In this document: in pieces, positions 1 through 64,000 of the stretch
Position numbering within the stretch: position 1 is the stretch's first letter
How the letters are laid out: every line of letters begins with the position of its first letter
Assembly: GCA_026770705.1 (NCBI GenBank)
Contig: JANJGN010000004.1
Location: 128,092,001-128,156,000 of the forward strand
Direction: 5' to 3'
Origin: Isurus oxyrinchus
Taxonomy: Eukaryota
Length of the DNA stretch: 64,000 bases
Made by a program: the position numbers and the translations under genes
The notes under the pieces: generated by a model
Told to the model about the DNA's origin: nothing
What the model saw: only the letters and a program-made list of their open reading frames with translations
Databases searched by the model: none

Positions 1-299
1 TGCTTCTGCTCATCTTTGGATGTAGGATTTAATTTACAATCTGCTTGCACCCACTCCAGTTGAGGCAGGCAGCACACAAACTTTGCCCTACGTTCTCATT
101 TGGAAAGATTGTTGTTTTCAGCTGAGTGGGACGTGTGTTGCTGGCTGGCTGAAGTGTCAGCGGGAGGCATATCAGCATGCAAGGCTAGCATGTGTTACAG
201 CTAGCCTCCAATTCTTAAAGGCAGTCTATCTCTCTTAAAGGAGAGCTGCACTGAATGAAAGGAGGCTGCTGCTGACTGCCTATGCTGCAATTGGAAACA

Positions 300-2780
300 A
301 AGGGAATGGAGTACTAGGGAAAAGAGGGACCTCCCAGGTTTACTGATGTAGTGCTGGAGGCCTTAGTCATCCAGACAGACAGGGGGAAACAATACTATAT
401 TTCCAGTGGGGCCCTGAAGGCAGGGAGTCTGGTCCAGAGGACTTGACAGCAGTGCTACAAGAAGTTTAATGCCCTCACGCGGGTGGACAAGGTCAACGAA
501 TGCACCTTCAGAGAACATCTACTACCCACTATGCCACCAACATTTTGCATGGCTCAATGCACTAGTACCCCATCACTTACCAATTAGTAGATACTCCACT
601 CATTCCCACAAATCTTATTCTGATGACACCCTTACACTGACCTCTCAATGCATCCACATGCCACAAGGTATTCAGCTATGGCAGGCACATCAACCAAATA
701 CGGTATAACACTGTCACTGAAATCCTTCCTTCTCTCTTGTAGGACAAAGATGGCACACAATAGAAAGGAAAAGAGCAAAACTGGCAGGGAACAGGCAGAT
801 CTTCACCCTGAGTTCAAAGGAGAAGACGGTCCTCCCTATCAAGTGGCTGACTGCGACAGAGCCCATAGCATATGGCATCACCAGTAGCATTCAGGATGAC
901 AACATATTACTGGCATATGCCCCTTCTCAAGTCCTAACTCACACTTATCCTGCTATTTGGCATGAGGGACAAGTGTAAGAAAACCAAAACAAAAACGAAA
1001 CTAAACAAAGTGCTGGAAAGAGGGTAATTGGATTTTGTGGCTATGACATAATTTCTGAGAAGCTAGATTCTGATTGGGGTTGCTGTAGGGAAATCTAGGA
1101 AAAGAAAAAGACAAACATCAAGTGACTGGGTGTTATAATTTGTGATCAGCAGCAGAACATACAGGCCCTGGTGAGGAGAAGCAGAGGGGGACAGAAGCTC
1201 TTGGAGGCAAGATGTGAGCTGGCTGAAAAGGTCTAAAGCCTCAAAAGCTATATGAACAACTTGGACATGCTAAAGAGCTGGGTGCCTTTTACCAGAAATA
1301 GCCAAACCATGAATCGGGGTTATTTGTTGGCCTGTTGAGAAGGAACTCTGGAAAGCTACACCATCTGAAAAGTCATGACCCGAAGGAGAAAGAGTGCATA
1401 GAAGAGTGCCTTGCTGATGATAATCATACCTGTGAAACTCAGGGGTGCAGGCTGTTGTGGGATAGGAATCCTGGCCGACATAGTGGGAATAAAGAACAGC
1501 ATACTGCGGAACTGTGCAGCAATGTAATGCCATACATGCTGAGCAGAAATGCTTTATTTCTATGAGACTCATCTTTGTTGCATCTCCCGATTAAAGTAAA
1601 ATTCATAATTCTTATTGTAATATCATTTGTCTGTTAATACATACTTAATTTGTGTTGATTTTGGGTTTGACTGTTACAGAAAATGTTTTAAAAAAATATC
1701 TTGTCCATCAATTAATTTCGTCGAGATTATTTGGGATACCTTTCGTTTCAGGTTATTGGCCCCTCTGGAGATCTTAATACAAGCTGCGGATGGTGTGACC
1801 ATGGACACCTTGCTTTACATCCTCTTCCTTTGATTTTCTGCTTCCAGATACCCAAGAACTGCTGCTCCATGACATCCCTTGACCACAGCAGCCTCATGAT
1901 GAAGAGGGAGAGTAACTATACATAATCGATGAAGAAACACAAACTAATGGCCTGACACTCAAAGCCACCAGCTCAGATTCTGGCATTTTGTGAATTTTAG
2001 AGGAAAGTATAGGGTTGGAATAAGTATGTGATGAGTCACTGGGCATGAATGGGCCAAAGCCAAGCCAGACGAAAAGGACAGCTCATGTGTCAGCTCTCCA
2101 GAGGCTAAGATCACAGATGAATTCTGCTACAGGAAACTTAGAAGGGGCACTGATGGGGTAGCACACAGGAAAACATTCAGGATGAACATCAAGATACTTG
2201 GTGCATTGATAGGCCTGCCAGAAAAATTCCTGTAACTGCCAAGGGGCTTGGTTCATATATTGCAGAGGATGTCACAGAGCTTGGAACCTATCCTTTGCAT
2301 CAGGGAAGTGGTGAACAACTCCATAGTAACATTTGTGGACCCAACCATGATGTCACTGTCTTAGCTTACAGAAGCCATCTAATGTCTCAGTGCTGCGACA
2401 GAAAATCAGGCAGAGATAATGAAATCCATGCTTGCTGCTATGCCGGTGCAGACTGCCACCACCATGGCTGCAGATCTCAGTGCTCGACTGGCATGTGGAT
2501 TCTTGTGTCAGTCCAGCAACTTGTTCTCCAGCAGATTGCTGATGTCTCACTCAGTGAGAATGGCAGTAGCACCATGGACCGTGAGCCTACTGTCCTCTCT
2601 CAGGTTGACAGCATTTGCGCTTCCACCACTACCACTCTGCTAATGCCCTTGCTGTTGTCTGCCAGCCAGTCAGCACAGACTGCTGCCACCGGGGTGGTAA
2701 TGCATTGGAGTACTCAGTCAAACAAAAGAAGTGCAAAGCAGGCACTAAGGGAATGCACAAGGGTAGTTAGTTAATTTATG
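300..2780 (+). pseudogene. Degenerate Harbinger ORF2 (Myb/SANT-like DNA-binding protein gene), spliced, interrupted by an LTR-like insertion
   Basis: Remnants PRFTDVVLEALV (~335) and CYKKFNALTRV (~455), then an acceptor ctctcttgtag before KMAHNRKEKSKTG (~745). Same exon layout as the better-preserved copies at 18630 and 59027. Confidence 0.65.
974..1781 (+). mobile_element. Solo LTR-like element (TG...CA)
   Basis: Starts tgtaag, ends cttaataca and has no coding capacity. 1270-1560 is clearly homologous (reverse complement) to ~31720-32000. Confidence 0.55.
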
Positions 2781-2949
2781 CTTGCAGAAGTTCTTTATTT
2801 TTGCATAAAAATGTCATGGAAAAGTTATTGTGGGTAACTTTTATTGCAGGAGCTTGGCCAAGGGGACACGATGATGGGATGCCCCAGAAGAACGATAAGG
2901 TGGGAAATTGTGGAGTCATGGTGGTAAAGGGAAGTTGGAGTTAGGAGTT

Positions 2950-4280
2950 AGGGAGTAGAATCTGAGACTCTTGCTCAGCCCATCTGGAATAAAAGGCCCA
3001 GGATTCATCACCCCTGCCACATCACTTTCTTGTCCTATTCCTCCTGAGATGAACTTCAGATCCTGGTGGCGTCCTGGTTGTGCCTTCATAAATGCGATAT
3101 TGGATGCAGCACCAAGGGTATGTATTGGAGGTCACACCGCCTCCCCGCCCCCCCATCTCCTGGGAGGAAGCATTGCTTCAACACACCAATGGTCTACTCC
3201 ATGACATCCCTGATGTCATGGCTCTCATTATATGGCTATTGTCCTTGTCTGGTCAAATAGCGGAGAGGGGTCTGGAGGGTGCATCCCATGTCTCGTTAGA
3301 GCCAGCCTCTAGTTTTTCTTGGAGACACAAAGACATTGAGAACAACAAACTGCCTTAGAATGAAGGCATGGTAGCTGCTTCCATGATAGGGGGTCTTTAC
3401 CAACATGCACTGTGCATGGTCATCCAACTATGCATTAATTGAGTTGTAGCCCTTGTGGTCCCTATACATCTCCCTGGTGACATGGGAATGCTTACAGATC
3501 ATTCAATGTCTCCATGTACCATTAGAAATGGAGGCGATGGCATAGTGGTATTGTCACTGGACTAATAATCCAGACACCCAGGGTAATACTCTGGGAACCT
3601 GGGTTTGAATCCTGCCACAGCATTTGGTGGAATTTGAATTCAATAAAAAGTCTGGAATTAAAAGTCTAATGATGACCATGGAACAATTGTTGTAAAAACC
3701 CATCTGGTTCATGAATGCCCTTTCGGGAAGGAAATCTGCTGTCCTTATCTGCTCTGGCCTACATGTGACTCTAGACCCACAGCAATGTGGTTGGTTCTTA
3801 AATGCCCTCTGAAGAAGGGCAATTAGGGATGGGTAATAAATGCTGGCCTAGCCAGTGATGCCACATCCCATGAATGAAAAAAAAATCCTGGCAAAGCCAT
3901 GTGCCCTCGTACCCTGCTCATAGAACATGGTGTAATTGCCTCTTTTTGCATATATGGTTGCTGTCACCTCCTGGATGTAGCGTAGGATGGTGTACTGGGA
4001 GATGTAAATTATGTTGTAACCTCCTACCTATCAGTCGAGTGGCAATTTTAATGCCACTATGATCTTTAAAGCCATTGATAGTGCTGTCTGTGAGGCTCCA
4101 GGCCATATTGGAGAAGATCGTTACAGACTGTTCCACTTCCTTCAACACAAGCTGGCACAGTCTGCCACCAGCTCTTTGTTGAATCTGAGCCCCCTTCAGG
4201 CATTGACTTGGTGAGTTGGAGGTGTGAGAAAACCTGTAGTGAGGAAGGCCTTCTGTGAAGCCCAATGCGCTCTTAATGTG
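2950..4280 (-). pseudogene. Degenerate Harbinger (HARBI1-like DDE) transposase, interrupted by a SINE
   Basis: Minus-strand motifs LRFNKELVAD, YISQYTILRYIQEVT, HKGYNSINA, GSSYHAFILRQ, PYNESH...TIGVLKQCF, with multiple stops and frameshifts. Convergent with the Myb-like ORF, as in the element at 18324-21889. Confidence 0.8.
3529..3885 (+). mobile_element. tRNA-derived SINE whose head and tail match the LINE at 37501-41051
   Basis: A box TGGCATAGTGG (~3538), B box GGTTTGAATCC (~3602), tail agggcaattagggatgggtaataaatgctggcc...catgaatgaaaaaaaa. Confidence 0.9.
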
Positions 4281-5289
4281 TAATGTTTAACCAATAAGCA
4301 GTCTTCTCTCATTGCCTTCACTGTTTGTCTCTAAAACAGGTGAAGCACAATTCAATTTCACCTTGCCCAACTACATAATTCACTTCTCTTCTGCATGGCA
4401 ATGTTTCCCTTGCATCATAACTCCCAAAACATGACAGTACTTAAGTTGTTATCTGCCAGTTCTCTGATTTATTCTACAGCAACTTAGGCAAGAGTTTAAA
4501 ACCCAACCACTTGTACAGTGTTTATACCAAGCCCTATGTAGTTTGTCATCCTATTTGCTGTTCTGTTATTGCTCCAGAATGATTAGATAACTTAAGTGGT
4601 AAGTCAGGTATCAACCCAGCTCCCTTTCCATATCAACTCTAGCCAGTTCTAGAGCATCCATAGTGTATGTATGACATTAAGTGGTAGAAATCAGTCCTTG
4701 TCACAGCTATTTTCAGAGTGAAACACTGCAGCATAAACTTAACAGAGCCACCTGAAATACAACCAAAACCTTATTCGCCTCAAACAATTGGCAGAGGTCC
4801 AATTGACCAGCTTAAACAGTTAAGCCCCTCACATATGTTAACAAGGGGCCTAATACCTATCTACATACTTTCCCATTCCGGCTGAAGTAGATTTGGGACC
4901 TGTCTCCTTACCCTGCTTCAGACTGGAAGGCAATGGCAAAACACCACCAGAAAACCAGAAAACAGCTCTGGATGAAACATCAGAAAACAATGAACCAAAG
5001 ACCTGCTTTTGATCAGAGGACACATGACATGACTTTTCTTCTACCAGCGTTCGCTACCCAGACACACATCTGTATTACATTTCATCTGTCATTGATCAGT
5101 TCATTTGCAGATTTTATCTTAATTCTTTAGTTGGTCTGGTCCCTCGCTGTTCCCTCAGATTTGTCTGTTCCCTCAGCTCCCACTTAGGCTGGATTAGGCT
5201 TTAATCTAGTCAAAAGTAAATTTAGCAGCAAGTAAAGGCAAACATAAATTATGCTCAAGACACAATGAATGCTGTTCTGGGAGAGTATT

Positions 5290-5830
5290 ACGGCACTAGG
5301 GCAATGAATGTTGATAGGTTGTTACTTATCATGTTCTTATGTCCAATTACTGTGAAGACTGCAGCAGGTACAACATAAAACTTCTGTTCTGTTGAAGGGT
5401 CATGAGGACTCGAAATGTCAACTCTTTTCTTCTCCGCCGATGCTGCCAGACCTGCTGAGTTTTTCCAGGTAATTCTGTTTTTGTTTTGGATTTCCAGCAT
5501 CTGCAGTTTTTTGTTTTTACAGCATAAAACTTGTTACATGTAAAACCTTGGTGTGTGCACATTGCAGACATGACACATACATCCTTAGACACTCCCAGGC
5601 ACCAGGGATGTTTACCAGCCCAGCTGTCTGTTTGGCAATAATGGATAGCTTTTAAAAATATGGCTGGTGACTTCCATGGACGGAGCCTGGGCATAGGTAT
5701 AACGATAGCCATACATCGATCAGGGCTATCACTGATCAGACCAGTTGTCTGCTCAAGATCCGTTTCAGATGGCTGGACAGATCAGGTGGCACTCTCCAAT
5801 ATACACCTGCAGAAGTGTCACTTCTTTTTC
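5290..5830 (+). pseudogene. Harbinger transposase remnant (C-terminal half)
   Basis: YILRHSQ..., RYNDSHTSIRAITDQT, LLKIRFRWLDRSGGTLQYTPAEV, matching the HARBI1-family motif LK.RFR.LDRSGG.LQY. Confidence 0.75.
5383..5518 (+). repeat. Short Penelope-type terminal repeat with a hammerhead-ribozyme-like motif
   Basis: gttctgttgaagggtcatgaggactcgaaatgtcaactc...gatgctgccagacctgctgagt. A near-identical inverted copy lies at 10463-10567. Confidence 0.65.
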
Positions 5831-5904
5831 CCATTTTGTAATGACTTGATGGAGAGGACAGGACAAGTTTCACATGGCAATCTGCGTCTGGAACTCCCCA
5901 ATCT

Positions 5905-6430
5905 TATTTACTATACTCTGTGCATTCACATACATGCATAGTAACACTGATTTAGATTTTGTTACTTTCTCCCTTGCCCCGACTTTACTTATTAACTTAC
6001 TGTTCTCTCTACTGGTGCTATCTGTTCCTCCCAGTATTTTGTGCACCCTGGTATTCCTCTCTAACATTTTCTCTTGGTTCCCACACCCCTCCCGAGTTAG
6101 TTTAAAGCCCTCCCAACAGCACGCTCAAAATACCCTGCTTGCTAATTTTCTACCTAGCTCCCTAAATTCTGATTGCAGGACTACATCCCCCTTCTTACCT
6201 AAGTCATGGATAATGAACCACTACCTCTGGCTGATCACCCTCCCTCAGAAGGATGTCCTGCAGCCGCTCCGACATCCTTGACCCTGGCACCAGGGAGGCA
6301 ACATACCATCTTGGCGTCATGTCTACGGCCACAGAAACATCTGTCTGTTCCCCTAACCAATGAATCCCCTATCACTAAAGCTCCTCCTTTCTTCTTCCTC
6401 CCCTCCTGTACAGCCGAGCCACTCATTGTG
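5905..6430 (-). mobile_element. CR1 LINE 5' fragment (ORF1 esterase remnant)
   Basis: ALVIGDSLVRGTDRCFCGRRHDAKMVCCLPGARVKDV, homologous to the ORF at 12710-13312. Confidence 0.85.
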
Positions 6431-6434
6431 GTTG

Positions 6435-7690
6435 AGGCACCTGTATCCACCTCCATTATTAATAGCTTCTCACTAACTTGGATTATGACAGTGATAGGTT
6501 TGGTTTTTATGGCAGTTAAATTACAGGGAATAAATGTTGGTGTTGGCAGCTTCAGGTACTCTTGTATTTTTTTAATTCAATCATGTTGGGTTTCTGCTTT
6601 ATGGTCTGTTTCGACTTTGCCTTGTATTGCCTTACTATGTGACCTGTCTTATGGCAGTAACATGCAGTAACATGCATGAATTTACAGGTGTCTGATCCGT
6701 GGTCACTTTCACATCTATAACAACTTAATCTTGGAGTTGCTGCTGAAGTGTTTCGACCAAGCCTTTTCATGTTTCTGACAATGGACATTGCATCTTGCTT
6801 TGAGCTATGGGTCTGGTTTCTGTGCCATGCCCGGTGATAGGTTCCGGCTCCACATGAACAATGGCGCCATGTTGCATGTGTCGCAAAGCCTGCAAGTCTC
6901 TCGCAGCACTTTCCATGGCGAGGGAGATTTCTAGGGCGCGCTTCCAGTTGATGTCGACCTTGGCAAGTAAATGGCGCTGTATGGCATCATCCTTAACTCC
7001 ACAAGCTAATCGTTCCCACAGCATACCATTTAATGTGTTCCATTAATTGCTTAAGGTTCACTACATAGATTGTGATGGACTCTCCGGGGGCCTTAACTCT
7101 GGAATTAAATTTAAAACACTACATTATTACAGATGGCTTTGACTGGAAGTGTGTTTTCACAAGGTCCACTAATTCATTATAGGGCATGGAATTGGGCATA
7201 CTCGGACCGTCAGGTTGTGAATGAGATTTTATGTCTTACTGCCACTTACACTCAAAAGGATGGCTTTCTGCTTCTCTTCTGTGGTAATTTCATTTGTTAT
7301 GAAATAAAATCCGAGGTGCTCTGGCCTTTGGCTCCAGTCTTCCATAATCGTATCATAAGGATTGATTCTGCCGAAGAGTGGCATGACTGGTGAGTAGTCT
7401 TTTCTTTTTCTTATGATTCAATGTACTCACAGTGACCAGGTGAGGTGCAGACTCAGAGCGATTTTACTCTTGTCACCAAATGTAATCACTCAATGGAGTG
7501 GACAGGTTTCAACAAGAAACAGATAAATTTCATTACAGAGACCTTTTCAGGTGCTACATGCTCGATCAGGACTCTCGTCAGGAAGCCCCACCTCCTTGAA
7601 TGCCCGAGCTTAGGGTTCATTGGCCGGAGCCTCCCAGAGGATCACGTGGTTCCTCATGGATGGCAGGAGAGGCTATACCTTCAGTTCCTA
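6435..7690 (-). mobile_element. Gypsy LTR retrotransposon 5' part: LTR remnant, PBS, gag with zinc knuckle
   Basis: ERLACGVKDDAIQRHLLA..ALEISLAMESAA and CYRC...C...CHKTGHI. PBS-like TGGTGACAAGAG next to an LTR end ...attaca at ~7467-7486. Confidence 0.8.
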
Positions 7691-7696
7691 CACCTT

Positions 7697-8345
7697 TATT
7701 CTTTCATGGAATGTGGGCATCACTGGCAAGGTCAACATTTATTGTCCTCCCCTATTTGTCTTTGAAATGAGTGACTTGCTAGGCCATTTCAGAGGGCATT
7801 TAAGAGTCAATCACAATTCGGTGGGTCTGGAGTCACATGTAGGAAAAACCAGGTGAGGATGACAGATACCCTGCCCTAAAAGGACTTTAGTAAACCAGAT
7901 GGGTTTTTACAACAATGGATTATAGCTTCATGGTCACCATTACTGGGACTAGCTTTCAATTCCAAATTTATTAATTGATTTCAAATTCCACCAGTTGCCA
8001 TGGTGGGATTTGAACCTATGTCCCCATATCATTAGCACTGGCCTCTGGATTACTAGTCCAATTTTATTGCTGTGGCATAATGGCTTAATAGTTATGGTAA
8101 TGAGATAGTGGTATGTATTGTGATGTAACAATGACATCAGCAGTCATGTGCTAGAGACTCCATAGAGAAGATAAAATAGCCTGTACACAAGAGAGATGTA
8201 GTCACCTAGTATCTTATTGTGTTTATGGTGTAAATAAACTAGTTTTGAAGCAACCTACCTGAGTCAGGCTTGAGTCAACTTTCCTAGTATAGATTAGGCC
8301 ATGAGACAAACCACTAACAATTACCACTATGCCACTGTCTCCCCC
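7697..8345 (-). mobile_element. tRNA-derived SINE (same family as 3529), with a solo LTR inserted in its head
   Basis: Tail at 7697-7770, body to ~8060, A-box end attaccactatgccactgtctcccc at 8320-8345. Confidence 0.85.
8067..8319 (+). mobile_element. Small solo LTR
   Basis: tg...ccactaaca ends, gtcatgtg and aataaa motifs. Splits the SINE between its A box and the rest. Confidence 0.55.
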
Positions 8346-8349
8346 ACGG

Positions 8350-9600
8350 ACTTACGCTCACCATTTGCTGTGCATTGCACAACCTGGCCCTCCAGAGAGG
8401 GAAAACCATGTCAGAGGAGGAATTGATGGAGACAGCCTAGTCCTCTGATGGTGAGTCTGATGAAGAGGAGGGTGAGCTGCACCGAACATCTGTGCAAGCC
8501 GGTCCAGGGGAGGGTCTGGATGCTTATAAGGCAAGAGATGCTCTAATACTTAGAAGATTCCAATAGCAGAGTGTCTCCGGCTCAATAACACCTTCCTGGG
8601 CCTTGGCACCTTCTCCTGTTATCTCCCTGTCATGAACAGCAGGGCCGCGTAAAAGGCAATAGGGCAATGAGAGTCACCAGATAATGTGCAATGCCTCTAG
8701 AATCTCTGCCACATCTCCACAAACATGTCCTTAATGTCCAGCATCTGCTGCCTGATGGACAACTTCTGAGACAGACACAGAAACAGACATGGTGGGCTGA
8801 ATGGCCTCTTTCTGCGCTGTGTGTTTCTTTAAAACTTCTTTCTTTTCTTTGAAGGCTCATCATCAGACTGATGCTCAGCACCTAGACCATCTCCAGCATT
8901 CTGCCAAGTGCCAGGGCCTCTCAATCTCAGTCTCCGACAGCTGTTTCAACGACTTTGAAGGTCTCCTCTTTGTCAATGGGATGAGGACCTCCCTGCCTAT
9001 CACTTGCAGCCTGGAGGAATTGCAGGGAGTCATCTTCAAATCTTGGGACCATCCTTGGTCTGGGGCCCTCCCTAACTCCTGGCTGTATTCTTTCAGCCAT
9101 CTGTGGAGAGCCAAGAGAGTTAAGGGGCTGATTTTGAATATCTCCCTAAGCACTTGCTATTCATCAGGGGAATGGATCAGCTACATTCAAATGTTCTTTC
9201 TTCCCTGGCAATAGTCCTGAATGCTTCCAAACTAGCAGAATGGCCATCCACATTTATCACCCAGCTCTTACCTATTGCATTAGGTTACTGGAATTTAAAT
9301 TCTTTCATAAAAATTCTTCAGCGTCCCAAGAATGCTTTTAGGTGCATGTGCCACAGTCTCTTGCCAGGGTTACCTTTAAATGGGTGGGCATGAACTACTT
9401 CTAGTTCATGGTCTGCCCCTCTGTTCCTGGGCATCCCCTCTTTCATGACTCATTGGGCGTGCTGCCCACTATTCCTCACTGCTGTTGACTTGCTCTCCGC
9501 TGAGCAAGCATTAATCGGCCGTTACATGTATTATCCGGCAGCCTCTCAAAGGAGTAGGTGACCCATGCACTTCTGGATTGAACTCCCGCCCTCTGCTAAG
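8350..9600. mobile_element. Degenerate Harbinger element (transposase C-terminus on +, probable second ORF remnant on -)
   Basis: TICCALHNLALQR followed by an acidic tail at 8355-8560. The rest is poorly resolved. Confidence 0.5.
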
Positions 9601-10462
9601 GTATGCAAAACTCATGTAAATAGGTTTACATATTAATCTTTTTAGTACAGTTTAATGAAGAGACTTTAAATTCAAATTCTTATCAAAGATGATGTCAAAG
9701 GATTGAAGGAATTAAGTTTTTAGCTAAATAATTAAAGAACTTGAGCAAAATAAGTACTGAATCTGCACAGATAGCAACAAATGGTTTTTTGAGTGCAAAT
9801 CTAGGATGATTCCACCCATTATCTAAAATACAGACACAAAGATTAAAAACATATAAACATGAAAAGATACTTAAAGATGAAATCTCAAATCAGTCTCTGA
9901 GATATCATTGCAGGCCTATTGCTTGACTTCCTTCGTTCTGAAGTGATAGTTTGAAACTTGACATCCTGTTTAATCGCTGCAATAGCTTCTGCAGTTGACC
10001 AGTCGGTGTTTGCCTTTTTCAGGTGGATTCAGCAGGTCAAGCAGCTTGTGGGACAGAGAGAAGGCTTCTTGGAAGAACAGCAGTTGATTTCTTAATACCT
10101 TCCTCTTTGACTCCTGGTGGCAGAGAGATAAACCCTCAGGTATCTCTCAGAGTTTTTCCTGAGGGTGCCTCACTGTTTTTACTGTGAGCTGTGTGCTACT
10201 ATTGTCTCTTACACTGCCACTCAAAATGGCTTCTTACAACTTCCTTTATGCAGTTCAAAAAAACAAGAAAATGGCTGCTATGTTAATTTTCAAGGAGTCA
10301 TTGTTTCACTAGGCAAAGAAATTAATTATGTTGAAGTCCCTTCTTGGTCTCCCATTCTCCCAAAGCCCAGGGATTTTCACACCATTTTAGAGGATACAAT
10401 GGACACCCTTGGAGGAGTCTTTTGCATTTTAATGATTCTTCGTAGCCAGCCCTAGAGGTATG

Positions 10463-10567
10463 AGAACAAAAACAGAATTACCTGGAAAAACTCAGCAGGT
10501 CTGGCAGCATCGGAGGAGAAGAAAAGAGTTGACATTTCGAGTCCTCATGACCCTTCGACAGAACTTG
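10463..10567 (-). repeat. Short Penelope-type terminal repeat with a hammerhead-like motif
   Basis: Reverse complement of 5386-5490 with very few substitutions. Confidence 0.65.
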
Positions 10568-10699
10568 AAGGTATGAGGTTTACTCTACAGATGGGTGCCA
10601 TGTTATCTGTCCATACTGCCACTTTAAAAAAATATTTTACTCAACGTAAAAGTTTGAAAACAGAAATGTACCTTTAAAGCAGTTGTCCTTAACATCTCT

Positions 10700-11424
10700 A
10701 ACATCATAATTACACAGTTGTGACAATAAATATCATGCAAATCAAACCAGTAACAATACTCAACTCCATGGAGTGCATAAACTTCAACAGTCAGGATTCG
10801 TCACCAGAGTCAAGTACTGGAAAATACACGAAGTCTGCGATTTTACCTTGTAGAGACTGAAAATGGAGTAGTGAGAAAAAAACAGAAACACACTTATATC
10901 TACAAGATGACCGTCAATAGAATAGATTAACTTCCCATATGATCAGGAAGACAACCTGAACAGAATAGCCTCTGATGATTCACATAATACTCTACAGGGT
11001 TCGAGGGAGAACATGGAGACCTTGAATGCTATAGAACCTCCAAGGGAGCTCCAAAAGGACAAGGTCGGGAGATTGGTGAAACCACCTCAACAGTTATCTC
11101 TGTTCATCAGGGATGAAGGCAGAGACTTCGGGGGAGATGTAGAATAGTGTAAATAATGTAGTTAATAGATTAAGAAATTTGAGGAGAATTGTAGTATGAA
11201 AGGTTCATGTTAAACATGTAAATATATAGTCTATATCATCACTAGCATAAGATCATATGACAACAGATGCACGTTGAGAGATAATTCCATGTGGAGGCTT
11301 GTGCTAAGCCTGTACTGTGCATAGTTAGTATAATGTTCAATAAAAGGTAGAGTTTACCAACAGTCTTGCCTCCAGTTGTACCTGTAGATCCAGACCATTG
11401 GCAACCCCATCTAAGACCCAACAC
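10700..11424 (+). mobile_element. Gypsy 3' end: integrase C-terminal remnant, polypurine tract, 3' LTR
   Basis: RFYLVETENGVVRKKQKH resembles the Gypsy (P)RSYxV...RRNRRH motif. ggggaga precedes TGTAG at ~11138. The LTR has aataaa and ends ...ccaaca. Confidence 0.6.
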
Positions 11425-11945
11425 GATGATAACAGATGAAATTTAGCAGATAACATATTTGAATTTTCATTAAACAAATTAGAAGAGACCAAGTTGATGC
11501 TCAGTGCTGTTGAACAGAAATGGGATTCAGCTTTGTCTGCTGATCTATTCAGTTTCTGATCTAAACTGCAAGATGCTAAATAAAGCCTTGACAAGGTGAG
11601 GAGAATAACAGTTTGAAAGAAGAGCAATGCCTGGATGGCCTTTGGTGATCCTGGTACTTAGAACAGAGGTTTACACAACAGCCTGGGCGCATGCCATGCA
11701 CCAATTCTCTTGACTACAGTTATCAACCCCAGCAGACAGAGAAAGCAGAACTAAATAACAAATAAATAAAAAGGAATCTTGCTTAAACTCCCCCAAGTAT
11801 AATTAAGAGTAATATTAACAAATACCTTTTATATCTGGACCTAAAGCTCCATCAACTGCCATCATTCAGGAAATTTATGGGAGCAGAGAATAGAATAACA
11901 GCTACATTCTGCTTATTACAAGCAACAATTTCTACAAAAACTATG

Positions 11946-12115
11946 TGGCTGAGTTTTCATGGGGATTCTTCTGCTCCTGTTGTGTGTTGATGGAAGTGCC
12001 TTGGAAACTCTTGAGAAAAGGAGCATTAACTTGTTCATGCCACTCTTTCAGGGTTTCCTCAGCCCTTCTAATAAAATTACACCAGAGCAAGAGGACTTCT
12101 GTGGAAATTCAGTCC
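11946..12115. mobile_element. Small Harbinger-type MITE
   Basis: Imperfect terminal inverted repeats ggctgagttttc ... gaaattcagtcc, similar to other MITE ends in the window. Confidence 0.4.
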
Positions 12116-12523
12116 CGTTACAACACATAATTGTTTTACTATAGAATCATTGACTCAGCTATTTAGAACACAAAGAAAGCCATTCAGCCCATTGTGCCTT
12201 TGGTTGGAAAAAGAGCCATACATCCTAATCCCACATTCTAGTTCTTGATCCGTAATTTGTAGGTTACTGCACTTCAAGTGCATATCCACATACATTTTAA
12301 ATATGAAAAAAAAGCAGCTGATTGGTGAGTAAGTCCTGGTGAGTTTTTTTTCCAATCTATTAAAGTAATCCATTGCTTAATACTGAGGTAGGAGCAAAAA
12401 AAAAGTATAGTGTCGTACTGTACATGTATAATTAGTCAAGGAACAACGTACCTAGCTAACATAAATAAGGCTCCGAGCTAGCATATTTTTAACGGAGCAA
12501 CTAGCTTAATCGAGAGAGATATC

Positions 12524-13470
12524 ATGGCAGGAGAACTCAGACCCATGATATGCTCCTCCTGCAAGATGTGGGAAATGAGGGATGCTTCCAGTGTCCCTGG
12601 TGACCATGTTTGCAGAAGGTGTGTCCAAATGCACCTTCTTGCTAACCAGATTTCAGAGCTGGAACTGCGGGTGGACTCGGTGTAGAGCATCTGCAATGCT
12701 GAGCAAGTTGTGGATAGCACATTTAGCGAGATGGTCACACCGCAGGTGAAGATTACACAGGCAGAAAAGGAATGGGTGACCATCAGGAACAATAAAAGAC
12801 TCAGGAAGGTTGTGCAAGAGTCCTCTGTGGTCATCCCCCTCTCTAACAGATATACCGCTTTGGATACTGTTGTGGGTGTTGGCCTCTCAGGGGAAAGCAG
12901 TAACAGCCAAGTTCACAGCACCGTGGATGGTTCAGCTGCTCAGAGGGATGGGAGGAAAACAAGTGGCAGGGTTGTAGTGATAGGGGATTCAATAGTTAGG
13001 GGCACAGACAGACACTTCTGTGGCCGCAAAAGTGAATCAAGGATGGTATGTTGCCTCCCTAGTGCCAGGGTCTGGGATGTCACGGAGTGGCTGCAGGACA
13101 TTCTGGGGAGAGAAGGTAAACAGCCAGTGGTCGTGGTACACATTGGCACCAACGACATAGGTAAACTAAGGGATGAGGACCTGCAATCTCAGTACAGGAA
13201 GTTAGGCGATAAATTAAAATGCAAGACCTCAAATGTAGTAATCTCAGGATTACTCCCAGTTCCACGTGCTAGCGAGAGCAGGAATAAGAGGATAGACCAA
13301 ATGAACACATGACTGGAGAGATGGTGTAGCTGGGAGGGATTCAGATTCTTGGGACCGGTTCTGGGAAAGGTGGGACCTGTACAAACTGGATGGGCTGCAT
13401 TCAGGCAAAGCTGGGACCTGTGTCCTTGCGGGGGCTTTTGCTAGTTCTGTTAGGGAGTATTTAAACTAGT
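12524..13470 (+). pseudogene. CR1 ORF1: zinc finger/leucine zipper plus SGNH (GDSL-type) esterase
   Basis: MAGELRPMICSSCKMW...C..C, VVVIGDSIVRG, VVVHIGTNDIG, DGLH. Internal stop codons. Confidence 0.9.
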
Positions 13471-13609
13471 GTGGCAGGGGGATGAGATCCCAGGAGTAGG
13501 ATCAGATAGGTCTGATTCAGATCAGAAAAATGGAGGTAGGCATTAGCTAGGGACATTATGATTGACATGGAATTACAGGAAAAGCAAAGTTTAGAAAATG
13601 TCCAGCAAG

Positions 13610-16340
13610 GGAAATTGAAGGGGTTAAACTGTTTATACTTCAATTCAAAGAGTATTGCAAATAAGGTAGATGAGTTAAGGGCACAGGTAGAAATATGGCA
13701 GCAGGATGTCTTTGCTACAATGTAGACCTGACTAAAGGAGGGACAAAACTGGCAGCTTAATATCCCTGGTTATAGAGTCTTCAGACACAATAGAGTAGGA
13801 GATAAAAAAAGGAGGGGGTGGGGTGGGGGGTACCACTAATGGTTAAAGAATCAATTCCAGTTGTGAGAAGGGATGATAAACTAAATGGGTCAACAAACGA
13901 GGCTTTATGGATTGAGCTTAGAAATAAAAAAGGGGCAGAGACACTACGAGGAGTATGCTACAGATCCCAAATAGTGAAAGGGAGATAGAAGAACAAATAT
14001 GTAGGCAAATTTCTGCTTGTAAGAACAAGAGGGCAATAATAGTAGGAGACTTCAACTATCATAATATCAACTGGGATTTAAACAACATTAGGGGCACTGA
14101 AGGATAAAATTCATGCAGTGTGTCCAGGAAAATCTTTTCAATTCAACCAATTAGTGACAAACCCAACGAGAGGAGATGCAATTCTTGACCTAGACTTGGG
14201 GAACGAAGAAGGGCAAATAGGTGAAGTGACAGTTGGCAACCACATCGGGGACAGTGATCACAATTCAGTTAGATTTAGCATTACCATGGAAAAGGACAGA
14301 GATAAGGCAGGACTAAAAGTCTTGAATTGGGGGAAGGCAAATTTTGCAGAAATGAGAAGGGATTTGGCTGAGGTGGACTGGACAGCACTGCTGGAGGATA
14401 AAACAGTGGAAAGCCAGAGGGAAGCACGAAAAAGTGAGATCCTAATTGTACAAAGTAGATATGCCCCTTACAAAAATAAGAGTGGTACTGCCAAATCTAG
14501 ACCCCTGTGGTTGTCTAGAGGAATACAGGGGAAGATCAAACAGAAAAACAAAGCATACGATAGGCACAAAGAACTAAGCACTGCAGATAGCCTAGACAAA
14601 CATAGGAAGTGCAGGGATGAAGTAAAAAACGAAATAAGGAAATCAAAGAGAGGGCATGAAAAAAAGTGGCAAGTAAAATTAAAGTTTAACCCAAAGATGT
14701 TTTACCAATACATTAATGCTAAAAGGTTAGTTAAGGAAAAAGTGGGACCTATCAGAGATGAAGATGGAAACTTGTGTGTAGATGCAGAGGCTGTGGGAAG
14801 GTTTTTCAATGAATATTTTGCCTCCGTGTTTACAAAGGAAAGGAAGGATATAGATATAGTAGTCCAGGAGGAACACTGCGAGATATTGGACAGGATAGTC
14901 AAAAAGAGGGAGGAAGTACTCGAAGGGTTGAAATCCTTGAAAGTTGATGTCACTAGGCCCAGATGGATTGTTTCTGAGGCTACTGATGGAAGTCAGATAG
15001 GAGATAGCAGATGCTCTGAGAACGATTTTCTAATCTTTACTAGATAAGGGGAGGTACCGGAGGACTGGAGAAATGCAAACATAGTTCCATTGTTTAAAAA
15101 GGGATCAAAGGAAATACAAAACAATTGTAGGCCAGTTACATCGGTGGTGAGCAAATTAGTAGAATTAATCCTGAGAGATAGGATTAACCGTCATGTGGAA
15201 AGGCATGGACTAGTCAGGGATGGTCAGCATGGATTTGTTAAAGGAAGGTCTTGCCTCACAAATTTGATTGAATTCTTTGAGGAAGTGACAAGAAGGGTTG
15301 ATGAAGGTAGTGCAGTGGATGTTGTGTACGTGGATTTTAGCAAGGCATTTGACAAGGTCCCACATGGCAGATTGGTCAGGAAAGTAAAAGCCCATGGGAT
15401 TCAGGGTAATGTGGCAAACTGGATAAAAGGCTGGCTTTGTAACAGGAAACAAAGGGTAATGGTTGATGGATGCCCTTGCGAATGGAAAGTTGTCTCACGT
15501 AATGTTCCACAGGGAATCCTTGCTGTTTGTTTTATATATTAATGATTTGGATGTGAATGTGCGGGGCACGATTGGGAAATTTGCAGATGACACAAAGATT
15601 GGCCGAGTGTAGAGGATAGCCATAATCTCCAAAATGATATAGATGGGTTGGTGAGTGGACGGTAAAGTGGCAGATGGATTTTAACGTAGAGAAGTGTGAG
15701 GTCATACATTTAGGGAGGTCAAACAGTTACAGGGATTACACAATAAATGGGAATATACTAAGAGGGATAGATGAAGTGAGAGATCTTGGCGTACAAGTAC
15801 ACAGGTCCCTGAAGGCAGCAGTTCAAGTAGACAAGATTGTAAAGAAGGCATATGGAATGCTCTCCTTCATTGGCAGAGGTATAGAATATAAGTAAGGATA
15901 TAATGTTGGAATTATATAAAACACTGGTGAGGCCAGAACTGGAGTATTGTCTGCAGTTCTGGTCATCACATTACAGGAAGAACATAATAGCTCTGGAGAG
16001 GAGGTTTACAAGAATGTTGCCAGGGTTAGAAAAGTGTAGCTAAGAGGAGAGATTGGATAGGTTGGGATTATTTTCCTTAGAACAAAGAAGGCTGAGAGGT
16101 AACTTGACTGAAGTGTACAAAATTATGAGGGAGTAGATAGAGTGGACAAGATAAAATTGTTTTCCTTGGTGGAGAATTCTAGAACCAGGGGACATAGATT
16201 CAAGATAAGTGGCAGAAGGTGTAGGGAAGACATGAGGAAGAACGCAGAGAGTAGTGGGTGTCTGGAAAATGCTACCCAAGTTGGTGGTAGAGGCAGAAAC
16301 TCTAAACTATTTTAAGAAGTACCTGGATCTGCACCTAAAG
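13610..16340 (+). pseudogene. CR1 ORF2: APE endonuclease plus reverse transcriptase, disrupted
   Basis: VGDFN, PTRGDAILDL, SDHNSV, QHGFVKGRSCLTNL, VYVDFSKAFDKVPH, KFADDTK. Many frameshifts. Confidence 0.95.
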
Positions 16341-16478
16341 TGCTGTATGCTGCAGGGCTATGGGCCGAGTGCAGGAAGGTGGGATTAGAAAGGGCACCTT
16401 GGTGTCCTTGGGCTGGCATGGACAAGATGGGCTGAATGGCCTCCTTCTGTGCTGTAACCTTTCTATGGTTTTATGGAT

Positions 16479-16873
16479 TGATGTGGGAAATAATGAGTTC
16501 ACATGATTACTATGAGTTATACATATGAAAGCACATTCACTGTATTTTCCCATAACCCTGAGTTTAGACACCAGGCTAGATGGTGTTTTGCTGGAGATGA
16601 AGTCCATATAGTCGATAAGCTCAAGCTATTTTCTGTTTTTGCTTGCTTGTCTGTGAGCGTGTGATAGGACATGTTTACCAGGGACAGATGAAGGCCATAA
16701 GCAGACAAAATAAACTCGGGCATGTAGTCAGCTGAAGGTGTTTTGTGTATAAATGTGCACTACTGTAATTGTTTTGAGAGACTCTGGAGTTTGAATCTCT
16801 CCCCTGAATGCTTGTAATAAAATTTCCTACTTTCAGCTTACTTCAGACTCTTGAGTGGCTTTTATCCACTACA
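16479..16873 (+). mobile_element. Solo LTR
   Basis: TG...ccactaCA, TATA-like gtataaat and aataaa near the 3' end, non-coding. Confidence 0.55.
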
Positions 16874-17403
16874 ACTATGAAAGCTTTTTTCCTTTACCGC
16901 CCTTTCAAGCAGAGTTCTTGACTCCCACAACCTCTAGGTAAAAACATTTCTTCTCAACATCCTTCCAATGCTTCTACCAAACACTTTAAATCCCTGTTTT
17001 CTGTGAAGGGAAATAAGTTTAATAGGAAAGTGTTAACATCAGTGAACTAAATAAAGGTGCTCTGCTCCATTATAAACTATCTACAGCATTAGAAAGATAT
17101 GGGTCGACTACCAGTAATTTGCCAGATTATTATTGAAATTCCCCCCACAGAGGGACTTGCTGCATATGAAGGCCCTTTGTAGATAGAACTCACAATCTGG
17201 TGCAGTGCAGTCAACATTTGATATGAAAAGCTGCATAAAATTGCTAGCAGTGAAACTTTGCAAACTGCTTCTTCAGAGCGATACCCTGTGATAGGCAGTG
17301 TTAAACCCTGCTACTCTCTCCCGTGTATTCTGAAGTTCTAATAAGAATATTCTAGGTTATGCTTTGCCATTCAAATACAAAATCCCATACCTATTCTGTT
17401 ATC

Positions 17404-17484
17404 TCAGGAACCAATTTCACGTGGCGTCTTTCTCGATTCTAGTTTCCGCTGTCTGTGCTCCCTCCACACCCATTGTAATGCAAT
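17404..17484 (-). CDS. Candidate terminal coding exon of an unidentified host gene (IQ-like motif)
   Basis: Unique DNA retaining CpGs. Acceptor tttatattgattag, phase-0 reading IALQWVWREHRQRKLESRKTPREIGS*, and a donor TAG|gtatgg 13 nt after the stop. Confidence 0.45.
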   Translation of the reverse strand: MALQWVWREHRQRKLESRKTPREIGS

Positions 17485-18120
17485 CTAATCAATATAAACT
17501 AGATATGAGCATCAAAAAAAATGGGTGACAGTACTTTTCTACATTGGTCACTGGATAAAAAACATTTCGTATTGATTAATGTTGCAAGGGAGTCTCATTC
17601 AATTGTAAAACATCTGCTTTCAATAAACAATTGTAATTGTATTGTTTTATTTGGTTTTCAGTTACAGACCACAGAGTTTCAGGAAATAGCCAAGAGCATA
17701 TAACTCAACTGGAAAAGGAAGTTTGCAAAATGGTGAAATCCAAGATAATCACAATGTTAAGCAACAGAAAATCTTTAGGTTGGTTGAATGAAGAAATCAT
17801 CTTGATCTTACCAAGTTAATTATACAGAGGCAGGCCCAACTTCAACTGGCAGTCTGGAAATACAGAAATACACCCAAGGTACTGCAACCAAAGGAACAAA
17901 GCATAAACTCTGAGTCTTCCTCACCAGCTACCAAAGCTTTCTCTCTTGCCTCATTGATTGGGGAGGTTTACTGTTTTCTTCTCAAGGTCATCAAGACAGG
18001 GGATGACAATAAATCTGGGAATAATCCCCTTTTTAATCTCAATATGAGCACGAGGTTTCCCTAATTCCAACATTAATTCAGCGTGATGCTCCGTTTATTT
18101 TGCCGCAAATCTATTCTAAC

Positions 18121-18177
18121 CATAATGCTTTTCTGCTTCACCAGTGTTACATTTCCATCTTCCACATCAGCCATGGG
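18121..18177 (-). CDS. Candidate internal exon (phase 0-0)
   Basis: Acceptor aactttaaaacag, reading PMADVEDGNVTLVKQKSIM, donor ATG|gttaga (alternative in-phase donor CTG|gtgaag at 18142). Confidence 0.35.
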
Positions 18178-18629
18178 CTGTTTTAAAGTTAATTATATAC
18201 AATCCACAAGTATAGCTTATTGCCTGCACTGAAAACTGAAGTGGCTGTCTCCAAAATTAACTTTCTTCAAGGCATTATAGCTGCCAGAGGAAAAAAGTTT
18301 CAGCCAATCCAGGTTGAAACCATGGCCTGGATTACACCTTGGCATGCGCGCCAAGTCGGCGGGGTCAGAAGTGAATGTGAAATCCGCTCCCATTCATGGT
18401 CGCATTTCAAACACGATTTCATGCTGGCTGGCCAATTAAGGTCTGCCTAGCATGAAATGCGTCTTCTGAATGGTCAGAAAGTGCCAGGTGTGGGTGGGGC
18501 CCTGTCAGGTGCCAGGTCCAATGGCAACCTGATGAGCGCTTTAAAGCCGGCAAAATGCAGCTCTCTGAAGGCTGCCAGGGAAGAATCTTTAGAGTCGGTC
18601 CAGAGACTGGAACAATGATCCCAACGGTG

Positions 18630-20430
18630 GCAGGAAACATCAGGCAAGAGGTAGGTCGGGTGGGCACTCAGCCCCCCATTTCTCAGATGAGTGCCTCACG
18701 GTCCTTGTGGGTGAGGTCAGTGTCATACGGGACACTTTCGTGCCCAGGGGTGGTGGGAGGAGGACATCATGCCAGACCAAAAAAGCCTGGGAGGATGTGG
18801 CAGCCGAGGTCAGCAGCTACGATGTTGTATGGTGCATATGGGTGCAGTACCGCAAAATGTTCAATGATCTGCGGCGTTTAGCAAGGGTGCGTACCGTGTT
18901 GACATGGATCAGTATGGAGAAGTGTTAAGGGCTGGCTGTCCCCCACCCCGTGGAGCTCAGGGGTGTTAGAGTCTGAGTGCTAACTGTCAATGACACTGTA
19001 GATGGCCCTGGCTGCTTGGACTGAGTGCCTTGTGGCTCAAGGGCCTCAACTCGGATGTTCCTTGGGTCGGATTGGTAAGGCTGCAATGGTGCTGTAGGTA
19101 GAGAGTGGACTAATCAATGCTCCTCTGTCCTTTCAAGAGAAAAGAGGAGACATAACAACATAGAGAGGTCAAGGACAGGCAGAGTCCTCCCAAACCTAAT
19201 CTTCATGAGATATCAAATGGATGCATTGGAGTTGGAGAACCGTCACCCACCTTGGTCAGCCGAAGATCTTTGATGAAGGTAAGAGTGCAGTGCACAGAGG
19301 TGAGTGAGTGTCAGATTGTGCAAACGTTCTTGTGTAGTCTCATCATTCATGTGAGTCTCAAGCCTGAGTCCCCATTGATCATTGAAAGATGATGGCACCA
19401 TGAAGCAGATCTCTTTTGTCTCCCTTGGGTGCCTGGCATGTACAGTGACAGTGCGATGACTTAAACTAATGAGATGTCCTTGTTCTCCAAGATTCGCCAG
19501 CAAGCACTCGAACACAGGTAAAGAGCCACCCTTGACACTAGACAACCACGGGGCTTTAGATGCACCTGCGCCACACTCCCTCTCTGAACCAGGAACCAGC
19601 GCAGATACCAGCAGCTTGGTGGCCATTATATCGTCAGCTAGAATGTTGGTGCACAGCGGTGAGGGCACTTTACACTCACTTGGAGGTGCAGGAGGAAGCA
19701 GAGAGTGCCCAGGGTGCTGGCAGTAAGGGACTGCTGGAGACAAGGACCGTGCTGAATTGAAGGCAGAAGAAGAGCCTCTGGAGTTGTCCATTAGGTGACA
19801 GATGCTGGATGTCCAGTGGGATGTGCGGGAGGATCTGGCTGAAATCCATGAGGATATGCATGCCATGGTCTCTGTGGGAGAGTCCAGTTGGAGCATCAGC
19901 ACTGCGTTGACCCTCATGGCTGAGCTCACTCCTTCCTCCATTGAGAGAGTAGTAAAAGGGTATCCTGGGGTTGTGCTCGGACCTGCAAGCCCTCACACAG
20001 GATGGTGGTCAGTGCCAATGTGGGAGATAGATGAGGGACCTAGTATCCCAGCTAGCAGCCGGTCCATCAATGGTGTGCAAGGAGGTCCAGAGCAACCTCT
20101 CTTTAGTGCATGAGCTGCTTGTCATCTCTGCGGCCTCCTCTCACGGTGCTCTGGATGACAGCAACAGCTCCTCCGCCCCTCTGCCAGTGACTGTGGCATC
20201 TGATGAGTCTGCGATGACTGGGGAGATGCCAGCCGTGGTGCTAGCCGATCCCTCCCAGGTGGGGCTAGCACAGGCTCCACTGGCCAGAGGACGACTGCCA
20301 ATGTCATCAGGGCCAACAGGACAGTAGAGTCAGCAGGCTGCCTGCAATGCCGCTGCCAGCAAGGTGGGGGTGGGGGTGGTGCAGGGGGGCTGCGGGCTGG
20401 GTTGCAACAAGATCAAGCACTGGTAACTAA
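18630..20430 (+). pseudogene. Harbinger Myb/SANT-like gene (spliced, degenerate)
   Basis: IRDTFVP...TKKAWEDVAAEVSS...WVQYRKMFNDLRR, a trihelix/MSANTD-type motif, followed by donor AGG|gtgcgt. Confidence 0.8.
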
Positions 20431-20819
20431 ATTTAAGGCACCGTGAGCACAAGCAGGACTGCTCATGGACAATCTTCTGTTCTGCTATGTTTTGTAATAG
20501 GTTCACTGGTGTGGCCATTAACACCAGATATAGCTCTTGTTCAGTTGATGTGAGTGCCAACATGATATAAACTTTGCTTTTGTCTTAATGGCCTCTGTAC
20601 ACTTCATTTGTTTTGTAGGTGCAGCGCACACCAGTATATAATGCTGGGCGTGAGTGGCTCTAAACTTTATGACTGGACTTTGGGTTCAAAGGAAAGGCTC
20701 ATTTCAGACATCTGGGATAGAGGCAGCAGCCCTGGCATGAGGTGGAAGCAGATCTTTGGCAGCCTACTCAAAGGAGCGTTGGATCACGGCATCCTTGGTG
20801 TCCCTGCCTCCCTGAAGGA

Positions 20820-21760
20820 TCCAGAGGTCTGCCTCTAAGCCCTCAGCATTCTCTTCACCGTGGTCCTTTTCTGACTGACTACTGGATTCATCCTCTGTGG
20901 ACTATGGAGCTGCCCCAAGATCCACTCCCTCCAGTGGGTCCTCCCTTGCCAGTGCCAGATTGTGGAGAGTGGAGCATGCAACCACTATCAGTGACACCTG
21001 CTCTGGGGGTTACTGTAATGCTGCCCCAGAATGGTCCAGGCATCAGAAGCGCACCTTTAGAAAACCTATTGTCATCTCTATCACCGCCCTTGTGGAGGCA
21101 TGACCCCTATTATAACACCGCTCTACCTTTGTTCCTGGGAGGCAGAGAGGTGTCATAAGCCACCTTTTTAATGAATAGCCCTTGTCACCCAGTAGCCATC
21201 CATCCAGTTGAGCTGGAGCAGTGAATAGCCTTGGTAGCTGGGAGTGTCTGAGTATGTAAGTGTCATGGGAGCCATCAGGACACCTTGCACAGACTTGCAG
21301 AATCTGTGCTTTGTGGTCACAAACTAGCTGGACGTTCATGGAGTGGAATCCTTTCCTGTTGACAAAGGCATCCGGCTGACCCACTGGCGCTTTGATGGCC
21401 ACATGTGTCCAGTCAATTGCACCCTGGATGTGGGGGAACACAGCAATCGCTGTAAACTCTGGCTCGCTCAGCCTGGCTCGCCTCGTCCTAATGGAAATGA
21501 ATAAATGTCATTAACTGCCTGAACAGAGCTGTCACCAGCTTAATGCAACTGTGGACAAATGATCAGCACACTCCAGAAAGATCCCCCACTGACCCCTGGA
21601 AAAAACTGGAGGCATAGAAGCTGAGGGCCACCGTGACCTTCGGAACCACTGGCATGGGGTTTCCAGCACACGGTTATAGGTGATTTCAGGCCCAATCATC
21701 TGGCATATGGAGGTCGGTCTTCCTGAAGAGGTGGAGCCTCCTTCGGCATTGCACCTTGGA
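20820..21760 (-). pseudogene. Harbinger (HARBI1-like) DDE transposase, degenerate
   Basis: FPHIQGAIDWTHVAIKAP...FVNRKGFHSMNVQLVCD...GSHDTYIL...WLLGDKGYSL...YNRGHASTRAVIEMTIGFLKVRF. Confidence 0.92.
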
Positions 21761-22039
21761 TATGTTGAAGTAGCTGCATTGACCTGAAGTTTGATCACGT
21801 GCGGGATGATGTTGGGACACTCATCTCACGCTACTTCATGTCCATTTGGGTCGGGTGCGCACCCACCCGCAAGGCGTAAAGTTCTGCCCCATGGTTTGAT
21901 CTATTTGCAGTTGACTGTATTTAGAGCCCTTGGGAAAAGACCAGCCTTATGGAACAGATTTTGCTGGCCTTAAGTCATTGACAAGCAAACAAATGCAATT
22001 ATCATTTATTGATCCTTTAGGCCCAACTTTAGTTTCTTT

Positions 22040-22340
22040 ATTTTCCCCTTTATTAGTCTCCTCTTTTGCCTTACACAATCATCTCTCTTGCCTTTCACCT
22101 TATCACAGACCTTCCATGTTGTTCTTCCCCTCCTTTCCCTCTGTATTTGCTTAAAATCAGCTAAGTCTTTAACATTTTCCAACTTTGATTAAAAATCATT
22201 GACCTCAAATATCAAGTGGAAAGAGAAAATGCTGGGCCAGTTCTCATGAAAGGTGATGGACTTGAAACATTAGCCATGTTTCTCTCTGTACAGATGCTGA
22301 ATGACTTGCTGGGTATATTTCCAGCATTTTCTGTTTTATT
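22040..22340 (+). repeat. Penelope-type terminal repeat, partly tandem, with two decayed hammerhead-like units
   Basis: ccaactttgattaaaaatcattgacctcaaatatc and ccagttctcatgaaaggtgatggacttgaaacattag, followed by cagatgctgaatgacttgctgggtatatttccagcatttt. Confidence 0.5.
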
Positions 22341-23069
22341 AGTGAAAATTCCAGTACTATTAGCAAGCTGAACAACAGAAGGAAAAGATTTCCTGAAATT
22401 AGACACATTAACTGATAAAATAGATTCTGCACAAAATGGTTCAAAAACTGTAAAGTCAGGAAATTATGCTGATTTGCAAAAAATCTCTCTTTCATGTTGT
22501 TCTCTCTGCCTTCTACAACTATCAAAGTAGCCATCTATTATTTTCTTCTCTTTTTCAAAAAATTGATGGCCTCTAAATATATTTTTCTTCATTAAAACCA
22601 GGTCATAGGCACTGTCAATTGACAAGATATTTGCTATGTCAAACTGGGGCAAACACCACAAGAGGCATTCAGTGGCCAGGCCACTAGCCTGTCTTACAAG
22701 CTAAAATGGTTGCCTTGACAACCAATATGGCAGGCAGCCCACAGCGACTGCTATATTGGATTGGGCTCCTCTGTAGGCATCTATGGAACACACTTGAAGT
22801 ATTTTAAATGAAAGGTTCTACGCTTGTCTTGCCACATGTAAAACACATTCAGCAGCTTGTGGCATTCAGGTATCAAGGAACCTTTAGCAGTACTTTCTAA
22901 AAGACTCATCCACTTCATGCTGTTTAGTTGATGGTTTGAATTTTTAGACTACTGGCGAATTTCTGGATATTTTCTCACTTGTAAAGCTGATTTGACTTCT
23001 GGTAAAAGTTTTTGCCGGTACTGGTTTCAAAACATTTTTGCTGCAGTCATGAGTGGTCTGATAGGGCTT

Positions 23070-23570
23070 CCTGGGTTTGGAAGAGGAGGAGGAAGAAAGG
23101 AAAACAGAAGAAAGCAGGAGCAGTTTGCAGGTGAGCAAGGACCACGATTCTTCAGGAAGCACTTCTAACTTCTCAGAAGAGCAATGCATCAGGTTCCTTT
23201 GCTTCACAAAAATGGCTGTCACTGAGCTATGTCACCTTCTGCAGCCATATCCTGAGTCTACAACAGGTGACAGCAGCAACATCTCAATTTGCAGTCCACT
23301 GTTGTAGTAGGGAAGTCACCAAGGCTCTCTCCAGCAGGAGAAACACCTATATTGCATTTCCCATGGATAGAGCAAAGCAGGGTAAGAGATGACTAGGCTT
23401 TGCCATCCCCAGGCTCCAAGGTGCCATAAATTTCAATTGTTTTGTCTTGCATTCTCCACAATACCAGCTTGACATCTTTTACGAAAGAAAGGGGTTCCAA
23501 TCTCTCAACATTCAGTTTATTTGTGACCACAGGCAGCGTAATGTGCAAATCTCTGCCCTGCTTCTTCTAA
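23070..23570 (+). pseudogene. Harbinger transposase N-terminal remnant
   Basis: NFSEEQCIRFLCFTKMAVTELCHLLQP and FYERKGFQSLNIQFICDHRQR. Confidence 0.75.
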
Positions 23571-23574
23571 GCAG

Positions 23575-24720
23575 AAGTCCACACCTTCCACGTGTCTTGA
23601 CAGGTTTGGGTGTTCTAGTGAGTGCAACAACAACTGGGGTTGTGCTTAGGACCTGTAAACTTTGTTGACCTATGAAGGTCACTCTGTACATACGTCCATA
23701 CTTGAGTAGCTCTTCAATGTTATACATTTTGGGCTTGTCTAGCAGATCTTTCTGGAATGCTTCCACGGGAGTGGATGTGATCAACAACTCAACAATTCTG
23801 TCTGCTAGCTCTACATTTGAAAAATCACCTTTTCTCTGCGTTTGCTGACAAAGTGGCCTATGGATTCTATAGGCTGTTGTCGAAATGACATGAACTCTAG
23901 TTGATGAATTTGGAAGTTTACCCTGATTCTGAACTGGCCTTCCAATGTAATCCATATCTTTTGGGAATCCTTTAGCTCTTCTTCTGGTAATCCTGAAGTG
24001 TTCAGTCTGTGTAGACCTTCAATCCGAATTGCTAAGCAAATTTTTATGGCTTCCTTGTCTGGTTCAGACTCAACTGAATCAAGAAATCATAGCTCTGTAC
24101 GTTGTTTAAACATTTTGAATTTGGATAATAGGTCAGCTGCATTCCATTTTAAACTGGGAAATTTTGTGGATATTCTGACAATATCCCTTTGACTTTCCTT
24201 CTTCTGTAGTACCTGGGATGAGTGTCACTGTAGCTGTTATTGCTTGCTTTTCTAAAGTTCCACCCATGAAGATGAGTTGTGGTGGGAATGCACCATGGGG
24301 TAATGGCATAATTGATTTTCATCCAATTTATTCTTCAACAATTCCCAAAGCCGCTCATTATAATTGCAACCTTCTCTGGCCCGATTTTTATGACCTTTTT
24401 TTGTTTGACTCTCCTTTGCTTGCTACAGATCCAGCCCACACCCTGGCCACTCACTTTTCCAAATTGAGCTAGCCTGGCACTGTCCCACTCACGGAACTCA
24501 CAGGTTATGTGCTGCAATCCCACGATGAGTAATCCGTCTGTGTACCAGTTCTTTACTTGAGCAGTTTAACACTTGCTCACTGGTGCAGGTCAGGTTCCAT
24601 TTTTGGAGCCAGCAGCAGGACTTCTTAGCTGATGAGAAAACTCCAACTGAAGTGTCTGTTCCGGCAATCAGATCTGACCAAATTAACATACTGTGAGATG
24701 CTTCGAGATACTTCTTACTG
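23575..24720 (-). mobile_element. Gypsy gag remnants (probably two adjacent fragments)
   Basis: FPSLKWNAADLLSKFKMFKQR...; KGDFSNVELADRIVELLITSTP..FQKDLL; degenerate gag-like sequence at 24400-24700. Confidence 0.6.
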
Positions 24721-25991
24721 AAATATCTCATAGAATCATAGAATGGTTAGAGCACAGTCCGAGGCCATTTGACCAGAGATGCCCATGCCAGTTTTCCGCA
24801 ATTGTACCTCACCTAGTCCCACTCATCTGCTTTTTCCCCATAGACCCTGCAAATATTGTCTCCCTGGATAATTATCCAATATAGGAAGTTTGGTTGGAAT
24901 GTTTTCATACCAATAACCAAGGAGACACAAAATATGAGAATGGTTTAAGCACTAAAAATGTGGTATACCAACATTTGCTTATTCTAAGCATCATATATAC
25001 CACAGTTAGTTAGGAAAGTTAAGCTCCATAATGGCAACATGTCATGTTAACATTCTACAGTTTACTTAGAAAGATTTAAAATTTTGTTGGCTCATTAGAG
25101 TCATTTTTAACATTCGTGGTAACATTTCTGTAGCACATCTAAAAATAATACATGAGCAGAATTTTCCGTTTCCTCAGCCTGTCAGAAAAAGAGGCACATT
25201 CCACCTGACTAAAAGGCATGCTGTCTTTATTCAGTGTTGTATATGCACCAAAACATTGTTAAAGAATGAAAAATGATGGGAAATATGTATGGCTGAAGAG
25301 CTGAGAAATATACATGACAGAAGACTGCAAATGGGCAAAAATTTAAGCTAGAAGAAAAATCTCCAGAGCATGTCAAAAGGAATATTCTTACTAGGATATA
25401 TTCTGAGATATAGATATATACAGAGCAATATAGATTGCTATGATGCGATGATAGTGAGCAGCTGATTATATTTGCTGCTATAAATTCTCTATTTTAATTT
25501 TACTGAAGAATGAAAACATCAGCTTCATAAAAGTTCACAATTTTGTCATTGCAAAATTTTTCTGAAGCACACAGAAAAATAATAGTATTTTCAGAGGAGC
25601 CTGGTTATTATCAGAAACACCACAGTGTTGGTGACAAAATCTTAAAAAACCATCAGTGTTACATGATCAACATTAATTAAAACAATTAATAGTTCTCCTT
25701 GGCATTACCATCATGGAAACCCCGACCATCAATATCCTGGGGTTATCATTGACAGTAAATTGAATTGGATCAGCCATAAAATCCACTTGCCTGGATGAAA
25801 TTAACTCCAACAACAGTCAAGAAGCTCGGCACCATTTTGGACAAAGCAGTACGCTTGAGTGGCACCCCATCCACCACCATAAACCATTCACTCTCTCCAC
25901 CACTGGTACACAGTGGCAGCAGTGTGTACCATCTACAAAATCCATTGCAGCGACTCACCAAGGCTCCTTCACCAGTACCTTCCAAATCCAC

Positions 25992-28950
25992 AACATAGGA
26001 ACATAAGCAATAGGAGCGGGAGTGGGCCATTTGGCCCCTCAACCCTGCCCCATCATTCAAAAAGATCATGGCTGACCTGCCCCAGGCCTCAACTCCTCTT
26101 TCGTGCCAGCTCCTCATAGCCCTCAACTCCCCAATATTTCAAAAATCTATCTACCTCCTCTTTAAATATTTTCAGTGATCTAGTCTCCACAATTCTCTGG
26201 GATAGAAAATTCTAGACATTAATAACCCTGAGAGAAGAAATTCCATCACATCTCATAAATGAGTATCCGTATATTCTGCGACTATGTCCCCTAGTTTGAG
26301 ACTCCCCTGTAGTTGAAACATCTTCTCAACATCTACCCTGTCAAGCCCCCTCAGAATCTTGTACGTTTCAATAAAGTCACCCCTCATTCTTCTAAGCTAA
26401 TGAATAAAGGCCTAACTTGTTTAGCCATTCTTGATAAGTCAGTCCTTTCATCCTAGGAATCAGCCTACTGAATCTCTTTTGAACTGCCTCCAATGCCAGT
26501 ATATCCTTTTTTAAATATGGGGATCAAAACTATACACAGTACTCCAGGTGCAGCCTCACCAATACCCTGTACAGTTGTTAAACTCCAATCCGCGAGCAAT
26601 ACAGGCCAAAATTCCATTTGCCTTCTTAATTACTTGCTGCACCTGCATGCTAATTTTGTGTTTTATGCACAAGAACAGCCAGATCCCTCAATCCTGCACT
26701 TTTTTGGAGTCTCTCTATTTAAACAATAGTCTGCCTTTTGATTTTTCCTACATGACCTCACACTTTCCTACATTAAACTCCATCTGCCAGGTATTTGCCC
26801 ACTCACTCAACCTATCTATATCGCCTTGCAGGTTCCTTATGTACTCATCATCATATGCCCTCCCACCTACTTTAATTTTGTCAGAAAATTTGGATACATT
26901 AGACTCTGCCCCCTCCTCCAAGTCATTAATATAGATAGTGAATAATTAAGGTCCTAGGACTGATCCCTGTGGCACTCCACTAGTTTTGTCTTTCCAACCT
27001 GAAAAAGACCCATTAATCCTGACTCTGTCTTCTATATGTTAGCCAATCTTCAATCCATGCTAGTATATTACCCCCAATACTGTGAGCTTTCATCTTGTGC
27101 AATAACCTTTTATGTAGCACCTTATTGAATGCTTTCTGGAAATCCAAATACACTACATCTACAAGTTCCCCTTTATCAACTCTGCTTGTTATATCCTCAA
27201 AGAACTCTAGATTGGCCGGGCTGTTAACAGTGAGTTTGAGTGTCTTGGGCTACAGGAAGATATAGATGGGCAGATAAGTGGCAGATGGAATTTAACCCCT
27301 GAAAAGTGTGAGGTAATACACTTTGGAATGAGTAATTTGACAAGGAAGTATTTAATGAACAGCATGACACTAGGAAGTCCTGAGGAACAAAGGGACCTTG
27401 GCATGTGTGTCCATAGATCTCTGAAGGCAGAGGGGCATGTTAGTAGGGTGGTGAAAAAGGCATATGGACACTTGCCTTTATCAATCGAGGCATAGATTAC
27501 AAAAGTAGGAAGGTCATGTTGGAGTTGTATAGAACCTTGGTGAGACCACAACTGGAGTACCGTGTGCAGTTCTGGTTGCCACATTATAGGAAGGATGTGA
27601 TTGCACTGGAGGGAGTGCAGAGGAGATTCACCAGGATGTTGCCTGGGATGAAATGTTTAAGTTATGAAGAGAGGTTGAATAGACTTGGATTGTTTTCTTT
27701 GGAACAGAGAAGACTGTGGGGGCGACCTGATCGAGGTGTACAAGATTATGAAGGGCATGGACAGGGTGGATAGGGAATCGCTTCCCCTTAGTTGAAGGGT
27801 CAGTCACGAGGTGACACAAGTTCAAGGTGAGGAGCAGGAGGTTTAGGGGCGATGTGAGGAAAAACCTTTTTACCCAGAAGGTGGTGACGGTCTGGAATGT
27901 GCTGCCTGGGAGGATAGTGGAGGCGGGTTGCCTCACATCCTTTAAAAAGTACCTGGATGAGCACTTGGCACGTCATAACATTCAAGGCTGTTCACTGTTT
28001 GATTGCAGTAAGCTGTTCTAAATGTCCTATTTCTTCCTTAATAACGGACTCTGGCATTTCTCCAACAGATGTTAGGCTGACTGGCCTATAGATTGCAGCT
28101 TTTTGCATTCCTCCTTTCTTGAACGGGGCGTCACATTAGTGGTTTTCCAATCTGCTGGGACCCTCCCAGAATCCAATAAGTTCTGGAATATTTCGATCAA
28201 TGCCTCCACTATCTCTGCAGCCACTTCCTTTAAAACCCTTGGATACAGGCCATCAGGTTCTGGCAACTTGTCTGCTTTTAGTCCCATCAGTTTGTCAAAT
28301 ACTTTGTCCCTCATGACAGAGACTGTTACAAGGTCTTTCCTCCCATTATCTCCTTGCTTAACTGATATCTTTGGAGTGTTTATAGTGTCCTCCACCATGA
28401 GGACCGATGCTAAATACCCATTTAAATTATCTGCCTTTTCCCTGTTCCTCATTATCAATTCTCCAGTCGCATCCTCCAAGGGTTCCATGCTCACTTTAGC
28501 TACTTTTTTTTTATATACCCCTAGAGCCTCTTGCTATTGTTTTATATTTCTTGTGACTTTACTTTTGTAATCAATTTTCTCTTTCTTTATTAGCTTTTTA
28601 GTAATCCGCTGCTGGTTCCTAAAAAATTCCCAATCCTCTGCCCTGCCGCTAGTTTTCGCCGCTTTGTATGCTTTAGTTTTTGATTGGATACTCTCCTTGA
28701 CTACCTTTGTTTACCATAGGTGGTTTCATCCTTCTCATCGAGTCCTTCTTTTTGACTGGGATAAATTTTTGCTAAGCATTATGAAATATCAGCTTAAATG
28801 TCTGCCACTGCTCATCCACTGACATTCCCCTTAGTCTATTTTCACAGCCCCCTTTAGACAACTTTTTCTTCATACTTCTAATTGCCCTTATTTACTTCGA
28901 GGACACTGCTTTGAGACCAGTGTTGCTCACCCTCAAAACTGAATTTGTAA
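25992..28950 (-). mobile_element. CR1 LINE (5'-truncated, RT region)
   Basis: Tail ...cttatgttcctatg at 25995 and LMGLKADKLPEPDGLYPRVLKEVAAEIVEAL...VPADWK. Confidence 0.9.
27210..27990 (+). mobile_element. CR1 3' fragment nested in the minus-strand CR1
   Basis: MLELYRTLVRPQLEYRVQFWLPHYRKD...LSYEERL.RLGLFSLEQRRL. Confidence 0.9.
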
Positions 28951-29514
28951 CCTTTACTACCTAGAAGGACAAGGACAGCAGATGCATGAGAATACCACCA
29001 CCTGCAAATTCCCCTCCAAGCCATTCACCATCTTAACTTGGAAAAATATGGCCGCTCCTTCATTGTTGCTGGGACAAAATCCTTGAACTCTCTCCCTAAC
29101 AGCACTGTGAGTGTACCTATACCACATAGACTGCAGGTGGTTCAAGAAGGCAGCTCACCACCATCTTCTGAAGGTAATTAGGGATGGGCAATAAATGCTG
29201 GCCTAGTCAGTGATGTCCGCATCCAGTGAATGAGTAAATAAAAAAAAGTTTATCCACATTGCAAGTATCTGACAAAACAATAACACAATGTCACTCAAAA
29301 TAGAACAATTATTAAGGTAACAGTAAAACTAGTTAAAAATGCCTATATTTTCCATAATTGAAGCCTACAGTAGTAGGAAATCATTATTTTGAAACATGCA
29401 ATTTCTGATAACAGCTATAAAGTGCTTTAGGATGCATTGAGTTCATGAAATGTGCTGAATAAATGCAAGTCTTTTTTCTTTCATTAACAATGAGAGAGCA
29501 GTCTTATTATTTCC

Positions 29515-29935
29515 AGCAGGTGTCAGCTTTGGCTTAACCATCAGCCTCTCAAAGGTTGCAAGTCAAGCCACATCCCCATAATCTAGAATAATCATTCAGT
29601 GTTGTACTGAAGGAGTGCTACATTATCAGAGGTACAGTTTTTTGTACGAGGCATTAAACCAAGACCCTGTCTAGTCTCTCAGCTGTAGAAGTTTCCATAG
29701 CTTTATTTGAAAAACAGCAGTAGAGTTATCCCATTTCTGGTCAACATTTATCCCTCAGCCAACACAACTGGGAAACAAATTTGACGTGTTACCTGATGTT
29801 TGTTTGTGGGTCTTACTATGCACATATTGGCTGATTACATTAGGATTCATGGTTATACCTATAAAGTACTTCTTGGCTGTAAAGCACTTTAAGATGTCCC
29901 AAGGTCACAGAAGGCGTTATAAAATTGCAAGTTTA
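29515..29935 (+). mobile_element. SacSINE1-like Deu-domain SINE (degenerate)
   Basis: gtactgaaggagtgctacattatcagaggt...ttaaaccaagaccctgtc...tgtttgtggg...tggctgtaaagcacttt. Homologous to 33512-33935. Confidence 0.7.
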
Positions 29936-30361
29936 TAATCGAAGCTTGAGTTTAAGTTATTGTCCTAATATCATTACCAGCTTCTTAACACTCTTTGTAA
30001 TATATAGTGTGTTGGTTTTTATATGATCAAGTTTACTTTTAATTTTTTATATTTTATCATTCAACCATCATACTGAATCAGGTTAGTATATGGAATGTAG
30101 AAAAGGTGACATAATATTGGTGAAAGGATAATAAAGATGGCATGGTAGGAATTGATGGTGTACAAAGGTTAGGTTATAGACACCATAATATATGACAGTT
30201 TTGGGATTGTCAGCTACCTGGAAATCAATAGTTGTTTATACAAACATTAACATTATATCATAGCATTCCTTTTGGGTCTACAAACAGACAATAGTCGAGG
30301 AGAGAAACATCTGATGCCCTCCAGTGGCATTAATAGGTGACAACGTGAACCTGAAGATGAT

Positions 30362-30484
30362 GGCTGGAATTTTACAGACCCTTATGCTGGCAGGATCTAC
30401 TGGTGAATAGAGATTGCAATGGCTCGCCAGCCCCATTGTGGGGGAACCCACCGCGGGGAGGAGGAGAGCTGGAAAATTCTGGCC
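30362..30484. mobile_element. Harbinger-type MITE, 123 bp
   Basis: TIRs ggctggaattttac / ggaaaattctggcc with a 3-bp TSD GAT on both sides. Confidence 0.75.
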
Positions 30485-31162
30485 GATGTGACCAGGTGCT
30501 GAGATTCTATGCACATGTATTGTGTGAGAGTTAGGGGAACTACATTTTACAAAAATAGTAAATTGAATGAATTATTTGTTTACCTTACTAATATATATTT
30601 AACTTTTTACAAGGAAAGGTTAAAGCATCAAAGTGGACAACAATTTGGATTCAGTGTCTTTAACATAATTAAACCTCCCAAGATGATCACAACGTAAAAG
30701 TATTGGAAAGCCAAATATAAACAATGTTTTTCAATGCGCTGGGTTGAACAATGCACACATTTTCTTCACTTTTGTAGATCTGAATTCAAATAGAGGACAG
30801 ATTGAAGATGGAATTCTCCTTCCTTTTCCTCAGTTGTACAAATTTTAAGTGAAATTAATTTTGGCAGTCTCAGTCTAACTGTTCCTGGGTGTAATTTGAC
30901 AGCTAAAAACTGTCCATCATGTGATACGAATCAATGACATGATTCAGATAGCCCAAAGGTAAGTCTGATCTTGGCTCAGTTGGTTACATTCATGTCTCTG
31001 AATCAGACGATTCTGAATTCACACCCAAGCCGAGGGCCAAAACAGAAATGGCCTGACATTCCTAGGACCCACTCTATCATGCAAATGCAATGGAACAGAA
31101 TCCATCTTATCCTACTCCTGCATGTTGACTCTATCTCGAATTGTGGCAATAGAATCACTTAC

Positions 31163-31258
31163 GTAGCTAGGGCAGGACATGGATTTAATAGTCTTTGGCT
31201 TTTGCAGGACATAAGTACTTGTGCATTTGTACATCCACTTGAGCAGGGAGATAAGGCC
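31163..31258 (-). CDS. Candidate internal exon, 96 nt (phase 0-0)
   Basis: Acceptor atttcttcgaacag, consensus donor TAC|gtaagt, open reading GLISLLKWMYKCTSTYVLQKPKTIKSMSCPSY. Confidence 0.55.
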
Positions 31259-31521
31259 CTGTTCGAAGAAATTACCCAAGAGCAGTAACTCCTATATTGT
31301 AGCACTCCCACTGAAATCTTTATGGATGTAAAAGCTGTATTCCTGGGGCATCACAAAAACTCCTCCTGACATGCAGTGGGAGGAGTGGATGGAAGATATG
31401 TTCATGCCCCCTCCAATAGTCTGCAGACAAGGTGGAATCCTGGTGGAAATGAATTCTGTCCTAAATTCCTGGATTCGTCCACGCCCTTGGCAAGAAATCA
31501 TCAATAAATTTTTTAAAATCC

Positions 31522-32520
31522 CTGTGAGGGAACCTTAAACCAAAATAACCAAATTTATGAAACAATCCTCAGATGAAGAAATTAGCAACTAGAATTTCAT
31601 TTTTTGTAACTTTTACTTAAATACAAATCAGAACCAATACACATTAAATAGGAATTAACAGGCAAAAGATACTTAATGTAAAAATTTCACTTTAAGTAGC
31701 TGATATAAAGATCATCTTACACAACAACAAGCATTCCCCTTCAGCATTTATGACATTGCGTAGCTAGATAGTTCCACAATATACTGTTCTTTATTTCCAG
31801 TGTAGGACAGAAGTCCTATTTGACAACAGCTTTCACCCCAAAGTTTCAAAGATATGATCATCAGAAGCAAGGCATACTCATATGAATCCTCTCTCCCTTG
31901 GGTGATGACAGTCCTGATGGTGTAGCTTTCCCGAGTTCCTTTGCAACTGACCAAGCAATAACACCCCAGTTCATGGTTTGGTCACTTCTGGAAAACCATC
32001 TCAGAGCTATTCATACTGCTTTCCAGGTTTTAGAAATTTTTAGCCAGCTAGCACATTGCTTCCAAGAGCTACTGCCTCCTGTTCAGCCAACAGAAAAACT
32101 GACCTCTTCTTGAGGGAGGTCTGCTTCTTCTTCTCACAAGAATTTGTTGTTTTTCCCTTTGTCTGCTCTCTGTTTCTACATCTGCATGCTGATTGCCCTC
32201 TCCCTCCAGCACTTCTATCTTCTTTACAACAGTAGCTTTTTTTCTTGTCTTCTCTGTTTCTGGTCACATGGCTTTTTGTACCTTAATTTCCTTTTAGTTA
32301 GTATTGCATGAAGGGTCACCGGGTTACATGGACCAGTTACTCTTACTGCCCGAGCAAATAACAATTGATACTTTTACTATTGCTGCACACTCTTAAAAGT
32401 CCTTTTCAAACAATCACAATTTCCCTAGACATTTGAAAGAAATTACAAATTTTCCTTACTGTACTGTTCCAGGTCAAAGTTCACCCACATAAGAATCTTA
32501 AAACTGATTTAACATTCCCT
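31522..32520 (-). mobile_element. Solo LTR-like element, same family as 974-1781
   Basis: gatggtgtagctttcccgagttcctt...ttcatggtttgg is shared, inverted, with 1290-1420. Boundaries approximate. Confidence 0.55.
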
Positions 32521-32884
32521 GGATTAGTGAAGTATGAGGAATAGGGAGCACAAGCAGAATTTTGCTTCATCTCCAGCAGGAGTGTAAATTATTTTGGAGC
32601 AGTGTAACAGGAAACAAACCAAGTGACAAGAAGATGCATCCCCTGAAACACACCTTGTGTACTCCAAGATTCAACTCAACATTTTAGTTCAGAATTTAAG
32701 ACTAGGCTGGTACTTTTGAGCCTTCTAATGGCATTTAAACTCCTTCCAATTAAAAGAAAAATGTGGAAAACACAAAGGTTTCAACCAACTTCTGAATAAT
32801 GGCTACGACCCTTTATCAGATCCGTCATGATCGGGAGAAAATCCTCTTTACGAGATTAAAGAGAATAAATCAAGGCAGAGAAAG

Positions 32885-33290
32885 AGAAAGACTTATATTT
32901 ATGTAGCATCTTATCAGATCTCTTTACATTCTCTCCACAATTAATTACAATACAATGATCAGTACCATATAAACAAGCACAGCAGCTACTTCCACTCATC
33001 ACCATTCCACAAACAGCAATGAGAGATTTCTTAATCTATTTTCAAGGTGTTGAGTTTGAGAAGAATGTTGGGCAAGCCACCACACTGTTCTTTTTCAAAT
33101 GCCACAGGGTCCTTTAAATTTATCTCAAACAAGCAGAAGGGGCTTCTGTTTTAACATTTTCTTTAAGATTTCAGTACTTTCTCAGTACCACAGAGCAGGA
33201 CCAGCCTAATTAGATCAGGCAATGGAGCTTGAACTTAGTTTCTGCTTGAGAGGCATGAATAGGACGAACTGAGCCAAATGCACAACCCCA
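32885..33290 (-). mobile_element. Old Deu-domain SINE remnant
   Basis: Tail aaagacttatatttatgtagc, core ccacaaacagcaatg, head aactgagccaa. Confidence 0.45.
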
Positions 33291-33511
33291 TGAGCAGCAC
33301 ATAGAGGTTGAACAGGCAGCTGCACTAATGACAGTCTGTAAATTGATTTTAAAATGTGGGAAAGAAATGTAAAAAAGTGGCACAAGGAGGAATCTGTGGG
33401 GACTAAATGGACCCTGCAGCAAGTGGGAATAGCTCACTGAAATGGAGAGGACAGAAGTAAATTTGTCCTTGGGTGTCATCATAATAAATCAGGGAAGCAG
33501 CAGATGCTAAT

Positions 33512-33935
33512 GTCAGTGGTGACTCAGTTGGTAATGCTATCACTTCTGAGTCATGAAGTTGTGTGAGTTCACAAGCCACAGGTGCACAAAAGTTTAGGCT
33601 GACAGCCTAGTGCAATACTGAGTGAGTGTTTCACTGTCGGAGGTGCCATCCTTCGGCCCCCTCAGGGAGACATAAATAATCCCATAATTCATTTCAAAGA
33701 GGAGCAGGGTAGTTGTCCCTGGTGTCCTGGTCATTATTCATTCTGCAAGCAACATCAAAAAAACACTTTACCTGGTCATTATCAGATTGCTGTTTGTGGG
33801 AGTTTGCTGTGTGCAAATTGGCTGCTGTATTTCCTACATTGCAGCAGTAACTGCCCTTCAAAAAGTGCTTCATCGGCTGTAAAGCACTTTGGGTGATCAT
33901 GATTGATGCTACTTAAATGCAAATCTCTTTTTTTT
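33512..33935 (+). mobile_element. SacSINE1-like Deu-domain tRNA SINE
   Basis: tRNA-like head gtgactcagttggtaa...gagttc, body actgtcggaggtgccatc, Deu-type core attgctgtttgtgggagtttgctgtgtgcaaattggctgc, tail aaatgcaaatctctttt. Confidence 0.8.
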
Positions 33936-34115
33936 AAACCCAACTGAGGCCAAAAATTTGAGGCTAAGTCTGGAACAACAGCCTGTGGCAAAATTAGTAC
34001 TGCAATTACCTAATTAGTACTGCAAATTATGTGTTTTGTTTCCTAGAAACTCACATGTTCTTTTGCCTGGCCTACTTTCTGATTAAATTAATGAGACCTA
34101 ATGAAATAATCTTAC

Positions 34116-34171
34116 AGGGTGTACAGAGGACACACTGGAAGCAAATAGTGACAACGGGCGTAGTATCTTTT
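34116..34171 (-). CDS. Candidate internal exon, 56 nt (phase 1-0)
   Basis: Acceptor tcattcatcttag, donor CCT|gtaaga, CpGs retained. Reads KILRPLSLFASSVSSVHP, ending in phase 0. Confidence 0.45.
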
Positions 34172-34464
34172 CTAAGATGAATGATCACATTTTGTTCTCT
34201 GTCTCTGAAACTTGACATTTCTGATGCTATCAGCCAATCTGTACCATTGGCCAAGACCAATTTCACCCCCATTGATTCTGATGCAAGGTTGTTATCAGCT
34301 GACCAGACTATCAGCCAAAGTGGACTGACTATGACTCCAAAGCGGGAGGGAAAGCAGTGGAAGCAAACTGCTAAGCTTAGAAAATTGTGAAGTCAATTAA
34401 TTCAACCTTGCATTTATTAGGTAATGTATTACTAGATCGGTAGCAATTTAACTGAAAACCTTGC

Positions 34465-35358
34465 ATTATGATGTGGCAGATGACATGTGTCAGGTGGATC
34501 AAATCCAAGAGGGAAACTCGATCCCATTATCACAATGGCTTTGCAATTTGTGTTTATTTTGAGATGGGTGCCCTGATTTAGTGGTAATAAGTCCACCAAG
34601 ACTGTCGAGATTTTTTAGAAAACTAAATTAAACATTCATTAACAAAATAAAAAGATTTCAAGCACAAACAAAGGCCTAAAAATTACTACTATAATAACTC
34701 CTAAAACTCCTAATTAATCTGGCTTCCAATTCCACCCCCAGTAAGGCAAAAGTAAAATAAAAGAGATTTAAACAGATCCAGGCAAGTCCCCACAATACCC
34801 TGGGCAGTAGAATTCCAAGTGTCTTTTCCCAGCTTCATTTTCTGTAGATAGTAGGCTTGATGCAGAAATACTGGAGGCTTCTCACAGGTGTTAGATCTTA
34901 CAATGCCCTCCCTGACATATAGCCTCATTCTCCTTTATAGATGTTTCTTCCTTTTAATGCAAATTCCATTGTTCCCATATGTCTTTGGAACTTCATTTTT
35001 CTCATAATATGAATCATTTCATGGTGCTATTATTAGTAATATTTGGGAAAAAATAAACATTGCTCAGCCTAGTTTCTCTGGCTTGGTGTAACTTCCTACC
35101 ATCTCTTTGAAATTCAAACTACCCTGATTTATCTAAAAATGCAAATTCTCCTCACCTTACATTCTAAGACTTCAGCCATGTTTACATATTTAGCATTTCA
35201 AATCTAGCTTCTTTTGATGAGCCAAAGCCTCCAGACCAGCTATTTCCAATTCAATTGAATCACATGCATGCACACAGAGAAACTATCCAAACCCCACTAT
35301 TAACTATTTTTACAATAAATCACAATAATATTATGAGAATTATTATACTTTTGTGACA
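34465..35358 (-). mobile_element. Solo LTR (long, ERV- or Gypsy-like)
   Basis: Non-coding block ending ...tttgtgaca with LTR-like composition. Strand and left end are uncertain. Confidence 0.45.
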
Positions 35359-35474
35359 TTTGTCATGTTCCAACTAAAACAAAATGATAGTTAACCGAAG
35401 TGCATTTGGAGGATTATATTAATAATATACACTCCCTTTGGTAGAACCAAGAGTCATGAAAAACTAACATAATC

Positions 35475-35580
35475 TATGATCCAAAAATGCTGGAAACACT
35501 CAGCAGGTCAGGCAGCATATGTGGACTGATAAACAGAGTTAACTTTTCAATTTGATGATATAGAAGAGTTAACAGCAAAC
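35475..35580 (-). repeat. Penelope-type short terminal repeat remnant
   Basis: aaatgctggaaacactcagcaggtcaggcagcat...cagagttaac, related to 10463-10567. Confidence 0.5.
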
Positions 35581-35599
35581 TTTGATCAAGGTGCTTTGC

Positions 35600-36900
35600 T
35601 GTCACTGAAAAACAAATAGTGTGTTAGCTTCATCTCCACACTTAGCACTGCTGCAGCCTGACCCACACCTCACAGCATGCATACACTGCCAGATATTCAA
35701 ACATGACAGTCACGTCACCCAAACAGATTGCAAGGCACTCACTGACACTTCCATATTGTTTGCAAGACAAGGTGCACAACTGGAGGCAGCAGGAGCTAAC
35801 CAGAGGGGTGCATTGCCTCTGCATACCCTCACCAGCATGCAGGAAATGGTGCTGACCATTATTGGATGTGCATGCTGAGGCTGTGGGCAGCAGAGGGGCT
35901 GAAACCATGGATGATGTTGGTAACCTCATACCTAATCCTGCTTCTCACATCTCACCACCTCCTCATTCTGCACTGCCTCCTGATTTATAAGATGCAGGTG
36001 ATATAAGCATACACCACTCCCATCCCCCACTTCCTACACCACAACCCTTGTGCCTTTCTTCTTTCAGATACCTAAGAAGTGAAACCATACCAGGCAGTGG
36101 AGGGACAGCAAGAAGAAATAATGAAGCAACACCACTCTCCTTGATTTCACACTGGCAGCCACCAGCTCATATTCTGGTACTGCCTGTAATTTAGAGGTCA
36201 ACATAGAAGTGGGATCTGTACGTGGTGAGACACCAGGAACAAGTGGTGCAGCAGCCAAGGCAGCATATAAGTATAAATGCCAGCTCACGGGACAGCAAGG
36301 TCACAAGCAGGTTCTGCTGCAGAAGACTCAGATGAGCACTTCAGTGGAATAGTGTATAGAAGGCTATTGTGTGTGCACAAAGAAATACTTAGTGCAGTGG
36401 TAAGCCTGCCAGAAAACCTGCAGTCAATGTCAAGTTGCATGGAGGGGTACAGCACCAAATTGGCACAGGTCTTTGTCGGGCTTGGAGCCTATCCTTCCAA
36501 CATGGAAGTGATGACCAACTCCATTAGCAGACTTTTCAATTCAACCATGATGCAGTGTCTGGTAGCTGAAGGCACAGCTTCCATTACAGCCAAAGTACTT
36601 CGACCAGAAAGCTGAGTGCTGCAGTGGAAGCTCATGCAACGTCATTTTGCTGCCATGCAAACTCAGATTCCATCTAGTTGTGGATTACAGCCTGAAAATG
36701 GGGCTTGCTGGGTGTCACAGCAGTCCAGAAATCAGTTCTCTAGCAGATTACGAGGATTGCCGAGGTGCTGCCCCAGCATAGTGGCAATGGCTCTGTGAAG
36801 TACAAACCTACTGTCCACTCTCAGGAAGGCAGCATTCACCCTGTGACTTTTACCACTCTGTCAGTGCCTTTGCTGTTGTCAATCAGCCAGCCAGCCTAGA
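35600..36900 (+). pseudogene. Harbinger Myb-like ORF remnant (exons 2-3)
   Basis: Same layout and recognisable homology with 700-2700 (e.g. tgccttgctgttgtc...agccagccag). Confidence 0.55.
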
Positions 36901-37500
36901 TTGGAACATAAGAATAGATGTAGGCCATTTGGCCCCTCATACCTGTTCATCTATGCAGTGAGATCATAGCTGTTCTGTGACCAAACTCCAGTCTGTTAAC
37001 AGGCGGAAACCTAAAGAATAGGAATAAATGGGACATTCTCAGGATTGCATGCTGTTACTAGTGGGTACCACATGGATCAGTTCTGAGGCCTTAGCTATTC
37101 ACAAGCTATGCAAATGATTTGGATGTCAGGACCAAATGTAATATTTTCAAATTTGCTGATGTCACAAAACTAGGTGGGAATGTAAGTTGTGAGGAGAATA
37201 CAAAGAGACTTGGACAGGCTACGTGAGTGGGCTAGAGCATGGCAGATGGAATATAATGTGAATAAGTGTGAATTTACCCACTTGGGTAGAAAAAACAGAA
37301 AGGCAGAGTATTTCTTAAATGGTGAGATGTTGGGAGTGTTGATGTCAAAAGGGGCCTGGGTGTCCATGTTCCTAAGTCACTAAAAGCTAGCATGCAGGTG
37401 CAATAACCAATTAGGACAGCAAATGGTATGTTGGCATTTATTGCAAGGTGGTCTGAGTACAGGGATAAAGCTGTATAGAGCCTTGGTGAGACGAGAGACT

Positions 37501-38222
37501 GAGGTAGGCGGTGGCATGGTGGTTTTGTCACTGTACTAGTATTCCAGAGACCCAGGGGAATGCTCTGGTGAAATTTGGATTCAATAAATATCTGGAATTA
37601 AAAGTCTGATGATGACTGTGAAACCATTGTCGCTTGTTGTAAAAATCTATCTGGTTCACTAATGTCCTTTAGAGAAGGAAATCTGCCATCATTACCTGGT
37701 CTGGTCCACATGCGACTCCAGATCTACAGCAATCTGGTTGACCCTTAAATGCCCTCAGAAATGGCCTGGTAAGCCACTCAGTTGTATAAAACCACTAAAA
37801 GCCCAGCCTAAAAGGAATGGAATCAGACAGACCACCCGGCACTGACCTAGGCACTGGAAATGACAATGGCAAACTCAGCCCTCTCAATCCTGTAAAGTCC
37901 TCCTTATGAACATCTGGGGGCTGGTGCCAAAACTGGAGAGCTGTTTCACAGATTAGTCAAGCAACAGCCTGACAAAGTCATCCTCATGGAATCATACCTT
38001 ACAGGTAATGTCCCAGATTCCACTATCACCAACCCTGGGTTTGACCTGACCCAGCAGAGGTGGTGGCACAGTGGTATACAGTTAGAAGGGAGTTGGCCTG
38101 GGAGTCCTCAACATTGAGTCTGGATCCCATGAATCTCATGCCATCAGGTTAAACATGGGCAAGGAAACCTCCTACTGATTACCACGTACCAACACCCCCA
38201 CCGCCACCGCTCTCTCCCCCGC

Positions 38223-38253
<31 letters not shown>

Positions 38254-41051
38254 ACCACCTCAGCTGATGAATCAGTACCATTCAATGTTGAACGCCACTT
38301 GGAGGAAGCACTGAGGGCGGCAAGGACACAGAATGCAGTCTAGGTGGGAGACTTCAATGTCCAACATCAAGAGTGGCACCACTAAAGAGCGAGCCCTAAA
38401 TGACATAGCTGCTAGACTCAGTCTGCTGTAGGTGGTGAGGGAACCTACAAGATGGATAAACATACTTGACCTCATCCTCACCAACCTGCCTGCCACAGAT
38501 GCATCTGTCCATGACAGTATCGGTAGGAGTGACCACCACACAGTCGTTGTGGCGACAAAGTCCCACCTTCACATTAAAGATACCCTCCATTGTGTTGTTC
38601 GGCACTAGCACCATGCTAAATGGGATAGATTTCGAACAGGTCTAACAACTCAAGACTGGGCATCCATGAGATGTTGTTGGCCATCAGCAGCAGCAGACTT
38701 GTACTCAACCACAATCTGTAACCTCATGGCCAGGCATATCCCCAACTCTACCATTACCACTAAGCCAGGGAATTAACCCTGGTTCAATGAAGAGTGCAGG
38801 AGGGCATGCCAGGAGCAGCAGCAGATATACCTAAGAATGAGGTGTCAACGCAGTAAAGCTACAATACAGGACTATTTGTGTGCAAGTGATAGACAGAGCT
38901 TTGCAATTCAACAACTAATGGATTAGATCTAAGCTCTGCAGTCCTGCCACATCCAGTCGTGAATGGTGTGGACAGTTAAACAACTCACTGGAAGAGGATG
39001 CTTCACAAATATCCCCATTCTCAATGGAGGAGCCCAGCACATCAGTGCAAAAGATAAGGCTGAAACACTTGTAACAATCTTCAGCAAAAATAATCAATCT
39101 TGGCTTCCTCCAGAAGTCCCGAGCATCACACATGCCAGTCTTCAGCCAATTCAGTTCACTCCAGGTGATACCAAGAAATGGATGAAGGCATTGGTACTAC
39201 AAGAGCTATGGACCCTGACAATATTCCACCAATAGCACTGAAGACTTGTGCTTCAGAACTTGCCGTGCCCCTAGTCAAGTTGTTCCAGTACAGCTACAAC
39301 ATTGGCATCACCCCAGCAATGTGGGAAATTGCCCAGGCATGTCCTGTACGCAAAAAGCAGGACAAATCCAACCTGGCCAATTACTGCCCCTTCAGCCTAC
39401 CCTCGATCATTAGTAAAGTGATGGCAGGGATCATCAAGAGTGCTATCAAGCGGCACATGCTTAGCAATAACCTGCTCACTGACGCTCAGTTTGGGTTCCT
39501 CCAGGGCCACTTAGCCCTTGACCTCACTACAGCCTTGGTTCAAACATGGACAAAAGAGCTGAAACCCAGAGATGAGGTGAGAGTGACTGCCCTTGACATC
39601 AAGGCAGCATTTGACCGAGTGTGGCATCAAGGAGCCCTGCAAAACTGGAATCAATGGGAGTCAGGGGGAAAGTTCTCAGCTGGTTGGAGTAGTACCTAGC
39701 ACAAGGGTAGGTGGTTGTGGTTGTTGGAGGTCAATCACCTCAGTTCCAAGACATCACTGCAGGAGTTCCTCAAGGTAGTGCCCTAGGCCCAACCATCTTC
39801 AGCTGCTCCATCAATGACCTTCCTTCCATCATAAAATCAGAAGTGGGGGTGTTCGCTGATGATTACACACTGTTCAGCACCATTTGCGACTCCTCAGATA
39901 CTGAAGCAGTCCACATCCAAATGCAGCAAGACCTTGACAATATCCAGGCTTGGGCTGACAAATGGCAATCAACATTTGTACCACATAAGTGCCAGGCAAT
40001 GACCATCTCCAACAAGAGAGAATCTAACCATCACCGCTTAACATTCAATGGCTGGAGGAGGTAGTGGCATAATGGTATTGTCACTGGACTGGTATTCCAG
40101 AGACCCAGGGTAATGCTCTGGGGGCCTTGGTTCTAATCCTACATGGCAGAAGGTGGAATTGGAATTCAATAAAAAATCTGGAATTAAGTCTAATGTGTTG
40201 ATTGTCATAAAAACCCATCTGGTTCACTGATGCCCTTTAGGGAAGGAAATCTGCGGTCCTTACCTGGTATGGCCTACATGTGACTCCAGACCCACAGCAA
40301 TGTGGTTGACTCATAAATGCCCTCTGAACAATTTAGGGATGGGCAATAAATGCTGCTATAGTGAATGATGCCCACATCCCATGAATTAATTTTTAAAAAT
40401 TACCATCACTGAATCCCCACTATCAACATCCTGGGGGTGATTGGAACTGGACTAGCGATATAAATACTGTGGCTACAAGAGCAGGTCAGAGGCTAGAAAT
40501 CCTGTAGCTTACCTATAACTCTCTAAAGCCTGTCCACTATCTACAAGGCTCAAGTCAGGAGTGTGATGGAAACTCTCCACTTGCCTGGGTGAGTGCAGCT
40601 CCCACAGCACTCAAGAAGCTCAGCATCATCCAGGACAAAGCAGCCCATTTGATTGGCATTCCATCCACAACCACTCACTATCTCCACCACCGACACACAG
40701 TGGCAGCAGGATGTACCATCTACAAGATGCACTGCTGGAATTCAGCACAGCACCTTCCAAACCCATGATGTAGAAGGACAAGGGCAGCAGATACATGGGA
40801 ACATCACCACCTGAAAGTTCTCCCCCAAGCCATTCACCAACCTGACTTGGAACGACATCACCGTCCTGTCATTGTTGCTGGGCCAAAATCCTGGAACTCC
40901 GTCCCTAACAGCACTGTGGGAGCACATACACCACATGGACAACAGTGGTTCAAGAAGGCAGCTCACCACCACCTTCTCAGGGGTAATTGGAGATGGATAA
41001 TAAATGCTGGCCTAACCAGCAACTCCCATATCCTATGAACGAATAAAAAAA
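37501..41051 (+). mobile_element. Apparently full-length CR1-group LINE with a tRNA-derived 5' head, a single APE-RT ORF (disrupted) and no ORF1
   Basis: Head 37501-37770 matches the SINE at 3529. APE starts KVLLMNIWGLVPKL (~37894), then VGDFNV, ILDLILTN, SDHH. RT motifs QFGF, ALDIKAAFDRVWH, AGVPQGSALGP, FADD. Tail aataaatgctggcc...gaataaaaaaaa. Confidence 0.9.
40054..40398 (+). mobile_element. tRNA-derived SINE inserted into its own partner LINE
   Basis: A box TGGCATAATGG and B-box-like GGTTCTAATCC. The LINE reads through on either side (ttcaatggc / attaccatcactgaatcc). Confidence 0.9.
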
Positions 41052-41589
41052 ACGTCTAGTTTTGGTCTCCTTACCTAAGGAAGGATATACTTATATAGCG
41101 GTAGTGCAACAGATGTTCACCAGCCTAATCCCTGGGTTGGTGGGATTGTCTTATGAGGAGATTGAGGAAACTGGGCCTGTATTCTCTAGAGTTTCAAAAA
41201 ATGAGAGGTGATCTCATTGAAACTTACAAAATTCTTACAGGGCATGATAGGGTGGATGTGGATAGGATGTTTCTGGTGATGGCTGTTGAGTCTGGAACAA
41301 AAGTGCACAGTATCAGAATAAGGGGAAGGCATTTAGGAGAGAGGTGAGAAGGAATTTCTTCACTCAGAGGTTGGTGAATCTTTGGAATTCTCTACCCCAG
41401 AGGGCTGTGGAACCTCAACGATTGAGTATGTTCAAGACAGAAATAGATTTCTGGTTACTAATGACATCAAGGGATATGGGGATTGTGAGGAGAAACTGCA
41501 CTGAGGTAGATGATTAGCCATGATCTGTTTGAATGGTGGAGAAGGCTCAACTGGTCGAATGGCCTACTCCTGTTCCTGTGCTCCTATTA

Positions 41590-42480
41590 TCCTATATCTG
41601 CCTTTCGTGCATTTGGGTAACAAAGATCTATCAATTTAAAATTAACATAGATCTAGCATCAATTTCCATTTGTAAGAGACCTCCAAAAGTTTACCTCCCT
41701 TTGTACGTAGAAGTGTTACCTAATTTTGTCCCTGAAAATGTTCGACTCCAATTTCAGGCTCTAATTTTTAGACTATGCCCCGACTCCTGGGCACCCCAAG
41801 CAGTGAAAACGGTTTCTCTATCTCTCCGATCTGTTCCCTTAATATGTTGGAAACTTTGATTAAATCATTCCTTAACATTCTAAATTCCAGGGTATACAAT
41901 CCTAATTTGTGTAATTTTTTCTTGTAATTTAACTCTTGGAGTCTAGGTATTATTTTGGTACATGTATGCTGCACTCCCTCCCAGGCTAATATAAGCTTCC
42001 AGGATGCAGTGGTCAGAACTGCTTGCAGCACTCCAAGTGTAGTCTAGCTTTGTATGGTTGAACATGACTTCTAATCACTTGTAATCTAGTCCTCTAGATC
42101 TAAAGGCCAACATTCCATTTGCCTTATTGATTATTTTCTGTAACTGTTCATAACATTTCAATGATCCATGTACCTGGACTGCCAAGGCTCTTTATACCTC
42201 CACAGTTTCTAGCTTTTTGCCATTTAAAAAGTACCCTGTTCTATTCTTTTAGCTGCAAAGTGGATGACCTCACATTTGCCAATATTGAAATTCATTTGCC
42301 ATAATTTTGCCTATTCACTTAACCTATTAATGATGCTTTGTGATTTTACAGTTCCATCTACACTGCTTACAATGCTGCCATTGTGTCATTGGCAAATTTG
42401 GACATGTGGCAAATTTGGCCTTCTATTCCATCATCTAACTTTTAATGAATATGGTTAATCATTGAGACTCCAACTCAGAT
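41590..42480 (-). mobile_element. CR1 3' fragment
   Basis: IIPRLQELNYKKKLHKLGLYTLEFRMLRNDLIKV. Further pieces continue at 43500-44285. Confidence 0.8.
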
Positions 42481-43478
42481 AAATGCAGTGAGCCCACATC
42501 CAGCATCCCTGACCTGGCTAGATCCATTGAGAGAGTAGGCATCTTGTAGCACTGCCTGTAATTTTCATGGAAGCAGACAGCTTCTCAAGGACTTGTGGTT
42601 CACGGCCCCTCAGGAGTTGTGAACAATACTTTGGGTGCTGGAACCTTTTGAAAGATAACTTCAAAAGATCGTACCCATGTCCCACATGGCAAGTCATGGC
42701 CACCCCCCACCCAACAGCAATGGCCCCTCATTATGCATGCTTGGTTTAGAGCCCAGACTTCCATGGAGACTTTACTTTGGTGAAACAGGTGTACCCAGAA
42801 GGGAAAACATTGTTTGATTGATAGCTTTACAAGCATTCGTTCTGTGATCTACTTTTTCATTGGCTTGATGCTTATTTACACAAGATAAAGAAGGTCTCAA
42901 GTGCTTATAGTTTCTGTTATTGATACTTTAAAGGTCTGACAGATTGACACTTTTATAGGTTTGTTGAAGCTGCAGTCTTTTAAAAAAATGATGAATGGCT
43001 TTTGTTTTAAGTATTTCCACACATTCCATTGTTTCTATAGGATTCATTGGTTCTGTGCAGAGTGTATACTGGGTCATTAGGCATGGAAGTGCTGTGAGTT
43101 GACATGGAGAGTTTAAGGGGCCATTGGGGATGGGTGGGAGCATGGGTTAGTTTGAGTTGGCATGGATGGCACATGAGGAGTGGGTGGGGGGTATGAAGGA
43201 TGAGGACTAGAGGGCCTAATATTTAACAAAACTGCTGAGGCAGGCATTTTAAACAACCACCTTGCCACTTGGCAGCCCTGTGGCCGCCTCTGATCTGCAT
43301 CCCAGGCAGTGGGCCCAACTCTATCCACACCAGCAGCACCTGCACCCCCACCCCCCCATCCCCCACTGTCAGAGTGAAAATCGTACCATTCAGGGCACTT
43401 GCCCCGCCCCTCCCCCAAACCAAGGCAGATGTGCTGAGCCAGGAAATCTGCTGCCTGCCCTGGGAGAGAAAATCCGGC
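42480..43478. mobile_element. Harbinger-type non-autonomous element
   Basis: Ends in gagaaaatccggcc, the TIR type seen in other MITEs here. Left end not resolved. Confidence 0.4.
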
Positions 43479-43499
43479 CTCATGTCTCCTGCTGCTCAG

Positions 43500-44285
43500 C
43501 CAATTTTCTTACCAGGTCAATAATTTGCCTTCAATTCCATGAGTTCAACTTTAGTTAAGAATGCCTTATGAAGAACTTTATCAAAAGCCTTCTAAAAGTC
43601 TATATAAACAAATCCATAGACATTTATCCACAATTTAGTCATCACTTCAATTAGAAAAAAATCAATTAGATTCATCAGGTCCGACTTAGCCTTTACGAAT
43701 CCATACTCACTGTCTCTGATCAGCTGAATATTTTCAAGGTATTCAGTCATCCTATCTCTAATTATAATATCCAGTAATTTCCTGACAATAGTCATTACGC
43801 TAACTGTCTCTCAGCTCTTTCATTGTTCATAGTTGTTTTTTTTTTGGCAAGTAGAGCTCTTGTCCTTTAGGGTATAAACTGCTTCTGTATCATGTTAAAC
43901 TCAATTTGAACACCACCACCCGACCTTCTGTCACTTTACCCATTAATAGACTTGCCCATTTTATCTTGGACAGTCTCAGTCTTATCCCCTCAGAAACAGC
44001 TTTACCTAAATCTAGAAACTTAGTAGTTGTTTTGCTTCCTTTCAAACCATTACATTGAGCTCAATTATATTATGATGGCTATTAATAAACGTTCATGGGC
44101 CATTGGTCTGATAATTAATTATGGCTCATTACTCATTACTCATTATTAAATCTACTATGTCATGCTGCTTGTTGGTTCTGGGATATATTGCTGCAGACAG
44201 CTATCCAAGGCAAACTCAAGAAATTCACTACCTTTCTGCCACAAGACCTTTCTGCCACAAGCTAGTCTGCTTATCCTAATCTATA
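43500..44285 (-). mobile_element. CR1 ORF2 remnant
   Basis: IVRKLLDIIIRDRMTEYLENIQLIRDSEYGFVKAKSDLMNLIDFF...VYIDF. Confidence 0.8.
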
Positions 44286-44286
44286 T

Positions 44287-44980
44287 TGTTACACACAGGG
44301 TAGAGATGGTGGGATGGTTCCTCTTTTTTTCAACCTCCCGACTAACAGAAGACAGATGTGTTTTAAAAGAGGAAAAGAGAAAACTCTCAAAAACAACAGA
44401 TTTTTCATAGGTTTTTGAAAAGAAGAATAAATGTTTATACTCAACACCCAAAATGTATTTGCAACAGCACCCACTCACACTTGCATACAGACCTCACACT
44501 CACACAAGAAAAGGTGATTACAAAAGATGCAGCATGCACTTAGATCTTAAGAGTCCAAAAATTCATTTTAACACTTGCTTCTGTTAAGATGGAGTCTTGA
44601 AATGTTGCAGGCCTATATTTCTTTTTTGGTCCATTGAAGAAATAGAGAGTGGCAGTATATGAAGACAGATTTGCAGTGGCTTACTGCTTGCAGTAGCAGG
44701 TTTCTGTGGCTTTGCTCCAGTTGAGGTGCAGCTGAACCTCTGCAGCGAAAACCTGCTTTTGTTCCTCAAATAGGAAGGTAAAGGACAGCCCAAATTCTCT
44801 ACCTTTTGATGGATTTCAGGCAGGTTCTGTTCCTTCACTGGTCTGGATCTGTTCATACTGCCACTGTTCCCAAAAACGTGTCTTATTAAAAGTTTCTTAT
44901 CAGACCTGGTTTCATGTGACCATAGTACCTATTTTTCATTGTCCTCATAAGTGGTCTCTGATAGTTTCATCATTTGATAC
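44287..44980 (-). mobile_element. Solo LTR-like element
   Basis: Starts tgttaca at the CR1 breakpoint, non-coding, with a tcatgtgac motif near the other end. Confidence 0.4.
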
Positions 44981-44983
44981 CTA

Positions 44984-45553
44984 GGCCTGAATCTTCTGGT
45001 CGGCAGGTGGGGCCATGTGTAAAATGACGCGCGGTGATGTCAGGCTTGCGTCCCAATGCCACTGCACGTCATTCTAATCTTCAGTTCGACAGGTGCCCGC
45101 CAAACTGTCAAAGGCCTATTAAGGCCAATAATCACCTCATTACATTGGTCGTCTGGACTGTCCATTCAACCTTAAGGTTGGCGGTCAGGCGAAGAGACCA
45201 GGCAGCCTTCACATTTCTCATGAAACCTCATCCACGGGTGGGATGAGGTTTCATGAAGGGTTTATAAATTAAATAAAATTTTTAATTAAAATAAATAAAC
45301 ATATCCCAGCCCATGTGACACAGTCACATGAGGGGACATGTCTGAATAATTTTTTTCTCTCTTTTTTACAAGGTTTGTTTCTTAAATTAATCTCCATGAG
45401 GCAGTTCCGTGCCTCAGGGAGATTTCTGCAATCTTTTGCGCGCATGCCCTGACTCTCCCTTCTCCCCCTGCCAGCACAGGTAGCACTGAGCGCTTCTGAG
45501 TGTGCAACACACTGGGTGGGCCTTAATAGGCCTGCCCACACAAAATTCTCCCC
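44984..45553. mobile_element. Harbinger-type MITE (~570 bp) with long imperfect inverted arms
   Basis: Ends ggcctgaatctt / aaaattctcccc. Internal inverted motifs ggcctattaaggcc / ggccttaataggcc and hairpin tcatgaaacctcatcc...ggatgaggtttcatga. Confidence 0.7.
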
Positions 45554-48500
45554 ATAGGAACATAGTTGTGCTGGCTCCACCATTCAGTCAGATCACGGCT
45601 GACCATCTACCTCAATGCAATTTTCCTGCACTATCCCCATATCCCATGCTATCATTAGTATCCAGGAATCTATTGATTTCTGTCTTGAACACGCTCGATG
45701 GTTGAGCTTCCACAGCCCTCTGAGATAGAGAGTATTAAATATTTACCACCATCTCAGTCCTAAATGCCAGCCCCTTATTCTGATTCTGTGCCCTCTGGCT
45801 CTAGACTCACCAGCCAGGGGAAACATCCTACCTACTTCCAACTTGTCACACCCTGTAAGACTTTTGTAAGTTTAAAGTAAATCACCTCTCATCCTTTGAA
45901 ACACTAGAGAATACAGGCCCAGTTTCCTCAATCTTTCCTCATAATCTTTCGTCAGGGATTAGGCTGGTGAACATCCATTACACTCCCTCTATGCAAGTAT
46001 AACCTTACTTAGATAAGGAGACCAAAACAGTATACAACACTGCAGGTGCAGTCTCACAAAGGCACTATACAATAGCAGCAAGACATCTTCATTCCTAAAC
46101 TCAAATTCCCTTGCGATGAAAGCTAAATAACAATTTTCCTTCCTAGCTAGCTTTTAGTTGTTCATGAACAAGGACACCAGGGTCCCTTTGGACATCAACA
46201 CTTCCAACCTCTCACCATTTAAGATATACTCTGCCTTTCTTTTTTTCTACCAAAGTGTATAACTGCATACTAATTCACACTATATTCCATCTGCCATGTT
46301 CTAGCCCACTCACTTAGCCAGTCCAAATCCCCTTGAAGCCTCCTTGCATCAGCCTCACAACTTGCATTCCCACCTAGCTTTGTTTCATTAGTGAATTTGG
46401 AAATATTACATTTGGTCCCAACATCAAAATAATTTATATAGATTGTGGACAGCTGTGGCCCCAGCTCTGACCCTTATGGTACCCCATTAGTAACAGCCTT
46501 CTTTCCTGAGAATGACCTGTTTATTCTTACTCTGTTTCCTCTCTGTTAACCAATTCTCAATCCATACCACTGCATTACGCCCAATCCTATGTGCTCTAAT
46601 TTTGTTTACTAATCTCCTGTGTGGGACCTTATGAAAATCCAAACACATCACATTCTCTGGTTCTCCTTTATCTGTGCTACAAATAACTTCCTCAAAAAGC
46701 ATCAACAGATTTGACAAACATGATTTCCTTTCCATAAATCCATGTTGACTTTGCCCAAGCATTTCATCATTTTCCAAGTGTCTGGTTACCACATTCTCTA
46801 TTAGTTTCTAACATTTTCCCTACTATTAATGTCAAACTAACAAACCTGTTGTTCTCCATTTTCTCTCTCCCTTCCATCTTAAATAGAGGGGTTTACATTT
46901 GCTACCTTATAGTCTACAGGAAGCTTTCCAGAATCTATTGAATTTTGAAAGATAACCACCAATGCATCCATTATCTCTATAGCCACTTACTTCAAGGCTT
47001 GAATCCAATTAATTTTTTGAGTACTAAATAAAAATTAAAATACCAATTTCTTTCAGTTCCCCATTTTCACATTCACTTGGCTCCCTAGTATTTCTGAGAA
47101 ATTTTCTGTATCTTCCTCCATGAAGACATACAAAATAATTGTTTAGTTTCTCTGCCATTTCCATATTCTCCACTATACATTCTCCTGTCTCTAGCTGCAA
47201 TGAACCCACCTTTGTTGCTGCTAACCTTTCCCTTTTCACATACCTAAAGATGCTTTTACAGTCTACCTTTATGTTTCTTTGCATCAGCGTGCATTCGTAT
47301 TCTCTTTTTGGTTCTCCTTTGCTAAATTTCTCCCAATCCTCGGGCTTACTACTTTCTCTGGCAACCTTATACGCCACTTCCTTTGATCTAATGCAATCTT
47401 TAGCTTCTTTTATTAGCCATGATTGATTCACTTTTCCTTTTGAGTTTTTGTGTCTCAGGGGAATGCATATTTGTTATAGAGTATCTAATACTTTTAAAAA
47501 TAGTAGCCATTGTCTGTCTGCTGTCAAACTTTTTATTATATTTTCCTATAGCCAACTTGCCCCTCATACCTTCATAGTTTCCTTTGTTCAGATTCAGAAT
47601 GAACTATATCACTTCCTAACTTAATGTAAAATTCTATCGTATTATGATCACTATTTCCAAAAGGCTCCTTTACAGCAAAGTTACTAATTATCCCTTTCTC
47701 ATTACATAATACTAAATCTAAAGCAGCCCAATCCCTAGCTGGTTCTTCAATATACTGCTGCAGAAACACATCCTGTAAAAACACCAGGAATTAATCCTCC
47801 ACAGCATTAGTGCAAATTCGATTTACCCAATCTATATGAAATCTAAGTCACATTATTACTGTATTATCCCCATATTACATGCAGCTCTAATTTCCTGATT
47901 TATCCTGTGCCTAACATCACCACTACAATTTGGTGGCCTATAAACAACTCCCACCAATGTTTGCTGCCCCTGCCATTTCTTAACTCCACCCAAACAGATT
48001 CTACATCTTGATCCTTCAATCTAAGATCCTCTCTCACTAATGTACTGACCTCGTCCCTTATTAACAGTGTTACCCCACATCCTTTTTTTTGCCTATCTTT
48101 TCTAAATGATAAATAGCCTTGAATATTCAATTCCCAGTCTCAATCATCCTGTAACCACATCTTCATAATGACAATTAAATCATATCCATTTATCTCTATT
48201 TGTGCCTTCAAATCATCTATCTTGTTGCAAATGCTGCATGCATTGACATAGAGCGGCCTTAACTTTGTCTTTTTAGTATTATTCCACATTATGATCCTAT
48301 TTGATGCTTATCTTTGTTTCATCTGTCTTCTAATTTCATTTACTTCCTGATAGCATTCTACTTCCTGATAGCAGTTTTAATCTCTGCCAGTCTGAGCTCT
48401 GTCTTAGGTTCCCATCCTCCTGCCAATCTAATTTAAACTCTCCCCAATAGCACTAGCAGTCCCAACTCCACGAAGATGCAATCTGTACATCGCACCTTTC

Positions 48501-49750
48501 CCAGAACTGGCCCCAATGCCTCAGAAACCTGGTGCTTTCCCTCCTACACCAATTCGCTAGCCATATGTTCAATCAATCAGTCGATCTTCCTATTCCTATG
48601 CTCACTGGTATGTGGCATTGGGAGTAATCCTGAGATTACTGCTTTTGAGGTCCTGCTTTTTAATTTCCTTCCCAACTCCCTAAAAATCTGCTTTCAGGAC
48701 CTCATCCCCCTTCCTATCTATTTCATTAGTACCAATGTGTACCACGACCTCTGACTGTTCACCCTCCTCTAGAAGAACACCCTGCAGCTGCTCTGAAACA
48801 TCCTTGACCCTGGCACCAAGGAGGCAGCATACCATTCTGGGGTCATGTCCGTGGCTGCAGAAATGCCTGTCTATTCCCTAAACTAATGAATCTCCTATCA
48901 TCATTGCTATTCCATTCTTCTTTCTCCCCGCCTGGTCTGCTGAGCCACCTGTGATGCCACAGATTTGGCTCTTGCTGCACTCCCCTAATGAGCCATCACT
49001 CTCACCAGTATCCAAAATGGAAAGTTGTTTAGCTAGCAAGATCGACTCAGGGGACTCCTGCACTACCTGCAGTCTTAGACTGCCTAGTGGTCACCTGTTT
49101 CATCTCAGCCTACAAGCTCCTAACCTGCAGTGAGATCACCTCCCTAAGTGTGCCATCTACATGGTTCTCTGTCTCATGGATGGACCACAATGATTTCAGC
49201 TGCCACTCAAGTTCTGAAACCCAGAGTTCAAGCTTCTGCAGTCAGTGACACTTCCTGCAGATGTGTTTGTTGAGGACATATGGCGCATTCATGACTTCCC
49301 ACATGCTACAGGATGCACATTCCACTAGACCAAGCTGCCCTGCCATACCTTAACTTTACAAACTATTTATGACAAGGAGAATAACCAGTTACTGACCAAT
49401 CAGCTTCTTCTCCTGTACCAATGTAAGAGCCAAATACTGGAGGCCAAAAAAGGAATGAGTATCACCGTCACCTCTTCACCAAACTCCCACACTCACAAAA
49501 CTCCCAGCTTCTAGCTCTGTGAAGTTGCACTCCATACAAGTTACACTGAAGCCCCTGTATTTATATTAGCTGAGACTCAGGTGAGTCAGCTCTGCTATAG
49601 CTGCAGAAACCAAATTAAGCTAGCTACCTATTTAACTAAATACAGCTGCTCTCTACTAGATTTTTTGAAAGAAATTAGCCCTTAAGATTCCCTCACTCAT
49701 CAAACTCCCAGCTGCTCATTCTTGTGAAGTCACACTCAGACACACGTTTC
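45554..49750 (-). mobile_element. Near full-length CR1 LINE (degenerate): 5' UTR, esterase ORF1 (~48400-49345), APE-RT ORF2
   Basis: MIGDSLV and CCLLGARV; NIQGYLSFRKDR...ESVWVELRN; NSDHNTIEF; QHGFMERKSCLSNL; tail at 45554. Confidence 0.92.
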
Positions 49751-51844
49751 ACCCATTTGTATCATACTCAAGCTAGAATGAATATTTTGTCACACCCGTT
49801 CCCTGGAATTCCATTCCGAAGCTGAGAAGTCTGCAAGTCCATTGTGAGCTAGTTTCTAGAATTTATTTAGATAATGGCAGCCATTAATCAACAAGATAGC
49901 TTTGTTGCATTTTAATGACTTGCCCAGACATGCAGGCTAGCTTCCAGGGCTTTGTATAGTTCCAGGTATATTGACAGAAAAAGAAAGGTCACCTGACCTC
50001 TGAACTCCATTTCACTGGAGTTTTAGAACTAAATTATCCATGTTTCATGTTGTTTTTAGGGTAAAATGTTCATTTCAAACAAATCCATGAGTCCATATTG
50101 TATGAGTATGACAATATGAAAGCTAAAATCCCTCATTAAAATGACTCTACCTTTTCAATTTGCATGTCTAATATTTGCATTTATACTATCTACCACTATA
50201 CAGCTGTTATCCAGGGTTTATGCAGAATTCACATTACACTTGAAGCAAATTTCTGGCTTTTGTACTCAATTCTTACCCCACTCTGTACATTCGCAGATGT
50301 ACTTATTTTATAGACTTTGCATATCCTTACATTCTATCCTCCGTTGGAGAATGGTGTTGTGTCAGAAAGATTTTGAAGGCTGATGAGCAACTTGCTTTAC
50401 ACAACAATCCTTCTGTAGCCAACAAGTCCTTAATTGGCACTTGAATCTAGGGCTTTTTGCTCAGAGGTAAGAGCATTACCAACTGAGCCATTCAGGCTCC
50501 CTATGACCCAGGCCTAAGTTACAAGATTGATTCAGCTCTCATCTCCTGCCAACTAAAGCCAGTGAGATAATGCAAAGTCAGTCTGGGGTCCTGTCTCCTT
50601 TCTGCTACATGAACAAGCATCTGAGTAGCATAATGTGAGGGCATTCATGTACTACCATCTTGATAGCCACATCACATGAGTGAATTCCTTTCATGGTTAA
50701 TACTGTGTACTGGCTGTGCATGACCACTTTAGCAGGAAAATAGACTCAATGGTAGGAATCAGATTCGTGAAGCTTCAAGAAGTCAGAAGTACAATTCTCT
50801 CTACTGTGGTCCACAGGCCTATCTGCAGCAATCGTAGCATCCAAGGCTGAAGCTAAGATTGTCCTTTGGGGTTCTAATATGGAGTCTGTACTGCAGATTG
50901 GCCTGGACTTGCTACATACTCCAGGATGCAAAGAGTCGCTACAAAATCATTTGTAATTTTTGTGCAGCCAATATTCTATTCTTATTATATAGTTTGCCCC
51001 TTCTGTCGCTACATTTTTTCTAATGTTCAAAGTTTGGTTCAGTTAGTAGCAGTTAACTTCTGGGTCAGATATTTGTGAGTTCTGTAGATCACGTACAATC
51101 CTGTAATAGAAGCTAACTTCAATAACAAGGAAATTGTCCACTTCTTGGCACAAAGTGGGAACCTTCCTTCTTCAGACATTATTTCATCAAAATGTTTTTT
51201 ATGGGAAACAGGAGAAAACTCATACCAGCCCAGAAAGTCAATTTTTTGATGAAATATTAAACTGAAGCAATATGTAGCCAACTGCTGCCCAACAGTACAT
51301 TCACTAGAACTGCTAGCCAGGAAGACTCTGTAAAAATGATCCTTTTTGGTAGGCTTACTGCTGGCTTGCAGGCTGCAGTGTGAGGCCCACATATCAGGAG
51401 CTGGAGTCACATGGGTGTTGTGCAACATAAAGGCAACTTTTGATTCAGAGGGGTTTTATAATGAAACTGTTGATGGAAGATAACATTGATTGTGATAAAT
51501 GCATTATATTTAATATAGCTCATGGAAATATATAAAAGCTATCTTTCACTATGCTTTTCTATATATATGAAAGCTTCAGGCAATTTGCTGAAGCTGCAGA
51601 CAGGCACTTTGATGTCTATTATTGGAAAGTAAATCAATCACTTGCCCCTCATGTGTTGCTGATGGAGTGGAAAAGCAGACAATCTTTAAGATGGCCTAGA
51701 ATACAGATCTGAATTAGGTTACTAATATACAGTACTAAAAACCTTGAATAACTGATATATTTTGTAGGAAAAGTTGATATTTCCACATCTCAGGGAAGTG
51801 ACTTCTTACACCAGGAGCAAAAAAAAAATGATTATACAAGTTGA

Positions 51845-54800
51845 TACCATATTTATTGTATTTAAGCCAAATTTTTGAGACCAATTTTTAGGCCAAAAGT
51901 CATGGAGTCGACTTTTACATGGCTGTTTTTGAGGGGTTGCTTTGGGCCAAAGTTAAATACAGAAAAGACTGTTGCAATGGAATGAAGTAAAACCCAACAA
52001 CACTAAAGAATTCATAATATCTAAAATTTAATCATTTTATAAAATTACGATCTATAACATTTCACATTGAAATCCTTTGTAATCACTTTGATCCTCAAAT
52101 AATTTGTTCCAATCGCCTTGGTTGCATAGCATCATTGTACAGATCCTCCTCATCTTCATCATCACTATCATTGAAAGTAACTTTGGCATCGGCATTCCAC
52201 AAATATTTGTCCTTGATACCGTTGAGGGCATTCAATGTTTCACATTTTAGAAATTATTTTTTGACAACATTGGGAATGAGTTATTCCCAGCGTATACGAC
52301 CCTTTGGCACAATGTTGCTAGTGTAGGTACTTGCCTCCCTTAGTGAATGTTTATTCGCCTTGCAACATCCAATTTTTCCACATTTTTCAGATACTGTCCT
52401 TTTTGGTTTATTTATCCTAACATACCAACATCCAAAACACTTGTAAACCTGCCGGAAATTACTGCCAGTGAGTGTAGGTCAATTTTACATCATGGACTAC
52501 ATGGTCGACAAGGTGGGATTTGAACATGCCCCAGATGATCAAACTTTTTTATTTGATCCATTGAATGTGGTGCATAAGCACGTGCAGAGTGAGGGCAGGG
52601 AAGCGGCCATGCATTGGGGAAACCTTATATAAAGTGACGATTCCTCTGTAGCTAAGGCAGTTCAGACATAGCCACACTGATATGCGTGGAGTTGGGCCTC
52701 TAACTTATTTGCCCACTCAAGCAACACAGAGGCATGAAAGTGCCACCAAGTGCTCCAGAGCTTTTCACCCCTCGGGCACAGACTGCAAACTAATGAGCAT
52801 TTTGGTGGACTGGCAAAGTTGGATGGCTGGGCAAGTTGCACAATCTCCTTGCTGGAGCTGGCCATGGTGGAGGTGCTCACAGCCCCTTGTAATGTCATCA
52901 TTCAGGTTTGAACCAGTTCCCCCATGGTTCAAGCCAACAGTGCAGCCTTTCAACGCGCATTAAGAGAATGCCAGCTGAGACCACAACATGCAGTCCCATG
53001 GGCACAATTTGAGGAGTGCAGCAGACATCCCTTCTTGATGTTCCCAAGTTTGCCTTTGCTGCTCCAGCAACTGTGACTTGACCGAGTCCAGAGGCTCGGA
53101 TTCAGCAGATTTCTCCACTCCAGCAACCTCCGAGTGCTGGACACCTGGGAAGTCTCTGCCGCCATCTGCTGGGATCAGAAAATACGATGTACTTGCCAGA
53201 TTGTGATCCTGAGGCTACTCTAAAGGTCGGTCCCACCGAGGTGTGTGTCTCTGCACTGGTGGAGGGTGTGGGTGAGCACTGTGATAGGTCTTCAATGAAG
53301 GTTCCTTCAGATTTCCCTTCAGAGGTTTCTTTGGGTCTTGATTGGAGGCCCTGGATTGTGGATTCCATCAGCTGTTTCCCAGATGTGCCTGTAAAAGCAA
53401 GGAGAGGTAATTAGTGCATGGCAGGGGACTGAGGAACAGGACACATCACTCACAACATGGTTGTGTGATGGATGTTGCATTGCAGGACCCTCACTTGGTA
53501 GAGCACCACCGACCTCACCATCAGCACAGGAACGGTCCAGATCCTCGCCGGCCAGCTGGATGGTTCTGTTTTCAAAGTCCATGAGGACCTTGATTTCAGG
53601 CATTCCTCCACCAGTCTGTGACCACCCCCTCTAGTTGTATGCCAGTTTTTCCTGCATGACTATAGATGGGGAGGATGCCTGCCAGGCCAGGTGATCAGCG
53701 TGCCTGGCACGTGTGGGTGTTGAGTAATCCCACGGATGGGACAAGGACAATGAAGGTGTGTTTGAGAGAATGAATGATGATGTCTCTTGAACTGGCAGTG
53801 AGTGAGGTTCCTGTGGATGTGTGATGGGTTTGTGAGTGTGAGTTGAGAGTGATGAGGTGGGTACCCTGGTGGAATGGAGGAGATCATTCATCCTTTTTTG
53901 GCACTGGGCAGCTGTGCTCTTTTGTAGGGCATTGGTGCTGACCACCGTTGCCACCGCTTGCCATGCTGGATACGTGGTGGTGCTGCCCATCCTGCAGCTG
54001 GAGCACGGATGAGCACATCACATCATCTCGGACCTCCACTGTATCCAAACATTGCTCAAGGGACAATATCAGTAAACTTGAGTCTGCAGCCTTCTAGCCT
54101 TTTAGAGCCATGTCCTCTTTGCAGCAGCCATGGGCTGGAAGCACTGAAATGTGTGCACGCGGCTGCACTTTAAATATGGCGCCCAGCATGATGAAGCAGC
54201 CAGCTGATGGCGTGGTGGGCAAATGCAAGCCCTTCCAGCATTGAAATAGCGTGTTTCGCAGGAATGCATAAGTGATGAGCTGGGATTGTGACAATACAGC
54301 ATGGAAAGCCGCCATGTGGCCATCTGGGAAAATGCCCCTTATCCCGCGCACTACAGTGCAAATCTGGGACAACTCCCCCATTTATCATTGAATTCAGATG
54401 GCAGATGCTGTGAAATGTTTTTTTCTGACAGGATACCAAATTGTGCCTTTTTATGAATCTTGTACACCACCTGGCATTGGCTTTGAACTCTGGAGTACCA
54501 TCTTTCTTCGTTTCTCTGAATGTGTGAGTTGGATGGCTCCGTAAGTGGTAATATGACAATTTTGCCAATGCTCTTTAAACACATTCCCACTATTCTCTCC
54601 TGGCAAGGCCACTTGCTCCGTCTTCTCCTGTTGACGCATTTGTCCTTCAGCATCTTTTCCAGTTTATTCGACATATTTGTCCAGTCTCTAATTATTTTCT
54701 TGGAAACGTTAAACTCTCTTGCTGCTGCACAATTATTTGTCTTCTTGGTGAATATTACAATTTGCAGTTTTAATTAAGTTGCATACTTATTATTCTTTCT

Positions 54801-55235
54801 GAAAGGAATTGTGATAGATCATATGGTATACAATAATCTTGACGATTGGCTGGGAGATTGTTACTAGAGTTGGGGAGATAAAATCTAAAGGTTCCTGCAC
54901 CTGCCTTTAAATTAATGAACAGTAGTAATTAACGGCAAGTATTTAATAATCACACCATAGTTTTCTTTCATAATCTAATCATTTTAATAATTTGAATAAA
55001 TAAAAACAAAACTTAAAGGTATAGGTATTTTAAGCATTTATTTATCGGTATTTATTTTCATTGGTATTTATAAATTTATAATAAAATCAAATAATTAAAA
55101 CTCCAGGATTATACTTTAGTTCTGAAATTTTTGGGCTTTGATCCTTGAAAAGCAAAGGTTGGCTCTTACATGAAGTATATGAAACATTACGACTTTTAGG
55201 CCAAAAATCATGGGGTTGACTTTTACATGACGGTA
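51845..55235 (-). mobile_element. pogo-superfamily DNA transposon (POGK/Passer-like: Brinker-type DBD, CENP-B HTH, DDE remnant), interrupted by a Harbinger
   Basis: Ends TA-CCAT... / ...ACGG-TA. N-terminus KYATKLKLQIV..TNNCAAAREFNVSRKIIRDW, EFKANARWCTRFIKRHNL; C-terminus FLKCETLNALNGIKDKYLW plus an acidic tail. Subterminal repeat ttttaggccaaaa..catgg.gt.gacttttacatg near both ends. Confidence 0.85.
52565..54379 (-). mobile_element. Harbinger derivative carrying the spliced Myb/SANT-like gene, same family as 58782-62088
   Basis: PAWQAVATVVSTNALQKSTAAQCQKRMNDL, QEKLAYN, EIKVLMDFENRTIQLAGED. Collinear with 58930-60200. Confidence 0.85.
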
Positions 55236-55399
55236 TATCAAATCGGGGAGACCATGAGATAGAGTTCTAAACTCTACTGTCCCTTTTAATGCTGAACCTT
55301 GCTAGAACTTTGAACTGGCTTAAGTTTTTTTATTTCTGTTTATTAAGTTTTGACAACAATCCTAATGAGTAACAGTACAAAAATAGCTTACAATACAGC

Positions 55400-57522
55400 T
55401 ATAATTTAATACACTTACATTTAGAAGAGAGAGAGAAAGAAGAGGGAAAGGAAAAGAGAAGTCAGAAAAAGAAGGATAAAAAGGAAATTAAAAAAAACAC
55501 CCCAGCCCTAAAAGAAAAAGAAAATCAGCAACAAATCAGCAACAATCATAGGTCAGATATAGTTTCACCTTATATAATACAGACAACCTAATTGGTGTCA
55601 GTTATATGAAAGCAGAGAATTGTAATTCCTCAAAATAATTCAAGAAAGGTTGCCAAGCTACATAAAATCCATCAGTGGAGCTTCTTGTACTTTATTTTCT
55701 CAAGTTTAAGCTTCTGCATAAGATCACAGATCCAGTTAGTAAAAGAAGGCGGGGCTGATTGTTTCCAATTTAATAGAATAACGCGTCTAGCCAATAATGT
55801 TGAAAAAGCGAGTGCATCAATCTGAATTTTTGTGAGCGGGATGCCATTTGGTTCCACTCCAAAGAGTGCTGTAATAGGAGAAGGTTCAATTTTGTTACTA
55901 AAAATGTGAGAGTGATCTAAAATGTTTTGTCCAAAACAAAGCCAATTTAGGACACGACCAGGACATAAGAATTAGAGACGCTGGGGCAGTATGACCTTTC
56001 TCACAGTTTGGATCAAATTTTGTATAAACCTTAGATAATTTCACTTTGGGTAGATGGATACGGTATAAAATTTTAAATTGTAGCAACCCATGTCTTGCAC
56101 ATACAGATGAGAAATGTACATGAGAGAGAATAGACTTCCAGTTATCTTCTGATAAGTCTGAGTCAAAATCTTGCTCCCGAAGAGTTTTTAAGATAGAAAG
56201 TGAAGGGCAGTGTAGTGAAAAAATTAGAGAATACAATTTGGAAATGAACCCCCTAACAAAAGAATTTAGCTTTAATATAATATCTATCAGTGATTTAGGG
56301 GGCAATAAGGAAAACTAAGTGATTGTTTTTCACGCAAAATCTCTGATTTATAAGTAGCGAAAGAAGTGTGTGTTGGGCAGATCATATTACTGAGATAGAG
56401 AGTAAAAAGAAGCAAAAATATTATCAATGTATAAGTTAGCAAGGCTTTTGACGCTTCTCACGTGCCAGACTCGAAAGGCAGAATCTCCTAATGAAGTTAG
56501 AAATAAATGCTTTGCATCAGTAGGGCTGCATAAAGAGAGGGATTGTTGCCCAAAGTGTGTTCTGAACTAGGTCCAAATCTTAAGTGACTGTCCAACAATA
56601 GGGTTTGAAGAAAAGTGACCAGTTGAGAAAGAAATGGAGGAGCACAACAGAGCTGGCAGAGATGTGGGTTGACAGGCGGCTCCCTCCAATTGCACCCACG
56701 CTAAACTAGCCAAGTCCGAATGAAGCCAAAAAGAAGTATTATGGATATTAGCAGACCAGTAATAAAACTGAAAATTTGGCAGTGACAAATCACCTAAATG
56801 CTTGGGTCTTTGCAGAAAAACATTATGAATTCTGGGTGTTTTCTTATTCAAAATAAACAAAGAAATTAATTGGTCTATTGCAACAAAAAATGCTTCAGGA
56901 GAAACAACGGAGTGCACTGAAATAAGTGTAGTAATTTTGGCAAAATATTTATCTTTACAGAATTTATATAACCAACTAAAGAAAGGGGTAAGCTAAACCA
57001 CTGTATCAAGTCCTGCTTTGTACATTCCAACAGAAGGTCAAAGTTGAGCTTAAAAAGATCTCCAAGGGATCAAGTAATTAAAATTCCTAAATATTTAGAA
57101 CTGTTTTCTGAGACCTTGAAGGGGAGGGAAGAAAGAAGGTAACTCTTTGCAATAGAGTTAATAGGAAAAATTTCACTCTTTTGCAAATTAATTTTAAAAC
57201 CTGAAATATGACCAAATCGCTCAAGAGTAGAGAAAATATATGGGAGGGATGAGGCCTGATCAGAGATGTAAAGAACCAAGTCATCAGCATATAGGTATAG
57301 TTTCTGCTTGATTCCACACCATATAACACCCTGTATATCTCCACAGGACCACAGTGAAATCGCCAGGGGCTCAATAACAATAGTGAGAAGTAGTGGGGGA
57401 CAGGTGACAGCCCTGTTTGGTACCTCGATGGCAGTCAAAGACTTTAGAGTGGATGTTATCTGTACATACTGAAGTAACTGGTGAGGAATACAATAGTTTT
57501 ATCCATTTTATAAAATTGGATC
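55400..57522 (-). mobile_element. L1-clade LINE, ORF2 RT and C-terminal region (disrupted)
   Basis: FIKWIKLLYSSP, RGTKQGC.LSP, LYLYADDLVLYI, FGHISGFKINLQKSEI, KYLGI, LSLPNFQFYYW, LLQFKILYRIH...C......L..M.WSCPKL. Confidence 0.9.
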
Positions 57523-60500
57523 TGTTGGATCTAGTGCCCTTGATTTGTTGGGGCTAAAGGATCCAGGTTGCATGCTTTGTTCGGGGTGACCGAGTCGGTA
57601 CAGAGACAGGGAACATCAGGAGGTCCTTGTTAGAATAAACACCTGCTGTTTATTTACAAACTAAATTCTACACCTATACTTGTGTGCTCACACATAAAAC
57701 TCGCTGTTTTCACTAACTCAAGACTCTCTCACATCGAGGTAGCCCGCACTACTCTGCTATTGGAGATTAAGATCATGTGACCTTATATTACAATACTTGT
57801 CTTAAAGATGTATTACAAATCAAGTTACTACATCCCTCCCCCTTTACTGAAAAATGCATTTTACACTTTTTCAATATATCAAGTTATTTACACAGTTCAA
57901 TTATTTATAAAGTCAGTCTCGCTGGGAATTTCCTTATGCGTTAGAACATCTCAGGTCTACAGCTTCTGAAGTTTGCCTTGGAGTCTCCCTTACTGAAGTC
58001 ATCTGGGCATCAGGTTCCTGTTTCTTCAACTCTTTCAGGTACAGTCAGCCCTTCAAATACATTTGTACTTTGGTGAGTTTTTCAACAGGAACTGTTGATT
58101 CATTCTCAAACACTTGTGGAATCACCTCTGGATATTTGGTTTCTCCACTTCATATGTGATCCACATGTCTTCTTATTATTCGACCTTCAACTTTCGCATG
58201 GTAGGAATGAGGTCCTATTAAGCACTTATTTCACTGAAACAGCCACGCTGGTTCTTCTCTAAAATTTTTCACAAGCACCTTCTCTCCTACGTTAAATGTT
58301 CTGTCCTGATTGTGAAAATCCTGTCCCATTTTCTGATTTTCCTGCCTCCTTTCTACCATCACCCTGCCAAGTTTGGCATAATTAGGCTCAGCCTCAATCG
58401 GAGACAGCGCGTCATTAACAGTTCAGCAGGTGTGACACTTGTTGTCGAATGAGGGGTGATACAATAATGGAAGGGAAAATGTGCTAACTTAGTTGCTAGT
58501 GAATCTCCAGACAATTTCTTCATACCAGATTTGAACGTCTGAACTGCTCTTTTGGAAGTCCATTTGAAGAAGGGTGGCATGGAGATGTTTCCATTGAGCC
58601 TTGTAAATTGGTTAAATTCAGCACTTGTGAATACTGTTCCATTATTTGACGCCAGCACTTCAGGTAATCCATTTATAGCGAAGCTTTGTCGTAACTTGCT
58701 ACTGTCGCTGAAGATATGGGTGACCTTTCTTCGTATATACCCATCCATTTTGAATGAATGTATATGATAAGAAGAAACATTTGGCGGAATTTTCCCAGAA
58801 TTGTACTAAGTCCAGTAGCAGGTGGGTAATATGGAGTCCTACCCGCCAACAAAAGTGACAGGTTTTCATGAAGTATCATCCTGAGCCCACCTCATTAGTT
58901 ATTCACTCCCGCAAAACACACCACTTCCATGGCGGGCGGGCCCTCATTTGCCCGCTTGCCATCACCCCGCTGTCAGCCGCCATCTTTAAAAGGCAGCCAC
59001 CAGCTCACCACCGCTGCCAGGGAGACATGGCCAACAAAGGCAAAAAGACTGCAGCTCCCCACTTCAATGACGGATCCATTGAGTGCTGTGGAGGCTCACC
59101 GGGATGTGCTCTATCCCCGCTTTGGCCACAGGATGGGTAGCAAAGTCACCAAACCATCTTGGGAGGCAGTGGGCAGCGGTGGTCAGTACAAATGCCCTGT
59201 AGAGGAGGACAGCCACCCAGTTCCGCAAAAGGATGAATGATCTCTTCCATTCCGCTAGGGTAAGTCACTCTTTTTATCACTGCCAACTCACACACTCACA
59301 AACCCATCACACACCTACAGGGCCCTCATTCACTGCAATGCAAGTGACATCACCACTCACTCTCTCACACTCACCGTCATTGTCCTCATCCCATCCATGG
59401 GACATTCACAACCCCACAGGCCAGACATACTTATCATCTGGCCCAGCAGGCGTCCTGATACACTCTCCCCATATCTATCCATGCAGGACAAACTGGCTCA
59501 CAACAGGAAGGAGAGGTCGCAGACAGGTGGAGGGATGCTAGAGATCAAAGTTCTGACAGAGTTCGAAAACAGAGCCATCCAGCTGGCCGGTGATGACCGG
59601 GACCTGTCCTGTGCTGACGGTGATGTCGGCGCTGCTCTACCAAGTGAGGGTCCAACAGTGTACCATCCATCAGACAACCATGCCATGAGTGACATGTCCT
59701 CTTTCACAGGCCACTGCCACGCACTAATTATCTCTCCTTGCTTTCGCAGGCACATCTGCCAAACAGCCGACAGAGTCCATGACCCAGAGCCTCCAATCAA
59801 GCCCCGAAGAAACCTCTGAAGAGGAATCTGGGGTCACCCTCCCTGAAGTCCCATCACACCCTTCACCAGCGCAGAGACACACACCCTGGTGGGACCTAGC
59901 TTTAGAATAGCCTCAGGATCACAATCTGATGAGCACATTGCACTTCCTGATCCACAGCAGGCAGAGGCAGGGACTTCCCAAGTCCTCCGCACTTGGAGGG
60001 CTGCTGGAGGCCAGAACATTGCTGGGTTCAAGTCAGGTGACGAACCTCTGGACTTGGTCATGTCTCAGTTGCTGGAGCTGCAAAGGCAAGCTCGGGAACA
60101 TCAGGAAGGCATGTCTGCTGCACTCCTCAGATTCCAAGGCACAATGGAGGAGTCCCTCTGTCTTCAGGCTTAAGTGATAGTGCTGGCATTGCAACGCATC
60201 AAGGTCAACAATGGTAGGATGTCGTCCACCATGGAAACCTTGGTCTAGGACATCACACCTGCACTGCTGCGCGGGCTTAACTCCATTGCTGATGCCATAG
60301 TTGGTCTCCAACATTGTGTACATGAGAGGGGTGTTGGGCAGCTCGATCTCACTCCAGCTACCCCTTCCATTCATGGAGTCAGCCAGGGGTCTTCGGGCAC
60401 CCAAGGGGAGAAAGATCAGCAGGTACACAATCCAGGGCCAACCGCCCAAGTGACTCTGGGAGTGACCAGCCCATCCGAATCCCCTCTTCCTGTGACCTCT

Positions 60501-63500
60501 GCAGCACCAGCTTCACAGTCCAAGGAGGGTGCCGCGGCCACACCGCAGGACCCCAAAAGCAGGCCGGGGCCCTCCAAGTCTCAGCCCTCCAGAGGACACC
60601 TGCCAAAGTCATCACAGGCAGGGTGTCACAGTCAGCAGGCTGCCTCCACCTCCGCTGTGGATGTCCGGGGAGCACCAAGATGTAACGGCAGGTTAGGTAA
60701 GTTAGGTAAAAGTAGCTGCACAGCCTGGCCATGGGTGTTAATTACTTGAACATACTGTTCACTATTGTCAATCAACTCCTAAGAATGTTTCCCTGCCTGT
60801 GGCTCCTGGTTCTGATGAGCAGTGTTCTTGATGTGAAACCTTCCTGCACAAGGTAAAAGGCAGGCGTTTCAGTCCAGGGCCTCTTCCTGTGCTCTGTGCA
60901 GCCTTCAGGCCATAGTGATGGTCCAGCCTTGCACTTTTTGGAAACATTACTGACATCTGCACCTCGGCAGTGCTGGTCATTGCTGCCAGAATGTAGTGGG
61001 CAGGCACCACAGAGTTCTCTCATACTCTCTGTGTGCTCTCAGCATCTTTAAGGTGGGGCTGGCCCCCATCACACCTGTATCTGTGACCAGTGATGCTGTG
61101 CACCAGCTCCTGAAGGTGGACACAGCATCAGATGTGTCTAAAGTTTCATGGCTGCGATTCTGAGGTGGCCTCGATCATGGAACGCAAGCAAGTGCCCTCG
61201 GCCAGACATGAGTCAGATATTCTCAGAGGCTATGTGAAGATCTATGGAATGTCCTCAGTGTATGTTGTCATCATTCTCCTGCGATGGAGAGACTTTTAGG
61301 GTCTCCACTGCATCTCCATGACAGGAGCATTCTCACAGTGGGTATTGGCACTGCTATAAGCCAGACTGGAGTCAAACCAGGATACTGAGACTGCAAGGGG
61401 CTGTGAGTGCATTCAGCAGTGACTGCTACATGGCCAGCATTGGTGAGGAGATTGTACAACTTGTGCAGTCCAGATGCTCCACAGTCCAATAAAATGGCGG
61501 ACTCGAAGTCTGTGCGGGGGGCAGTTTGGGGTGGTGGGAGGGGGCTTGGGTATGGATCGCTTGGTGGCTCTGCATTGCTTGCATGGGTGGGCAGGCTAGG
61601 AGCCCAACCCCTGTCATATCAATGTGGCTGCACCTGATCTGTCTCAGTTGAAGAGCCATGGTCAGTTTATATAGGTGTCCCTAGTGTGTGGCCACTTTTC
61701 TTGGTTACCCTGCTCCCCACCTTGATTGTTGGTGCATGGGATGCAGCGCCAGAGCAGCACTTGACTCCCCCCCCAACCACTAACAATGGTCGCCTCCGAG
61801 GCTGGCCAGCACTTGCCCCCAGACATCCCCCCACCTACAGCTGTTGCTGCTGATGTGGACAGATGATATGGCTGGGTTCTAAGAGCCTGGTTGGTTGGCC
61901 TTTTTATTATATGTTAATGCATTACAATTAGCTCTCCACCGACTGATGGCAGGAAATGCAGCCCGCCATCAGTGGGCTGAGCAGATGATCTCAACCTGCT
62001 TTCACGCTGTCATGAAGCAGGTCGCGCCATATTTTCCGCGCACACCACCTATCACACCCGCCGCCAGTGGGCTCAGAAAATTCCACCCATTGTTCCCATA
62101 AAGGTCCCAGATAGTCGATGTGCACTCATACCCATGGCCTTCATGGCCATTCCCAAGGGTTCAATGGGGCTGTTGCAGATCATTTTTGCATTTTTTGACA
62201 CAGCATACAACTTCTCACTAAGTTTTCTATTTCTCTATCCATTCCCAGCCACCACAGCTACGTACTATTTCTTTCATTTTGGAAATTCCAGGATGTGCAC
62301 TGTGAAGTTCAGATAACAATGGCTTTCATCCTTTTGGAGGAACAATCATGCGAGCTCCCCAAAGTAAAATACCTTCTTGGCTGATTATCTCGTATCTTTG
62401 CTAGAAATATGGTTTCATTTCATTGGATTCTTGTGAAAAGAACTTAATTTCTCACTTTGGATAAGACTGGCTCTTGTTTCGTCCAATCTTCTGGTCTGTT
62501 ATGATAATAAAATGATGGCTTTGGGCATATTGATGAAACCTTTTAACACCAAAAATGATCACCAGGCCTTCTTTTTCAGTTTGAGAGTACTTTTTCTCTG
62601 CAGTGCTAAGTACTCTCCACATATAACCTAAAGATTGTTCTGATCCATCATCCATTCTGTGGGAAAGCACTGCTCCCAATCCATAAGGTGATGCATCACA
62701 CATTAATATCAACTCTTTCTTTGGGCAAAATGTACTAGAAGTGTAGATGACTGTAACAACATTTTCACTTTTGTGAAAGCTTCTTCTTGTGTTGTTTGCC
62801 ATGACCATCTCTGGTTTATCTTGAGCAAACAATACAATGCCGCCAGTACTATTGATAAATTAGGCAAGAATTGTCCAAAGTGTAGTCATCCCCAAGAATG
62901 ATTTCCATTCAGGTGTATTCTTTGGTCCTGGGGCTTCTTTAATGGCTTTCATTTTTTCTTCAATTGGATGTAGGCTTTGTGAATCTACCTTGTGACCTAG
63001 TTATGTTATGTCTTTTGCCTGGAATATGCATCTTCCCTTTCTCATTCTCACTCCAACTTGTGAAAAACGTTCCAGAACTTATTCTAAGTTCATCAAATTT
63101 TCCTTTCCTGTGAGCTCATTCATGAGAATGTCATCCAAATAAACTACAACACGGGGAAATCCTTGTAATAAAGTTTCAATGGTTCTTTGAAATATGGCAC
63201 AAGCAGAAGATATGCCAAATGGTAAACAGATGTATTCATACAAACCCTTACATGTCTTAATGGTGACAAACTTTCAGGATGCCTGCTTGAATTCCAATTG
63301 CTGGTAGGCATGACTCAAATCTAACTTTGTGTAAAGCTTTCCACCTGCCAGTTTAGTGTATAAATCTTCAATTTTAGGTATGGGGTGTCCATCCAATTTT
63401 GCAATTTTATTGACTGTTAACTTGTAGTCCCTACATACTCTAATGCTTCGGTCAGGTTTGAGAACAGGTACAATTAGAATTGCCCACTCTGAAAATCATA

Positions 63501-64000
63501 CAGGTTGTATCATTCCCAGCTTTTCTAATCTGTCTTGTTCTGTGTCAACCTTATCCCTCATTGCACTAAGATCTCATCTTGCCTTTGTGAATCTTGGTGT
63601 TGCCTCTGGATCTACATTTTTTTTGCTTGTAACCCTTCAATTTTTCCAAGTTCTTCCTTGAAAACTGAGGCATATTTTTGCAGTAGCTGTGAAAGTCCAT
63701 TAGTTCTTAGTTGGAAGATTTTGTTCCATTCCAATTTAATTTCTTTCAGCCAGTTTCATCTGAGGAAATTAGGTCCCTCTCCTGCTACTATCATCAAGGG
63801 TAATCTCACTGTTTGACCTTCATAGTTTACTGAAGCTTTACATACACCCTTGACTTGTATGTCTTCTCCTGTGTAAATCTTTAATTTTTCAACCGTTTCT
63901 TCTAAATTCAGTTGACGTTCTCCATGCTCACCAATCACTGCAGTAGTTGTACCAGTATCCAGCTCCATTCTAACCGGCTTCTCATTCACCCTCATGGTTA
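57523..64000 (-). mobile_element. Gypsy LTR retrotransposon (protease, RT, RNase H, integrase, PPT, 3' LTR), degenerate, running off the window end
   Basis: MELDTG protease, VVVYLDDIL RT, LMCDASPYGLGAVL RNase H, VHIDYLGPFMG/FLLII..HSKW integrase. PPT aagggggaggga, then LTR TG(57832)...CA(57523). Confidence 0.95.
58782..62088 (+). mobile_element. Harbinger element with a three-exon Myb/SANT-like gene but no recognisable transposase, inserted in the Gypsy integrase
   Basis: TIRs tggcggaattttc / gaaaattccaccc and TSD ATT on both sides. Removing the element rejoins GPFMGT-MFLLII. Exons ~59027-59259, 59487-59643, 59750-~60700 with GT-AG sites. Confidence 0.92.

Follow-up and report, generated by a model that had tools for sequence, protein, structure and literature searches.

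How SINEs are born, and from where the bodies in their middle are taken, is an open question. It is raised in concrete form by the window studied here (the whole 64-kb stretch of DNA that was analysed), which contains three copies of a short element: 3529-3885 (+), 40054-40399 (+) and 7695-8060 (-), the last referred to below as copy 7697. According to the original prediction, each copy is the head of a LINE joined to the last ~70 bp of the same LINE, the breakpoints differ from copy to copy, and such SINEs have been born repeatedly by internal deletion. The answer turns on whether the head belongs to the LINE and on how the junctions relate to one another. The parts of the SINE copies are:

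3529-3813 (+), head and body of copy 1 (copy 3529), homologous to the LINE 5' end
3538-3549, 3557-3573, about 3577-3595 and 3602-3612 (+), A-box-like word, anticodon-like arm, extra hairpin and B-box-like word of copy 1
3814-3885 (+), tail of copy 1, with the last LINE codons, 3' UTR, stem-loop and A run
40054-40328 (+), head and body of copy 2 (copy 40054), within the LINE just past the RT core
40329-40399 (+), tail of copy 2, beginning 5-6 nt further in than that of copy 1
7788-8060 (-), head and body of copy 3 (copy 7697), 5'-truncated and of a divergent type
7765-7787 (-), 23-nt extension of copy 3, common to LINE 37761-37783 (long junction)
7695-7764 (-), tail of copy 3

All three copies are composed only of the LINE head (~260-285 nt) and the last ~70 nt of the LINE, and all three align to the LINE 5' end and to the LINE tails, which bears out the predicted composition. 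A self-BLAST of the window groups 3530-3878, 40057-40389 and 8060-7695 as one short element, the first part of which resembles 37501-37783 and the last part 29173-29243 and 40981-41050. The heads of copies 3529, 40054 and 7697 are 82.1% (206/251), 82.2% (199/242) and 72.5% (177/244) identical to LINE 37501-37760, respectively. Copies 3529 and 40054 are identical to each other at 227/273 positions; copy 7697, which has 8-nt and 1-nt indels relative to the other three heads and has lost the A box through 5' truncation, shows 72.5-76% identity to the other heads. At 346-366 nt, and dispersed as three copies in the window, the elements fall within the SINEBase definition by length (<700 bp, non-coding) and by the 3' tail that they have in common with a partner LINE. 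The tail of copy 3529 matches the LINE 3' ends at 29170-29247 and 40978-41052 (BLAST E values of 3e-14 and 2e-10), and the SINE tail matches this LINE, not the other CR1-type pieces of the window. The tail of copy 1 (3814-3885) yields a stem-loop with a z score of -2.9, and the stem begins 7-13 nt past the SINE junction. This stem-loop is common to SINEs and LINE; its fold is not proven, since none of 15 pairs carries a compensatory change. Contigs that match the SINE or LINE head were found by the thousand in all four runs.

The LINE (37501-41052) consists of a head, a 110-nt linker, a decayed single ORF that encodes an AP-endonuclease and a reverse transcriptase (RT), and a tail with an A run. 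It and the neighbouring elements are laid out as follows:

37501-37760 (+), LINE 5' head (tRNA-like region and body), the B box lost in the window copy
37761-37783 (+), LINE segment kept in long-junction SINEs and absent from short-junction SINEs
37784-37893 (+), linker confined to the LINE, sharing its frame with the head ATG position and the endonuclease start; two TGA stops in the window copy
37894-40053 (+), decayed single ORF with AP-endonuclease start (KVLLMNIWGL), linker and RT
40400-40977 (+), remainder of the ORF past the inserted SINE
40978-41052 (+), LINE tail common to the SINEs, A run at 41045-41052
28962-29247 (+), 5'-truncated second copy of the tRNA-headed LINE, with the second tail (TCTGAA at 29166)
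25698-25990 (+), internal fragment of the tRNA-headed LINE, showing the empty site of the 40054 SINE insertion
36995-37492 (+), older CR1-type element into which the LINE was inserted, left half
41054-41580 (+), right half of the same older CR1-type element
14082-16334 (+), 26186-27177 (-), 27276-27990 (+), 27990-28960 (-) and 45564-46672 (-), pieces of a second CR1-type family, used as controls

The family has a length of 3.2 kb and one endonuclease/RT ORF. Its RT is recognized by Pfam RVT_1 (E values of 5e-10 and 4e-11) and by a tblastn match with the 934-residue protein P0004, and is 28-43% identical to the RT of the second CR1-type family. Only 110 nt separate the end of the head from the endonuclease start, which leaves no room for an ORF1 upstream of the RT ORF. 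AP-endonuclease and RT in one ORF, a 3' stem-loop and insertion without target duplication are features of the CR1/Jockey group, to which the LINE, judged by features and motifs, probably belongs; the N-terminal AP-endonuclease excludes the R2 clade. The B box is missing from the window copy through a 33-nt deletion after 37568, a gap that is filled in other contigs (LINE or SINE). The endonuclease region contains a run of 30 C at 38224-38253, within a C-rich stretch of ~75 nt.

The SINE copy 40054 was inserted within the LINE, as the empty site in fragment 25698-25990 demonstrates, and the LINE in turn interrupts the older CR1-type element. In two other copies of the CR1-type family the two flanks (to 37492; from 41054-41059) follow one another. 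Since the element as a whole interrupts a sequence with consecutive flanks, the LINE head and body arrived as one block. This insertion cost ~16-22 nt of target and produced no duplication, and ~10 extra bases, which partly repeat the target, stand ahead of the LINE head; no convincing target-site duplication was found at any of the four insertions examined. The three-level nesting at 36995-41580 (SINE in tRNA-headed LINE in older CR1-type element) also gives the order in which the elements were active. Other repeats of the window include a 1-kb repeat in opposite orientation (53006-54019 and 59103-60133, 76.5%) and a 100-nt inverted pair (5386-5485 and 10465-10564) that, at 98% identity, is much younger than the other repeats and has a weaker relative at 35490-35548.

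The tRNA-like head is well supported as a trait of the LINE family, by the CR1 nesting, by bridging contigs and by two whale-shark gene models (P0012 and P0013). The contigs of four runs (24 listed) were aligned to 37400-38180 (781 nt) at 80% likeness, where depth is not equivalent to copy number; a coral-metagenome run with a small share (X20) was left out. Among the 32 contig pieces listed, one (X17 record 17, 37708-37936) runs from the head into the endonuclease and covers more than 31 letters of either; its 34 other letters and 10 gaps relative to the window identify it as another LINE copy. Two further bridging pieces, with a head overlap of only 10-12 letters, were left out of this count. 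None of the 32 listed pieces spans from the tRNA-like part to the endonuclease; the link between these two is read from the window copy. At position 37788, which lies five bases beyond the last base shared with the SINEs, one common LINE-type letter is carried by 108, 97, 34 and 14 contigs of the four runs. These contigs are anchored on the head side, because contig depth collapses ~100-fold at 37801-37809. Deletion joints 37667>38153 (two runs) and 37748>38048 (one run) likewise place head and endonuclease on one contig. Each of the 16 LINE-specific letters listed for the head is in the minority among the contigs and is thus private decay of the window copy.

At the protein level, a phmmer query with the head-to-endonuclease frame, its two stops written as X, gave five matches, three of them relevant (P0011, P0012 and P0013); the other two, P0014 and the tandem repeat protein P0010, were judged to be unrelated. 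P0012 reads through the head and a LINE-type SCI into the endonuclease without the linker, perhaps as a result of splicing, and P0013 contains the end of the head, the linker and the endonuclease. A word search with the same frame gave no match.

The reading frame of the window copy is unbroken by shifts from 37732 to the endonuclease. Positions 37732-37734 are ATC in the LINE copy, ATG in all three SINEs and ATG in 67%, 88%, 91% and 98% of the contig depth of the four runs. At 37906, the sole ATG further on, most of the contig depth has another triplet, and the start codon of the LINE therefore likely lies at 37732-37734, inside the part that is shared with the SINE. In copy 3529 the short junction joins the likely first and last codons of the LINE ORF in frame (3784-3826, +), to give a mini-ORF of 13 residues. 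The same holds for the whale-shark sequence P0020 and not for the long junction; this may be chance (1 in 3).

A tRNA origin of the head is likely, if not proven, from its sequence. A-box-like, anticodon-arm and B-box-like words are recognizable by eye, with an extra hairpin between them. ARAGORN made no tRNA call at its default threshold; at a threshold of 95% it called 3534-3622 in copy 3529 and 0/40 random controls, and a call on copy 40054, in a different register, was not counted. Rfam tRNA scores are 14.4 bits (E 5.9) for copy 3529 and 20.2 bits (E 0.11) for copy 40054, both below the gathering score of 29, and the head of the LINE copy has no Rfam tRNA match. Removal of 16-24 nt from the head gave no better tRNA calls (at the 95% threshold, 2/72 variants of 3529 and 0/72 of 40054). 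We assign no tRNA species to the head because the anticodon differs between copies (AAT, GGT and AGT). In Rfam the SINE body at 40202-40352 (-) also has a weak, full-length match (19.7 bits) with a conserved part of human LINC00901. With an E value of 0.17 this match of the copy 40054 minus strand is probably due to chance; if real, it would point to an old exapted relative.

The three junctions read as originally quoted, and copy 7697 does keep additional LINE 5' sequence, namely the 23 nt that correspond to LINE 37761-37783 (7787-7765 in the SINE). The claim that each copy has its own breakpoints is overstated. Copies 3529 and 40054 have a common last head base (3813 and 40328, equivalent to LINE 37760) and differ on the tail side only, by ~5-6 nt, which makes them one class or nearly so; the tails of copies 3529 and 7697 begin at the same base (LINE 40978). 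In copy 7697 the head sequence shared with the LINE directly abuts the shared tail (7765/7764), and the same is true of P0011 and P0018: no base is left over between LINE head and tail in these long-junction records. Like a bipartite non-autonomous LINE, the SINE contains nothing but LINE 5' and 3' ends.

One ORF search gave six matches, two of which were members of the query. Eight junctions were classified in all, three read from DNA and five from translated ORFs compared with three-frame translations of the window (P0019 is outside the count); junctions read from protein in gene models may be spliced, as in P0012 with its missing linker. The long junction is found in three of the eight: copy 7697, P0011 (KPLSSRAIRDGQ) and the first unit of P0018 (SEVAYQATQFKGN). 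The other five are short: copies 3529 and 40054, the whale-shark sequences P0020 (CPLGN, end) and P0021 (CPLGFGVG), and the second unit of P0018 (CPQATRVGK). The short group is 23-31 nt shorter than the long class, with tail starts that agree within 6 nt. All five short junctions lie inside the long one on both sides and none has more head or more tail. One junction class with secondary deletions, the pattern named beforehand as speaking against repeated birth, matches these eight junctions, which form a long class and a nested short group. P0018 is a protein from a JGI/ENA contig of 3208 nt, in which two related SINE units in tandem, one long- and one short-junction, follow a CA-type microsatellite. 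Its units are more divergent than the shark copies, and the family may reach beyond elasmobranchs.

The predicted tctgaa microhomology is present in part. Of the two LINE tails, that at 29166 has an exact TCTGAA and that at 40975 has TCTCAG, its longest common word with the head end of 3529 being 4 nt. Neither copy 3529 nor copy 40054 shows the clean product of a microhomology deletion, in which GG would come straight after one TCTGAA. A single 3-nt slip separates each from this one-word product, and equally a single event separates each from an ancestor with the head end followed by CAAGGG; the window cannot tell these two ancestors apart.

The main part of the prediction stands: the head is part of the LINE family, nothing is left over between head and tail, and the SINE is best explained as an internal-deletion derivative of the tRNA-headed LINE. 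It would be the LINE minus ~2.9 kb, with the head joined directly to the terminal stem-loop. By analogy with other stringent LINE/SINE pairs, the RT is expected to recognize this stem-loop, and with promoter-like head and tail both kept, one deletion or one RT template jump from tail to head would give a mobile SINE. We prefer a deletion or RT jump over capture because no base is left between LINE head and tail, and the position of the only candidate in-frame ATG upstream of the endonuclease, in the shared segment, would also favour it. Since all short forms lie inside the long form on both sides, we suggest one founder, and a single birth with later trimming is our preferred reading, probable if only just. 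In this scheme one founding event would create the long junction (head to LINE 37783, tail from LINE 40978), trims of 23-31 nt across it would produce the short group, and members of that group would then diverge by slips of 3-6 nt. The junction types are most likely marks of subfamilies, not events of individual copies, and the repeated birth originally proposed is not shown by the eight junctions and is slightly disfavoured.

Several observations weigh against a single founder. The LINE head and the two short-junction heads are star-like (24, 16 and 14 unique changes in 240 columns; 2, 2 and 1 informative pair sites of 226), which would be natural if the short class had been born separately from the 37501 LINE lineage; the head of copy 7697 is set apart by two indels and by unique changes at 34 of 226 columns. 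A trim that ends at the old junction is in itself a coincidence, and the short junction appears to sit on an imperfect match of head and tail (6 nt exact, in one of two tails). Two or more independent births are thus a real possibility, although one that falls short of probable. An older LINE lineage with a 7697-type head would have given the long-junction SINE and the 37501 lineage the short-junction SINE, the latter by a jump or deletion at the TCT(G/C)AA match of head end and tail; the tail starts would coincide because the stem-loop, which starts so soon past the junction, sets a minimum tail. The LINE head does group with the short-junction heads (82% versus 72.5% identity, with the 8-nt and 1-nt indel states in common), and the minority status of its 16 listed letters means that the source heads of LINE and short SINEs were nearly the same. 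From a short-junction ancestor with a single TCTGAA, each of 3529, 40054 and the whale-shark form can be reached by one 3-nt slip, and Drosophila R2 SIDEs arose four times according to the accessible text of PMC3414825. P0012, with its LINE-type ORF, has two residues in common with 7697 against the other heads (GI and H in GICHPH), but the H is also present in the short-junction P0021, which weakens this hint of a second lineage. Against several births, separate 2.9-kb deletions should sometimes keep more head or tail, whereas all short forms nest; the 7697 indels have no known polarity and could be changes on the 7697 branch after one birth; and a 7697-type head on a LINE was not met with at the DNA level.

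The reverse order of events, in which an ordinary tRNA SINE with the tail of this LINE came first and passed its head and body, in a single template switch, to a 5'-truncated LINE, is in our view very unlikely. R2 template jumps have placed tRNA or snRNA on LINE 5' ends (accessible text of PMC3414825), published SINE bodies are often older than their tails (accessible text of PMC4824008), and the head was acquired at some time, as P0004, an invertebrate-type relative (~40% identical over the RT), starts directly at the endonuclease. However, capture would require a piece that breaks off precisely at the border of body and tail, with zero leftover in three long-junction records, and the LINE ORF appears to start inside the shared body. 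Nor do Meta or Deu motifs occur beyond chance, with one short motif each a weak test: a 19-nt Meta motif gave no match with up to three mismatches and the MetaSINE consensus no likeness by eye, and a 16-nt Deu/Nin motif of the SacSINE1 type gave one match, outside the elements, against 2.0 expected by chance (motifs from the accessible parts of PMC4824008 and PMC7245038, the Meta consensus from the supplement of the latter). A local accident, the landing of a 3'-truncated SINE beside a 5'-truncated LINE, is scarcely credible. The window has a single full head-to-tail LINE copy and SINEs do enter this LINE (40054); against this stand the CR1 nesting in one block, the bridging contig, the hundreds of contigs with the LINE-type letter past the head, the deletion joints (37667>38153 in two runs, 37748>38048 in one) and two whale-shark loci.

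Relatives of the LINE are found in other sharks and rays. Its RT fragments match proteins of Mobula, Scyliorhinus, Heptranchias, Pristiophorus and Rhincodon (8 among 216 candidates), which marks the window as elasmobranch. Gene models of sharks and rays that carry pieces of the LINE RT (P0001, P0003, P0007 and P0008), such as a cystathionine beta-synthase-like isoform and a glycosyltransferase-like model, reflect exonisation or annotation error. Exact-pattern scans for further SINE or LINE copies found none in viral contigs, JGI metagenomes and GTDB genomes; the tail-pattern match L001, of 18 nt only, is due to chance. Searches for loci of LINE relatives gave 44 pattern matches in metagenomes (with P0004) and 24 in genomes (with P0002), none of which was confirmed. 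An ESM Atlas search with P0013 returned only unnamed clusters and one endonuclease cluster. The full-text literature searched held no account of a tRNA-headed LINE with a SINE that shares both its ends; Repbase, Dfam, the SINEBase supplements and subscription papers, which lay outside the search, may hold the family.

The closest parallels are the bipartite non-autonomous LINEs and the SINEs built on them, which the accessible text of Kojima 2018 (PMC5786205) describes for Bov-A/Bov-tA, RIME, NARTc, RTE-N and Vingi derivatives. Like the SINE described here, they keep only the 5' and 3' ends of an autonomous LINE after internal deletion and are moved in trans. In that model the tRNA head is added later, by a second template switch, whereas here it is already present on the autonomous LINE; deletion alone therefore gives a classic-looking SINE. 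ORF-less bipartite forms are reported, in the same accessible text, only from RTE, Ingi, Vingi and R2, whereas the LINE described here looks like a member of the CR1/Jockey group by its general features. RTE-1_DAn and the elements related to it (PMC5786205, accessible text) are also LINEs with tRNA-like sequence, but belong to another clade and host. In Drosophila R2 SIDEs, internal deletion likewise joins a 5' signal to the 3' UTR, and tRNA and U12 pieces occur at R2 5' ends; the accessible text of Eickbush and Eickbush 2012 (PMC3414825) reports four SIDE origins and proposes later trimming to a minimal unit. The SIDEs differ in their ribozyme and their dependence on rDNA co-transcription, and the tRNA-R2 fusions described there are single insertions without an amplified family. 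In sharks, rays and chimaera, HE1/HER1 and SINEX-1_CM (SINE2-1_CM)/CR1-2_CM pair a tRNA-derived SINE with a CR1-like LINE through a common tail, but tail-only sharing is reported for them (41/46 bases for the elephant-shark pair; accessible texts of PMC3747384 and PMC1845163). Our SINE and LINE may nevertheless be identical with HE1/HER1 or SINE2-1_CM/CR1-2_CM. The arrangement is thus a variant on a known kind, a bipartite LINE derivative whose parent already bears a tRNA-like head.

A promoter-like head on a LINE raises the question of which polymerase transcribes it. Vertebrate Pol III transcripts terminate at a run of four T (T4). On its sense strand the LINE has one T4 run in 3117-3194 nt, compared with 5.7 expected from base shuffles (P=0.02) and 3.5 from dinucleotide shuffles (P=0.097), and this sole run, at 37523 in the head, is private to the window copy. 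In 2834 nt of LINE body, where 2.9 would be expected, no T4 occurs (P=0.043). Summed over every piece of the tRNA-headed LINE the count is two in 3684 nt, against 27 in 7072 nt for the other CR1-type pieces, in line with the 24.8 expected for these; T contents are 0.22 and 0.21-0.29, respectively. The longest T4-free stretch of the window on either strand is 37527-40389 (+); the second longest on the plus strand is 59276-60934. C and G runs are also somewhat rare in the LINE. The near-absence of T4, in one decayed copy, may hint at a trace of Pol III transcription of the LINE, for which Pol II read-through from upstream is the default. We speculate that the full-length LINE could be a Pol III transcript from its own head, with the start codon in a SINE-like body, and could have spawned SINE subfamilies repeatedly by single deletions or RT jumps, a reading that we consider unlikely.

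Under the standing model a SINE of this type is made in two steps, deletion of a LINE and then gain of a tRNA head, and in few LINE clades. Here every SINE base is traceable to one LINE with a tRNA-like head, in a high-copy family common to several sharks, and one-step birth of a SINE becomes testable in existing assemblies. A version with many births would matter more; the data lean to few inherited junction classes. The finding also makes it a concrete, testable question whether Pol III can transcribe a coding retrotransposon of 3.2 kb, against the rule of Pol II LINEs and Pol III SINEs (stated in the accessible texts of PMC3531059 and PMC10886601). If that reading were true, this divide would be erased, and the whole SINE, with its head, body and tail, would have an identified source.

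Follow-up and report, generated by a model that had tools for sequence, protein, structure and literature searches.

A catalogued elasmobranch Zenon LINE with a tRNA-Ser head, probable transcription by Pol III and a likely non-AUG start

Can RNA polymerase III (Pol III) transcribe a protein-coding retrotransposon? This question is raised by an element at positions 37,501 to 41,051 of the window, by which we mean the whole 64,000-nt stretch of Isurus oxyrinchus DNA that was analyzed. The initial annotation described it as a LINE with a tRNA-like head, no ORF1 and no TTTT terminators, and proposed that its family is read by Pol III. That interpretation is partly supported: the element belongs to a known family, and it has unremarked, internally consistent features that suggest transcription by Pol III and initiation without an AUG.

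The element in the window and its family

The window element is a decayed copy of an ORF1-less elasmobranch Zenon LINE whose family length is about 3.25 kb. Its features are:

37502..37590, + strand: head derived from tRNA-Ser(AGA) on alignment to tRNA genes; A box at 37512-37522
37646..37786, + strand: conserved leader domain of ~140 nt, from folds of natural copies
37650-37722 and 37724-37737, + strand: within the leader, a predicted long irregular hairpin and a predicted GCAA-loop hairpin, followed by a linker
37756..37781, + strand: last leader hairpin, with a 7-nt anticodon-like loop at 37766-37772 (C-T-AGC-A-A in the family)
37794..37796, + strand: predicted initiation position, GCT in the family and in frame with APE-RT
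37794..40990, + strand: single APE-RT frame with an Arg-rich N-terminal extension; APE from ~37898
38195..38257, + strand: C-rich, copy-specific insertion (a gap versus all siblings)
40052..40399, + strand: nested SINE made of element columns ~1-297 fused to the final ~75 nt, with T5 before its A tail
40991..41051, + strand: 3' UTR with AATAAA at 40999-41004 and a short A tail at 41045-41051

The A box lies where it had first been placed (~37512), and the APE domain, which had been put only ~400 bp from the 5' end of the element, begins ~397 nt in. The B-box segment, described as deleted, is indeed missing: alignment with SINE siblings reveals a gap of ~33 nt near 37566/37567, a loss confined to this copy. 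The APE-RT frame is interrupted by stops, frameshifts and insertions, the loop at 37766-37772 has two changes relative to the family, and 37794..37796 reads ACT instead of GCT as a result of CpG decay. No target-site duplication was found around the copy. The head was said to be shared with SINEs at 3529, 7697 and 40054, and by alignment it is (at 3530, at 40055 and on the minus strand at 7765-8060), but the SINE listed at 7697 is a minus-strand copy, whose head we place near 8090 and whose A box is degenerate.

SINEs and LINE fragments are dense in the window, and this is the only observation in favor of the head–LINE join being a chance chimera unique to the locus. We rejected that explanation, which is now vanishingly improbable, since there are thousands of identical junctions in the genome and the join is present in the consensuses of five species. 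Searching the window's genome at the DNA level yielded 11,609 first-look candidates, and an exact 22-mer that bridges leader end and frame start is present 3,092 times, so the junction is not peculiar to this copy. Among the first 30 of these matches in genome order, the head is reached in 21, and 27 run into the ORF, the others being two short deletion forms and one fragment (the count of 27 was read from the alignment; an automatic count of 29 of 30 overcounts tail matches). When 29 copies were picked by the APE protein alone, 11 extended to the head (one across an insertion and one with an internal deletion), 17 ended inside the same leader or N-terminal extension, and one began at APE. No alternative shared 5' sequence was found among these 29 copies, their flanks sharing only pieces of the Zenon family or of other repeats. 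The head–LINE architecture is therefore confirmed as a family trait, and the family has neither an ORF1 nor a different 5' end; the sequence-level checks that the initial annotation had named as able to refute it have gone mostly its way. Duplicates (L053, L070, L085 and 12 refetched loci) were left out, as were misoriented rows for L204, L214 and L087.

Sibling copies have Pfam matches to the endonuclease PF14529 and to RVT_1 (PF00078), and the majority frame runs for 975 stop-free codons with APE and RT in one ORF. Short A tails are present on most of the 41 3' ends inspected. Copies diverge from the column majority by ~9%; none of those fetched is intact (the longest homologous open stretches are ~450 codons), and no convincing target-site duplications were seen across 21 full-length copies. 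Assembled contigs of uncertain nature, from four RNA or presumed-RNA runs, cover 30 of 30 element bins; carrying no information on start, strand or polymerase, they are not counted as support. Close proteins were found in Heptranchias, Mobula, Scyliorhinus, Pristiophorus and Rhincodon. The element is a very abundant, once-active shark LINE.

Stuart et al. (2026, PMC13343379) have described ORF1-less, poly-A-tailed Zenon elements in hagfish and coelacanth as well as in elasmobranchs, so the absence of ORF1 is a published Zenon trait and not new, and the family is already catalogued. Our assignment to Zenon is based on length and on the 5' 400 nt, compared by eye with a published consensus: CarCar_Zenon-1 (3,288 characters in the PMC13343379 supplement) opens with the same head, and its first 400 nt agree by eye with our column counts. 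The elasmobranch Zenon elements in that source (CarCar_Zenon-1, RhiTyp, ScyCan, HypSab, SquAca) resemble the window family in their ~3.3 kb length, single APE-RT ORF, lack of ORF1 and poly-A tail. Within the first 400 nt of the published consensuses, the same head is present in all 8 elasmobranch sequences, from 5 species and including stingray, whale shark, catshark and three from dogfish, and in none of the other three (two hagfish, one coelacanth). Over the same 400 nt T4+ runs are seen by eye in the hagfish and coelacanth consensuses and in none of the elasmobranch ones. The text of PMC13343379, in the form available, has no match for tRNA, polymerase, promoter or start codon; the head, the depletion of terminators and the missing AUG are thus unremarked in that text. 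The literature searched, which did not extend to Repbase, Dfam, Zenodo files, the PMC5499810 supplements or most subscription papers, contained no account of a Zenon with a tRNA head or with Pol III transcription.

The tRNA-Ser head and Pol III terminators

Column counts over 47 head-bearing copies yield both a consensus A box and a consensus B box. Allowing at most one mismatch in each, the A box is found in 32 of the 47 head-to-ORF copies, the B box in 32, and both in 21. Along its D, anticodon and T arms the head can be aligned to tRNA-Ser(AGA) genes present in the same genome, the variable arm being longer, and on this basis we trace the head, A and B boxes included, to tRNA-Ser(AGA). Rfam gives weak backing to a tRNA fold, the nested SINE matching at E = 0.99 and six other loci having no tRNA match, and an ARAGORN tRNA search of the window found nothing. 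The LINE would have gained the head by capture, as we infer from relatives that are headless.

The shortest working Pol III terminators are TTTT and TVTTT (PMC8466645). On the sense strand of 37501-41051 there are exactly two T4+ runs, a T4 at 37523 and a T5 at 40390 in the tail of the nested SINE, alongside 17 A4+, 10 C4+ and 7 G4+ runs; the CR1 at 12305-16473 in the window has 16 T4+. This recount agrees with the initial scan by eye, which had reported two T runs, frequent AAAA and a TTTT-rich CR1. Both canonical (T4+) and TVTTT terminators are absent from the sense-strand majority of the family: its 3,294 columns contain no T4+ and six T3 runs, versus 15 A4+, 11 C4+ and 9 G4+, and no TVTTT, versus 15, 12 and 9 of the A, C and G analogues. 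By comparison, 10 T4+ are present in a CR1 control whose T content is similar. Natural copies have 0.36 T4+ per kb (72 pieces) compared with 3.47 in CR1 (24 pieces), again at similar T content, and Phe makes up 1.8% of the family ORF versus 2.3-6.2% in 10 relatives.

How significant this scarcity is depends on the null model and on the motif counted. For T4+ alone, the claim of depletion stands against base-composition nulls (P = 0.002-0.008; with the third-base null, 0 observed in the ORF versus 5.09 expected, P = 0.002) but not against permutation of the ORF's own codons (2.06 expected, P = 0.087) or a dinucleotide shuffle of the whole element (P = 0.22). For T3+ it also survives codon permutation, with 4 observed in the ORF versus 12.7 expected and none of 3,000 permutations as low (P < 0.0003). 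The same is true of T4+ and TVTTT combined, where 0 are observed in the ORF and 4.28 expected (P = 0.0035), in a test that was picked after the data were seen; the family, moreover, amounts to a single evolutionary sample. The combined test applied to CR1 fits the null (17 versus 16.75 expected), as do all six headless metagenomic relatives (the frameshifted L121 was left out of codon tests); one headless relative, L130, also has no T4+ over 1.7 kb. T-runs in tails were considered as remnants of terminators and are not counted as support: T4+ is found in 2,785 tails and T followed by A3 in 7,192, with SINE and LINE tails mixed, and the two kinds show no difference in divergence (0.074, n = 11, versus 0.082, n = 14; P = 0.72). 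Growth of T-runs after insertion is described in PMC8466645.

Alternatively, Pol II could be the polymerase of the element, with the tRNA head a captured passenger or a part of a Pol II promoter, and the scarcity of T-runs could come from RNA stability, export or a strand-specific composition. Pol II generally makes LINE transcripts (PMC5786205), an AATAAA ~40 nt before an A tail would fit Pol II too, and TT dinucleotides are low overall, so that the dinucleotide null explains the absence of T4+. Among the published consensuses, moreover, the tRNA part is more divergent across species than the downstream leader (white shark and stingray differ at about 6 of 141 leader nt, by eye). We nevertheless consider Pol II unlikely, because the depletion is T-specific, reaches TVTTT, survives codon permutation and is missing in CR1 and the six headless relatives, because the A and B box consensus is retained in the consensuses of all five elasmobranch species, and because the leader contains 12 AUGs that would obstruct scanning. 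Pol III is probably used by the full element.

The leader and the start of the APE-RT frame

The initial annotation noted that a Pol III message would require unusual translation, and the frame itself adds support for this, in lacking an in-frame AUG near its start and in being preceded by a hairpin that resembles an anticodon loop. The first Met of the majority APE-RT frame is at codon 291, and earlier apparent ATGs in frame are products of CpG decay of ACG. About 45% of copies have an in-frame TAA six bases (two codons) before the GCT. The TAA/TAT variant is linked to two other diagnostic sites, and TAA therefore marks a real subfamily; since this subfamily has been amplified, the start must lie downstream of the TAA. 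Of 79 matches, 45 have a 22-nt spacer after the GCT and 12 a 19-nt one, with the rest scattered. The sole large spacer variant is thus in frame, which argues that ribosomes cross the spacer.

The last leader hairpin has the 7-nt loop C-T-AGC-A-A, whose AGC can pair with the in-frame GCT 12 nt on. The likeness to an anticodon loop is judged against the general anticodon-loop consensus. By eye, the loop and GCTA are invariant in the published consensuses of 5 species while the flanking bases vary, and in the long hairpin one pair changes across species from A-U to G-C by way of a G-U intermediate. The loop–codon pairing in sharks is only 3-4 bp (3-5 bp potential over the shark family and two of six relatives), and it is intact in frame in 8 of 66 decayed shark copies. 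The leader fold is not in excess of shuffles in stability (z from -0.9 to +0.9). We rejected an HDV-like ribozyme or a known IRES in the leader, as there was no Rfam match, and no clear counterpart of PKII or PKIII was seen in a helix list.

Similar hairpins occur in relatives that lack the head. L120 and L122, which are related to each other and have ~38-40% protein identity to the shark family (inferred via P0012), have no tRNA head and have ordinary T-runs. Each has an unrelated 11-12-bp stem with a 7-nt C-x-AGC-x-A loop, followed by in-frame GCT ACA at 11 and 13 nt, compared with 12 nt in sharks. This hairpin–loop–codon layout arose in 1 and 0 of 2,000 shuffles, in a post hoc test, and any hairpin–codon pair in 7-9% of shuffles. 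The anticodon-like hairpin is absent in four of the six relatives scanned; the N-terminus of P0171 is compatible with the same layout by back-translation only. No further relatives with DNA came from viral contigs or from the 'longer' protein search, and genome contigs gave one weak relative fragment.

Initiation at an AUG, on a transcript of either polymerase, is the main alternative here. It could use an out-of-frame AUG ~22 nt after the GCT with a -1 frameshift, or reinitiation or readthrough after an AUG-GCC-UAG mini-ORF in the last hairpin. The first AUG is present in the main consensuses of five species, the frame that it opens reads a D-G motif that also occurs in relatives, and in the published SquAca_Zenon-1 (first 400 nt), where the spacer is one base shorter, this conserved AUG is in frame with the GCT; the mini-ORF AUG is in frame and in good Kozak context. 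A spacer of the Squalus type has no match in the window's genome. Set against this, readthrough of the mini-ORF UAG was rejected, as it fails in the TAA subfamily, where two stops would have to be read; there is no canonical slippery heptamer by eye, and the in-frame spacer variant also argues against an AUG start. L120 has no AUG at the corresponding position. We therefore regard an AUG start as quite improbable, and a non-AUG internal start just after the leader as likely. That the AGC of the last hairpin pairs with the in-frame GCT as an anticodon–codon mimic, with decoding from the next codon, is an analogy that may well hold, but we put it a little short of probable. Counting against it are an ATG just before APE in L120, whose ORF also contains T-runs, and the shorter spacer of SquAca_Zenon-1.

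A combined model, short derivatives and known systems

On balance, we favor Pol III transcription with non-AUG internal initiation; the sequence evidence is good for the former and suggestive for the anticodon mimic. In this model the tRNA-Ser head would serve as the promoter from which Pol III makes the full-length 3.25-kb RNA, and the single APE-RT frame would be translated from the structured leader with neither cap nor AUG, the loop AGC mimicking an anticodon on the GCT in the manner of PKI of dicistrovirus IGR IRESs so that decoding begins at the next codon. The start module would be older than the head, an already cap-independent Zenon would have swapped to a Pol III promoter, and T-runs would have been purged after the swap. 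Taken as a whole, it is a tentative proposal that one vertebrate LINE is both a Pol III gene and an mRNA: a tRNA-Ser promoter making an uncapped, terminator-purged 3.25-kb RNA, in which a cellular anticodon-mimic IRES resembling that of dicistroviruses, one that predates the head and is also present in invertebrate-like Zenons, may start APE-RT with no AUG or initiation factors.

The SINEs would be internal deletions of this LINE in which promoter and tail are retained and the start hairpin is lost. The main short form, in which column ~297 is joined to the last ~75 nt, has 1,424 exact 29-mer matches in the genome and ends just before the last hairpin, so the start hairpin is absent from it. 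In 40 tails sampled there were 6 with this junction and one more deleted form. A second short form (L223, L226) keeps coding bases on both sides of its junction, and the minus-strand SINE in the window has a third. The occurrence of several breakpoints favors repeated internal deletion from the LINE. SINE heads form no clade of their own in a tree of heads, which is star-like and unsupported.

If the model is true, it breaks the usual split between protein-coding LINEs made by Pol II and non-coding SINEs made by Pol III; a natural protein of ~970 residues would come from a Pol III transcript, and an IGR-type non-AUG start would be placed in a cellular retrotransposon. It would also mean that SINEs can arise simply, when a LINE already bearing a tRNA head loses its interior. 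R2 is presumably comparable as a non-LTR element with one ORF and an RNA other than an ordinary capped Pol II mRNA; R2 RNA is co-transcribed by Pol I and released by an HDV-like ribozyme, and the shark element differs in having no ribozyme match in Rfam.

Dicistrovirus IGR (type 6) IRESs, as described in PMC10275262 and PMC10516663, resemble the proposed start in being non-AUG, in having a 3' pseudoknot that mimics an anticodon loop on a codon, in having GCU at the start, and in their structured region of ~150 nt. They differ in having PKII/PKIII and L1.1 motifs that we did not identify in the shark leader, and in that GCU is usually the first decoded codon of the virus whereas in the shark model it would be the mimic. 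In PMC3894237, IGR IRESs in non-LTR elements are raised only as a possibility.

Deu-domain SINEs (SacSINE1, LmeSINE1) are likewise tRNA-headed shark SINEs with LINE-derived tails, and a Deu-domain or SacSINE1 identity was our first guess. We dropped it because the Deu motif is absent from the leader: the motif, taken in partial form from the published alignment in the PMC7245038 supplement, matched one of 227 loci, at 3 mismatches and outside the leader. Lepidopteran Zenon and the internally deleted Persaeus (PMC6740152) parallel the shark case as a single-ORF CR1-group element with short derivatives that retain both ends, although Persaeus is stated to be without tRNA homology or a Pol III promoter. 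SINEs of tRNA origin, and T+ SINEs like B2 in particular (PMC8466645), share with the shark element an A/B-box head, an AATAAA and a variable T-run before a short A tail. They are short and non-coding, as is the ~370-nt shark derivative alone; the full shark unit is 3.25 kb long and carries an APE-RT frame.

Insertion site and further family pieces

The Zenon copy at 37501-41051 of the window interrupts the 3' portion of an ordinary CR1 element, whose sequence flanks it at 37000-37500 and 41052-41580, and we found no target-site duplication at this insertion. Because it was inserted into the CR1 copy, the Zenon element is the younger of the two. Two further pieces of the family are present in the window:

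25782-25970, 3' fragment of the Zenon family
28962-29243, 3' fragment of the Zenon family

Elsewhere, Zenon-family pieces in inverted orientation adjoin several copies (L016, L026, L029, L077 and L101); they may reflect inversion during insertion, or they may be independent insertions.

T-runs in a distant relative and in 3' tails

In the distant relative L130 (L130:83-1783), whose contig stops short of its 5' end, there is no run of four or more Ts over 1.7 kb, yet there are four TVTTT sites. Genome-wide, many tails at the element's 3' ends consist of T4-8 followed by A4-7, with an approximately constant combined length. These T-runs may be the remnant of a terminator, or may have arisen by later mutation.

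Gene models, RNA contigs and heads

Contigs from two metatranscriptomes (X19 and X20) are distributed along the element's entire length. Pieces of the Zenon protein also occur within four public shark gene models (P0010, P0047, P0077 and P0087; aldo-keto reductase, cystathionine beta-synthase, GPR139 and CSL4), where they are probably annotation artefacts.

One cluster of tRNA-Ser(AGA) genes was located:

contig C21, near 97.4-97.6 Mb, tRNA-Ser(AGA) genes L231-L237

Alongside the main head, the I. oxyrinchus genome contains an older head variant (loci L036, L089, L209, L219 and L223), which resembles the heads of the published dogfish Zenon elements.
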